Source: Psilocybe cubensis (lineage: Eukaryota). From it: 64,000 nt of DNA. Shown in pieces: positions 1-64,000 of the stretch (its first letter is position 1; every line of letters starts with the position of its first letter). Under the pieces are notes generated by a model. That model ran no database searches. It saw only the letters and a list, made by a program, of their open reading frames with translations, and was not told the origin of the DNA. The stretch is taken from assembly GCA_017499595.2 (NCBI GenBank), contig CM039002.1, positions 1,798,001 through 1,862,000 of the forward strand, read 5' to 3'. The position numbers were made by a program, and so were the translations under genes.

Positions 1-472
1 CAGACCAGTCTATGGACTAATAAATATCATATGTCTAGAATGGTCTGGAGAGCAAATGAAGATAAGAAGAAAGTAATCTAATCTGATAAGATAGCAAAGT
101 GAAGGGGACATAGAGAGCAGTTTTAACACTCCCCCCTGTTCTGACAAGTCTCCAGAATAAAAAAATATAAAGCAAAACAGAGAAAGAAAGATTAAAGTTT
201 GAGACCCATTTTATCTCTACAAAAGTCCACTTTAGGAGGTGAGAGGGGTTTGGTAAGAATATCAGCAGCTTGCTGATCAGTAAGAATATAAGAAGGAGAA
301 ATCTTTCTAACACCAACAGCATCCCTAAGCCAATAATAGCGCAAATCAAGGTGGTTCATCCGTCCATGATGCTCGGGATTCTTGGAAACACTAATAGATG
401 ACTGGTTGTCCATATGCAGCACAGAGGGCTCAGTGACTGTGTAGCCAAACTCCTCAAGGATATTGCACATCC
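1..472 (-). mobile_element. Ty1/copia family A, 3' fragment (partial 3' LTR 1-128, PPT, RNase H C-terminus), cut at 472 by another copy
   Basis: LTR ends ...ttttaaca at 128, followed by ctcccccctgttc (reverse complement of the PPT). The ORF ends in the copia RNase H motif ADILTKPL. Confidence 0.92.
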
Positions 473-2459
473 TGTTTAAGCAGGCGAGCTCGGGGCAGTG
501 TGAGCTACTCGGCGACCTAGTTATAGAACGTAGGGCGCAGGGATAAGCGAGCACAAAGCGTCTGAAGTCCGAAGTGAGTAACTGGGTGAATTGAGCAAAG
601 TGCTAACAAACTAACCTGAAGTCCGAAGTGAGTAACTGGGGACTTCAGGATGTAAACTAGAGTGACTATATACTGTGTAGACTCAAGTACTCTGGTCTAC
701 CTAGGTCTACTCTGGTCCGGTCCAGACCAGTCTATGGACTGATAAATATCATGTGTCTAGAATGGTCTGGAGAGCAAATGAAGATAAGAAGAAAGTAATC
801 TAATCTGATAAGATAGCAAAGTGAGGGAGACATAGAGAGCAGTTTTAACACTCCCCCCTGTTCTGACAAGTCTCCAGAACAAAGAAAAATAAAACAAAAC
901 AGAGAAAGAAAGACTAAAGTTTGAGACCCATTTTATCTCTACAAAAGTCCACTTTAGGAGGTGAGAGGGGTTTGGTAAGAATATCAGCAGCTTGCTGATC
1001 AGTAGGAATATAAGAAGGAGAAATCTTTCCAATACCAACAGCATCCCTAAGCCAATAATAGCGCAAATCAAGGTGCTTCATCCGTCCATGGTGCTCTGGA
1101 TTCTTGGAAACACTGATAGATGTCTGGTTGTCCATATGCAGCACAGAGGGCTCAGTGACTGTGTAGCCAAACTCCTCAAGGATATTGCGCATCCACACAA
1201 TTTCCTTGGCTGCCTCCACTGCAGCAATGTACTCTGCCTCTGTAGTAGACAGAGTTACAACAGTTTGGAGTTTGCTTGCCCAGCCAATAGCACCTCCAGC
1301 TAGTACGGTCAAATAACCACTCGTAGAGCGTCCAGTATCTACACAATCACCATGTGCAGCATCAGTGTAGGTGACAAAGTTATCATGGCCCACAGCGCCA
1401 GAATAAGTCAACTTGTAATCCAGAGTGCCTCTGAGGTAGCGGAATAAGTGTTTAACCGCAGCCCAATGCTTAGGCCCAGGATTGGAGTTGAAGCGTGCCA
1501 GATAAGACACAGTAAAAGCAATGTCAGGACGGGTCATGGTGGCTAGATACTGCAAGGAGCCAACTGCATTGAGGTAGGGAACATTTCGCATAAATTCCAC
1601 CTCATCTCCATTCTGAGGTCCATCTGCCTTGGAGAGAACAGTGCCCACAGCCATAGGTGTTTTGACCGGATTAGAGTCAGTCATGCCATATGTATCAAGC
1701 ATATCGAGGATATACTGACGCTGATGCAAGGAAATGGTTTTAGCAGCCATATCTCGCTCAATGGCAACACCAAGTAAATACTGTGTAGGACCCAGATCAC
1801 GGAGTTCAAAACGCGCAGCTAGCTGCTTAACAGCTCTATCTATGGCAGCGTCCGATTTGGAGGCAAAGGTAATGTCATCAATGTAAATGGGAACAATAAT
1901 CTTCACATCTCCATCTGAATAGATGTAGACAGAGCGATCTGATTCTATACGCTTGAACCCCATATCTGACAATGCCTCATGCAACTTGAGATTCCATTGA
2001 CGTGCAGACTGCTTAAGACCATAGAGCGACTTTTTGAGTTTCAAAACCATGTTAGGACCACCTTGGTGAAATCCTTCAGGTTGTAACATGTAAATCTCCT
2101 CGTCAAGGTCACCTTTAGTGAAAGCAGCTGTAATATCAACAGAGCGCAACTTCAAGTCTCCAATAGCGGCCAGAGCCACAATCAAGCGGAAAGTAGCAGG
2201 GCGGAAAGTAGGAGCAAAGACCTCATGGTAATCAATGCCAGGGCGCTGACTGTAGCCCTTGGCAACAATACGAGCCTTGTAGCGCTCTATACTGCCATCT
2301 GCATTTCGCTTGATTTTAAAGACCCAACCACAGCCAATTGCCTTTTGACCCGGAGGGAGCTCAACTTGCTCCCAAGTTTGATTGTGCTGCAACAGATTGA
2401 ATTCTGTGTTAGCAGCCTCTTCCCACATGTGCGCATCAGGCGCTTTCATTGCCTGTTTA
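473..2459 (-). mobile_element. Ty1/copia family A, 3' half (3' LTR 473-850, PPT, RT-RNase H), truncated at 2459 by the next copy
   Basis: 378-bp TG...CA LTR; ORF 914-2449 has YKARIVAKG, LYGLKQ, YIDD and ADILTK motifs. Confidence 0.95.
914..2459 (-). pseudogene. pol: copia reverse transcriptase-RNase H, 5'-truncated
   Basis: 511-aa ORF with copia RT (YIDD) and RNase H motifs; upstream part replaced by an LTR. Confidence 0.93.
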
Positions 2460-2827
2460 TGTTAAAACTGCTCTCTATGTCTCCCTCACTTTGCTATCTT
2501 ATCAGATTAGATTACTTTCTTCTTATCTTCATTTGCTCTCCAGACCATTCTAGACACATGATATTTATCAGTCCATAGACTGGTCTGGACCGGACCAGAG
2601 TAGACCAGAGTACTTGAGTCTACATAGTATATAGTCACTCTAGTTTACATCCTGAAGTCCCCAGTTACTCACTTCGGACTTCAGGTTAGTTTGTTAGCAC
2701 TTTGCTCAATTCACTCAGTTACTCACTTCGGACTTCAGACGCTTCGTGCTCGCTTATCCCTGCGCCCTACGTTCTATAACTAGGTCGCCGAGTAGCTCAC
2801 ACTGCCCCGAGCTCGCCTGCTTAAACA

Positions 2828-2845
2828 GGTTATGGGCCCCGCGCT
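2828..2845 (+). promoter_or_regulatory. Primer-binding site, copia/Ty5 type (complementary to the initiator tRNA-Met anticodon arm)
   Basis: ggttatgggccccgcgct directly follows the LTR; same motif at 14057-14074 (-) and ~19588 (+). Resembles the GGTTATGGGCCC PBS of Drosophila copia. Confidence 0.85.
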
Positions 2846-3230
2846 CTAAGCGCTCCAATTCCGTGTTTTGCGAACCAAGTTGCTTTCTGCATAGTTTTCA
2901 CAAAACGGTCATTTTAGTCTTTTTTGCTTTTTATCCTCTACCAGGCCCGGCCATACATTGCCGCTGCTAGTAGGGTTGAACGAGCACGCCTTATGCGACT
3001 TGTTAACCTCGGTTGAGCGGGCCCCCGTCGCCTAATCCCCGAGTTATTTCTAGTTAAAAGTAACCCTTTTAAATTAGGCTAGTTTAACTTTGTCTTTTCA
3101 ACTTGCGTTCGCATCGCACCCCGAGCTCCGGGTAACGCCTAGTTCGTTTCCACACATCATTACACATCCCCACACATTACTACCAACACTCGTATCCATC
3201 CGCTTACGCGTTCCTTCGCAATTCGCAATA

Positions 3231-4858
3231 ATGACTTCTGATCCCCAAATCACTCTATTGAACTCAACCAACTACAACACCTGGGCAGGCCAGATGACCG
3301 CCTATCTCCAGTCTAAAGGGATATGGCGCATTGTCAGCGGTGCTAGAGCACAGCCAACGCTCTCAGACAAGCCCACTGCTCAGGAGGAAGCTTTGCTTGA
3401 AACCTATTTTGAGCAGAGAGACAAAGCATGTGGTTTGATCTATCTCAGTTTGGAGAATGATCAGAGGGTTCATGTGGAAGCCATCATAGATGATCCTATC
3501 AAGATGTGGGATGCCCTCGCCGCTGTACATCAGCAAAAGCGCCCTGGCAACCGCTTTAATGCATATGATGATCTGTTCTCAATCCAAAAGGAGGAAGGTG
3601 AAAACCTTCAAACCCTAATCAATAGAGTTGAGCAAGCCATGTTGCTAATTCAGCAGCTTCGCCCTAAGGGGTTTGATCTGGCTAAGCTTGATGAAGAGCT
3701 TGCTTCGCTTGCTCTGGTCAGGGCACTCCCAGAAGAGTACAGTTCATTTGCATCCTCACTTCTCCTTTTGGACAAGTTGGACAAGGCTACAATTCATCAA
3801 GCCTTTGTCACAGAGGATATACAGCGACGTCGCCGCGCTTCGGAGTTGCCTGCACTCGCCACCGCGTTCCAGACCACTCCAGCCCCTTCTGCATCCAAGC
3901 CCAAGTGCGCATTTTGTGATATGACCAACCATGCAATGGACAAGTGTCACAAGTTTATTGCTGCGCAAAAGGATGCAAAGGAGCGTGTCAAAGCGGCTCG
4001 CAAAGGCAATAGAGCGCACAAGGCCTCAGAGGCATCTAGTGAGGAAAAAGAGTCCAAGGACATGGAATTTGCTGGAAATGCAAGTGCTCTTAATACCGAT
4101 GTTCCCTCTTCCATTTCACCCCAAACTAATGACGATTGGATTGCAGACACAGGGGCGACTTCTCATATGACGCCCCATCGCAATTGGGTTAGAAATTACA
4201 CCCCCCTTCGCATTCCAATCCGATTAGCAGATGAACGAGTTATTTATTCTGCAGGGGTGGGCACTGTGTTCTTTGAACCAGTTGTGAATGGAATAAAGTC
4301 AAGAGGCGTCGAGTTAACTAGAGTTTTACATGTACCAGATCTCCGAAACAATCTACTGTCTGTTCTATATCTCACAAAGCACAAAGGCTTCAAAATCACT
4401 ATTGATGCTAATCTGATGGAGTTTCATCGCAAAGGAGCTTGTCTCTTCTCTGCAGATGTTAGTACATCAAACTGCGCTTTATTGAACGGTTATACAGTCC
4501 CTATTTCGGAGTCTGCCTTCATTTCCTCCAATTCCACTCTACCCCTTGATATCAGTCTTTGGCATCGTCGCTTTGCTCATCATAGCTACACTGACATCCA
4601 GAAGATGATTAGAGAGGGTATGGTCACCGGACTCAAGCTGAATTCACAGCAACAGCCTGACCCCATTTGTGAACCTTGCCTTGCAGGCAAGATGCATTCC
4701 AACCCATTTCCTTCTTCACCAAGCATGTCAGATGTTCCGCTTGCGCTTATCTTCTCAGATCTGAAAGGTCCTATCTCGCCCCCTACTCCTGAAGGCTATC
4801 GCTACTGGATAACCTTTATTGATGACCATACAAAGAGTAGAGCTGCTGTGCTTCTTAA
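3231..4858 (+). pseudogene. gag: copia Gag (CCHC knuckle), protease (DTG), GAG-pre-integrase and start of integrase; interrupted
   Basis: MTSDPQI start at 3231; CAFCDMTNHAMDKC, WIADTGATSHM, LWHRRFAH...CEPC. Confidence 0.93.
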
Positions 4859-7800
4859 TGTTGAAGCAGGCGAGCTCGGGGCAGTGTGAGCTACTCGGCG
4901 ACCTAGTTATAGAACGTAGGGCGCAGGGATAAGCGAGCACGAAGCATCTGAAGTCCGAAGTGAGTAACTAAGTGAATTGAGCAAAGTGCTAACAAACTAA
5001 CCTGAAGTCCGAAGTGAGTAACTGGGGACTTCAGGATGTAAACTAGAGTGACTATATACTATGTAGACTCAAGTACTCTGGTCTACCTAGGTCTACTCTG
5101 GTCCGGTCCAGACCAGTCTATGGACTGATAAATATCATGTGTCTAGAATGGTCTGGAGAGCAAATGAAGATAAGAAGAAAATAATCTAATCTGATAAGAT
5201 AGCAAAGTGAGGGAGACATAGAGAGCAGTTTTAACACTCCCCCCTGTTCTGACAAGTCTCCAGAACAAAGAAAAATAAAGCAAAATAGAGAAAAAAAGAT
5301 TAAAGTTTGAGACCCATTTTATCTCTACAAAAGTCCACTTTGGGAGGTGAGAGGGGTTTGGTAAGAATATCAGCAGCTTGCTGATCAGTAGAAATATAAG
5401 AAGGAGAAATCTTTCCAACACCAACAGCATCCCTTAGCCAATAATAGCGCAAATCAAGGTGCTTCATCCGTCCATGGTGCTCTGGATTCTTGGAAACACT
5501 GATAGATGACTGGTTGTCCATATGTAGCACAGAGGGCTCAGTGACTGTGTAGCCAAACTCCTCAAGGATATTGCGCATCCACACAATTTCCTTGGCTGCC
5601 TCCACTGCAGCAATGTACTCTGCCTCTGTAGTAGACAGAGTTACAACAGTTTGGAGTTTGCTTGCCCAGCCAATAGCACCTCCAGCTAGAACGGTCAAAT
5701 AACCACTCGTAGATCGTCCAGTATCTACACAATCACTATGTGCAGCATCAGTGTAGGTAACAAAGTTATCATGGCCCACAGCGCCAGAATAAGTCAACTT
5801 GTAATCCAGAGTGCCTCTGAGGTAGCGGAATAAATGTTTAACCGCAGCCCAATGCTTAGGTCCAGGATTGGAGTTGAAGCGTGCCAGATAGGACACAGTA
5901 AAAGCAATGTCAGGACGGGTCATGGTGGCTAGATACTGCAAGGAGCCAACTGCATTGAGGTAGAGAACATTTTGCATAAATTCCACCTCATCTCCATTCT
6001 GAGGTCCATCTGCCTTGGAGAGAACAGTGCCCACAGCCATAGGTGTTTTGACCGGATTAGAATCAGTCATGCCATATGTATCAAGCATATCGAGGATATA
6101 CTGACGCTGATGCAAGGAAATGGTTTTAGCAGCCATATCTCGCTCAATGGCAACACCAAGTAAATACTGTGTAGGACCCAGATCACGGAGTTCAAAACGC
6201 GCAGCTAGCTGCTTAACAGCTCTATCTATAGCAGTGTCCGATTTGGAGGCAAAGGTAATGTCATCAATGTAAATGGGAACAATAATCTTCACATCTCCAT
6301 CTGAATAGATGTAGACAGAGCGATCTGATTCTATACGCTTGAACCCCATATCTGACAATGCCTCATGCAACTTGAGGTTCCATTGACGTGCAGACTGCTT
6401 AAGACCATAGAGCGACTTTTTGAGTTTCAAAACCATGTTAGGACCACCTTGGTGAAATCCTTCAGGTTGTAACATGTAAATCTCCTCGTCAAGGTCACCT
6501 TTAGTGAAAGCAGCTGTAATATCAACAGAGCGCAACTTCAAGTCTCCAATGGCGGCCAGAGCCACAATCAAGCGGAAAGTAGCAGGGCGGAAAGTAGGAG
6601 CAAAGACCTCATGGTAATCAATGCCAGGGCGCTGACTGTAGCCCTTGGCAACAATACGAGCCTTGTAGCGCTCTATACTGCCATCTGCATTTCGCTTGAT
6701 TTTAAAGACCCAACCACAGCCAATTGCCTTTTGACCCAGAAGGAGCTCAACTCGCTCCCAAGTTTGATTGTGCTGCAACAGATTGAATTCTGTATTAGCA
6801 GCCTCTTCCCACATGTGCGCATCAGGCGCTTTCATTGCCTGTTTGAATGTGCGCGGATCTGCGCTTGAAACAAGCCCAGCAAACTCTACCTCTTCAAATC
6901 CAGGATCATTGGCTTCAGGTGGTTCAGGATCATGTAAGACCTTCCACCATTCACCAGGCTGCTTAGGAACGCGAGTAGTGCGTCTCAACGTTGCAGGATC
7001 AACTGGAGCACGCTGGCGGCGTGCAGGCTTAGGAGGAGGTGCAGGAACGGCCTCAGGCTGTGGCGGTTCAGCTGGCTGTTCAGGAGGCGCAATAGGCACT
7101 TCTGGCTCAATGACAGGACTTGGAGTAGAGTCATCCTCATCATCATCAAAATTGAAGCCATTAGAGTCCCCCCCTGAATTGAGAGGTGGTGCACTTGCAG
7201 AAGAAGTGGGAAGAAGGTCAAACTTTGGCATAGGGCCAGTGGACACCCCAGGGAAGCACCTTTCGTCGAAATCAGCTCTCTCAGAGATAATGAACCTTTT
7301 GGTGACTGGGTTGTAAAACTCCCAGCCCTTGTACCCAGTAGGATACCCAACAAAGATACACTTTTCCATATGAGGCTGCAACGATTTGCGCTTATCTCCC
7401 TGAACATAAACATATGCAAGGCAACCCCAAACCCTCAAATGACTAACATCAGGTTTGCGCTTGTTCCAGCTTTCATACGGAGTCTTGTCCGGTAGAGGAG
7501 CTGTAGGAACACGATTCCATACATGCATGTATGCTGCAACACAGCGACCCCAAAACGAAGGTGGAACACGAGCCTCATTGAGCATGGAAGTAACATGTTC
7601 TGCCATGGTGCGATTTGCACGCTCTGCAACTCCGTTCTGTTGTGGGCGATTTCGCGTTGTATGACGACGCTCAATGCCACACTGGTCAGTGAATTTGATG
7701 AAAGCATTTGACATGTATTCACCAGCTTTGTCATCCTGCAGCGCTTTGATCTTAAAGCCTAATTTGTTCTCAGCCCATGCTTTGTACGTTTGAAACGCAC

Positions 7801-10800
7801 TGAATGCATCGCTTTTGCGCTTAAGAAGCACAGCAGCTCTACTCTTTGTATAGTCATCAATAAAGGTTATCCAGTAGCGATAGCCTTCAGGAGTAGGGGG
7901 CGAGATAGGACCTTTCAGATCTGAGAAGATAAGCGCAAGCGGAACATCTGACATGCTGGGTGAAGAAGGAAATGGGTTGGAATGCATCTTGCCTGCAAGG
8001 CAAGGTTCACAAATGGGGTCAGGCTGTTGCTGTGAATTCAGCTTGAGTCCGGTGACCAGCTTCGGAGTTGCCTGCACTCGCCACCGCGTTCCAGACCACT
8101 CCAGCCCCTTCTGCATCCAAGCCCAAGTGCGCATTTTGTGATATGACCAACCATGCAATGGACAAGTGTCACAAGTTTATTGCTGCGCAAAAGGATGCAA
8201 AGGAGCGTGTCAAAGCGGCTCGCAAAGGCAATAGAGCGCACAAGGCCTCAGAGGCATCTAGTGAGGAAAAAGAGTCCAAGGACATGGAATTTGCTGGAAA
8301 TGCAAGTGCTCTTAATACCGATGTTCCCTCTTCCATTTCACCCCAAACTAATGACGATTGGATTGCAGACACAGGGGCGACTTCTCATATGACGCCCCAT
8401 CGCAATTGGGTTAGAAATTACACCCCCCTTCGCATTCCAATCCGATTAGCAGATGAACGAGTTATTTATTCTGCAGGGGTGGGCACTGTGTTCTTTGAAC
8501 CAGTTGTGAATGGAATAAAGTCAAGAGGCGTCGAGTTAACTAGAGTTTTACATGTACCAGATCTCCGAAACAATCTACTGTCTGTTCTATATCTCACAAA
8601 GCACAAAGGCTTCAAAATCACTATTGATGCTAATCTGATGGAGTTTCATCGCAAAGGAGCTTGTCTCTTCTCTGCAGATGTTAGTACATCAAACTGCGCT
8701 TTATTGAACGGTTATACAGTCCCTATTTCGGAGTCTGCCTTCATTTCCTCCAATTCCACTCTACCCCTTGATATCAGTCTTTGGCATCGTCGCTTTGCTC
8801 ATCATAGCTACACTGACATCCAGAAGATGATTAGAGAGGGTATGGTCACCGGACTCAAGCTGAATTCACAGCAACAGCCTGACCCCATTTGTGAACCTTG
8901 CCTTGCAGGCAAGATGCATTCCAACCCATTTCCTTCTTCACCAAGCATGTCAGATGTTCCGCTTGCGCTTATCTTCTCAGATCTGAAAGGTCCTATCTCG
9001 CCCCCTACTCCTGAAGGCTATCGCTACTGGATAACCTTTATTGATGACCATACAAAGAGTAGAGCTGCTGTGCTTCTTAATGTTGAAGCAGGCGAGCTCG
9101 GGGCAGTGTGAGCTACTCGGCGACCTAGTTATAGAACGTAGGGCGCAGGGATAAGCGAGCACGAAGCATCTGAAGTCCGAAGTGAGTAACTAAGTGAATT
9201 GAGCAAAGTGCTAACAAACTAACCTGAAGTCCGAAGTGAGTAACTGGGGACTTCAGGATGTAAACTAGAGTGACTATATACTATGTAGACTCAAGTACTC
9301 TGGTCTACCTAGGTCTACTCTGGTCCGGTCCAGACCAGTCTATGGACTGATAAATATCATGTGTCTAGAATGGTCTGGAGAGCAAATGAAGATAAGAAGA
9401 AAATAATCTAATCTGATAAGATAGCAAAGTGAGGGAGACATAGAGAGCAGTTTTAACACTCCCCCCTGTTCTGACAAGTCTCCAGAACAAAGAAAAATAA
9501 AGCAAAATAGAGAAAAAAAGATTAAAGTTTGAGACCCATTTTATCTCTACAAAAGTCCACTTTGGGAGGTGAGAGGGGTTTGGTAAGAATATCAGCAGCT
9601 TGCTGATCAGTAGAAATATAAGAAGGAGAAATCTTTCCAACACCAACAGCATCCCTTAGCCAATAATAGCGCAAATCAAGGTGCTTCATCCGTCCATGGT
9701 GCTCTGGATTCTTGGAAACACTGATAGATGACTGGTTGTCCATATGTAGCACAGAGGGCTCAGTGACTGTGTAGCCAAACTCCTCAAGGATATTGCGCAT
9801 CCACACAATTTCCTTGGCTGCCTCCACTGCAGCAATGTACTCTGCCTCTGTAGTAGACAGAGTTACAACAGTTTGGAGTTTGCTTGCCCAGCCAATAGCA
9901 CCTCCAGCTAGAACGGTCAAATAACCACTCGTAGATCGTCCAGTATCTACACAATCACTATGTGCAGCATCAGTGTAGGTAACAAAGTTATCATGGCCCA
10001 CAGCGCCAGAATAAGTCAACTTGTAATCCAGAGTGCCTCTGAGGTAGCGGAATAAATGTTTAACCGCAGCCCAATGCTTAGGTCCAGGATTGGAGTTGAA
10101 GCGTGCCAGATAGGACACAGTAAAAGCAATGTCAGGACGGGTCATGGTGGCTAGATACTGCAAGGAGCCAACTGCATTGAGGTAGAGAACATTTTGCATA
10201 AATTCCACCTCATCTCCATTCTGAGGTCCATCTGCCTTGGAGAGAACAGTGCCCACAGCCATAGGTGTTTTGACCGGATTAGAATCAGTCATGCCATATG
10301 TATCAAGCATATCGAGGATATACTGACGCTGATGCAAGGAAATGGTTTTAGCAGCCATATCTCGCTCAATGGCAACACCAAGTAAATACTGTGTAGGACC
10401 CAGATCACGGAGTTCAAAACGCGCAGCTAGCTGCTTAACAGCTCTATCTATAGCAGTGTCCGATTTGGAGGCAAAGGTAATGTCATCAATGTAAATGGGA
10501 ACAATAATCTTCACATCTCCATCTGAATAGATGTAGACAGAGCGATCTGATTCTATACGCTTGAACCCCATATCTGACAATGCCTCATGCAACTTGAGGT
10601 TCCATTGACGTGCAGACTGCTTAAGACCATAGAGCGACTTTTTGAGTTTCAAAACCATGTTAGGACCACCTTGGTGAAATCCTTCAGGTTGTAACATGTA
10701 AATCTCCTCGTCAAGGTCACCTTTAGTGAAAGCAGCTGTAATATCAACAGAGCGCAACTTCAAGTCTCCAATGGCGGCCAGAGCCACAATCAAGCGGAAA

Positions 10801-12280
10801 GTAGCAGGGCGGAAAGTAGGAGCAAAGACCTCATGGTAATCAATGCCAGGGCGCTGACTGTAGCCCTTGGCAACAATACGAGCCTTGTAGCGCTCTATAC
10901 TGCCATCTGCATTTCGCTTGATTTTAAAGACCCAACCACAGCCAATTGCCTTTTGACCCAGAGGGAGCTCAACTCGCTCCCAAGTTTGATTGTGCTGCAA
11001 CAGATTGAATTCTGTATTAGCAGCCTCTTCCCACATGTGCGCATCAGGCGCTTTCATTGCCTGTTTGAATGTGCGCGGATCTGCGCTTGAAACAAGCCCA
11101 GCAAACTCTACCTCTTCAAATCCAGGATCATTGGCTTCAGGTGGTTCAGGATCATGTAAGACCTTCCACCATTCACCAGGCTGCTTAGGAACGCGAGTAG
11201 TGCGTCTCAACGTTGCAGGATCAACTGGAGCACGCTGGCGGCGTGCAGGCTTAGGAGGAGGTGCAGGAACGGCCTCAGGCTGTGGCGGTTCAGCTGGCTG
11301 TTCAGGAGGCGCAATAGGCACTTCTGGCTCAATGACAGGACTTGGAGTAGAGTCATCCTCATCATCATCAAAATTGAAGCCATTAGAGTCCCCCCCTGAA
11401 TTGAGAGGTGGTGCACTTGCAGAAGAAGTGGGAAGAAGGTCAAACTTTGGCATAGGGCCAGTGGACACCCCAGGGAAGCACCTTTCGTCGAAATCAGCTC
11501 TCTCAGAGATAATGAACCTTTTGGTGACTGGGTTGTAAAACTCCCAGCCCTTGTACCCAGTAGGATACCCAACAAAGATACACTTTTCCATATGAGGCTG
11601 CAACGATTTGCGCTTATCTCCCTGAACATAAACATATGCAAGGCAACCCCAAACCCTCAAATGACTAACATCAGGTTTGCGCTTGTTCCAGCTTTCATAC
11701 GGAGTCTTGTCCGGTAGAGGAGCTGTAGGAACACGATTCCATACATGCATGTATGCTGCAACACAGCGACCCCAAAACGAAGGTGGAACACGAGCCTCAT
11801 TGAGCATGGAAGTAACATGTTCTGCCATGGTGCGATTTGCACGCTCTGCAACTCCGTTCTGTTGTGGGCGATTTCGCGTTGTATGACGACGCTCAATGCC
11901 ACACTGGTCAGTGAATTTGATGAAAGCATTTGACATGTATTCACCAGCTTTGTCATCCTGCAGCGCTTTGATCTTAAAGCCTAATTTGTTCTCAGCCCAT
12001 GCTTTGTACGTTTGAAACGCACTGAATGCATCGCTTTTGCGCTTAAGAAGCACAGCAGCTCTACTCTTTGTATAGTCATCAATAAAGGTTATCCAGTAGC
12101 GATAGCCTTCAGGAGTAGGGGGCGAGATAGGACCTTTCAGATCTGAGAAGATAAGCGCAAGCGGAACATCTGACATGCTGGGTGAAGAAGGAAATGGGTT
12201 GGAATGCATCTTGCCTGCAAGGCAAGGTTCACAAATGGGGTCAGGCTGTTGCTGTGAATTCAGCTTGAGTCCGGTGACCA
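3837..12280. repeat. Tandem duplication with a 4222-bp unit (3837-8058 and 8059-12280)
   Basis: LTR starts at 4859 and 9081, and ORF ends at 5300 and 9522, are offset by 4222. The junction ggtgacca|gcttcggag is at 8058/8059. Confidence 0.95.
5300..8058 (-). pseudogene. pol: Duplicated copia integrase-RT-RNase H segment lacking its 5' end
   Basis: Near-identical to 9522-12280; the ORF N-terminus beyond 8058 is read-through across the duplication junction. Confidence 0.9.
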
Positions 12281-13671
12281 TACCCTCTCTAATCATCTTC
12301 TGGATGTCAGTGTAGCTATGATGAGCAAAGCGACGATGCCAAAGACTGATATCAAGGGGTAGAGTGGAATTGGAGGAAATGAAGGCAGACTCCGAAATAG
12401 GGACTGTATAACCGTTCAATAAAGCGCAGTTTGATGTACTAACATCTGCAGAGAAGAGACAAGCTCCTTTGCGATGAAACTCCATCAGATTAGCATCAAT
12501 GGTGATTTTGAAGCCTTTGTGCTTTGTGAGGTATAGAACAGACAGTAGATTGTTTCGGAGATCTGGTACATGTAAAACTCTAGTTAACTCGACGCCTCTT
12601 GACTTTATTCCATTTACAACTGGTTCAAAGAACACAGTGCCCACCCCTGCAGAATAAATAACTCGTTCATCTGCTAATCGGATTGGAATGCGAAGGGGGG
12701 TGTAATTTCTAACCCAATTGCGATGGGGCGTCATATGAGAAGTCGCCCCTGTGTCTGCAATCCAATCGTCATTAGTTTGGGGTGAAATGGATGAGGGAAC
12801 ATCGGTATTAAGAGCACTTGCATTTCCAGCAAATTCCATGTCCTTGGACTCTTTTTCCTCACTGGATGCCTCTGAGGCCTTGTGCGCTCTGTTGCCTTTG
12901 CGAGCCGCTTTGATACGCTCCTTCGCATCCTTTTGCGCAGCAATAAACTTGTGACACTTGTCCATTGCATGATTGGTCATATCACAAAATGCGCACTTGG
13001 GCTTGGATGCAGAAGGGGCTGGAGCGGTCTGGAACGCGGGTGGCGAGTGCAGGCAACTCCGAAGCGCGGCGACGTCGCTGTATGTCCTCTGTGACAAAGG
13101 CTTGATGAATTGTAGCCTTGTCCAACTTGTCCAAAAGGAGAAGTGAGGATGCAAATGAACTGTACTCTTCTGGGAGTGCCCTGACCAGAGCAAGCGAAGC
13201 AAGCTCTTCATCAAGCTTAGCCAGATCAAACCCCTTAGGGCGAAGCTGCTGAATTAGCAACATGGCTTGCTCAACTCTATTGATTAGGGTTTGAAGGTTT
13301 TCACCTTCCTCCTTTCGGATTGAGAACAGATCATCATATGCATTAAAGCGGTTGCCAGGGCGCTTTTGCTGATGTACAGCGGCGAGGGCATCCCACATCT
13401 TGATAGGATCATCCTTGATGGCTTCCACATGAACCCTCTGATCATTCTCCAAACTGAGATAGATCAAACCACATGCTTTGTCTCTCTGCTCAAAGTAGGT
13501 TTCAAGCAAAGCTTCCTCCTGAGCAGTAGGCTTGTCTGAGAGCGTTGGCTGTGCTCTAGCACCGCTGACAATGCGCCATATCCCTTTAGACTGGAGATAG
13601 GCGGTCATCTGGCCTGCCCAGGTGTTGTAGTTGGTTGAGTTCAATGGAGTGATTTGGGGATCAGAAGTCAT
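9522..13671 (-). CDS. pol: copia Gag-Pol polyprotein (gag-PR-IN-RT-RH) with a single frameshift near 13040
   Basis: ORFs 12982-13671 and 9522-13229 overlap. There is an extra G (ggaacgcgggtgg versus ggaacgcggtgg in the sister copy). Domain order is PR-IN-RT-RH. Confidence 0.92.
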
Positions 13672-14452
13672 TATTGCGAATTGCGAAGGAACGCGTAAGC
13701 GGATGGATACGAGTGTTGGTAGTAATGTGTGAGGATGTGTAATGATGTGTGGAAACGAACTAGGCGTTACCCGGAGCTCGGGGTGCGATGCGAACGCAAG
13801 TTGAAAAGACGAAGTTAAACTAGCCTAATTTAAAAGGGTTACTTTTAACTAGAAATAACTCGGGGATTAGGCGACGGGGGCCCGCTCAACCGAGGTTAAC
13901 AAGTCGCGTAAGGTGTGCTCGTTCAACCCTACTAGCAGCGGCAATGTATGGCCGGGCCTGGTAGAGGATAAAAAGCAAAAAAGACTAAAATGACCGTTTT
14001 GTGAAAACTATGCAGAAAGCAACTTGGTTCGCAAAACACGGAATTGGAGCGCTTAGAGCGCGGGGCCCATAACCTGTTGAAGCAGGCGAGCTCGGGGCAG
14101 TGTGAGCTACTTGGCGACCTAGTTATAGAACGTAGGGCGCAGGGATAAGCGAGCACGAAGCGTCTAAAGTCCAAAGTGAGTAACTGAGTGAATTGAGCAA
14201 AGTGCTAACAAACTAACCTGAAGTCCGAAGTGAGTAACTGGGGACTTCAGGATGTAAACTAGAGTGACTATATACTATGTAGACTCAAGTACTCTGGTCT
14301 ACCTAGGTCTACTCTGGTCCGGTCCAGACCAGTCTATGGACTGATAAATATCATGTGTCTAGAATGGTCTGGAGAGCAAATGAAGATAAGAAGAAAATAA
14401 TCTAATCTGATAAGATAGCAAAGTGAGGGAGACATAGAGAGCAGTTTTAACA

Positions 14453-16978
14453 CTTAAGCGCAAAAGCGATGCATTCAGTGCGTTTCAAACGTACAAAGCA
14501 TGGGCTGAGAACAAATTAGGCTTTAAGATCAAAGCGCTGCAGGATGACAAAGCTGGTGAATACATGTCAAATGCTTTCATCAAATTCACTGACCAGTGTG
14601 GCATTGAGCGTCGTCATACAACGCGAAATCGCCCACAACAGAACGGAGTTGCAGAGCGTGCAAATCGCACCATGGCAGAACATGTTACTTCCATGCTCAA
14701 TGAGGCTCGTGTTCCACCTTCGTTTTGGGGTCGCTGTGTTGCAGCATACATGCATGTATGGAATTGTGTTCCTACAGCTCCTCTACCGGATAAGACTCCG
14801 TATGAGAGCTGGAACAAGCGCAAAACTGATGTTAGTCATTTGAGGGTTTGGGGTTGCCTTGCATATGTTTATGTTCAGGGAGATAAGCGCAAATTGTTGC
14901 AGCCTCATATGGAGAAGTGTATCTTTGTTGGGTATCCTACTGGGTACAAGGGCTGGAAGTTTTACAACGCAGTCACCAAAAGGTTCATTATCTCTGAGAG
15001 AGCTGATTTCGACGAAAGGTGCTTCCCTGGGGTGTCCACTGGCCCTATGCCAAAGTTTGACCTTCTTCCCACTTCTTCTGCAAGTGCACCACCTCCCAAT
15101 TCAGGGGGGGACTTTAATGGCTTCAATTTTGATGATGATGAGGATGACTCTACTCCAGATCCTGTCATTGAGCCAGAAGTGCCTATTGCGCCTCCTGAAC
15201 AGCCAGCTGAACCGCCACAGCCTGAGGCCGTTCCTGCACCTCCTCCTAAGCCTGCACGCCGCCAGCGTGCTCCAGTTGATCCTGCAACGTTGAGACGCAC
15301 TACTCGCGTTCCTAAGCAGCCTGGTGAATGGTGGAAGGTCTCACATGATCCTGAACCACCTGAAGCCAATGATTCTGGATTTGAAGAGGTGGAGTTTGCT
15401 GGGCTTGTTTCAAGCGCAGATCCGCGCACATTCAAACAGGCAATGAAAGTGCCTGATGCGCACATGTGGGAAGAGACTGCTAACACAGAATTCAATCTGT
15501 TGCAGCACAATCAAACTTGGGAGCGAGTTGAGCTCCCTCCGGGTCAAAAGGCAATTGGCTGTGGTTGGGTCTTTAAAATCAAGCGAAATGCAGATGGCAG
15601 TATAGAGCGCTACAAGGCTCGTATTGTTGCCAAGGGCTACAGTCAGCGCCCTGGCATTGATTATCATGAGGTCTTTGCTTCTACTTTCCGCCCTGCTACT
15701 TTCCGCTTGATTGTGGCTCTGGCCGCCATTGGAGACTTGAAGTTGCGCTCTGTTGATATTACAGCTGCTTTCACTAAAGGTGACCTAGACGAGGAGATTT
15801 ACATGTTACAACCTGAAGGATTTCACCAAGGTGGTTCTAACATGGTTTTGAAGCTCAAAAAGTTGCTCTATGGTCTTAAGCAGTCTGCACGTCAATGGAA
15901 CCTCAAGTTGCATGAGGCATTGTCAGATATGGGGTTCAAGCGTATAGAATCAGATCGCTCTGTCTACATCTATTCAGATGGAGATGTGAAGATTATTGTT
16001 CCCATTTACATTGATGACATTACCTTTGCCTCCAAATCGGACGCTGCCATAGATAGAGCTGTTAAGCAGCTAGCTGCGCGTTTTGAACTCCGTGATCTGG
16101 GTCCTACACAGTATTTAATTGGTGTTGCCATTGAGCGAGATATGGCTGCTAAAACCATTTCCTTGCATCAGCGTCAGTATATCCTCAATATGCTTGATAC
16201 ATATGGCAAGACTGATTCTAATCCCGTCAAAACACCTATGGCTGTGGGCATTGTTCTCTCCAAGGCAGATGGACCTCAGAATAGAGATGAGGTGGAATTT
16301 ATGCGAAATGTTTCCTACCTCAATGCAGTTGGCTCCTTGCAGTATCTAGCCACCATGACCCGTCCTGACATTGCTTTTACTGTGTCCTATCTGGCACGCT
16401 TCAATTCCAATCCTGGGCCTAAGCATTGGGCTGCAGTTAAACATTTATTCCGCTACCTCAGAGGCACTCTGGATTACAAGTTGACTTATTCTGGCGCTGT
16501 AGGCCATGATAACTTTGTCATCTACACTGATGCTGCACATGGTGATTGTGTAGATACTGGACGCTCTACGAGTGGTTATTTAACCGTTCTAGCTGGAGGT
16601 GCTATTGGCTGGGCAAGCAAACTCCAAACTGTTGTAACTCTGTCTACTACTGAGGCAGAGTACATTGCTGCTGTGGAGGCAGCCAAGGAAATTGTGTGGA
16701 TGCGCAATATCCTTGAGGAGTTTGGCTACACAGTCACTGAGCCCTCTGTGCTGCATATGGACAACCAGTCATCTATCAGTGTTTCCAAGAATCCAGAGCA
16801 CTATGGATGGATGAAGCACCTTGATTTGCGCTATTATTGGCTTAGGGATGCTGTTGGTGTTGGAAAGATTTCTCCTTCCTATATTCCTACTGATCAGCAA
16901 GCTGCTGATATTCTTACCAAACCCCTCTCACCTCCCAAAGTGGACTTTTGTAGAGATAAAATGGGTCTCAAACTTTAA
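14453..16978 (+). pseudogene. pol: Remainder of the host copia pol (integrase core, RT, RNase H)
   Basis: 804-aa ORF with PQQNGVAER, YIDD and ADILTK; continues 3231-4858 after the TSD. Confidence 0.93.
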
Positions 16979-18673
16979 TCTTTCTTTCTCTGTTTTGCTT
17001 TATTTTTCTTTGTTCTGGAGACTTGTCAGAACAGGGGGGAGTGTTAAAACTGCTCTCTATGTCCCCTTCACTTTGCTATCTTATCAGATTAGATTACTTT
17101 CTTCTTATCTTCATTTGCTCTCCAGACCATTCTAGACACATGATATTGATCAGTCCATAGACTGGTCTGGACCGGACCAGAGTAGACCTAGGTAGACCAG
17201 AGTACTTGAGTCTACACAGTATATAGTCACTCTAGTTTACATCCTGAAGTCCCCAGTTACTCACTTCGGACTTCAGGTTAGTTTGTTAGCACTTTGCTTA
17301 ATTCATCTAGTTACTCACTTCGGACTTCAGACGCTTTGTGCTCACTTATTCCTGTGTCCTACCTTCTATAACTAGGTCGCCAAGTAGCTCACACTGCCGC
17401 AAGCTTGCCTGCTTCAACAGTTGATGTCTAACTGCAACCCTGGAATAGCACAAGCCAGGCAATGATATCCTTTTTCCAAGCACCTATCTAATTTGATGCG
17501 CTTATCCACTAAGAATTGAGCCCTCTGCTCCACTACAAGACTTGTCAAGAAGAATATCACAACAAAAACACAATTAACTCATCTGAGACCATCTAGAAAT
17601 ACCTCCAGGCTATGATTCTATCTTTAATACCACCCTATATATTGTGCCAAATCAAAATAATGCGCAAAAGCAGAATACAATAAAAGAGCTTGGCCAAAAT
17701 ATTGATGCCATGATCTGGGATAGCCAGAGCAAAATGGAGAAGAAGATGAACTAATTCCACATCATAAAAAATTATGAAGATGAGGAGAAACAAAACAGTA
17801 ATGAGAAGAAGAAGGAATGAAGCTATAATTCTAAGAAATGCTAGGAATATTATGTTGTAGTGGTAATTGAAATATCTAATATGCTGAGAGAAAGCAAGAG
17901 GAGTAGCTGAGGCAAAAAAATTTTTTTATAGTAGATAATGGTGGTTGAAAAAAAAAAAAAGCATGTGAAAGATAGAATTTAATTTTTATACCCAGTATGG
18001 CAAACAATCGCAAACAAAGTTATAGTTCAGAGCTTTTGATTTGGCTGTCTAGCAAGTATGTATATTTGTTACCAATATAAAACAAACATTCTATATACTA
18101 ACTATCCTACACCACCACACTGACTTTTTAGAGGCAATCTGCACATTAGATTGCCTTTCTAGCCCATCTCTGTCTATCTCTGCTTTTTTCCACCCTTCTC
18201 TATCCCTTTTAGACTGCCACTATTTCTTTGTACCCTCTTAAATCTTTTCTTGGCTTACCCCTGCCTATTTCTGCCTTTCCACACTCTCTTTGGCCTTCCA
18301 AACCTTTCTATCTCTTCCTGGACCCTTTTTAAGCTACCTCTGCCCTTTCTAATCCTTTTCATCTCCTTGTCATCCTCTTTTGCACCCTTTTGTATTTCTG
18401 CTACATTTTTTTGCACTCTTTTACACTATTGTGCACCCTTCTGCACTCTCTCTAGACTTCACGGCATTTCTCTGACCTTGTTTAGGGCGTTTTGTATTTT
18501 CATTGTTATTGTTTAGCTTTGTTAATATGCTTTTATGTATTGTTAACACGTGGTCTTATTGTGTTGGGTTTGGTTGTTATCATTGATTGACTTTGTATTG
18601 ATGGTGTCAATGTGTGTCAACCTCTTTGTGTTAGGTGGTGTCAATGTTGTTGTGCTGGTTGGAATCAACTGTT

Positions 18674-18727
18674 GTATAACTAGATTGCCAAGTAGCTCAC
18701 ACTGCCCCAAGCTTGCCTGCTTCAACA
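18674..18727 (+). repeat. 3' fragment of a copia family A LTR
   Basis: tataactag...agtagctcacactgccccaagcttgcctgcttcaaca matches the LTR end. Confidence 0.8.
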
Positions 18728-19480
18728 GGATTTGAGGCCAAGGGATATCCTTTGTTTCCAAACTTTTGGAACACAATAGAAATATTAACATCAACTTTGG
18801 GTTTACCAAAATTAACCAGGAGCTGATAGTGCAAAGGGCTGTGAGCAGAAAAACTAGGAATACTCTTCTTGGAACATGCAGTTGGATTGCGCTCTGCAGC
18901 TTGTTGCCGCTGGGATAAGTTAACAGCCTGCTTTGCAACACTAGCAAAGTTGCAATGTAGTTTGGTTTGGAATGAGATTAATGTTGGGCCAACTAGAGGT
19001 GGATGCTGGAATAGCACTAAACAACATTTGGGCTATTTGCACATTTGGGGGGCGTGCTAGAGCAGACTTGGGTGCAGTAGAGACTGCCCTGCCCTTGCCT
19101 TTGCTCCAGCACGCAGAAGTGCTCTGATCAGACGTTTTCTCAAGATTGTGGGGAGTGTTGGAGGAAGGAAGCAGCTGAGACCCTCCTGACAACAAAGTAT
19201 TTCTAGAAATCTCTCAACCTCTAATAGTATTATCCGGATGCACAAAGATACCTAAGATAGTGTCAATGGCTGGCAACAATTCTGTATTTGTATAGTGGCC
19301 AAAGTAACCAGTGAATATGCCTTTCATTATTTCAACAAGGGCGGATAAAATCTGTCTCTTGATCTCAGTAGAAAGTAACTTACTTCCTCCAAGGCCCATC
19401 CACATACGGATAGTATTTAATGTATCTCTGATCCTTCTTGCATTGTTGCTATACTCCTCTCCCATACAATAGCTTACTCA
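18728..19480 (-). pseudogene. Decayed LINE ORF1 fragment related to 34442-36151
   Basis: IRDTLNTIRMWMG...LSTEIKRQI resembles VRDALDTINRWMG...LSSEIKREI; FQHPPLVGP resembles FQQPPPVGP. Confidence 0.75.
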
Positions 19481-20489
19481 ATTTGGATTTCCAATGCTTT
19501 GTGCTCACTTATTCCTGTGCTCTACATTCTTTATATAGCTATATTGCTGAATAGCTCATACTGCCCCAAGCTTGCCTGCTTCAATAGGTTATGGGCCCGC
19601 AATTGAAGCAGTCCAGTTCCATGTTTTACAAATCAAGTTGCTTTTTGCATATTTTGAAAAGAACAGTCATTTTAGTCTTTTTTACTATTTACCCTCTACT
19701 AGGCCCTGCCACACTAATTATACATTTATACATATCAATACCAACACTTGTATCCATCCGGTTACGTGTTCCTTCGCAATTTGCAATAATGACTTCTAAT
19801 CCCCAAATCACTCCATTGAACTCAACAAACTACAACACCAGAGCAGGCTAGATGACCGCCTACCTCCAATCTAAAGGGATATGGCGCATTGTCAATAGTG
19901 CTAGAGCACAGCCAATGCTCTCAGACAAGCCCACTGCTCAGGAGGAAGCTTTGCTTGAAACCTACTTTGAGCAGAGCAACAAAGAATGTGCTTTGATCTA
20001 TCTCAATTTGGAGAATGATCAGAGGGTTCATGTGGAAGCCATCAAGGATGATCCTATCAAGATGTGGGATGCCATTGCTGCTGTACATTAGCAAAAACGC
20101 CCTGGAAACCACTTTAATGCATATGATAATCTGTTCTCAATCCAAAAGGAGTAAGGTAAAAACCTTCAAACCCTGATCAATAGAGTTGAGCAAGCCATGT
20201 TGTTGTTTGATCTAGCTAAGCTTGATGGAGAGCTTGCTTTGCTTGCTCTGGTCAGGGCACTTCCAGTAGAATACAGTTTATTTGCATCCTTACTTCTCCT
20301 TTTGGACAAGTTGGACAGCCTTTGACACGGAGGACATACAGCAACGTCGCCGCACTTCGGAGTTGTCTGCACTCGCCACCGCGTTCCAGACCGCTCCAGC
20401 ACCTTCTGCATCCAAGCCCAAGTGCGCATTTTGTAATATGACCAACCATGCAATGGAAAAGTGTCACAAGTTCATTGCTGTGCAAAAGG

Positions 20490-20867
20490 TGTTGAAGCAG
20501 GCGAGCTTGGGGCAGTGTGAGCTACTCGGCGACCTAGTTATAGAATGTAGGGCGCAGGGATAAGCGAGCACGAAGTGTCTGAAGTCCGAAGTGAGTAACT
20601 GGGTGAATGGAGCAAAGTGCTAACACACTAACCTAAAGTCCGAAGTGAGTAACTGGGGACTTCAGGATGTAAACTAGAGTGACTATATACTGTGTAGACT
20701 CAAGTACTCTGGTCTACCTAGGTCTACTCTGGTCCGGTCCAGACCAGTCTATGGACTGATAAATATCATGTGTCTAGAATGGTTTGGAGAGCAAATGAAG
20801 ATAAGAAGAAAGTAATCTAATCTAATAAGATAGCGAAGTGAGGGAGACATAGAGAGCAATTTTAACA
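20490..20867 (-). repeat. Solo copia family A LTR, antisense, at an internal deletion of the host copia
   Basis: 378-bp TG...CA LTR; left flank is gag (aaagg), right flank is RT (ggatt); no TSD. Confidence 0.9.
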
Positions 20868-22296
20868 GGATTTTACCAAGGTGGTCCTAACATGGTTTTA
20901 AAGCTCAAAAAGTTGCTCTATGGTCTTAAGCAGTCTGCACGTCAATGGAACCTCAAGTTGCATGAGGCATTGTCAGATATGGGGTCAAGCGTATAGAATC
21001 AGATTGCTCTGTCTACATCTATTCAGATGGAGATGTGAAGATTGTTGTTCCCATTTACATTGATGACATTACCTTTGCCTTCAAATCGGACGCCGCCATA
21101 GACAGAGCTGTTAAGCAGCTAGCTGCGCATTTTGAACTCCGTGATCTGGGTCCTACACAGTATTTACTTGGTGTTGCCATTGAGCGAGATATGGCTGCTA
21201 AAACCATTTCCTTGCATCAGCGTCAGTATATCCTCGATATGCTTGATACATATGGCATGACTGATTCTAATCCGGTCAAAACACCTATGGCTGTGGGCAC
21301 TGTTCTGTCCAAGGCAGACAAACCTCAGAATGGAGATGAGGTGGAATTTATGCAAAATGTTCCCTACCTTAATGCAGTTGGTTCTTTGCAGTATCTAGCC
21401 ACCATGACCCATCCTGACATTGCTTTTACTGTGTTCTACTTGCTACGCTTCAATTTCAATCCTGGGCATAAGCATTGGGCTGCAGTTACACATTTGTTCT
21501 GCTACCTCAGAGGCACTCTGGATTATAATTTGACTTATCCTGATGCTATTAGCCATGATAGTTTTGTCACTTATACTGATGCTGCACATGGTGATTGTAG
21601 ACACTGGACACTCTACAAGCAGTTATTTAACTATTCTATCTGGAGGTGCTATTGGCTGAGCAAGCAAACTCCAAACCATTGTAACTCTGTCTACTGTAGA
21701 TACAGTATATTGCTATGGTTGAGGCATTGAAGGAGATTGTGTAGATGTGCAATACCCTTGAGGAGTTTGGCTATATAGTCAATAAGCCCTCTATAGTACA
21801 TATAGGCAACCAGTTATCTATTAGTATTTACAAGAATCCAGAGCACTGTCAGGGCAACACTATAATCAGTGTGACAAGGCCACCAACAAAGATCAAGCAA
21901 GGTAGAGAGAGAGAGAGCAGAGGGAGAGTAAGAGAGCAAAGAGAGAATAGGAGAGTGAGAGAGACTCAATGATTCTAAGAGATCACACCAATGATAGTGG
22001 ATATCCTAAGAGATTGAAGCTGAAGCTACAGCTACCTACAAGTCCAGTATTTATACTCTACAGCTATTCTAGAATATTCCCTACATTACATCATAAAGGA
22101 AGGTTAAAGAATAAAAGTGACATCATATAGAAAAAGGATGAGTAAGACTAGGAATCATATAGAATTTACTAGAAAGAAGTGGAGCAAGAAGGCTGTGATG
22201 AAAGAAATAAACTATCTAATCAGATAATTGATAAGATAATGAAAGGATAAGATAATTCTGTGAAGATAAAGAGGGGAAACTGGAGAAACCCTGACA

Positions 22297-25200
22297 TCAC
22301 CCCCTCTCTAAGGCACATTTTCCACAATGTGCACATGGATGGGTTAGTTTAGAGGGTTTAAGAAGAGGAGGAGGTTCAGTAAAGTTAATAATAGGAGTGA
22401 AAGAAAGTCTATCAAAGGTCACAGCAGAAATCCTTCTAGGTGCTGAAGGATGTTTGGCATGGAAGTCCTTGATAGCCTTAGAAGCATTTTTCAAATGCTC
22501 TGCAGGCTCCCAAGTGCATTCTTCATTAGGATAGTTCTTCCACTTGACCAAATATTGAAGTTTGTTTCTAAAAAGTCTGCTGTCCTTGATAAATTCAACT
22601 TCCCACTCAGGATTTTCTTCTTGAATGACAGGAGGTGGTCTAGAAGGAGGCTTTCTTCCTATAATATCTGGGTGATAAGGTAGAAGTTTAACCACATTGA
22701 ACACTGGATGGATTTTCATGGTAGATGGCAGCTTAAGCTCATAGGCATTAGGGCTAATAACTTTGGTAATTTTGTAAGGCCCATATCTTTTATCATCCAA
22801 TTTCTTGGAGGGCCTATCAGTTTTGAGGTCCTTGCCATCCAACCATACCAAATCCCCAACTTTGTACTGGATTGGAGTACCTCTGTGTCTATTATAGAAT
22901 TTAGCCATATCATCAGCAGCTTTTCTAAGTGCAGACTCTGCTTCTTTCCTGGCTTCTTCCATATTTTTCACAAAGGTATCTACAGTGTCCATTTTACTAT
23001 CTCTAAGGGGTTCAGTGCCCATTCTGGGATGTCTGCCATTATTGAGCATGAATGGTGTCTGCCTGGTTGAAGCCTGAACTCTATTGTTATAAGAGAATTC
23101 AGCTAGAGCTAACCATTCAACCCAATCATCTTGTCTATGGTTTATAAAGAGTCTAAGATACTGCTCAATTTCTTGGTTAACTCTTTCAGTCTGACCATCA
23201 GTTTGGGGATGGTAGGCTGTAGATGAGGCTGTCTGGATACCAAGTATTGAGTTGAGTTCTTTCATAAACCTTGAGACAAACTGTGGACCTCTATCACACA
23301 GAATTTTAATGGGTAAGCCATGGTGTTTCCAGACATAATCTCTGTATAGTCTGGCTGTCCCTTCAGAAGTGACTTCATCTGTAGTAGGGATAATGTGGAT
23401 CATTTTACTAAGTCTATCCACAACCACCATAATGGCATTATACCCTTGACATTCTGGTAACCCCATAATAAAGTCCACAGAGATGCATTGCCAGACATCA
23501 GAGGGAATCTCAGTAGGAATTAAAAGGCCAAGAGGTTTGGCTGGAAAGGTTTTGGTTCTGTTGCATCTATCACAACCTCTGGTATAGGCTGCAATAAAAT
23601 GTGACATTCCTGGCCACCAATAATTCCTAGAGACTAGCTCAATTGTCTTCCATTTCCCTGGATGTCCAGCAATGAAGGCATCATGGTGCAGTTCCACAAT
23701 CTTTCTTCTAAGATCTTTGTCCTTGGGAACATACACCTTCCCCCTGTAGAGAATAAGGCCTTGTTCTTCTGACCATTCCTGTCCTTCAATCTTCTTGGTA
23801 GAAGATTTCTTGAGCTCCTGAACTGCCTTGACCACCTTTTCATCCATCTCCTTAGCTTCTCTAATCTTCTTAAGAAGATCATTTTCTGCACCAGTAATGG
23901 TAGCATGACCCTGCTTGAGAGCCTGGATTTTAAAGTAGGAAGGTTTGAGGAGAACTACATTTTGGTTATCATTCTCTCCCTTTTTATGATCTGGTCTCCT
24001 AGACAAAGCATCTGGCTTAAGAGATCTTTTACCAGGCCTATGATGAAGAGTAAAATCAAATCTGGACAGGAAGAGTGACCATCTGGCTTGCCTTCTGCTG
24101 AGCTTTTGGGCAACCATAAAGTACTCTAAGTTTTTGTGGTCTGTCCAAATCTCAAAGGAATGTTGGGTTCCTTCAAGATAATGTCTCCATTCATCTAGTG
24201 CTCTGATAATAGCCAGCATCTCTTTGTCATGGATCTCATAATTCCTTTCTACTTCAGATAGACTCTTAGACATAAAGGCTACAGGATGCCATTTCCCATC
24301 TGATCCTTCCTGAGATAAAACAGCCCCAGTAGCATAATCTGAACTGTCTGCTTCAACTTTATATGGCTTGTTATCATCAGGGAAAATCAAGACAGGTGAA
24401 GAAGTGACTTTCTTCTTTAACTGGTCAAAGGCTTCCTGCTGTCTAAGACTCCATCTCCAGACTGTTCCTTTCTTTGTCAATTCATGAAGGGGCTTAGCAA
24501 TGTCTGCAAAATCCTCTATAAACCTTCTATAAAAATTAACAAATCCCAAAAATGATTGGACATCCTTGACATTTTCAGGTTCAGGCCATTTAGAAACTCC
24601 CTCTACCTTGACAGGATCCATCTCAATCCTGCCTTGTGAAATGATTAGTCCAAGATATTCAATCTTTTCCTTTTCAAATTCACATTTCTCTGCTTTAAGG
24701 TAGAGTTTGTTCTGTTCTAGGATTTGCAGAACTTGCTTGACTACCTCTCTATGATGATCAAGAGTCTCAGTGAAAATTAAAATGTCATCCATGTAGACAA
24801 TGACAACATTTCCATCAATGAGCTCAATAAAGATATCATTCATCATAGTTTGGAAGGTAGCAGGACTATTGGTTAAACCAAAGAACATGACCAATGGTTC
24901 AAACAGCCCTCTATTGGTTCTAAAGGCTGCTTTCCATTCATCTCCCTTTTTGATTCTGACATTGTTAAATCCCCACCTAACATCAAGTTTGGTGAAGTAT
25001 TTGGCTTTGCTGAGTTTGGGGATAATGTCAGAAATCAATGGAAGGGGGTAGGAGTTCTTGATGGTCATTTCATTAAGTTTCCTATAGTCCTGGACAAGCC
25101 TAAGAGATCCATCCTTCTTCTTGACAAAGAATACAGGGAAAGCCATAGGTGACTTGGAGGGTCTAATCCTGCCAGACTTCAGATTTTCCTCTAAAAAGGC

Positions 25201-26166
25201 ATCAAGTTCCTTTTGTTCATTGGGAGAGAGAGGATAAATCTTGGATCTATAAGGTTCAGAACCAGGTTTCAGCTCAATAGCATGATCCCAAGGCTTCCTG
25301 TCTGGTAGCCTATCAAAAGATTCCTTTGAAAAAACACCTTTAAACTGGTGATAGTGCTTAGGGACAGTTTCTTCAAAGGTTTTCTTAGGAGAATCAGCTT
25401 GCTGATGAGACTCTTCTGCTAATCTTTGAGACATAGTAGAAGTAGCATTAATAGACTGCTTCTGAGGATGAAGATATGAGATGAAAATTCTGTCCTCAGG
25501 CTCAATCTCAGAATCAGAAGAATCATCAATAGAATCATCTTCTTCTTCATCAATTTGAGGGAGTTTCCTCCTTTTGACTGCAGCTATTCTCTGCCTCTTT
25601 CTTCTGGCTCTTTTGGCTTCCATTTGGCAGTCAGAGGGACATCTAATAAACTGAACATCCCCTGTCTTCCAATCAACATCTGGATTATGGTGCCAAAGCC
25701 AAGTATGTCCAATGATAGCAGATTTGTCTCCCAAGTCACAAACAGCAAAGGTGGCCCTTTCTGTATGGTTTTTGTGTACCATAATTAAGTCTACTTCCTC
25801 ATGGATAGAGCCACTCTTGTTGAGAGTACCATCAACATTATAGACTGGAATGGCTCTAGGAAGTTTCCTTGTGTTGAGATTATGATACTTCATAAAACCA
25901 GAATGCAGAAAGAGGCCAGTAGCTCCAGAATCAAGCAAAGCATCAACAGATAACCTTTTCTCTGTATCCATTGTCTTTAAGATGACAGACAAATGGGTAG
26001 AGGTTTTAGGATTATGGTTGAGGATGTAGATCTTTTCAGGGAAGGTAGAAAGAGAGGAAGAAGAAGACATGATTTCTGCACCAGAATCTGAAGACTGAGG
26101 ATCAAGTCTATCAATTTCATTTTCTAGTACATTAAATCTATTCCATTGGGACATGTCTTTCACCAA
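22297..26166 (-). CDS. pol: gypsy Pol (protease, RT, RNase H, integrase, chromodomain), open frame
   Basis: LLDSGA, YMDD, EADSS, HPQTDGQTER, GPY and YLVKWKNY...TWEP motifs; 1289 aa. Confidence 0.95.
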   Translation of the reverse strand: MVKDMSQWNRFNVLENEIDRLDPQSSDSGAEIMSSSSSLSTFPEKIYILNHNPKTSTHLSVILKTMDTEKRLSVDALLDSGATGLFLHSGFMKYHNLNTRKLPRAIPVYNVDGTLNKSGSIHEEVDLIMVHKNHTERATFAVCDLGDKSAIIGHTWLWHHNPDVDWKTGDVQFIRCPSDCQMEAKRARRKRQRIAAVKRRKLPQIDEEEDDSIDDSSDSEIEPEDRIFISYLHPQKQSINATSTMSQRLAEESHQQADSPKKTFEETVPKHYHQFKGVFSKESFDRLPDRKPWDHAIELKPGSEPYRSKIYPLSPNEQKELDAFLEENLKSGRIRPSKSPMAFPVFFVKKKDGSLRLVQDYRKLNEMTIKNSYPLPLISDIIPKLSKAKYFTKLDVRWGFNNVRIKKGDEWKAAFRTNRGLFEPLVMFFGLTNSPATFQTMMNDIFIELIDGNVVIVYMDDILIFTETLDHHREVVKQVLQILEQNKLYLKAEKCEFEKEKIEYLGLIISQGRIEMDPVKVEGVSKWPEPENVKDVQSFLGFVNFYRRFIEDFADIAKPLHELTKKGTVWRWSLRQQEAFDQLKKKVTSSPVLIFPDDNKPYKVEADSSDYATGAVLSQEGSDGKWHPVAFMSKSLSEVERNYEIHDKEMLAIIRALDEWRHYLEGTQHSFEIWTDHKNLEYFMVAQKLSRRQARWSLFLSRFDFTLHHRPGKRSLKPDALSRRPDHKKGENDNQNVVLLKPSYFKIQALKQGHATITGAENDLLKKIREAKEMDEKVVKAVQELKKSSTKKIEGQEWSEEQGLILYRGKVYVPKDKDLRRKIVELHHDAFIAGHPGKWKTIELVSRNYWWPGMSHFIAAYTRGCDRCNRTKTFPAKPLGLLIPTEIPSDVWQCISVDFIMGLPECQGYNAIMVVVDRLSKMIHIIPTTDEVTSEGTARLYRDYVWKHHGLPIKILCDRGPQFVSRFMKELNSILGIQTASSTAYHPQTDGQTERVNQEIEQYLRLFINHRQDDWVEWLALAEFSYNNRVQASTRQTPFMLNNGRHPRMGTEPLRDSKMDTVDTFVKNMEEARKEAESALRKAADDMAKFYNRHRGTPIQYKVGDLVWLDGKDLKTDRPSKKLDDKRYGPYKITKVISPNAYELKLPSTMKIHPVFNVVKLLPYHPDIIGRKPPSRPPPVIQEENPEWEVEFIKDSRLFRNKLQYLVKWKNYPNEECTWEPAEHLKNASKAIKDFHAKHPSAPRRISAVTFDRLSFTPIINFTEPPPLLKPSKLTHPCAHCGKCALERG

Positions 26167-26174
26167 TGGTGCTT

Positions 26175-27284
26175 CTAAAAATTTTTCTTTTCCTCATCTT
26201 TCTGCTCCTTGCCTTCCAAGATTAATTTCCCAAAGTAGTTAGCCAGTTCTTCATGGGTCATAGCATTGATGTTAACTGATGACCTGCAGTTTACAGCCTT
26301 ATGACCAGGCTTTCTGCACTTGAAGCAAACAATTGGCCTAACTGACTTCCATCCAGAGTCAACCTCCATGGGAACTACATCTGGTTGCTTTGCCTGAGCA
26401 CCAAAGGTCCTTGAGCTGCTGTTGGAAAAGACTGGAGGATTTGGAGTAGGCTTAGGAACAGCCTTGGGAGTTGGGGCTTTAAGAAAGGGAGAAGATGAGG
26501 AGGAGGAAAGAGACTTGGTAAAGGCCTCACTCTATCTCTACTGCCTATCTAGCCTAGTACTCCATTTAATCCATCCATCCAAGGTTTTGGGCATGTCAGG
26601 AACATAGTAAACTGCATTCCTGAGATTTTCATTGAGCCCAGCCTTGAATTGGTCTACCAAAGCAGCATCATTATACCCAGTATCTGAGATCAGAGCCCTG
26701 AAGCTAGCAACATACTCATCAGCAGTCTGTCTGCCTTGCTTGAGCATGTGCATTTTATGCTTAGCTGTGTTGGAGGGGTCTGGATCTGCAAACACTTCCC
26801 TAAATTCATAAACAAAGTCAGCCCAAAGACCTTCTTGGGACTGAGCATTGTCTATTACTTTAGTCTTCTCATATGCCCACTTCCCAGCAGTACCTCCTTT
26901 CATATGAGATAGAGCACAAATAACTTTCTGAAAGTCATCTGTAATCCCTTTCCCATAGAAATATAATTTGAGCTGACTGAGGAAGTTTTCTGCCTTCTCC
27001 ATAGAACCATCAAATGGATCTGGAGGTGAGACTTTAATGACAGAGTGTGAACAGGAAGGGGCAACATGAGGGGTAGGGAAAGAGTGAATATCTAGAGCAG
27101 CAGGTGGTGGTGGTGGTGGTGATGATGGTGACTGACTGACTGGTTGCTGAGGGTGTGGTAGAGTGGATGATGACTGCTGCTGCTGTCTAAGAAAATTCAA
27201 CTCTTGGGTAAGGAGCTGGACCTGATGCATGAGCTCTTCCACAGAAGGAGTGGTGGGAGGCAATTGGGAGGGGTCCATGTCCAT
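26175..27284 (-). pseudogene. gag: gypsy Gag with two in-frame stops (TGG>TAG, CAG>TAG near 26532-26540)
   Basis: Colinear with the intact gag at 39706-40815; CFKCRKPGHKAVNC knuckle. Confidence 0.92.
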
Positions 27285-28792
27285 GGGTAGGGGTAGGTAG
27301 GCTCTCTGATGTGTGTGTGGGAGAAGCTATCTACTAAAAGTGCCCTTGAAACTATACTAAGTATTCTAAAAAAAATATCTATCTACTGGATACCCAGTTG
27401 TCACACCACTCAGGGCTCTAAACCTAGGATCACAGGGTTACTGGATATTTCCTAGACCACCAAAAACAGAACACTAGTAGGACTGTGTCTGCCCCAACAG
27501 TTGGTATCCCTATCTACTAAGTTCACACACAGCACACAACAGAGAGTAGGAAAGATGATGAGCCAAAGGTCTTGAGGAAAGGTCTTGAGGAGGATGTTGA
27601 AGATTGGTGGAGATGTAGAGGTTGGTAAGAAGATTGGTGAAGAGGTTGATGAAGAGGTTGGTGGGTTGGAAGTGGGGGAAGAAGGTTGAGGTAATGGTGT
27701 TGAAGAGGTTGAAGAGGTGAAGAGTTTGGTGTTGAAAGAGAGATGGTGGAGTTGTCTTGAGAGAGCTTCAATCTTCTGTCAGGGCAACACTATAATCAGT
27801 GTGACAAGGCCACCAACAAAGATTAAGCAAGAGAGAGAGAGAGAGAGCAGAGAGAGAGTAAGAGAGCAAAGAGAGAATAAAAGAGTGAGAGAGATTCAAT
27901 GGTTCTAAGAGATCACACCAATGATAGTGGATATCCTAAGAGATTGAAGCTGAAGCTACAGCTACCTACAAGTCCAGTATTTATACTCTACAGCTATTCT
28001 AGAATATTCCCTACATTACATCATAAAGGAAGGTTAAAGAATAAAAGTGACATCATATAGAAAAAGGATGAGTAAGACTAGGAATCATATAGAATTTACT
28101 AGAAAGAAGTGGAGCAAGAAGGCTGTGATAAAAGAAATAAACTATCTAATCAGATAATTGATAAGATAATGAAAGGATAAGATAATTCTGTGAAGATAAA
28201 GAGGGGAAACTGGAGAAACCCTGACAAGCACCATGGACAAATGAAGCATTTTGATTTGCGCTATTATTGGCTTAAGAATGCTGTTGGTGCTATTTTTTTT
28301 TTTTTTTTTTTTTAATCAACAATTTATATACCAGTGCGCGATAGCAGTCCGGTCTTCCGTCAGTGCAAATGCGGTAGCTACTAAAAGACTGTTTGCCTAA
28401 GCTACCAAGAGACCGTTCGAAACCAGCGACTAAGTAATCAAGAAAATTGGGCCAAGAAGGAAAATTGGGAGTATGTGATGTCAACCGCCTGCTGCCAAAG
28501 GCGACGGGCACCTCTCACAAAATAGGGAGCGCAGCCAATGCCACACGCCTGGGGTAGGATGCCTGGCATAGGCCAGGGCGTTCCGAATGGTCCAAAAGGA
28601 ACAGATGGGCCAGTGGTACTGACTCTCCCTGGTTCATTGCATAATCCATGCTGTCAATAACGCGAGCCAGGTCCTGCGGGGAGGCATAGCCAAAGCCAGC
28701 AGCTGCAGCGAACCGCAATTCCACACACAAATACACCACGAGCCTAGCAGGTGATTTGCCCTTACTAACCCACCCATCCCTATAGAACATAA

Positions 28793-31298
28793 TCACCCAA
28801 CCCCTCTTGGGACCAAGTGGAAGGCGAACGCCTTGGGGTTCGCCAGCAGGAAACCAATCAAGTACGCAATAGTTGTGGGTGCGCGTAACTCGCAGGACAT
28901 TGGGGGGCAGTATATCTTACCACACCTAAAGATGTGAGAGCGTATCTCCCAAGAAGACCCACATGGGCAGGAGGTATCCTCCTGTATGTTAAACCGGTCG
29001 TAGTATGAGCCAATGGGCGCATGATTCAGTATATACCTGCACAAGCGCGCGTACAGTTGGGAGCCGTACGACATAGAAGACAGCCAGGCAGACTTGTCCT
29101 TACTATCTGGTAGGATTGGCTTTCCATCTAAGCCGTCAAGCACAAGAAAATTGCGCCCGCAATATCCGGCGCTCTGAAAGAGGCTATTCCAGAGGTCCGA
29201 GCGACAAATGACGGCCTCCCAACGGAGGCTGTCGTATGATGTCATTGGGTTGTGGCCCAAAGGAGCTTGCAACTCGGTGGCATAATTGTATGCCATGCCA
29301 TGTACACCCCACTTCCAACGGAAGGGGATGTACACAAACGTGATTTGCGAGAGTGGTTTATCCTCAAACCACCTCTCAAGTGTCTGGCAGACAGTGACGG
29401 AATGCCCCTGTCCGGAGTGAATGGAAGGATCCACCGCCCGCCTGGCCAATGCCATTGAGTCGGTGAAGACATAGAATTGCTCGCAATTGTTGTTGGACAA
29501 TGCCAAGACAACTGTGTGACAAATGGCCATAAATTCTGCATCAGGGGCAAGAACACGGCCGGCGGCCCACCGAGATCGATTGACCTTGTCATGGCCGCGG
29601 AAAAGAACGACAGAGGTGATAGCCTGGTGCCGTCCAGTCAGGGGCAGACTGGAATCTGTCCCTGCATAATACTAACCCTCCCAACCCATCTGAAGTTGAA
29701 TCATTAGGTTGTCGAGGTGAGTGCGGCGCTTGGGCTCAGACTCGGGGTCACCAAGGTCCAAGGACCAGTCGTCAAAGTGGACCCTATCCCTAAAGTGGTC
29801 TAGGAGTTGGTAGCCCGGCCGTGAGGACGGGTTCATGGGGAGTATAACCTTCTTCATGGTGAATAGAGCCGTGTCAGCTTCAGCAAGCGTGCCACGGGTT
29901 TTGGCGTACACTGTCAGGTCGTCAAGCGACATGGGGTGGGGTTCGGCATTGCCGTGATTGCTACCAGAAAGGAAAGCCCGGACTGGATGGGTAGCGGTGA
30001 GAGTGGACAGATGTATATTCACCCACTCCGAAAGACACCGCAGGAGAAGGTAGATTGGAGGAAGCCCTGCAAGGGCTTCAACCCCGCCAGAGGGAAAGGT
30101 GCAAAAGGCGCCAGTAATCTAGAGAGCAGCTTGGCGCTGCATAGAAGCGAGGTAGTGAAGGGCCCTCTTACAGCGGGCGGCCTTGAAGAACCACAGACAA
30201 TAGCCATACGTAACAATGGGAAGCACACATGCATGGTAGAGCATCCTTTTGTGTTCAGGAGAGAAGCCGCGAGTGGAGGACCCAAGCATCTTCATCGCCT
30301 TGATGGTGGAGAGTGCCTGGGTGGAGTAGAACCGGACGTGCTTTGTAAAAAGCAGCTTACGGTCAAAGAAGAAGCCCAGGTACCGCCAAAATGGCTTGGG
30401 CTTGAAAGGAGTGGCACTGGTGTAGGGGGCAAACCCTAGATCAATGGACGGATTCTCCTTGGAGTGTGACCGGTTGAAGTGAAAGACCTCAGACTTGTCG
30501 TGCGTGAGGGCGAGACCAAACTTTGTAAAAAGGTCAAAGATGACAGCGTAGGCACGCCGGAGCGTCTCTACGTTGGTGCGAAGGGAGGCCGACTGCATCA
30601 CTAGGGTGCCATCGTCGACGTACAATAACAAGAAGCACCCTCTGGTGCGGGGGTCCATCTCAAATAGCCTCATGATGAAGACCAGGTATAGGGTGGAAAG
30701 GACAGGCAAGAGAGCAGAGCCCTGGCCCACCCCAACATCCGCCTGACAAAGAGGAGAGACGAACTCGCCCCACGCGTACTGTGTGAAGCGACCAACCAGA
30801 TAGCTAGCAAAAAACACAATGAGGTTATCACTGAATCCCAGCTTGCGCATAACAGCCAGAAGGACTTCATGGTTGAGAGATGGGAAGAACTGAGCGACGT
30901 CAAAAGCGACGACACTAGTCTTGAGTCCCTTGGCCTACCCTGCGCGCACCATATGCGTCAAGATGAGCACGGCATCTTCAGTGGACCGCTGCCTGATCCC
31001 GCCAATCTGATTAGGATGGAAGACATCGGAGGCAATGCCATCAAACTGGATGCAATTGGAGAGCATCTTTTCAATCAGTTTGCCAATCGTGTTGAGCAAC
31101 ACGATAGGCCTAAAGGCCTTTGGCGCGGAATAGGATGGCTTGTTTGGTTTCGGAATGATAACCGACAGGCTCTTCTTGAAGTGCTTTGGCCAGTGCCCAA
31201 CAGAGAGGCAGGCGTTGGCCAAGCAAAGGAAGATGTGCCTGGCCGGGGAATGTCTCTTGACCAAGGCCTTGAGATGAGACCATTTAACATGGTCCGGC
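28793..31298 (-). pseudogene. LINE ORF2 remnant (RT, RNase H, C-terminal Cys/His motif); endonuclease missing
   Basis: FRPIVLLNTIGK, GVGQGS, YVDD, YLGFFFD, VFTDS and CPCG...SHIFRC spread over frameshifted ORFs. Confidence 0.9.
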
Positions 31299-34200
31299 CA
31301 CTAGTAGCTGCCACTTAAATCAATCATAACATGCTGAATGCCTACATGGCGATGTGCATTTTCACCACATTTTAATGATATGAAATCATGGATTATTGCT
31401 GTAAGTTATAGCTAAATGGTATATCTTTCAATACTGTAACACAGCTAAGTAATTGCAAATCATTAAAAGGCTTGTAATCTACAGTAATTTGTCAATAAGA
31501 TATCATAAAGTTGCTTGTAAGCTACCATATTCTGGAATTAGATCATTAAGATCATTGTAAATTACAGAAGAGTAGTAAATATTATATGATATCATTACTT
31601 GTAAGCTACCATACCCTAAAGAAAAATCATTAGGGTCACTGTAGTCTATAGAAATGCAATAAATGCTAGATCATATCATTCCTTGTAGGTTACCATATGA
31701 TGGAATGAGATTATTCATTCCTTTCTGATTAGATATAAGCATGTATCTTATCTGTGCTTGGTCATTTGTAATATGATGCCATCAATTCAGGAACCCTGGC
31801 TAATTCTGGATCATGCCATCAGCTCTATCAAAACTATTATTAAATAGACATTCTGATCTTGGCCCCTGGGTCTATAAATAATGCTCATCCTATGCTATTT
31901 TTGTGCATTGCTGGCAATGCATTGGGCGCTTTTGGGGGCATTTATAGACCGTTTTCCTTGGTTCTTTTTAGTAGACCTATAGTTTTAAGGTGTCCCAATT
32001 TGAATCTGAAATCAGAATTGCAATATCTGTACTCATTATTGCACAATTAAGTGTACAATGTTTTGGTCAAAAAGTGCACCTTGAATAGCACCCTCCAGGG
32101 GTTGGTATGCACCCTTCTGACTATGCCATTATTTTTTCTCTATATTAGACAGAGTACATGCCAAGTTTCAGCTTAATTGGAGCAGTGGAACCTATTGAAC
32201 TAGAATGTGCACCCTACCCCTCCTCCTACCCCTTGTATAAATGCCTTTCTGATTAGATAAATTTAGGCCCAACTGGGGCTGGGTAGGCGCCCATTATAAC
32301 AATTTTTAGAGCCCTTAATCTTAATCAAATTCCAAGATTGGATGGTACCATTCCCCATCCTTCCCAGATTTTGTGTATTTTATTATAGCATAGGATGGGC
32401 CTTCAGACCATTAATAAACATGTAAATTTAACACTAAGAGTACATAGAGTTCAAAACCTGTCCTTGAACACCCTCTGTAGCAAGGGAACATACTGATTAA
32501 AGGGGGGGTATGAGGAGAGGTATGGTAGGTTATTGATCAGGCCATATCTCTACAAATACTTTGTCATAAATCATGTTCTTGACGTCTACAGATACCTATA
32601 GATGCCTCCTAAATATCATTTTCAGTGCCTAAAAAGATCCATCCATTAGATGAGACACTGCAGAGAGAATACCAATCTTCATCAAAATGCACAGTATTTT
32701 TGCATTTACTATATATAAACATTCAAGATCAGGAAATATAAAAGCAGGATAGTATAGCCCCAAAATGTAGCTTTCCAGAACATCAAGGATGTTGTGCATC
32801 GGACCAGTGGGTGTTGAGATATGGAAAGAAAGGTGTTGAAGAACCCATCAGAGACCCTAATGGATATTGGCCTTTATTTATGCTTTGTTTGTGGTCACCT
32901 CTTTGGCCTTTCTCCGAGATACATTTTGACATATCTCAGCTCATACTCATCGGATTTCTATGAGGCTATATACCACAGATAGGTATCATTTAGGGCTACA
33001 CAGCCGTATAGTTTATGTATTTTATAACTGTTATCTTTCACATCATCTTTTGCTTTTCCTCCATTTTTGAACAATAATGCTTATTCTTCCTGTACCATCT
33101 TGTTAAGCATTCTGGACATTTTGCAGCATCAATATAATATGTAGAGAACCTTAGTAGCTATCTGGAAATGTAAGGTATGTGCATTTTGGTGAAATATAAG
33201 CGGTGATATGGTTATATTATGTTGCACATCCAATACCTTCTTATTAGCCTCATAACCAAGGTATTCCCCTTCATTCTGAATGTTTCAAAGATATGTATTG
33301 TGTCTGTGGTACTATATAGAGCAGATTTACATATCTATATGTGCTGGAAATAGCCATTCTATCCCATAATAAAATACACAAAATCTGGGAAGGATGGGGA
33401 ATGGTACCATCCAATCTTGGAATTTGATTAAGATTAAGGGCTCTAAAAATTGTTATAATGGGCGCCTACCCAGCCCCAGTTGGGCCTAAATTTATCTAAT
33501 CAGAAAGGCATTTATACAAGGGGTAGGAGGAGGGGTAGGGTGCACATTCTAGTTCAATAGGTTCCACTGCTCCAATTAAGCTGAAACTTGGCATGTACTC
33601 TGTCTAATATAAAGAAAAAATAATGGCATAGTCAGAAGGGTGCATACCAACCCCTGGAGGGTGCTATTCAAGGTGCACTTTTTGACCAAAACATTGTACG
33701 CTTAATTGCGCAATAATGAGTACAGATATTGCAATTCTGATTTCAGATTCAAATTGGGACACCTTAAAACTATAGGTCTACTAAAAAGAACCAAGGAAAA
33801 CGGTCTATAAATGCCCCCAAAAGCGCCCAATGCATTGCCAGCAATGCACAAAAATAGCATAGGATGAGCATTATTTATAGACCCAGGGGCCAAGATCAGA
33901 ATGTCTATTTAATAATAGTTTTGATAGAGCTGATGGCATGATCCAGAATTAGCCAGGGTTCCTGAATTGATGGCATCATATTACAAATGACCAAGCACAG
34001 ATAAGATACATGCTTATATCTAATCAGAAAGGAATGAATAATCTCATTCCATCATATGGTAACCTACAAGGAATGATATGATCTAGCATTTATTGCATTT
34101 CTATAGACTACAGTGACCCTAATGATTTTTCTTTAGGGTATGGTAGCTTACAAGTAATGATATCATATAATATTTACTACTCTTCTGTAATTTACAATGA

Positions 34201-34441
34201 TCTTAATGATCTGATTCCAGAATATGGTAGCTTACAAGCAACTTTATGATATCTTATTGACAAATTACTGTAGATTACAAGCCTTTTAATGATTTGCAAT
34301 TACTTAGCTGTGTTACAGTATTGAAAGATATACCATTTAGCTATAACTTACAGCAATAATCCATGATTTCATATCATTAAAATGTGGTGAAAATGCACAT
34401 CGCCATGTAGGCACTCACCATACTGTAGAATATAAGTGGCA
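31299..34441. mobile_element. Non-autonomous foldback element with a CACTA-type terminus and ~1.05-kb inverted arms (31339-32386 and 33366-34413)
   Basis: Starts CACTAGTAGCTGCCAC; arms are near-perfect reverse complements; ~83-bp-spaced subterminal repeats (cttgtaagctaccata); ~980-bp non-coding core; right terminus truncated at gtggca. Confidence 0.85.
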
Positions 34442-36151
34442 CACACCAGTCATGGTGCTCCTCTTCCCTGTGTGGGCCGGAGCAGCAAGGGCACTTGACA
34501 GCAGGCACCCTACACCTGATCAGAGAGTGGCCCCACCTCCAGCACCTAGTGCAGAGGGGGACGCCCTGAGACTTGTTGGCGGCATGAATGAACAAAGAGT
34601 GACCCCTGAACATAATCTGCCAGTCAACAAGCTGCTTGGCCCGGGTACCGTTGGCGGTATCCCAGATGTCAAAGTAAGCCACAGCAGTAGTGCTATGCCT
34701 AGAGTTGCGGACCACGCGCGGCAAGCCGGACATGGAATAGAGGTTAGACCAGAGGGGAGAGGCCGTAATGGCCTGCGCCACCTCTTTGCTAGTAGTGCGG
34801 TCCTTGGGGAATGTGCCCGAGGCCTTGAAGTATGGGACGTCCATGACCCTAAAATAGGACTTGGATGTCGGCGGGCCAACCCAGGGAACGCAGTCGTGAT
34901 TCCCCTCAAAATGCGGAACAATGAGGCCACAAATAATATTCGTGTCCTGCTTGCTCGGGACGACGTCAGTCGCAATGGCAAGGCCGCCATATGCACTCTG
35001 GACGGATAGAACCTTTGATCTAAGACCAAGGCGTAGACCCTCGCTTCCGAGAAAATGGAAGACAGCGGGTATGTCGACGTTGACAAGGGTCTTGCCAAAG
35101 TCAACGAGAAGCTAACGGCGAGACGGGCCGTGAGCAGTGAAAGCAGGTGCGCTCTTTCTAGGGCGGGCTGGGGGGGAACACGTAGCGGTGGGCTGTTGCA
35201 GTACAGAGATGGCTGCCTGCCTTGCAACACTGGCAAAGGTGCGGCGAGGCTTGGAGTGAAGAGGGATCAGGGGGGGCCGACCGGGGGAGGTTGCTGGAAT
35301 GGCACCAAGCGGCGCTTGGGCTGTTTGCGCGGCTGGGGGTGAACTGGAGCAGGATCAGGGGGCTGAGAGCCAGCCCTGCCTTTGTCTTTGTCCTGCTTAG
35401 ATGCAGCCGGGGTCCTTGTCATGCAAGATCTTGCACGAGAGGGCCCTGCTGGGCACATGGTAACATCCCCCGTCCTAGCCTCTGCCCTGAAAGCTCAGGG
35501 AGTGCTGGTCGGAGGAAGGGAGCAAGAGTGACCGGGTGAGAAGGAGGAAGAAACCTTCCGACCCCTGATCGTGTCATCCAATCCAGTGAACAATGCAGCT
35601 ACCCTGTCAAGAGCTGGCACGGTGTCTGCGTCTGAGTGGTGGCCAAAGAGGCCAGTGTAAGCAGTCCTCGTCATCTCGACGAGGGAGGATGAGATCTCTC
35701 TCTTGATCTCGGAAGAAAGTGTCTTGCCACTACCCCGTTGGCCCATCCACCGGTTGATAGTGTCGAGTGCGTCCCTGACCCTCCATGCATCGCTGTCCTC
35801 TTTGCCCATATTGTAGCTAAGGGCGAGGGGTACGGGGGTAGTATCTTCTTTGTTGTTGGACTGAGGAGGGGCACTCTGTCCGGCGGGGAAGGGGGTTTGC
35901 TCCCTGGTTGCTACTCCAGGGGTGCGCGTGCAAGAGCTCGCTGCTGAGCCTGATTGGGAGCGATCAGAGTGGGTGCTCCTACCCCAAGGCATGTCGGGGA
36001 TGGGGCCGGTGGCGTAGCAATCCCTAACAGAGGGAGCGCTTGTGGTGGGGGCAGGCGATGGGGCCTGCGATGGCTGCTGCTGAGCTGCAACAAGGTTGGC
36101 GACCGTGCAAAACGGCGACGGCGCTCTGCGTGGAGTTGCTTTAGGTGGCAT
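34442..36151 (-). pseudogene. LINE ORF1 (gag-like, zinc knuckles), disrupted
   Basis: CTRCWRWGHSLIRC and CPCCSGPH motifs; Pro-rich N-terminus starting MPPKATP. Confidence 0.85.
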
Positions 36152-36900
36152 ACAAAGAAAGCCTTTGAGGAATGCCTGGAGTTGTTTTGCTGAGTCCTAA
36201 GACCCAGTAGTTGTTGTGTAGAACGATGAAGATGATGTTGAGAGTAATTCCCACGGTGACTACATGGCAGTAACAGATCAAGAAGCGATGTTGCTGTTGG
36301 TGCTAGAAAGGCCTTTATTTCTTACATTCACACTGATTACCAAGCTGCTGAATTTCTTGCCAAACCTCCTTTACCTCTCAAAATAGAGTTTTGTAGAGAT
36401 AAAATGGGTCTCAAACTAAAATTTTTCTTCCTTTAACTTGCTTTATTGTTTTTGTTCTGGAGACTTGTTAGAACACAGAAAAGTGTTAAAACTGCTCTTC
36501 TCTGTGTCTCTCTCACTTTGCTATCTTATCAGATTAGATTACTTTCTTCTTATCTCTATTTGCCCTTCGGACCATTCTAGACACATGATATTTATTAGTC
36601 CATAGACTGGTCTGGACTGGACCAGAGTAGACCTAGGTAGACCAAATTACATGTGTTTACACAGAATATAGTCACTCTAGTTTATACCCTGAAATCTCCA
36701 GTTGCTCACTTCAGACTTCAAGTTAGTTTGTTAGCACTTTGTTCAATTAATTTAATTACTCCCTTTGGACTTCAAACACTTCATGATCACTTATTCCCAT
36801 GCACTACATTGTATAACTAGGTTGCCAAGTAGTTCACATTGCTCCAAGGTTGTCTGCTTTAACATACCCTTGTATTATGGCTCATGTGAGTAACTAACTA

Positions 36901-38505
36901 CAGTGGGCAAAAAAACCATTTGAGTGTTGGTCACGTATGAAAAGATTAATTTATAACTTTGAAATTAAAAATGTTAAAAATATGAGATTATTCACAGATA
37001 TACTATATGGTGTTAGCTAAAGGATGACACACTGATCATGTGATTTGTCTAAGAATTGACCAAACAGCAGCATACACAATTTGCTAAGTCATTCGAACAG
37101 TTTTTTTGCTAGTAATTTAAATGCTATAAACTATGTATTATCACATGACTTTGTTGATATACCAAACAACTATCAATAAAATCATGTGACTACATGTTGA
37201 ATAGGTATATAATAGCTATAACCAACCTCTTTATCCTCCCAATCAAGCATAAAACCCCTCTCTAAAGCAACCATTGCTACTATTGTCTCTCTTCTTACTT
37301 CTGGTCACTCCTATGCCTCTATCAAGGCCCAGACTGGAGCTAGTGCTGGTTCTATCACCAAGATTTGCCAAGACTACTGTCCTGAGGCAGTGGTTTCCCA
37401 TGGAGGACACCCAAAGAAGCTGACTGGTGCCAATATCACCTATACCAAGCATGGAATTTGAACTGGACAAATCAAAAATGCTGTGCAAGCTGCCAAGTCT
37501 CTGGTTACTATTAATGGCCAGAATATCAGTCCTCAAACAGTTAGGAATGCACTCAAATCAACTGGCATGGTCTCAGTGGCAAAACAAAAGAAGCCTTTGT
37601 TATCAAAAAAGCATAGGAGGGCTAGATTGGAGTTTGCAGAAAGGCACTTAGAGTAGACTGTGGATGACTGGGCAAGGGTCTAGTGGTCAGATGAGACCAA
37701 AATCAACAGATTGGGTTCAGATGGCAGAGATCAGGTGTGGATAGACAAGGAAAACAGATAGGACCCCAGGAGGATCAAGCAAACTGTGAAGTTTGGAGGA
37801 GGAAACTTAATGATGTGGGGTTGTATGGGATGAGAAGGAATTGGATTTGCCACTAGAATTGATGGAAAGATGGATGCTCAGTTATACACTGAGATCCTAG
37901 GTAATGAGCTCCTAAAATCCTTGGAGTGGTATGGTCAACAGGTAGAAGATATCCACTTTCAGCAAGACAATGACCCCAAGCACACTTCAAAATTGGCCAA
38001 GAAATGATTTGAAGAGCAGAATTTTAGGGTCCTCATATGGCCTGCACAATCTCCAGATCTCAACCCCATTGAACATCTATGGGAATACCTTAAAAGAAGA
38101 CTTAATGAACATGAAGTCCCACCAAAGGGTATCCATGAACCTTGGAAGAGGGTTGAGAAGGAATGGAATAGAATACCCAAGGAAGTGGTGCAGAATTTGA
38201 TTGCTAGCATGCCTAGAAGGTGTGCAGCAGTGATTAAGGCCAAGGGTGGACATACAAAGTACTAGTAGATATGATTTATTGATACTCAAGTGTTTAGCAA
38301 AAAAACTGTTTGAATGACTTAGCAAACTGTATATGCTCCTATTTGGTCAATTCTTGGAAAAATCACATGATCAATGTGCCATCCTTTAGCTAATACTCTC
38401 TAGTATACCTGTGAATAATCTCATATTTTTAACATTTTTAATTTCAAAGTTATAAATTAATCTTTTCATACGTGACTAACACTCGAACGGTTTTTTTGCC
38501 CACTG
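36901..38505 (+). mobile_element. Tc1/mariner DNA transposon, copy 1, ~200-bp TIRs
   Basis: TA|cagtgggcaaaaaaacc ... ggtttttttgcccactg|TA. Confidence 0.95.
37249..38265 (+). pseudogene. Tc1 DD34E transposase with lost start (ATA) and five in-frame stops
   Basis: WSDETKINR, FQQDNDPKH and [15 protein letters not shown]; 34 residues between the second D and the E. Confidence 0.93.
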
Positions 38506-39705
38506 TAAATGCACAACACCCTTGCTATCCTCCTTGCCATCCCTCCACAGCACCTCCTCCCTCATCTCTGCAATTTCCACCACCACATCTGCAACCCACT
38601 TGCTATCCTGCTTGACTGCTATTATCCTTTCAAGCCTATGTGAAACAATGCTCTAAGCCACAATCTCTGCCAGAAGGAAGTAAAAAAGGATTAGATGCTG
38701 CTTGACAAAACAAGACACTGCCTGGAGGGCTGCCTTGCCTATTGAGTTTGAGAAAGGCACTGTCAGGGTTTCTCCAGTTTCCCCTCTTTATCTTCACAGA
38801 ATTATCTTATCCTTTCATTATCTTATCAATTATCTGATTAGATAGTTTATTTCTTTCATCACAGCCTTCTTGCTCCACTTCTTTCTAGTAAATTCTATAT
38901 CATTCCTAGTCTTACTCATCCTTTTTCTATATGATGTCACTTTTATTCTTTAACCTTCCTTTATGATGTAATGTAGAGAATATTCTAGAATAGCTATAGA
39001 GTATAAATACTGGACTTGTAGGTAGCTGTAGCTTCAGCTTCAATCTCTTAGGATATCCACTATCATTGGTGTGATCTCTTAGAACCATTGAATCTCTCTC
39101 ACTCTCTTATTCTCTCTTTGCTCTCTTACTCTCCCTCTGCTCTCTTTCTCTCTCTCTCTCTTGCTTAATCTTTGTTGGTGGCCTTGTCACACTGATTATA
39201 GTGTTGCCCTGACAGAAGATTGAAGCTCTCTCAAGACAACTCCACCATCTCTCTTTCAACACCAAACTCTTCACCTCTTCAACCTCTTCAACACCATTAC
39301 CTCAACCTTCTTCCTCCACTTCCAACCCATCAACCTCTTCATCAACCTCTTCACCAATCTTCTTACCAATCTCTACATCTCCACCAATCTTCAACATCCT
39401 CCTCAAGACCTTTCCTCAAGACCTTTGGCTCATCATCTTTCCTACTCTCTGTTGTGTGCTGTGTGTGAACTTAGTAGATAGGGATACCAACTGTTGGGGC
39501 AGACACAGTCCTACTAGTGTTCTGTTTTTGGTGGTCTAGGAAATATCCAGTAACCCTGTGATCCTAGGTTTAGAGCCCTGAGTGGTGTGACAACTGGGTA
39601 TCCAGTAGATAGATATTTTTTTAGAATACTTAGTATAGTTTCAAGGGCACTTTCAGTAGATAGCTTCTCCCACACACACATCAGAGAGCCTACCTACCCC
39701 TACCC

Positions 39706-40815
39706 ATGGACATGGACCCCTCCCAATTGCCTCCCACCACTCCTTCTGTGGAAGAGCTCATGTATCAGGTCCAGCTCCTTACCCAAGAGTTGAATTTTCT
39801 TAGACAGCAGCAGCAGTCATTATCCACTCCACCACACCCTCAGCAACCAGTCAGTCAGTCACCATCACCACCACTACCACCACCACCTGCTGCTCTAGAT
39901 ATTCACTCTTTCCTTACCCCTCATGTTGCCCCTTCCTGTTCACACTCTGCCATTAAAGTCTCACCTCCAGATCCATTTGATGGTTCTATGGAGAAGGCAG
40001 AAAACTTCCTCAGTCAGCTTAAATTATATTTCTATGGGAAAGGGATTACAGATGACTTTCAGAAAGTTATTTGTGCTCTATCTCATATGAAAGAAGGTAC
40101 TGCTGGGAAGTGGGCATATGAGAAGACTAAAGTAATAGACAATGCTCAGTCCCAAGAAGGTCTTTGGGCTGACTTTGTTTATGAATTTAGGGAAGTGTTT
40201 GCAGATCCAGACCCCTCCAACACAGCTAAGCATAAAATGCACATGCTCAAGCAAGGCAGACAGACTGCTGATGAGTATGTTGCTAGCTTCAGGGCTCTGA
40301 TCTCAGATACTGGATATAATGATGCTGCTTTGGTAGACCAATTCAAGGCTGGGCTTAATGAAAATCTCAGGAATGCAGTCTACTATGTTCCTGACATGCC
40401 CAAAACCTTGGATGGATGGATTAAATGGAGTACTAGGCTAGATAGGCAGTGGAGACAGAGTGAGGCCTTTACCAAGTCTCTTTCCTCCTCCTCTTCTTCT
40501 CCCTTCCTTAAAGCCCCAACTCCCAAGGCTGTTCCTAAGCCTACTCCAAATCCTCCAGTCTTTTCCAATAGCAGCTCAAGGACCTTTGGTGCTCAGGCAA
40601 AGCAACCAGATATAGTTCCCATGGAGGTTGACTCTGGATGGAAGTCAGTTAGGCCAATTGTTTGCTTCAAGTGCAGAAAGCCTGGTCATAAGGCTGTAAA
40701 CTGCAGGTCATCAGTTAACATCAATGCTATGACCCATGAAGAACTGGCTGACTACTTTGGGAAATTAATCTTGGAAGGCAAGGAGCAGAAAGATGAGGAA
40801 AAGAAAAATTTTTAG
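39706..40815 (+). CDS. gag: gypsy Gag, intact, CCHC knuckle
   Basis: 369-aa ORF with PDPFDG, KQG..TADEY, PMEVD and CFKCRKPGHKAVNC. Confidence 0.93.
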   Translation: MDMDPSQLPPTTPSVEELMYQVQLLTQELNFLRQQQQSLSTPPHPQQPVSQSPSPPLPPPPAALDIHSFLTPHVAPSCSHSAIKVSPPDPFDGSMEKAENFLSQLKLYFYGKGITDDFQKVICALSHMKEGTAGKWAYEKTKVIDNAQSQEGLWADFVYEFREVFADPDPSNTAKHKMHMLKQGRQTADEYVASFRALISDTGYNDAALVDQFKAGLNENLRNAVYYVPDMPKTLDGWIKWSTRLDRQWRQSEAFTKSLSSSSSSPFLKAPTPKAVPKPTPNPPVFSNSSSRTFGAQAKQPDIVPMEVDSGWKSVRPIVCFKCRKPGHKAVNCRSSVNINAMTHEELADYFGKLILEGKEQKDEEKKNF

Positions 40816-40823
40816 AAGCACCA

Positions 40824-43800
40824 TTGGTGAAAGACATGTCCCAATGGAATAGATTTAATGTACTAGAAAATGAAATTGATAGACTTGATCCTCAGTCTTC
40901 AGATTCTGGTGCAGAAATCATGTCTTCTTCTTCCTCTCTTTCTACCTTCCCTGAAAAGATCTACATCCTCAACCATAATCCTAAAACCTCTACCCATTTG
41001 TCTGTCATCTTAAAGACAATAGACACAGAGAAAAGGTTATCTGTTGATGCTTTGCTTGATTCTGGGGCTACTGGCCTCTTTCTGCATTCTGGTTTTGTGA
41101 AGTATCATAATCTCAACACAAGGAAACTTCCTAGAGCCATTCCAGTCTATAATGTTGATGGTACTCTCAACAAGAGTGGCTCTATCCATGAGGAAGTAGA
41201 CTTAATTATGGTACACAAAAACCATACAGAAAGGGCCACCTTTGCTGTTTGTGACTTGGGAGACAAATCTGCTATCATTGGACATACTTGGCTTTGGCAC
41301 CATAATCCAGATGTTGATTGGAAGACAGGGGATGTTTAGTTTATTAGATGTCCCTCTGACTGCCAAATGGAAGCCAAAAGAGCCAGAAGAAAGAGGCAGA
41401 GAATAGCTGCAGTCAAAAGGAGGAAACTCCCTCAATTTGATGAAGAAGAAGATGATTCTATTGAAGATTCTTCTGATTCTGAGATTGAGCCTGAGGATAG
41501 AATTTTTATTTCATACCTTCATCCTCAGAAGCAGTCTATTAATGCTACTTCTACTATGTCTCAAAGATTAGCAGAAGAGTCTCATCAGCAAGCTGATTCC
41601 CCTAAGAAAACCTTTGAAGAAACTGTTCCTAAGCACTATCATCAGTTTAAAGGTGTTTTTTCAAAGGAATCTTTTGATAGGCTACCAGACAGAAAGCCTT
41701 GGGATCATGCTATTGAGCTGAAACCTGGTTCTGAACCTTACAGATCCAAGATTTATCCTCTTTCTCCCAATGAACAAAAGGAACTTGATGCCTTTTTAGA
41801 GGAAAATCTGAAGTCTGGCAGGATTAGACCCTCCAAGTCACCTATAGCCTCCCCTGTATTCTTTGTCAAGAAGAAGGATGGATCTCTTAGGCTTGTCCAG
41901 GACTATAGGAAACTGAATGAAATGACCATCAAGAACTCCTACCCCCTTCCACTGATTTCTGACATTATCACCAAACTCAGCAAAGCCAAATACTTCACCA
42001 AACTTGATGTTAGGTGGGGATTTAACAATGTCAGAATCAAAAAAGGAGATGAATGGAAAGCAGCCTTTAGAACCAATAGAGGGCTGTTTGAACCATTGGT
42101 CATGTTCTTTGGTTTAACCAATAGTCCTGCTACCTTCCAAACTATGATGAATGATATCTTTATTGAGCTCATTGATGGAAATGTTGTCATTGTCTACATG
42201 GATGACATTTTAATTTTCACTGAGACTCTTGATCATCATAGAGAGGTAGTCAAGCAAGTTCTGCAAATCTTAGAACAGAACAAACTCTACCTTAAAGCAG
42301 AGAAATGTGAATTTGAAAAGAAAAAGATTGAATATCTTGGACTAATCATTTCACAAGGCAGGATTGAGATGGATCCTGTCAAGGTAGAGGGAGTTTCTAA
42401 ATGGCCTGAACCTGAAAATGTCAAGGATGTCCAATCATTTTTGGGATTTGTTAATTTTTATAGAAGGTTTATAGAGGATTTTGCAGACATTGCTAAGCCC
42501 CTTCATGAATTGACAAAGAAAGGAACAGTCTGGAGATGGAGTCTTAGACAGCAGGAAGCCTTTGACCAGTTAAAGAAGAAAGTCACTTCTTCACCTGTCT
42601 TGATTTTCCCTGATGATAACAAGCCATATAAAGTTGAAGCAGACAGTTCAGATTATGCTACTGGGGCTGTTTTATCTCAGGAAGGATCAGATGGGAAATG
42701 GCATCCTGTAGCCTTTATGTCTAAGAGTCTATCTGAAGTAGAAAGGAATTATGAGATCCATGACAAAGAGATGCTGGCTATTATCAGAGCACTAGATGAA
42801 TGGAGACATTATCTTGAAGGAACCCAACATTCCTTTGAGATTTGGACAGACCACAAAAACTTAGAGTACTTTATGGTTGCCCAAAAGCTCAGCAGAAGGC
42901 AAGCCAGATGGTCACTCTTCCTGTCCAGATTTGATTTTACTCTTCATCATAGGCCTGGTAAAAGATCTCTTAAGCCAGATGCTTTGTCTAGGAGACCAGA
43001 TCATAAAAAGGGAGAGAATGATAACCAAAATGTAGTTCTCCTCAAACCTTCCTACTTTAAAATCCAGGCTCTCAAGCAGGGTCATGCTACCATTACTGGT
43101 GCAGAAAATGATCTTCTTAAGAAGATTAGAGAAGCTAAGGAGATGGATGAAAAGGTGGTCAAGGCAGTTCAGGAGCTCAAGAAATCTTCTACCAAGAAGA
43201 TTGAAGGACAGGAATGGTCAGAAGAACAAGGCCTTATTCTCTACAGGGGGAAGGTGTATGTTCCCAAGGACAAAGATCTTAGAAGAAAGATTGTGGAACT
43301 GCACCATGATGCCTTCATTGCTGGACATCCAGGGAAATGGAAGACAATTGAGCTAGTCTCTAGGAATTATTGGTGGCCAGGAATGTCACATTTTATTGCA
43401 GCCTATACCAGAGGTTGTGATAGATGCAACAGAACCAAAACCTTTCCAGCCAAACCTCTTGGCCTTTTAATTCCTACTGAGATTCCCTCTGATGTCTGGC
43501 AATGCATCTCTGTGGACTTTATTATGGGGTTACCAGAATGTCAAGGGTATAATGCCATTATGGTGGTTGTGGATAGACTTAGTAAAATGATCCACATTAT
43601 CCCTACTACAGATGAAGTCACTTCTGAAGGGACAGCCAGACTATACAGAGATTATGTCTGGAAACACCATGGCTTACCCATTAAAATTCTGTGTGATAGA
43701 GGTCCACAGTTTGTCTCAAGGTTTATGAAAGAACTCAACTCAATACTTGGTATCCAGACAGCCTCATCTACAGCCTACCATCCCCAAACTGATGGTCAGA

Positions 43801-44693
43801 CTGAAAGAGTTAACCAAGAAATTGAGCAGTATCTTAGACTCTTTATAAACCATAGACAAGATGATTGGGTTGAATGGTTAGCTCTAGCTGAATTCTCTTA
43901 TAACAATAGAGTTCAGGCTTCAACCAGGCAGACACCATTCATGCTCAATAATGGCAGACATCCCAGAATGGGCACTGAACCCCTTAGAGATAGTAAAATG
44001 GACACTGTGGATACCTTTGTGAAAAATATGGAAGAAGCCAGGAAAGAAGCAGAGTCTGCACTTAGAAAAGCTGCTGATGATATGGCTAAATTCTATAATA
44101 GACACAGAGGTACTCCAACTCAGTACAAAGTTGGGGATTTGGTATGGTTGGATGGCAAGGACCTCAAAACTGATAGGCCCTCCAAGAAATTGGATGATAA
44201 AAGATATGGGCCTTACAAAATTACCAAAGTTATTAGCCCTAATGCCTATGAGCTTAAGCTGCCATCTACCATGAAAATCCATCCAGTGTTTAATGTGGTT
44301 AAACTTCTACCTTATCACCCAGATATTGTAGGAAGAAAGCCTCCTTCTAGACCACCTCCTGTCATTCAAGGAGAAAATCCTGAGTGGGAAGTTGAATTTA
44401 TCAAGGACAGCAGACTTTTTAGAAACAAACTTCAATATTTGGTCAAGTGGAAGAACTATCCTAATGAAGAATGCACTTGGGAGCCTGCAGAGCATTTGAA
44501 AAATGCTTCTAAGGCTATCAAGGACTTCCATGCCAAACATCCTTCAGCACCTAGAAGGATTTCTGCTATGACCTTTGATAGACTTTCTTTCACTCCTATT
44601 ATTAACTTTACTGAACCTCCTCCTCTTCTTAAACCCTCTAAACTAACCCATCCATGTGCACATTGTGGAAAATGTGCCTTAGAGAGGGGGTGA
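40824..44693 (+). pseudogene. pol: gypsy Pol with one nonsense mutation (CAG>TAG at 41337-41339)
   Basis: ORFs 40824-41339 and 41367-44693 are in the same frame and match copy 1 Pol. Confidence 0.93.
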
Positions 44694-45150
44694 TGTCAGG
44701 GTTTCTCCAGTTTCCCCTCTTTATCTTCACAGAATTATCTTATCCTTTCATTATCTTATCAATTATCTGATTAGATAGTTTATTTCTTTCATCACAGCCT
44801 TCTTGCTCCACTTCTTTCTAGTAAATTCTATATCATTCCTAGTCTTACTCATCCTTTTTCTATATGATGTCACTTTTATTCTTTAACCTTCCTTTATGAT
44901 GTAATGTAGAGAATATTCTAGAATAGCTGTAGAGTATAAATACTGGACTTGTAGGTAGCTGTAGCTTCAGCTTCAATCTCTTAGGATATCCACTATCATT
45001 GGTGTGATCTCTTAGAACCATTGAATCTCTCTCACTCTCTTATTCTCTCTTTGCTCTCTTACTCTCCCTCTGCTCTCTCTCTCTCTCTCTCTTGCTTAAT
45101 CTTTGTTGGTGGCCTTGTCACACTGATTATAGTGTTGCCCTGACAGGCAC

Positions 45151-47850
45151 CAAAGTCAGCTGCAGTACAGTGTTGATATACCACTTGTTGATCAGGACAT
45201 GGAAGGAAAAAAGGCTGGCAAGAGCATCTAGGACGTCAGTTAGAGAGGTGTGCATGGCACCTATGATTGCCAAGGTGGCCTTGTGCTGCACTAAGGCTAG
45301 CTTGCATATAATAGGTCTTTTGTTACTCACACCATTAATAAGCAAGCCACATTGAGATGACAGCATTAAGAAAATGTCTACCGTGTATAGCATTTGGGGC
45401 ACTACAATAGTAAGGTAGAACTGGCGCATGTGTCTTTGCAAGACCCCCTTTGTCATCTGAGAAAGGCAAACAAATTATTATACACACTTCTAACCCTTCC
45501 TAACCGCTGCCACACTCTGCTCTACCCAAGACAGCCTCTTATAAACAATTATTCCCAGAAAATGTGCTAAGCTGCATGGTTTAATGACATGGTTGCCCAG
45601 CACCAACTCAGGCTTCAGCAGTGATATTCTCTTCTCCAATATTGCATTTCAAACCTATTTCCTTGCTACATCCAAAAGTTAGAACTTGTCAAACCCAAAC
45701 TCATAATTGTGGCACCTTATCTACTCTAAAATACTACCCTTCCTTATTATCATATCTTGCAGCTTTGCATATATCTCAATAAAATTTTGCCCAATAGCCA
45801 CGAGGGCTGCATCATCAACAAAAAGTAGGCCCAGCTCCTTGAGAGCCTTCCTTAGCAAACACAGAATTCCAGAGTTGTAAATAATATAGGCCATGATAGA
45901 GAAGGAGTCATCTGGTCAAGACTACAAACAATAAAGAAAACTTCCAATACAAAGTCATTGAAGGTAAGGGTTGTGGTTTGATTTTTCAGACAACAAAGCA
46001 CCCAATTGATGTATTGGTTAGGTATTCCTAGCAATTGCATTTTATGGGCAAGCATCTTCATGTCCACGCTAAAGAAGGTGCCCCAAATGTCCAGAAAGAG
46101 AACCAAAGCCACCTTACCCACCCTTTAAGCATTCTTTATGGTCTTGGCCAGTAGGTGAATAAAATATCTCTCTGGTGGTACACCCGGGCCTTGCCCCAAA
46201 ATGATTTTCCAAAAGCAGGCCTAGCTTTTTGCAGTAGAAAACAATGTCTTTGGTGACACAGCTATTGAGCAACCACACAAATATTGGAGAGGATAATAGG
46301 GTGCCAGGTACCTGCCACCCAATAGTCAGGGTGGCTGGGCTTGTGCAAGACCAGTGTTTGGGTCGAAGCCCACCGGTTAGGATAGTATTCTAGCGCAAAA
46401 GTGGTCTGGAAGAGTGATGCAATGTGGGAAACCAGCACTTCATGATTGTGGAGGAGGACATTGTTAAGAATGGTTTCAGGCTTGCTGGCCTTGAAAGATT
46501 TTAACTGACAGATAGCCCAATCAACCTGCACATTTATAATGTGGAAGGTCTAGGCTGGCGGTGAGTAGGTTGCATTGTTGGGCACCGCCAATGTGCTAGG
46601 CAGGTTGGAAAAGAATGATTTGAAGAAAACCCAACTCTTCTCTGCATTTGCAGTCATCATGGTCCTAGAGCCTCCTTCCCAATCTACATGCAGCGGTGGC
46701 ACCCTTGTCTTTCCTTTGTCAGTTGCTTCATTGCTCACAAAGTGGCTGGCTGTCTACACCAAGGCATTATCCAACTCCTCCAGCTACCAGTCCCAGTATG
46801 CAGCCTTTGCCCTTCTAATAGCCTCCAAATAGTTGTTACAAGCCCTCGTATACTGCTTGTATGCAAAATGATGCACATTAGACTACAAGTGGTAAGTGCG
46901 ATGACCCAACCTCTGCATTGCATTTTTCAACCCGGCCAGATCCTTATTCCATCATCTCTTCATATATAGCAAGGGACATATGAAAAGAATATGCAAGGAG
47001 ATCACCTCCACCACAACCACATTCAAGGCCGCAAGCCTTCTATCAAATTCCTTCCTCAAATCCACTTCACCCGTTGACAGGCCCTCCAAGTAGCTCTCCA
47101 AAGCCCTAGCAAGCTTGTCCCATTTAGCCAGGCAAAAATTGGGGTGGGAAGCAGCCCTGAACCTCTTCACCGCCATGTCAATGACCATTACCACAGAAAA
47201 ATAGTCCATGTTTACAAGAATCAACTTAGGGCGCATGTTGCAGAAAATGACAGAGCCTACCATGCTTGAAGAGCAGAAAACATTATTGACACAGATGAGG
47301 TTTCGACCATTAGATGCTTAGAGTATAAATACATGTCTTTTGGCAAGGCTATCACTATATTGTGGCAATGCAGCATGGCTAGCAGGGGCTCCATGAGGAA
47401 AAAAGTGTGATTTGTAAAGAAGTGATAATTGTGCTCCTTGTTCCACAAAGGGTGATAATAATTGAAGTTCCTAGCCAAATATAATGCAGCGGGTGTTATG
47501 GGCAAGCCCTTGCCTGTAAGCTTCTTGTATACCAGGAAACAGCCGCTAGGCTATTATTGTGGTTGCAATTATTGTAGATATTGAAAACACATATTATACC
47601 AAAGATGCCTTAAAGCTGCACTGCGATGACATTGGGGAAATTCAGGTGAATCTCTGTGCGGACATCAAAGGCAATGTTGCGGTTGACAAATATGATGGAT
47701 CTTGTATGTCTGCCAACCTAAAAGGTTCTCTTGCAAGGCCCACCAGATATTGGTTGCCAATGGGCTTTGATCTGGCAAAAGCCATAGAATGGCTGGGATT
47801 TTCAACCTTCCATATAGGTGTTCATGCCCAATCTGTTAGATAAACAGAGT
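45151..47850 (-). pseudogene. Old decayed LINE ORF2 (APE endonuclease and RT remnants); probably continues at 38508-38755
   Basis: NIYNNC and NFNYYHPLW (APE-like), WHPIILSN, LFLDIWGTF, tttgttgatgat (FVDD); many stops. Confidence 0.75.
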
Positions 47851-48469
47851 ACTACTGCACTCCAAAGAGCTCCCTACATGGTGCATGAAGGAATTGCACT
47901 TACTGCTCTGCTAGTCCTAATAGATTTATTCTAATCAAATGTAGAAGGGAATCAACTCAAGCACAAACACTGATTTACCCAGACAGAGGATTTAGTCTTT
48001 TTAGGCCAGAATATAGAGACTACTTATATCTGCCTAGACCTGTAACAGGTCCTTGTATGAGTATGAAGTTGAAACCCTTGATAAAAGGACCTGTAAATCA
48101 GAGTTTCAATCCCTGTTGCACTCCTTATAATCAAAAATATGATAGCAGACATCACCATCTGCCATATTCAGTAGTTCCAAAAAAGGTGATTTACTTTTTG
48201 CTGCTGGCAACAATGACCATTGTTGTCAATACACAAGATCCATTGTGTTTTTTCACCCATTTCTACCTCCTACCACCATCATGAAGGGCCAACGGCTATT
48301 CCATATTGAAGATCTGTCTGCAAATGCATCTTAAAGCTCATAGGAGGCAGGGCATTTTTTTGCATTCGCTCTGCCTTCTTCATCACCAATGGCCTTATGT
48401 TCACTCAAATGCAAGTGACGCAGCCAGCAAGACCCAAATTCCATCTTGTTATTGAATTTTAAAATGATG

Positions 48470-49300
48470 TCATAGAGTTTGGAGATGCCTCAAACACCCC
48501 AACCCGTACTTTCTACCGCAGCATTACTAGATGTAGTGACACCAGATACACCTCCATTTGGGATCGCATCAAGCAATAGTGCTGTTGCTACAGCATTGGT
48601 AGTGGAGGATCAGAAGATAGAGGATGATTATTGGGTATATAAAGAAGCATGGAATTATAGATTATGGGTACCGCCTGTTGAGGACTTGGAGCCCATTGTG
48701 TAATTATCTGTTATATTGAATAAATGAACTTTTGAGACTTATTACACCAAAATGACTCTACCATTTGTATTAGCCATACTTCACCTAATGCTTATATAAC
48801 ACCGTTACAAGGTAACAAGCCCAAAATACTTGAAGCAGCCTAGAGTTTGCTTTTACTCGGTTCTCCGCTATGTGTCAGTTTGCAAAGAGAATACAGTTTT
48901 TGAAGAATTTCAAGTTCAGAGGTGTGGAAAAATTGAAGACAGTCATGCAGCGTATTTGGAAAAATTGTTTCATGCATTATTTACTGGTTCAAGGGGCAAA
49001 CTCCCCGTCAACGAGCAATATCAACCCATTTTTTCATTAGAGAAGGTGAAAAAATCTATTTATATCGCTTTTCTTCTTATTTAGAACTATTGGTTTTGGG
49101 CGGACCTCTTGAAATGGAAAGACCAAGTGATCCAAGAGCAAATTTCAATTATAAGGAGTCTTTACCACCAGAAAGACCCGGTTTGCCAGGCCTTGTATCA
49201 AGGATTTCACCATCCTATCCTCATACAAGGACTGGTCACCAGTCTAATATCTGCCATAGTCCAGCTGCAACTACCAAATCCCTGCTTGATTGCCAAAAGC
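48470..49300 (+). other. Possible fragment of an intron-containing gene of unknown function
   Basis: Three protein-like ORF segments separated by short AT-rich GT...AG stretches; no recognisable motif. Confidence 0.3.
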
Positions 49301-49309
49301 ATTGAGTAA

Positions 49310-50112
49310 GCCAATAGGCTGAAGCAGGCTAGACTGGCATGTCATGACTGTGACAATGTACAGCCACATCACACACTTCAAAGAGGTGCAGCTATTGCCA
49401 TGTCAGCAACTGTTGTCAATCCTCTTTTACCAAGAAAGGGTTCCAACAGTAGTTTAATGTCTTTGCGGATCTAGAAAGATGTTTCTAGCAAAACTGTGAG
49501 CTTTCTATACCAAGGGAAGACCTCTTACCATTTAATTTTTAATGTCCTAGGTCATAGGACACAGGGATTACACCAGCTAATGCCAATTTTAAGCTCCTTT
49601 ACCAAGAAAGCACAATCATGCCTGGTAGTAGACCGAGTCTGTCTTCTGGCTTCCTGTTGGATGCAAAAATGGCTGGTATTTGATTTATATAGCACACAAA
49701 AGCCCTTTTTGGGCTCCTCAGAGCATGGGAAAAATCCTTGATGATGGTGGTTAGAGTCAAGGATTGGTGATTCCAAGATCAATCATACTAATGCAATGTC
49801 CTTCAATACATGGAAAGTGGATAGGCCCCAAGTTTACAAAGAACACCTGTAGCAAAGGCAGTGAGATTGTTAGCAATTTCTGGATGCCCAGTAAAATTAA
49901 GATTCCATTTTGACAAGTGGCAATTGAAGTCTATGAACATGTAGGCACAGAGAGGAAGAGTGGCAGCCATACTCTTCAAAAGGTTGATGGCAGTATGTCT
50001 GTTATCAGAATAAACATTTAGAAAGTTGTATGACTTGCCAGGGCAGAAGAAAGTCAGAATAAGCATGTTACTATAATTATCACAATGCATGAATGGTTGA
50101 TACACACTCAAA
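49310..50112 (-). pseudogene. Decayed LINE endonuclease fragment
   Basis: FLNVYSD...DFNCH motifs typical of a LINE APE domain. Confidence 0.65.
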
Positions 50113-50114
50113 TA

Positions 50115-51719
50115 CAGTGGGCAAAAAAACCGTTCGAGTGTTGGTCACGTATGAAAAGATTAATTTATAACTTTGAAATTAAAAATGTTAAAAATATGAG
50201 ATTATTCACAGGTATACTAGAGGGTATTAGCTAAAGGATGGCACATTGATCATGTGATTTTTCCAAGAATTGACCAAATAGGAGCATATACAGTTTGCTA
50301 AGTCATTCAAACAGTTTTTTTGCTAAACACTTGAGTATCAATAAATCATATCTACTAGTACTTTGTATGTCTACCCTTGGCCTTAATCACTGCTGCACAC
50401 CTTCTAGGCATGCTAGCAATCAAATTCTGCACCACTTCCTTGGGTATTCTATTTCATTCCTTCTCAACCCTCTTCCAAGGTTCATGGATACCCTTTGGTG
50501 GGACTTCATGTTCATTAAGTCTTCTTTTAAGGTATTCCCATAGATGTTCAATGGGGTTGAGATCTGGAGATTGTGCAGGCCATATGAGGACCCTAAAATT
50601 CTGCTCTTCAAATCATTTCTTGGCCAATTTTGAAGTGTGCTTGGGGTCATTGTCTTGCTGAAAGTGGATATCTTCTACCTGTTGACCATACCACTCCAAG
50701 GATTTTAGGAGCTCATTACCTAGGATCTCAGTGTATAACTGAGCATCCATCTTTCCATCAATTCTAGTGGCAAATCCAATTCCTTCTCATCCCATACAAC
50801 CCCACATCATTAAGTTTCCTCCTCCAAACTTCACAGTTTGCTTGATCCTCCTGGGGTCCTATCTGTTTTCCTTGTCTATCCACACCTGATCTCTGCCATC
50901 TGAACCCAATCTGTTGATTTTGGTCTCATCTGACCACTAGACCCTTGCCTAGTCATCCACAGTCTACTCCAAGTGCCTTTCTGCAAACTCCAATCTAGCC
51001 CTCCTATGCTTTTTTGATAACAAAGGCTTCTTTTGTTTTGCCACTGAGACCATGCCAGTTGATTTGAGTGCATTCCTAACTGTTTGAGGACTGATATTCT
51101 GGCCATTAATAGTAACCAGAGACTTGGCAGCTTGCACAGCATTTTTGATTTGTCCAGTTCAAATTCCATGCTTGGTATAGGTGATATTGGCACCAGTCAG
51201 CTTCTTTGGGTGTCCTCCATGGGAAACCACTGCCTCAGGACAGTAGTCTTGGCAAATCTTGGTGATAGAACCAGCACTAGCTCCAGTCTGGGCCTTGATA
51301 GAGGCATAGGAGTGACCAGAAGTAAGAAGAGAGACAATAGTAGCAATGGTTGCTTTAGAGAGGGGTTTTATGCTTGATTGGGAGGATAAAGAGGTTGGTT
51401 ATAGCTATTATATACCTATTCAACATGTAGTCACATGATTTTATTGATAGTTGTTTGGTATATCAACAAAGTCATGTGATAATACATAGTTTATAGCATT
51501 TAAATTACTAGCAAAAAAACTGTTCGAATGACTTAGCAAATTGTGTATGCTGCTGTTTGGTCAATTCTTGGAAAAATCACATGATTAGTGTGCCATCCTT
51601 TAGCTAATACCCCCTAGTATACCTGTGAATAATCTCATATTTTTAATATTTTTAATTTCAAAGTTATAAATTAATCTTTTCATATGTAACCAACACTCAA
51701 ACGGTTTTTTTGCCCACTA
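50115..51719 (-). mobile_element. Tc1/mariner DNA transposon, copy 2 (transposase pseudogene 50355-51371)
   Basis: Reverse complement of 36901-38505, flanked by TA, with the same inactivating stops. Confidence 0.95.
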
Positions 51720-53399
51720 TATGTATCATATCAGTATCTTTTTTATTGTTATTTTTCAATAATCATTTAAATAATTTTATCTTATTCACCTTATTTTTTT
51801 TCTAAACTTTGCTTCCACTTTGTTCATCTGATATATAATATTCTTTACTCCATTTTTTTAATTCTATTTTCTTTAGCCTGCATTTCTGTTTTCTTAAAAT
51901 CTATAATGCCTTTATTTTTCTTTATATGATTATCTATCTACCTTCTTGTGTTTTTTATTTTGTTTTTCTCTTTTAAATACTCTCAGTTTTACAGTATAAA
52001 TACAAGCTAGATTGTACTTCTTTTCTCTAGCAAATAAAAAGCCTTTTAAACCTATTATTTAAACTCACAAATTCATTTTCCATATACAGCAATAATATGC
52101 TCATTACTCTTCAAGTCATGGTAGTTACTTGTATCATAGTTGAACTTTAGCCTGATTCACAATCATTGAATTTTTTCTGAATATTATATGGTTAATTGTC
52201 AATACTGCAATTTGAATAGACATGGCTCAATCTAATTTTAAGGCTAAGTTAGTCCAAAGCATTATTTCCAAGTTACAATCACAAAAGTTTATTATAGAAA
52301 AAGACAATAACAAGAACTTGTTGAAAGTCAAATGTATTATTGCAGAGAAAAACAATATGCTCAAAATCAAATAAGCTGGGCTAGATTCTGTGACTAGAAA
52401 ACTATGAGCACAATGCTAGGTTTTAAAAAAGGACTGTATACTCAATCTGGTACTTGTATAAAACTTGAAGAAGAAACAGGCAAAGAGTAGAAAATATAAG
52501 TAAAATTTAAAGATTATTAACATTTTCTATTATATTCATATTTTTGTTGTGTTCTATTTATAGCCACCACATTAGCTAAAAAATACTTATTTGCTACATG
52601 TGATATTGAAATATAATACAAATAATAAGAAAAAAACATTAAAATCAAGAAAAAATATGTAACCACATTGCAAAGGAAGAAATGCAAGCTTAACAAGATA
52701 TAGAGCAAGAATTATTTTACTCATATGTCCACTATTAATGCCAATATTCAAACAAAAATCAATAATAAGCAAGAATTATTCATAACATACATTGTTTTAA
52801 GATCAAAGAAGAAGTAACAGATAGAGGTTGAGACAGGTTATAATAATGGTTTGTTTATGCAGATTATTAATATTAGTAGCTTTTATAGTTATTAGTTCTC
52901 AGCTACCCCCCAAGGCCAAGTCCTTTACCAAATTTATGTCTAGAAAAAAATCACTTTGACATTAAACTACCATAACTGCATTTATTGTCAATTTTTTACA
53001 ATATTTGTTGGAGATTATTAATTGACTTGCTAGGGAAGTTGTGTATGTTCCATACATTGCATGCTATGTTAGTTCTAGCATGTTAATTTTTAAGGTATAG
53101 AGAGATATATTTATAGTTAGTAGATAGACTAGTTAGTTTCATTCCGGCCTTTTAGAAAAGTTAATCTCTGTATATACAATAAATTGAAGATGTTAGAATT
53201 CAAAAACTATACTCTTTTTGAGGCTATTATTAGATCTTGATATTTTACCAAGTGAATAGCAAATAAAAACCCCTAAGAGAAATATAAAGATAAATTATAT
53301 TTCTATTAAGGCTAGAAAAGCAATACTTACAGTATGTAGAATTAAATATAAAAGTCAGCATACTTTTTATTCTTTAATTTTGAAACATGATTAGATATA

Positions 53400-55166
53400 T
53401 CAGCAACAAGTACAAACTTGTTCACTGCCTAAAAAGAAGGTAAAAATAAGAAATAGAATTTGGCTTGTGGAAAAAGGTGTATCTAAAATGTATATTAGAA
53501 AAAGTAAATAATAAATAATAAATACTCACCTGGTTAATCAAGGCTAGAACCTTTCCAAAAACATTACCAGGAAGAAAATTGATAATCTCATCAATTTTTT
53601 CTTTATCAGAAACAGAATCAAGATATGTCCAGTCAGCAGTCCAGTCCAAATCATCGTCTTCCGCAATTTTATCTTCATCTTCCACTATCATAGTACTTAT
53701 TTTTATTGAGTACATAAAAAAACATAAAGAAGCAAACACAATACTTTTTTTGGTTGAGCATATAGAAGAATGAGGATTAACTGTTTCAATAAAAGCTTTA
53801 GCTGCTAGATGAATAGTGTGCTCCATGCACCTTAAAAATTATAAGAATATGGCTGAGTTTATAAAAATAAATCACTTACTGTATGCAACGCTAGCAAGCT
53901 ATCCAGTGCCTTTGAAAACTAGTGTTTAAAACATGTTGAAGACAGCGCATAGCTTTGTCGTTAAAGGTAGCATTATCTGCTGTCCCCCAACCAATTTAAA
54001 CATAATATTAGAATAAATGTACAAGAAAATAAAGATATATATTTTATTCTGTATTTCAAAGCGGTCAAAAATAGCCATAGCAGTTGCAGCTATATTAGCA
54101 CTATCATGATTATCTTTAATTTTCTCAAAGCCCAAGACACAAGATTTGAGCTCCCAATCAAGAGGCTTTTTGGGCGGGCTATCAATATAATGAGCAATAG
54201 TACCAAGATATGGATTATATGACTTTAAGGTCCAGACATCAAAGATAATTGATATTTGACTAGGAATAGTCTAAATTTTATAAGTATAGGCTTATATAAA
54301 GTGAAAATGCAATGAACATACTTTGAAGTGACCAATTAAGTGGTTAACTGCTACCTTAGCCTTCTCTATAACCTTTTTATGCAATTTTGTATGCTTAGAA
54401 ATATTATTATCCTTCATAGAAGAATGCTGGTATTTTAAAAGAGCTCAAAAAGAGTCTTTTTCAATTACCAAAAATGCCTACACTAATAAATATAAGTATA
54501 GAATTATAAAAAAAAAAATACATACTTGATTATTTTCAACAACAAATGAAAGTATATGCTCAAGTAGGCCTTCCTTTGTCCACTTGGGATTGGGCATAAA
54601 TATCACATATGTGTCAAGTGGCCTCAAAAATGTGCTATTGGACTTGACAGGTATATCTGACTTAGCTGAATTAGGCAAACATGCAGGATTAGGGTCCACA
54701 TTAAGTTTTTTACACCTATTAAGGTACTTTTTGCCATGAGTTTCCCAATTTCTATCCATAAATTAGCATTAAAATAGAGAAAAGATATAAAAAAAATAAC
54801 TAACCAAGAAATATGCTTGCGTAATGAGCTATTGCCACCCGTTATAAAGCAAATAGCTGATGGAACTTTTTTACTTCTAAAAAGATGTGTATAAGTATTT
54901 ATTTATTATTAACAAAATAAAATAAAACTGACTAGCAGACCTTATAAATATTATCAATTTTTCTTTCTTCTCTTCTTTTTCCTTCTCCTCCTCCTCTTCT
55001 TTCTCCTTCTCCTCCTCCTCTTCTTTTACCTTCTCCTCCTCCTCTTCTTTTACCTCCTTATCCTCAGCATTTTCTTTAGCCCTACTATCTTCTTCCACTA
55101 CCACTGTCATATGCCATACTTTCTTGACTCTGTCATACAACATCATCAGTCAAATTCTATATCCAA
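53400..55166 (-). pseudogene. Decayed intron-containing hAT-superfamily transposase (central part)
   Basis: SSLRKHI, ISIIFDVW, ADNA and CMEHTIHLAAK (CxxH) motifs read across exons; several stops. Confidence 0.8.
54960..55060. repeat. Low-complexity ~24-bp tandem repeat (Glu/Lys-coding on the - strand)
   Basis: Repeated ccttctcctcctcctcttcttt units. Confidence 0.8.
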
Positions 55167-55265
55167 CTTGTTTTAGTGGGCCACCGCGGAGCGTGGCATG
55201 ACGAGTCTTTACGATTCAGCGTCACGCTTTGTAATAATATAATATATATATAATATAATATAAAT

Positions 55266-56240
55266 ATGTCCAACTTTGACGTGGATATTGGTGCAATGGA
55301 CGAAGTGATATTCAGACTCCAAGGCATAGTTAGCGACAAGATGCTACCACCAATGGCAAAGCCTGCTTCATACATCCACTCCATTGAGGTGAATTAATTA
55401 CAAATGAGGACTGTTACAGCCGCGACAAAACGGTCAAGCAACAACCATATTTACGTACCGCCATTGCTATCACGGGACTCGGAGACATTGTGTTCAATAA
55501 GGTGATGGAAAAGCTAGAAAAAGTTTTCCTCCGTTTTGCAAACAATTTTCCCGCGGACAGCGTCAGCGGCTATGACCCAGTTCTTCACAAAGACACGGGT
55601 TTCAATGTTTTCCATGCGCATAGCCAATATTTCACGAAGGTATCCGCATATCAAGACAAATCTGACAACATAGGTTTTCATCCCCTGGTCAACCCTGATA
55701 ACGTGTTGGCGTCCATGGTAGGGGACAGTTTCATCCACGCAATCAATAACAAGGTACAGTTTCTTCGTTGGGAAATACTTCCTGACGGAACAGCCAGGTA
55801 TGTTTAGAAAATACCAACAACACATCACAACCAAACTAATATCATGTTGCAACAGATATTATTCTTATAATCCTGCCTCCATACGAATTGGAGACATTGT
55901 CGAGATCAGTGTTGCCTTTGTCGCATTTCCTGCCTAAGGAAACAAGTACAAATTTGTTGTCGCTCTTCGCGGAATACTTGTCTTGGACCAGGAGGCAAGA
56001 GAGGTAAGCAATGTTACATTGAACAGTCTCATAGCCATTCATAACATCCAACAGAAAGCTGATATTCTCAGAATGCGGTCGCGCTATACTCCAGCGAAAA
56101 GACAGGTTGCTGTTTTGTGTAGGACAAAGAGGCAGCTGTACAAAGGTCAGATTGATATTGAAGACACGCAACAGAGGATGGCACGTATGCGCTTAAATGA
56201 GGACACAGTCCACAATAGCAATACTATGTCCCAAGATTAA
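55266..56240 (+). pseudogene. Cargo gene A: four-exon hypothetical protein, possibly OB-fold ssDNA-binding-like; disabled
   Basis: Exons read EVIFRLQGIV..LPP / LRTAIAITGLG / IRIGDIVEISVAF...LRGILVLD. Introns at ~55369-55419 (donor apparently GT>AT), ~55798-55855 and ~56004-56053. In-frame TAA near 55935. The fold is inferred. Confidence 0.65.
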
Positions 56241-56385
56241 TACATATGTACATAGAAAGACAAGGATATCATAAATGTGCTGAACGAACAATCAATCCAT
56301 TTGCGTGAACATTGTAAATAACAAGGAATAATTTGTCAAGTCATTTTCATGACAGAAATTATCTGAAGGTGTTAGTTGGCACCCC

Positions 56386-56565
56386 ATGGGAGAATCCTGC
56401 GTACACTGTACGCAGAATATTCCCACACTCAGCTGAATATCGGCGAGGAAGTCCATGGGAGAATTCTGCGTACAGTGTACGCAGAATATTCCCACACTCG
56501 GCTGAATATCGGGAGAGGTTGACCGTGGGAATATTCTGCGTACATTGTACGCAGGATATTCCCAC
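56386..56565. repeat. Three tandem 41-bp palindromes (period 69-70 bp); further copies at 58387-58427 and 58623-58663
   Basis: GTGGGAATATTCTGCGTACA-N-TGTACGCAGRATATTCCCAC at 56386, 56455 and 56525. Confidence 0.92.
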
Positions 56566-56662
56566 GCTCATCCGCAAGTCAAATTTACAAATTAAGACAA
56601 AAAGAATGAGGACGAGAACACAAGTTTATTTCGAACAAAAATTTGACTAAGGATGGAAGAAA

Positions 56663-59618
56663 TTACAAATATCCATTCCACAAGAGGCTTTGTGGTTGAG
56701 GGCAATGCAACCAGAAAATATCTGCCTTTCTGGATAGCAAATACAAAACAGTTGCATGTACACAGTCATCTTTTTGCCTACATTACAGGAATTAAATTGA
56801 CAAATACTAAAACTAAAGAGCACACACCTTATACCCCTTTCCCAGGATTTGATAGCTTTTTTGACACACTTGTGTAATTGGTAAACATCTGCCGCTGTGT
56901 AGTGAAAATCTAATGCAATACCGCTGATGCGACGGACACCAAAATGCAAACAATCAAATTCATTGAGCAACAATGCCCACGAATTGGCTTCAACAAAGGA
57001 AGTCTGATTTGCTTTGGGTAAAAGAGGCAAAGAATAAATCCAACAATGCCTGTTGCCAACCCGTCTAATCCCAGGAGAGAACAACTCTGGATAAGGATTG
57101 TAATCCAGCACAACGAGAACATGACCATGAGATGAACTATACCCAACATTTACGTTGTCCCTGATAGACTGTATCCTGCTTTGGATATGGCGGTCCATTT
57201 TCAAAGTTTGCAATGGAATGGAAAGAACAAATTTGAAGCCACGGGAATGATATTTTGCAAGAAATTTTTGCGCGCGCTTGAGGTCGGCAGAAGGTTGCAA
57301 CAGAGAGACTTGATATCCAAAGGTAGCATTTGGATACAAGCTGTACACCTTCTCAAAGGTAACAAAATTCATGACGCCGGCTGCAGTAGAACAAAATTGA
57401 AGTTAACATTGTTTTGACACATGACATTGGGGACATACTGCTATGATACCCCAAAATGCACTCTACCACCGATTGACAAGTCGTAATCAGTTGGACAAAA
57501 GAACCTTGGCACCATAGGTTAACGACCACTCCAGTGGTATTGTAATGTCGATGAAGAGGATGTTTCTGAAGGACAATTTTTTCCATTTTCAAAATTTTTT
57601 CCGCTGTGGTGTTGTCCGGATATTTGGGATGCGGCATGATAGTAAATCCAATGGACATCATCCAGGAAAAAACAGGAAGAGCATATCTGTGCTCGACATA
57701 CATGTCCATGTCACCCGGAATCCATATATTAGCACGATTGATTACGAAACTTTATGTAAGTAAAGCGAGTTCTTTTATCCCCACAACCCACTGTACAAAA
57801 ATATGTCCTTGCCAATTGTCCCTATCAGTAAATCATTGATGCCATCAAAATTGCGTGATTAATACCGGTTTTTTACTTAACCGGTATGCTTGACTTAATA
57901 ATCGGTTACTATCATAGAATTTCTGTTAGTTTTTGTTCCTACCAAGGGGATATGGAAATTAAAATACTAGATATTAGCTAGGTAGATAGGTTAGCTGCCA
58001 TATGGTAGAAAACAAAATTAAATACCATTACATTATGACTTTTTAATTGCAAGTTAAACATTTTGACGCAGATAATCATCACTCATAACCAAAAATTTTA
58101 TAATAATGACCTCATTCAACTGATTTAAGGCCATTAATTAGTCACAATCAATTACATACCAACTGTTTTGCATGCTTTATACACCTCTAACGGCAAGTAG
58201 AGGTAAATAGAATGCTTTATTGTTATCAAAAAAAATTTATCATGAATGACTAGCAGACTGTGGTGTCATAGAATAAAGAATAATAAACATTATGTATCTA
58301 GCTATTATCTTTAATGCCACTTCAAATAACTTGTCATATTAAACTTGTTGTGCTGTTCATACTGGCCATGAATTAATAAGCAGACTGTGGGAATAACTTG
58401 CATATAGTGTATGCAAGTTATTCTCACGGTTGCCGCACTTTGCATTGAGCAACTTGAACTTCTCTGGTAATTCCTGATATATTACTGAGATGCATTGCAT
58501 ATACTTTAGGTAAAATACAAGTATTTTTGGCAATAACAATTATTTTCAGTCCTAGTTTAGATGATCTTATTATATTTTACTTGCTATGGTGTTTGTACTG
58601 GCCGTGAATTAATAAGCAGGTCGTGGGAATATCCTGTGCACACTGTACGCAGGATATTCCCACGGTCACTACACTCAATTTGCATTGAGCACTGGCCACT
58701 TTGGTCAAGAGATGGTCATTTTGAATAATGTTTTCCATGCATTGAATGTATTTTGGGGAAGAAATAATGCACTAACACTTGCAAATTATGCTTGAAATAT
58801 GTTTCCACACAGCCAATTGTGTTCACAGCAACATCAAACTATGCCAAAAAGAAATATGCGCACCAAACAAATGTTTTTGCACACAATATTGTTTCACTCT
58901 TGATGCACTTTTCAAAAATAAAAAAATTATATTTATGGGAAATATGTCCCCACTTGGGCAGCCATACACATGAGCATTCTTCCATCAGTTTTCCATACGG
59001 GATTCTCCCAGCAGATCTGGAATTCTTCAATATTTAGCAGGTATGAAAATTATAATAGACAAGTTCTTCCTTACAATTAGGCCTTATAACCTGTGCAGCT
59101 ATTTTTTGTGTCTGACACAACTAAGCTTGTAGTAGACCTAAGTCATAGTAATTAATCATAACCTTGCCCAGTATCTGGCTGTGCATTCAGAACATATTAA
59201 TATATATTAACTATGTTATATAAATCTAGATTAAAAAATATTTTATACAATTGTGAGATGTAAAGTCTTGTCATGCCACGCTTTGCGTTGGACCACTAAA
59301 ACAAGTAAAATGCAAAACGGTGGAACCTGAAATAACCAGGCCAGTCTTGAACTGGAGAAGACGAAACAGCAAATGTTCATTGGGTTTGAAGATAGGAGCA
59401 AATAAATTTTTGGGACGGAAGGCGCGGCGCATATAGCCCGAAACGCGGTTGTTTAGCTCCTTGCAAGTCCAAGAGAAACGGTAGAGGGTTTTCAGATCCA
59501 TCTGATCCATGTACACATCGTCCATGGGAGGCGGAAAGACTCTAAAAAATAAGTAATAACCAAATGAGATAAAACAGTGAACATACTGTTGGAAACGGGG
59601 GGATAACGCGGAAGCCAT
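56663..59618 (-). pseudogene. Cargo gene B: F-box-like N-terminus plus nucleotidyltransferase-like domain, split by the nested element
   Basis: Removing 57742-59305 restores ISGSTVLHF-INRANIWIPGDMDMYV. After splicing three GT-AG introns it reads YHSTGVMNF and KYHSRGF. Confidence 0.75.
57742..59305 (+). mobile_element. Nested 1564-bp non-coding Helitron2-like element of the same family
   Basis: A|TTACGAAACTTT ... gccacgctttgcgttgg-accactaaaaCAAG|T; no TSD; precise removal restores the reading frame of gene B. Confidence 0.85.
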
Positions 59619-60289
59619 GGGTAAAACAGTGCGGAGAAAAGTGCATTGTCTATACTACGTCAATAAATATATTAACTGTAAGCCGATAGACGCCCGACAT
59701 AGGGGAAGAACAAATTGGTATGCGTGAGAAATGATCATGAATCAGAAAATCAAATTCAAATAGTACAGAACGCCCAGAACCCAAGAACGCGTAATTATTT
59801 CTATTTGAACTCTGATTGATGAAGCTACCGATATCAAGGAACATGTGTGCCTGCACAGTTCTATTTCCAACCTTTCAGACCCATAGTTCAAAGAGTGCAT
59901 TTGTTCCATCTCTAAGTATTAGTACAATATATAAGCACGTTGGCTAGACGATTCCACATGGTTTTAAAAATTAAACAACAACGCAAAAAAGTAAATTGAG
60001 TAGGACTATTGTTGTTGGGTATAATTAATTTTATGGAAATGCACATTCACATTGCGATCAAAACAAATCAAAAACAACCTTTAAAGTAACCAATGGTAAA
60101 AAGAAGTCGTAGAATGAATTGGAAAGGGGTTGCTTAGGGGGTCCGGTGACCGCCTAAGGAAAATACCGATAGCGGTAACAACATTGATCGCATCAATAAT
60201 ATTTTGATGGGGACAATTGGCGAGGACATTTTTGCTCGCTGGGTTGTGGGGATAAAAGAACTCATCTTTACTTACGTAAAGACTCGTAA

Positions 60290-60944
60290 CTTCTGTCTTC
60301 CAACTTTGCCTCTAACTTTGGTCCTTGACTTTGTCTCCAACTTTTGTCTCTCCGACTTTAGTCTGACTTTGTATGTAGACTTATCTCAGACACTTGTATC
60401 ACTTTTCCTAAACCTTACTCCTTTCTTCATTATCCTTATTCCTATTTTTTATTCCTTATTTTTATTCCTTATGACTTATTTATTCTTTTTGACTTATTTT
60501 TGGTGGTTTATTCTTATTCCAACAGCAGTATATAAACCCTTTCTGTTATAGGCTAGAATCCCTAAACTGATTATTAACTTGGTACAACTTGGGTAACTTG
60601 AGTAATCTAGACATTTTTGTTCATTTGCTATTTTGTCCAACTTTGCTTTGAACTCCGATTCCGACTTTGATTAGACTTAGGCTCTAAAGAACTTAAGTCT
60701 GTCTCAATAACTTCAATCCGACTTCAACCAATACTCAACTGACTTTGTCTTTGACTTAGTCTCTTGCCTAGTACTGTTCTCCTCTTAGATCACCATATCC
60801 AAATTAAGGCATGAGATATAGGAAGAGCGCAGCATATAAGCTGAAGCTAAGCTCTCCAACCACCAAATTTGACAGCAACTTTGTTCTCTGACTTCCGTCT
60901 ACAAATTTGCCCTTGACTTTGTTCCACTTGACACAACCCTAACA
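60290..60944 (+). repeat. Probable 5'-truncated solo LTR of another family
   Basis: Pyrimidine-rich with repeated gacttt motifs, TATATAAA near 60529, ends cctaaca; no TG start or TSD seen. Confidence 0.5.
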
Positions 60945-61510
60945 ACCACCACCTCCTCAATCACTATTGCTGATGCTGGAGTTGACAGTGGTGTATCATT
61001 ATTCTTTCATGTTTGCTTAGGTGCAGGTGCTGTGTTAGATGAAGCAGATTGCTTTCAAGAAGCTAATGTCATAATTAGACATGGAAAAAATGTATAATAT
61101 TAGACACACACCTGTTTTTGCCTTTTGAGGCCTCTTTCCAGGCTCAGTAGTACTATCTGGGTCCTCAGAAGCAGTTCCAACTAATACAGGGTTAGTTTTA
61201 GTCTTATATGTATAATGTAGTAACATACCAATGAAATACCTTGTAAAAAAACCACTAAGTTTTGAGGCCCTACTGTTACCCGGGTCCAATGCCTTTAGGG
61301 TTGCTTTTTTGACATACTGTCCAGCCAAGCTGGTTCCTTCCCTTTAAGTCTGGATATTTTCTTTTCAGTTGGAGATGGGCTTTTGTGGCCTCTATTGGTA
61401 CTCAAGACAGTAGGAAGAGCATGGGTATCAAATGGTGAATGGAAAAATTCCATTTGGTCAGCATCTTTTAATGAACCATCAGGATTCAGTGCTGGATTGT
61501 CAGAATCCAT
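60945..61510 (-). pseudogene. Probable N-terminal exons of the interrupted hAT transposase gene
   Basis: MDSDNPALNPDGSLKDADQMEFFHSP start, same strand as and upstream of 53400-55166; the link is inferred. Confidence 0.5.
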
Positions 61511-62025
61511 AGTAGTAGCAATAAGTAATATTTTAGATAAAGCAAGACCAAAATGAGTGCAGTAAGCAGTATACAAGGTACAAAACGGCAACAAAATGAG
61601 AGTCAAAACAGATTGTTGACAACGGCTGTCTTTGTTCTTGTTTACATGGACAGAGACTGACAAGGTGCCTCGTTAATGATTTCTCTTTTTCAACCACTTC
61701 CTCATCTTATTTGCACCCAGCAACTTCCAGTCATTGCACCTTACCACATATATCTAGTATGCCACCAGGGTGGTATCCAGATTCTTCAAGACACAGTTCT
61801 GGCAGACAACAGCGCATGCACTGTTTGTGATGTAAGTTACAGGGCTTGTTTGTGCGGACGGCAGACAATGACATGCAGGTGTGAAGTCTGTAGGATATGG
61901 GGTTTGTTTGGGTGGATGGCGGACGACAGCGCATGGGTATGCATATGCACAAGGCAGTGAGAAGGAGAGGGAGAAGAAGAGAGACTGGGTTGGACAATAG
62001 CAAACCAATGAGAACAAGCAGCGTT

Positions 62026-62344
62026 TGTTGAACAACTATTATTAATAAAGATCACGTTTGACCGTGTGACTCTCAGAGTCATATGATAAGCCATGTGAGT
62101 AGATTATTAAGTAGATAGATGACTAAGTACTATACAGTAGTTACTGTTACTAGTAACATGTAACACACTCTAGGTGTATATAAGGACAACGCTAGTGCCC
62201 TCTAATAACAAGCGGTTTTCACAACTCACTCGAGTAGCTACAACTCAAGTAATACGACCCAAAAGGTAAGTATTAAGTCAAGTCCTTAGCCACTGCGTAC
62301 ATAGACTGTGTAGAGTAGTCTTGGGCACATCTTGCTGCTCAACA
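62026..62344 (+). repeat. Solo LTR of a further family
   Basis: tgttga...tcaaca ends, internal tatataa, flanks GCGTT/GCTTT (4/5 TSD match). Confidence 0.7.
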
Positions 62345-62356
62345 GCTTTAAAGCTG

Positions 62357-64000
62357 CACTAGTAGCTGCCACCTATTTCATTATATTATAGGTAACTGCC
62401 TGCAAGGTGATATGTAATTTTGCTTAGAACTTTTAATGATGTATTTCATAGAATGTCCAAGGCATTTTATTCTCTGTATAGAGGTGTATTTCATTGCACA
62501 TTAACATGTATTTTATTTGATTCTTGTATGGATTTTATAGAATATTTCATTGCATATAGAATATGTTTTCATTCTAATTTTATTCTACTTTCTGATCATT
62601 TTATTACATTTTTCATTTGATTTTATTACTTGTTGGCTTGATTTCAATTCAATTAAAGGCTATTCCATTCTACTGTTCTCAACAATTTTATTGTGATTTC
62701 ATTTCTATCTTAAAGTATTTTATTAGCTGTAGGGAATGATTTTATTATAATTTTATATCTAATCTTATGATTATTTAGACTTGATAATCCTATACTAGAT
62801 TGATTAGTGCATGCTATTTTTGGCCCAGGAACTCGGACTAAATATATTAGAATTAGGGCTAATAGCCATTACATCAGAGCCCTATTCCTGCCCCTTCCCT
62901 TAGCTGCTGGCTCTATAAATAACACTCATCCTATGCTACTTTTGTGCATTGCTGGCAATAGATTGGGCACTTTTGGGGGCATTTCTGGACCGTTTCCCTT
63001 GGTTTTTTTAGTAGTCCTATAGTTTTAAAGTGTCCTAATCCAAATCTGAAATCAGAATTGCAATATTTTTACTCATTATTGTGCAATTAAGCATACAATA
63101 TTTTTGTCAAAAAGCGCACCTTTAATAGCACCCTCCAGAGGTTAGTATGCATTATTTTGACTATGCCATTATTTTTTATTTATGTTAGACGGAGTACATG
63201 CCAAGTTTCAGCTTAATTGGAGCAGTGGAACCTATTCAATTAGAATATATATCCTACCCCTCCTTCTACCCCTTGTATGAATGGCTTCCTGATTAGATAA
63301 ATTTAGATCCAGCTAGGGCTGAGTAGGTGCCTATTATACTAATTTTTAGAGCCCTTAATCTTGCTCAAATTCCAAGATTAAAGGATACCATCCCTTATCC
63401 ACCCCAGATCTTGTATATTTTATTGTGGCCCAGATTAATCATTTCTAGCACATATAGGTATATAAATCTGCTCTAAACCATGGCATATACACATTAAATA
63501 TCTTTGAAATAATCTACATAAAGGGGAACACCTTGGTTATGAGGCTAATAAGAAGGTATTAGATATGCAACATAATATGACCATATCACCGCTTATACTT
63601 TACCAAAATGCACATACCTTACATTCACAGATAGCTATCAAGGTCCTCTACATATTATATTAATGCTGCTAAATGGCTAGAACGCTTAACAAGATAGTAC
63701 AAAAAGAATAAGCAATATTGTCCAAAAATAACAAAAAAGCAAGATATAATGAGCAAAAAAACATCTAAAAAATAATAAAACAGTATATCTGTGTAGCCCC
63801 AAATGACACCTATCTGTGGTATATGGAATCATAGAAATCCAATGAGTCTGAGCTGAGATATGTCAAAATGTATCTTGGAAAAAGGCCAAAGAGGTGACCA
63901 CAAACAAAGCATAAATAAAGGCCAATATCCATCCAGGTCTTTAATGGGTTCTTTAACACCTTTCTTTCCATATCTCAGCAACCACTGGTCCAATGCACAG
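62357..64000. mobile_element. Second, diverged copy of the CACTA-ended element (runs off the window)
   Basis: Starts CACTAGTAGCTGCCAC; ~62905-64000 aligns to the reverse complement of ~32805-33890. Confidence 0.85.

Follow-up and report, generated by a model that had tools for sequence, protein, structure and literature searches.

A young Helitron2-type element without Rep/helicase carries two spliced genes in Psilocybe cubensis

What kind of mobile DNA has a 5123-bp stretch of Psilocybe cubensis become, and do the two genes inside it serve its movement? The stretch, here called E1, lies in a 64,000-nucleotide segment of contig CM039002.1 (assembly GCA_017499595.2, positions 1,798,001 to 1,862,000 of the forward strand), the whole of which is referred to as the window. 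A preliminary description read E1 as a Helitron2-type element and proposed that its genes form a dedicated two-gene module, the best candidate in the window for an undescribed system.

Termini of E1 and a nested relative

E1 runs on the minus strand, and a second element, E2, lies within it in the opposite orientation. Their ends are organized around asymmetric terminal inverted repeats (ATIRs) and hairpins.

55167..60289, minus strand: E1, Helitron2-type element lacking Rep/helicase (RepHel), 5123 bp, 5′ end at 60289 and 3′ end at 55167
60275..60289, minus strand: E1 5′-ATIR, TTACGAGTCTTTACG, with 14 of 15 bases complementary to 55199-55213
60265..60282, minus strand: E1 5′ hairpin TCTTTAC-GTAA-GTAAAGA, 7-bp stem by folding, overlapping the 5′-ATIR
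60149..60289, minus strand: E1 5′ terminal region common to E2, about 145 bp, 78% identical
55199..55213, minus strand: E1 3′-ATIR, subterminal, ending 32 nt from the E1 3′ end
55180..55197, minus strand: E1 3′ GC hairpin, single-bulge stem of about 7 bp, between the 3′-ATIR and the ...CCACTAAAACAAG end
57742..59305, plus strand: E2, older non-coding relative of E1, 1564 bp, lying antisense within gene B exon 2
59259..59305, plus strand: E2 3′ end with degenerate 3′-ATIR, hairpin and ...CCACTAAAACAAG, matching E1 at 40 of its last 48 nt

E1 starts with TTACGAG and finishes with AACAAG, that is, with a CAAG 3′ end. The 15-mer TTACGAGTCTTTACG extends from base 1 of E1 (read from 60289 to 60275 on the minus strand) and, as had been noticed, is inverted against a subterminal copy. 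Two matches with at most two mismatches are found in the 64-kb window versus 0.03 expected, and none of 100 shuffles gave two or more. Beyond the 3′-ATIR, the sequence reads GCCACGC-TCC-GCGGTGGC and then the terminal CCACTAAAACAAG, so the GC hairpin and the CAAG end of the preliminary description are both in place. The 5′ hairpin folds at −4.7 kcal/mol (z −2.86), equally well as 4 of 200 shuffles, and its counterpart in E2 is weaker, with a 6-bp stem (z −0.21; 72 of 200 shuffles equal). In neither element does the 3′ hairpin exceed shuffled sequence in stability (z −0.87 in E1 and +0.86 in E2), and E2 retains its single-bulge stem of about 7 bp.

Both termini recur. The E1 5′ end has a second copy at 57742-57885 (78% identity, E 4e-25) and the 3′ end, about 47 bp, has one at 59260-59306 (87% identity, E 6e-10). 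Together they delimit the 1564-bp E2, nested in E1; the recurrence had been recognized before, the nesting had not. The ATIR of E2 is degenerate (10 of 15 bases complementary), and its 3′ copy also ends 32 nt from the 3′ end. Termini aside, a palindrome of about 41 bp is the sole similarity between E1 and E2.

Copies and insertion sites in public reads

Public reads of runs X15, X1, X10 and X11 were used, counting reads at least 85% alike. Read depth over 25 bins inside E1 is 642-967 (median about 705) versus 36.5 in the left flank, or about 19-fold, and no further elements with termini at least 85% alike show up in the depth. Loose ends gather at 55166 (382 reads) and at 60289 (261 reads), and at both positions flank agreement is low (0.39), indicating many different insertion sites. 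Thus the termini pair elsewhere, as the preliminary description required, in E2 and, by reads, in many genomic copies. Most placed reads (23,910 of 29,533) are at least 95% alike, so the E1 family is young. In metagenome scans, neither of the two E1 termini gave a match.

A joint from 55164 to 60288 omits exactly 5123 bp in 28 reads of X15 and a single X1 contig of 829 bp, and it is the empty site of E1 in other genomes. In another 39 reads, which come from E1 copies that lack E2, a joint from 57741 to 59306 omits exactly 1564 bp. Because only 1 bp is ambiguous at this junction, E2 made no target-site duplication. The E1 junction has a 5-bp overlap, AACTT, which taken alone could be read as one, so that the claim of copies without target duplications holds for E2 and is ambiguous for E1 by itself. 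Two sites could be reconstructed. With TTACGA...CAAG as the element, they are G|T (E1) and A|T (E2); with TACGA...CAAGT, they are T|T (E1) and T|A (E2), the E2 insertion then following TGAT. For comparison, Helitron2/HLE2 elements insert between T and T or behind TTTT or TNAT.

The five base pairs that fit either side of the E1 empty-site junction would also suit a DNA transposon, cut-and-paste or other, that duplicates 5 bp of target (AACTT), and a dispersed segmental duplication whose ends resemble Helitron2 termini by chance could likewise be considered, the more so as the energy of the 3′ hairpin is not significant and no RepHel is found in E1. We regard any such non-Helitron origin as very improbable. 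The E2 junction with its 1-bp ambiguity excludes a duplication there, the ends are asymmetric (one repeat terminal, the other subterminal) rather than terminal inverted repeats, and E1 and E2 have them in the same layout. Moreover, hundreds of reads break off at two fixed positions, beyond which their flanks are unrelated, and direct terminal repeats of the kind described for Replitrons (PMC10288648) are absent. The Helitron2-type reading is therefore upheld by ATIRs, hairpins, precise ends in about 19 copies, empty sites for both E1 and E2 and the lack of target duplication by E2. E1 is a young, still insertion-polymorphic rolling-circle transposon, recently active, with a family of about 20 copies.

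Genes inside E1

As had been stated, E1 has no Rep/helicase: none of the 28 ORFs of at least 60 aa in 55157-60551 matches Pfam at E ≤ 0.01, Rep and helicase families included. Two intron-containing genes, A on the plus strand and B on the minus strand, converge on a palindrome array between their 3′ ends.

55266..56240, plus strand: gene A, 271 codons, exons 55266-55388, 55439-55797, 55856-56003 and 56055-56240
56663..59618, minus strand: gene B, 412 codons with E2 skipped, exons 59618-59587, 59541-59306, [E2], 57741-57439, 57380-56828 and 56777-56663
56384..56573, no strand: three tandem 69-70-bp units, each with a palindrome of about 41 bp, between the 3′ ends of genes A and B
58384..58668, no strand: E2 copies of the palindrome of about 41 bp (58384-58430 and 58622-58668), in a 236-bp tandem duplication

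This arrangement agrees with the preliminary description, to which two corrections apply: gene B is interrupted by E2, and gene A has an in-frame TAA at 55935-55937 in this copy. With E2 skipped, gene B has no internal stops and 352 of 384 residues are identical to P0001, whose protein runs uninterrupted over the E2 site (...STVLHFINRAN...). The P0002 cluster (20 member sequences) begins at the E2 boundary. All five matches of the gene B family are from P. cubensis, with none elsewhere in the search, and they include a full-length paralogue, P0005, at 39% identity. With about 39 E2-free junction reads at a depth of about 700, roughly 94% of copies have gene B split by E2, so gene B is not needed for the spread of the element. 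Gene B is a dispensable passenger.

Could the two genes nonetheless be a dedicated, undescribed element-borne system, whether as a self-sufficient mobility module or as cargo behind the success of E1? Over about 19 copies, read depth on both genes equals that on the termini; with E2 skipped, the family consensus keeps both ORFs intact, and neither gene has a Pfam family. Equal depth, however, follows from one young element and is no sign of selection. Gene B is split in most copies, the burst having come after E2 insertion, and polymorphic insertions suggest that E2-containing copies still transpose. Neither protein has a nuclease, HUH or recombinase signature, and the gene B family is confined to P. 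cubensis in the search. We consider a dedicated two-gene system highly unlikely. Of the claim for such a module, what stands is that the predicted fold of gene A (below) would suit the element; what does not is the split gene B, a gene A about 50 residues short, and novelty, as gene-carrying RepHel-less Helitrons have been described. The genes are not single-copy host genes either, being multi-copy and linked to E1 termini by read evidence. Taking pairing of termini, target duplication and gene copy number together, nothing found overturns the preliminary description.

In gene A, the base at 55935 is C in 603 of 603 X15 reads, and the consensus ORF is intact at the position of the window's stop codon. 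Changes private to this copy (18 nonsynonymous versus 8 synonymous) are roughly neutral. About 50 N-terminal residues of the family are missing, as the start aligns to residue ~50-60 of the relatives, and this start is only 99 bp from the E1 end. The family comprises 110 representative clusters at E ≤ 1e-3. At E ≤ 1e-5, 54 proteins were found: 11 from P. cubensis, 36 from named other Agaricomycetes and 7 unnamed. Partial labels are attached to 13 of the 54, and no P. cubensis protein has one. By sequence similarity, gene A is a member of an Agaricomycete-wide family without a name, of about 300 residues.

A fold model was made for a Coprinopsis relative of gene A, not for the E1 protein itself (pLDDT 86.8, pTM 0.79). 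When it was compared with the PDB by Foldseek, every one of the four matches at E ≤ 0.001, which come from three entries, was an ssDNA-binding protein, as were the five rows that follow. T7 gp2.5, the Enc34 SSB and ASFV CP312R came ahead of all other solved folds, at modest TM-scores (0.29-0.52), and the model contains a predicted OB-fold with gp2.5-type architecture. In BFVD, 120 matches were obtained at E ≤ 0.001, and giant-virus proteins lead the best 50 of these 120. The family protein is thus predicted to have a viral-type (gp2.5-like) SSB fold. The SSB reading comes from the predicted fold alone.

T7 gp2.5 uses its acidic C-terminal tail for partner docking. In the C-terminal 45 residues of 40 family members, Asp plus Glu number 4-13 and Lys plus Arg 6-13, all 40 tails being rich in both charges, and a KRK/KRR motif is common among the tails inspected. 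By sequence, gene A has no PDB match at E < 0.5. Among the 40 members, none matches PHROGs, phage SSB included, below E 0.02, nothing in Pfam falls below E 0.009, and gp2.5-like SSB models of Pfam are absent even among matches at E ≤ 1. Sequence homology to RPA70-type OB domains was not found. Identity to T7 gp2.5, Enc34 ORF6 and ASFV CP312R (PDB 1je5, 5odl, 8hw5) is 8-11%, with no sequence-profile match; unlike these proteins, the fungal family has about 60 extra N-terminal residues, the KRK motif and introns, and its ssDNA binding is a prediction from the model.

Ordinary DNA-level capture, a known habit of Helitrons, offers another account of both genes. The transposon would be the same, gene A would have come 5′-truncated from a host family or another mobile element, gene B would have come complete, and neither would have a role in transposition. 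The start of gene A at residue ~50-60 of its relatives, 99 bp from the E1 end, looks like such a truncation; its nonsense codon and its 18 to 8 private changes in this copy point the same way, as do the introns retained in both genes, and P0005 (39%, full-length, P. cubensis) could represent the donor lineage of gene B. Capture by 3′-end bypass is reported as experimentally demonstrated for Helraiser (PMC4778049), and Pleurotus Helitrons are described with orphan 'cap' genes (PMC4289320). On the other hand, an ssDNA-binding fold in a rolling-circle element would be an unlikely coincidence given the RPA precedent, and the predicted fold is of viral rather than cellular kind. The family has 11 of 54 matches in P. 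cubensis and 13 of 54 partial, and a wealth of partial gene models is what transposon-borne genes typically show; at the stop site, moreover, all 603 reads have an intact consensus ORF. Capture of both genes is possible, yet in our judgment the less probable account.

Known Helitrons and a proposed mode of movement

E1 and E2 show the anatomy and behaviour of Helitron2/HLE2, as read from termini and insertions rather than from a RepHel phylogeny. Bao and Jurka 2013 list ATIRs, a 3′ hairpin and a 5′ hairpin using the ATIR as Helitron2 features (PMC3627910), and HELIANO gives like features for HLE2 (PMC11417382). As in the Helitron2/HLE2 elements of these accounts and FoHeli1/2 of Fusarium oxysporum (PMC5148889), the 5′ ATIR lies 0-2 bp inward of its terminus, the 3′ ATIR stops ~20-40 bp short of the other terminus, upstream of a hairpin (32 nt in E1 and E2), the 5′ hairpin involves the ATIR, the start is T, no target is duplicated, and non-autonomous copies have the termini alone in common. 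Unlike them, E1 ends in ...CAAG, has, as far as the two reconstructed sites tell, an N|T or T|N target instead of a strict T|T or TTTT|T, resides in an agaricomycete and holds two complete or near-complete spliced genes. Canonical Helitron1 (5′-TC, 3′-CTRR, single 3′ hairpin, no ATIR) was rejected for E1, which has TTACG...CAAG, ATIRs and a 5′ hairpin. A Replitron was also rejected; the short direct terminal repeats given for Replitrons in PMC10288648 are missing from E1 (TTACGAG... versus ...AACAAG).

Helitrons that lack RepHel and carry genes, an SSB gene among them, have been described before. RPA-like genes for SSBs occur in plant Helitrons, and the Mothra mother is reported to have an SSB gene and no RepHel (PMC4683698). 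E1 is no new kind of system, and this rice DHH_Mothra mother is its closest parallel: in the account of Roffler, Menardo and Wicker 2015 (PMC4683698), it lost RepHel, retained an ssDNA-binding-type gene, is termed 'semi-autonomous', contains internal tandem repeats and shows recent activity by insertion polymorphism. Of the features of this semi-autonomous type, to which a sister autonomous family with like termini also belongs, E1 shows two, the absence of RepHel and, by the fold model, an SSB-type gene; it too contains internal tandem repeats and is insertion-polymorphic. Mothra differs as a canonical plant Helitron1 with an RPA homologue recognizable by sequence (PMC4683698); E1 has Helitron2-type termini, a fungal host and a gp2.5/CP312R-type SSB by predicted fold only.

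Among agaricomycetes, Castanera et al. 2014 describe HELPO1 Helitrons of Pleurotus ostreatus with orphan genes capA-capF (PMC4289320). Like E1, these include non-autonomous members (helpo1.3, 1.5 kb), orphan genes without known domains, and strain-polymorphic insertions in retrotransposon-rich regions, as that account has it. Unlike those of E1, HELPO ends are described there as canonical T[C/G]...CTRR or CTTG with an A|T target, and, unlike gene A, the HELPO genes are presented in it with no report of an SSB-like fold.

The explanation we favour, with moderate confidence, is that E1 is a semi-autonomous Helitron2-type element that is moved in trans and keeps an SSB-like accessory gene, with gene B as passenger. 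Because E1 encodes no Rep/helicase, it must be mobilized in trans, and we infer an autonomous relative as the source of the enzyme. The insertion behaviour of E1 and E2 is seen directly in the reads; the putative enzyme would recognize the 5′ ATIR and hairpin on one side and the 3′ ATIR, hairpin and ...CAAG end on the other, replicate a single strand in the direction from 60289 towards 55167, and place this copy beside a T without duplicating the target. E2, as an older family member, would have entered exon 2 of gene B before the burst that yielded most present copies. An SSB-like fold is in keeping with a rolling-circle element, and plant Helitrons offer a parallel in their RPA-like genes. 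Gene A may accordingly be an accessory ssDNA-binding gene kept from an autonomous ancestor, a fungal counterpart of the plant RPA-like gene that would make E1 semi-autonomous; from the fold model, we put this and its contrary about level.

The palindromes add a further element. As ssDNA, the E1 array folds at −62.7 kcal/mol (z −11), which none of 200 shuffles equals. In the comparison of the palindromes, 92.4% of cells are paired and four pairs are changed on both sides. Within the window searched, the palindrome occurs in E1 and E2 only, and it is probably a cis feature of the E1/E2 family.

More tentatively, the whole gene A family could be a dedicated ssDNA-binding accessory factor of agaricomycete Helitron2, derived from a virus-like source and convergent with the RPA of plant Helitrons. 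E1 would then supply the factor and borrow RepHel, and the palindrome could be a cis site for the factor or for complementary-strand synthesis on a single-stranded intermediate. If this doubtful reading is true, that cis site would be a conserved one whose symmetry is kept via compensatory changes.

Terminal structure of the two elements

Sequence reading and a repeat scan gave two interleaving inverted-repeat pairs within 54900-60600. Judged from their arrangement in the sequence, the pairs make sense as the ends of two elements of one family, a longer one (E1) and a relative nested in it (E2).

Repeat pairs and elements
Inverted-repeat pair 1: 55166-55212 with 59260-59306, 47 nt, 87% identical
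Inverted-repeat pair 2: 57742-57885 with 60149-60289, about 145 nt, 78% identical
E1: 60289 to 55167, minus strand, 5123 bp
E2: 57742 to 59305, plus strand, 1564 bp, within E1 in the opposite orientation

As claimed in the preliminary description, both termini of E1 recur in a second element. When each element is read in its own orientation, E1 and E2 have the first ~145 bp and the last ~48 bp in common, with a sharp loss of similarity at both borders. No other sequence resembling either terminus was found across the rest of the 64-kb window, and scanning metagenomes with the 3′ and 5′ terminal motifs gave 0 and 0 matches.

E1 starts with TTACGAGTCTTTACG. The 5′ 15-mer is complementary at 14 of 15 positions to a 3′ 15-mer that ends 32 nt before the 3′ end. 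The latter is followed by a small hairpin, GCCACGC-TCC-GCGGTGGC, and then by ...CCACTAAAACAAG. Another hairpin, TCTTTAC-GTAA-GTAAAGA, spans bases 8-25 at the 5′ end and overlaps the terminal repeat (z of -2.86, with 4 of 200 shuffles folding equally well). E2 has the same layout in decayed form, as its asymmetric terminal inverted repeat (ATIR) retains 10 of 15 complementary bases and its 5′ hairpin is no better than shuffles. The 3′ hairpin keeps its position in both elements, and its energy is no better than that of shuffled sequence in either. The initial description of a Helitron2-like element with an inverted 15-mer, a 3′ hairpin and a CAAG end is thus supported by this complementarity, the subterminal 3′ ATIR and the read joints reported in the next section.

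Two overlapping cut-and-paste elements with terminal inverted repeats were also considered. This arrangement was dropped because the repeat pairs interleave rather than nest, and because the joints seen in the reads agree with one Helitron nested in another; E1 and E2 do not belong to the terminal-inverted-repeat elements. Bao and Jurka define Helitron2 by an ATIR lying 0-2 bp from the 5′ end, a second ATIR that precedes a 3′ hairpin, a hairpin at the 5′ end in which the first ATIR takes part, and T as the 5′ base (PMC3627910). HELIANO uses the same feature set for HLE2 (PMC11417382). The terminal anatomy of E1 shows this defining combination. E1 and E2 are therefore of Helitron2/HLE2 type by structure and behavior, rather than by transposase phylogeny. 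They are not canonical Helitrons because 5′-TC and 3′-CTRR ends are absent, and not Replitrons because they lack the direct terminal repeats described for those elements (PMC10288648).

The rest of the window contains a retrotransposon nest (914-16978, 22297-26193, 39664-44693), which includes several pol/gag ORFs of Copia type and two elements of Gypsy type whose integrases have chromodomains. Also present are two oppositely oriented copies, 98.8% identical, of a probable non-autonomous cut-and-paste transposon (50112-51722 and 36899-38507); it is 1.6 kb long, and its terminal inverted repeats of 214 bp are 94% complementary. The left flank of E1 (52000-55000) is very AT-rich, with 26-32% GC. 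A hAT transposase was considered for the decayed ORFs there (53422-55149, minus strand) and dropped, as three of the four have no Pfam match; the fourth has only below-cutoff matches to unrelated families (E of 5.6e-4 to 4.8e-3). The right flank at 60316-60700 shows 4-5 times the single-copy depth.

Copy number and empty sites in sequencing reads

Public reads and contigs of four runs (X1, X10, X11 and X15) were compared with 54800-60700, using reads at least 85% alike. In X15, which provides raw reads, the depth of the left flank is 36.5, corresponding to single copy as 1632 million letters were read and assemblies are about 40-47 Mb. Inside E1, the depth is 642-967 with a median of about 705 in all 25 bins, and the nested E2 is at equal depth. 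E1 is thus present in about 19 copies. The family is young, because 23,910 of the 29,533 reads are at least 95% alike.

Reads leave E1 for unrelated sequence at both ends, 382 just outside 55167 (recorded at 55166) and 261 at 60289. The flank consensus agreement is only 0.39, indicating many different insertion flanks. Contigs of X10 and X11 exit E1 at the same two points into other sequences.

Empty sites were also detected. A joint of 55164 to 60288, which skips exactly 5123 bp, occurs in 28 X15 reads and in one 829-bp X1 contig, and a variant of it in 11 further X15 reads. Because these skipping reads equal the whole locus at X15 coverage, the site that E1 occupies in the window is empty in the X15 and X1 genomes. 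Likewise, a joint of 57741 to 59306 skips exactly 1564 bp in 39 reads, so that one or two E1 copies are without E2.

The E2 junction is ambiguous by a single T, and E2 was therefore inserted without target duplication. At the E1 junction the ambiguity extends over 5 bp (AACTT), and a 5-bp target duplication would be possible if E1 were judged on its own. Given the E2 result, we read the overlap instead as a target (..AAG|TT..) resembling the joined element ends (..CAAG|TTACG..). Insertion can be described either as TTACGA...CAAG placed before a T (G|T for E1, A|T for E2) or as TACGA...CAAGT placed after a T (T|T for E1, TGAT|A for E2). As to the strict T|T rule of HLE2, the two reconstructed sites are compatible with either description.

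Genomic copies vary internally. A 119-bp deletion inside gene B (57565-57683) was seen in 113 reads, about 16% of the depth, a 39-bp deletion at 59800-59838 in 47 reads, and loss of one 69-bp palindrome unit (56407-56475) in 11 reads. Short stretches in E2 (58932-58966) and in the E1 leader (59933-60007) are common to other abundant repeats; loose-end reads number 714 at 58932, 618 at 58966 and 428 at 59933, with a depth of about 900-970 in those bins. When the window copy is compared with the X15 majority, it has T/A for the family's C/G at 31 of the 36 best-supported differences; of the 31, 19 are CpG sites and 11 are TCG sites. The bias resembles that left by deamination of methylated CpG or by a RIP-like process targeting the repeat.

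Gene content and the palindrome array

E1 carries two convergent spliced genes, with a palindrome array between them.

Internal features of E1
Gene A: 55266-55388, 55439-55797, 55856-56003, 56055-56240, plus strand, four exons, 271 codons
Palindrome array: 56384-56573, three tandem 69-70-bp units, each with a ~41-bp palindrome
Gene B: 59618-59587, 59541-59306, 57741-57439, 57380-56828, 56777-56663, minus strand, five exon pieces

None of the 28 ORFs of at least 60 aa in 55157-60551 matches any Pfam family at E≤0.01, nor do the exon translations, in agreement with the initial reading that E1 has no Rep/helicase (RepHel). Read depth over the termini shows no excess in X15, which leaves no room there for an abundant second family whose termini are at least 85% alike. 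E1 would be moved by a putative autonomous partner.

Gene B has an open frame of 412 codons only when E2 is skipped. Its relatives in a protein search are five Psilocybe cubensis proteins only. One of them, P0001 (384 aa), is identical to gene B at 352 of 384 residues, and its ...STVLHFINRAN... is continuous across the E2 site, which independently confirms the E2 empty site. Another relative, P0002, stands for a cluster of 20 sequences and starts at the E2 boundary, as is expected of a gene-caller product from E2-interrupted copies. P0005 is a full-length paralogue with 39% identity. E2 is not a spliced intron, since it starts with CTTG rather than GT in the gene B orientation and DNA reads without it exist. 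By sequence, gene B has no match in Pfam or PDB, and a candidate F-box or nucleotidyltransferase motif was dropped for want of Pfam support. The interruption is present in about 94% of copies, so the burst followed E2 insertion and gene B was not needed for spread. The preliminary description took the two genes for a dedicated module; for gene B, dispensable as it is, this does not hold.

As ssDNA, the palindrome array folds at -62.7 kcal/mol (z of -11). E2 has two palindrome copies, which are its sole similarity to E1 besides the termini; one copy pair is 91% alike and so exceeds the termini in similarity. The idea of a separate foldback element in high copy number was considered and dropped. 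The palindrome has the same depth as E1 and no other copy in the window, and therefore belongs to the E1/E2 family. Among the five copies, 92.4% of pair positions are still complementary, one E2 copy keeps its symmetry via four double changes, and the covariation score is matched by 5 of 500 shuffles. These five related sequences are suggestive, at most, of symmetry maintained by compensatory change. Rfam gives only a sub-threshold mir-785 match (56467-56553; 30.3 bits, gathering score 62), which most likely reflects merely a long hairpin. Central repeats have been described in non-autonomous Helentrons (PMC4067079).

The gene A family is widespread. An exhaustive profile-free search with exon 2 gave 110 representative clusters at E≤1e-3, and a profile search gave 54 proteins at E≤1e-5. 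The 54 comprise 11 from P. cubensis (72-100% identity to the database entry P0006), 36 from other named Agaricomycetes, including Coprinopsis, Pholiota, Lyophyllum, Armillaria, Laccaria, Mycena, Pleurotus, Dendrothele and Paramarasmius, and 7 unnamed. The named relatives are all annotated as hypothetical, uncharacterized or predicted, with 13 marked partial. Gene A is unlikely to be capB of Pleurotus, because capB matched five species only in 2014 and the gene A family includes Coprinopsis and Laccaria.

By sequence, the family has nothing significant in Pfam, PHROGs or PDB. AlphaFold2, run on 40 aligned sequences headed by a Coprinopsis member, gave a model with pLDDT 86.8 and pTM 0.79. All four PDB matches that Foldseek gave at E≤0.001, as well as the five ranked after them, are ssDNA-binding proteins, among them ASFV CP312R (8.6e-7), T7 gp2.5 (4e-4) and Enc34 SSB. 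Against BFVD, 120 matches reach E≤0.001, with giant-virus proteins at the head of the best 50 of the 120. At the level of fold, where sequence methods are silent, the predicted model of the Coprinopsis relative thus assigns the family to a viral-type SSB fold. Acidic and basic residues are both abundant in the C-terminal tails, where a KRK/KRR motif often occurs.

A possible accessory role of gene A

Helitrons transpose via single-stranded DNA. An ssDNA-binding gene of their own, an RPA homologue, is known only from plant and a few animal Helitron lineages. Gene A may be an accessory gene that came down from an autonomous ancestor, a reading that we favor, at about an even chance, over random capture. 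The predicted ssDNA-binding fold is one that a rolling-circle transposon could use, and plants offer a precedent. Many plant Helitrons have an RPA-like gene, and the rice Mothra ‘mother’ element, termed semi-autonomous by the authors, keeps it after RepHel loss (PMC4683698).

If gene A were instead a random capture, truncation and decay would be in keeping with that origin. Family members are about 300 aa at full length; the E1 copy begins at the relatives’ residue ~50-60, and its start lies only 99 bp inside the E1 3′ end, leaving almost no upstream sequence. The window copy has one in-frame TAA at 55935-55937. This stop is private to that copy, as the site has C (CAA) in 603 of 603 X15 reads and in the X1 and X10 contigs. 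The private changes of the window copy are roughly neutral, with a nonsynonymous to synonymous ratio of 18:8 (36 best-supported within-element sites of 385 reported). Against capture stand the predicted fold and the plant precedent, and an accessory gene therefore remains our preferred reading.

Some components of this design are already known. Gene-carrying Helitrons of agaricomycetes have been reported in Pleurotus (PMC4289320), and an SSB gene without RepHel is known from Mothra. In Fusarium Helitrons, no RPA-like gene was found by Chellapan et al. (PMC5148889). Our literature search, in a collection that is not exhaustive, returned no paper linking Helitrons with gp2.5-type proteins, only with RPA-type ones; for Helitrons of Psilocybe it likewise gave only studies of other fungi. 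Two aspects appear to be new. The first is the kind of SSB-like protein and the group of hosts that carries it, and the second is a function, suggested by predicted fold, for proteins of a widespread orphan family.

Being young and strain-variable, E1 is a ready marker, and it may offer a natural system in which to study how Helitron2 elements transpose in a fungus that can be cultured. If the accessory reading is true, a fungal Helitron2-type family with a phage/giant-virus SSB fold would be a second, independent answer to the need for ssDNA binding, and a widespread orphan family of mushroom proteins would gain a function.
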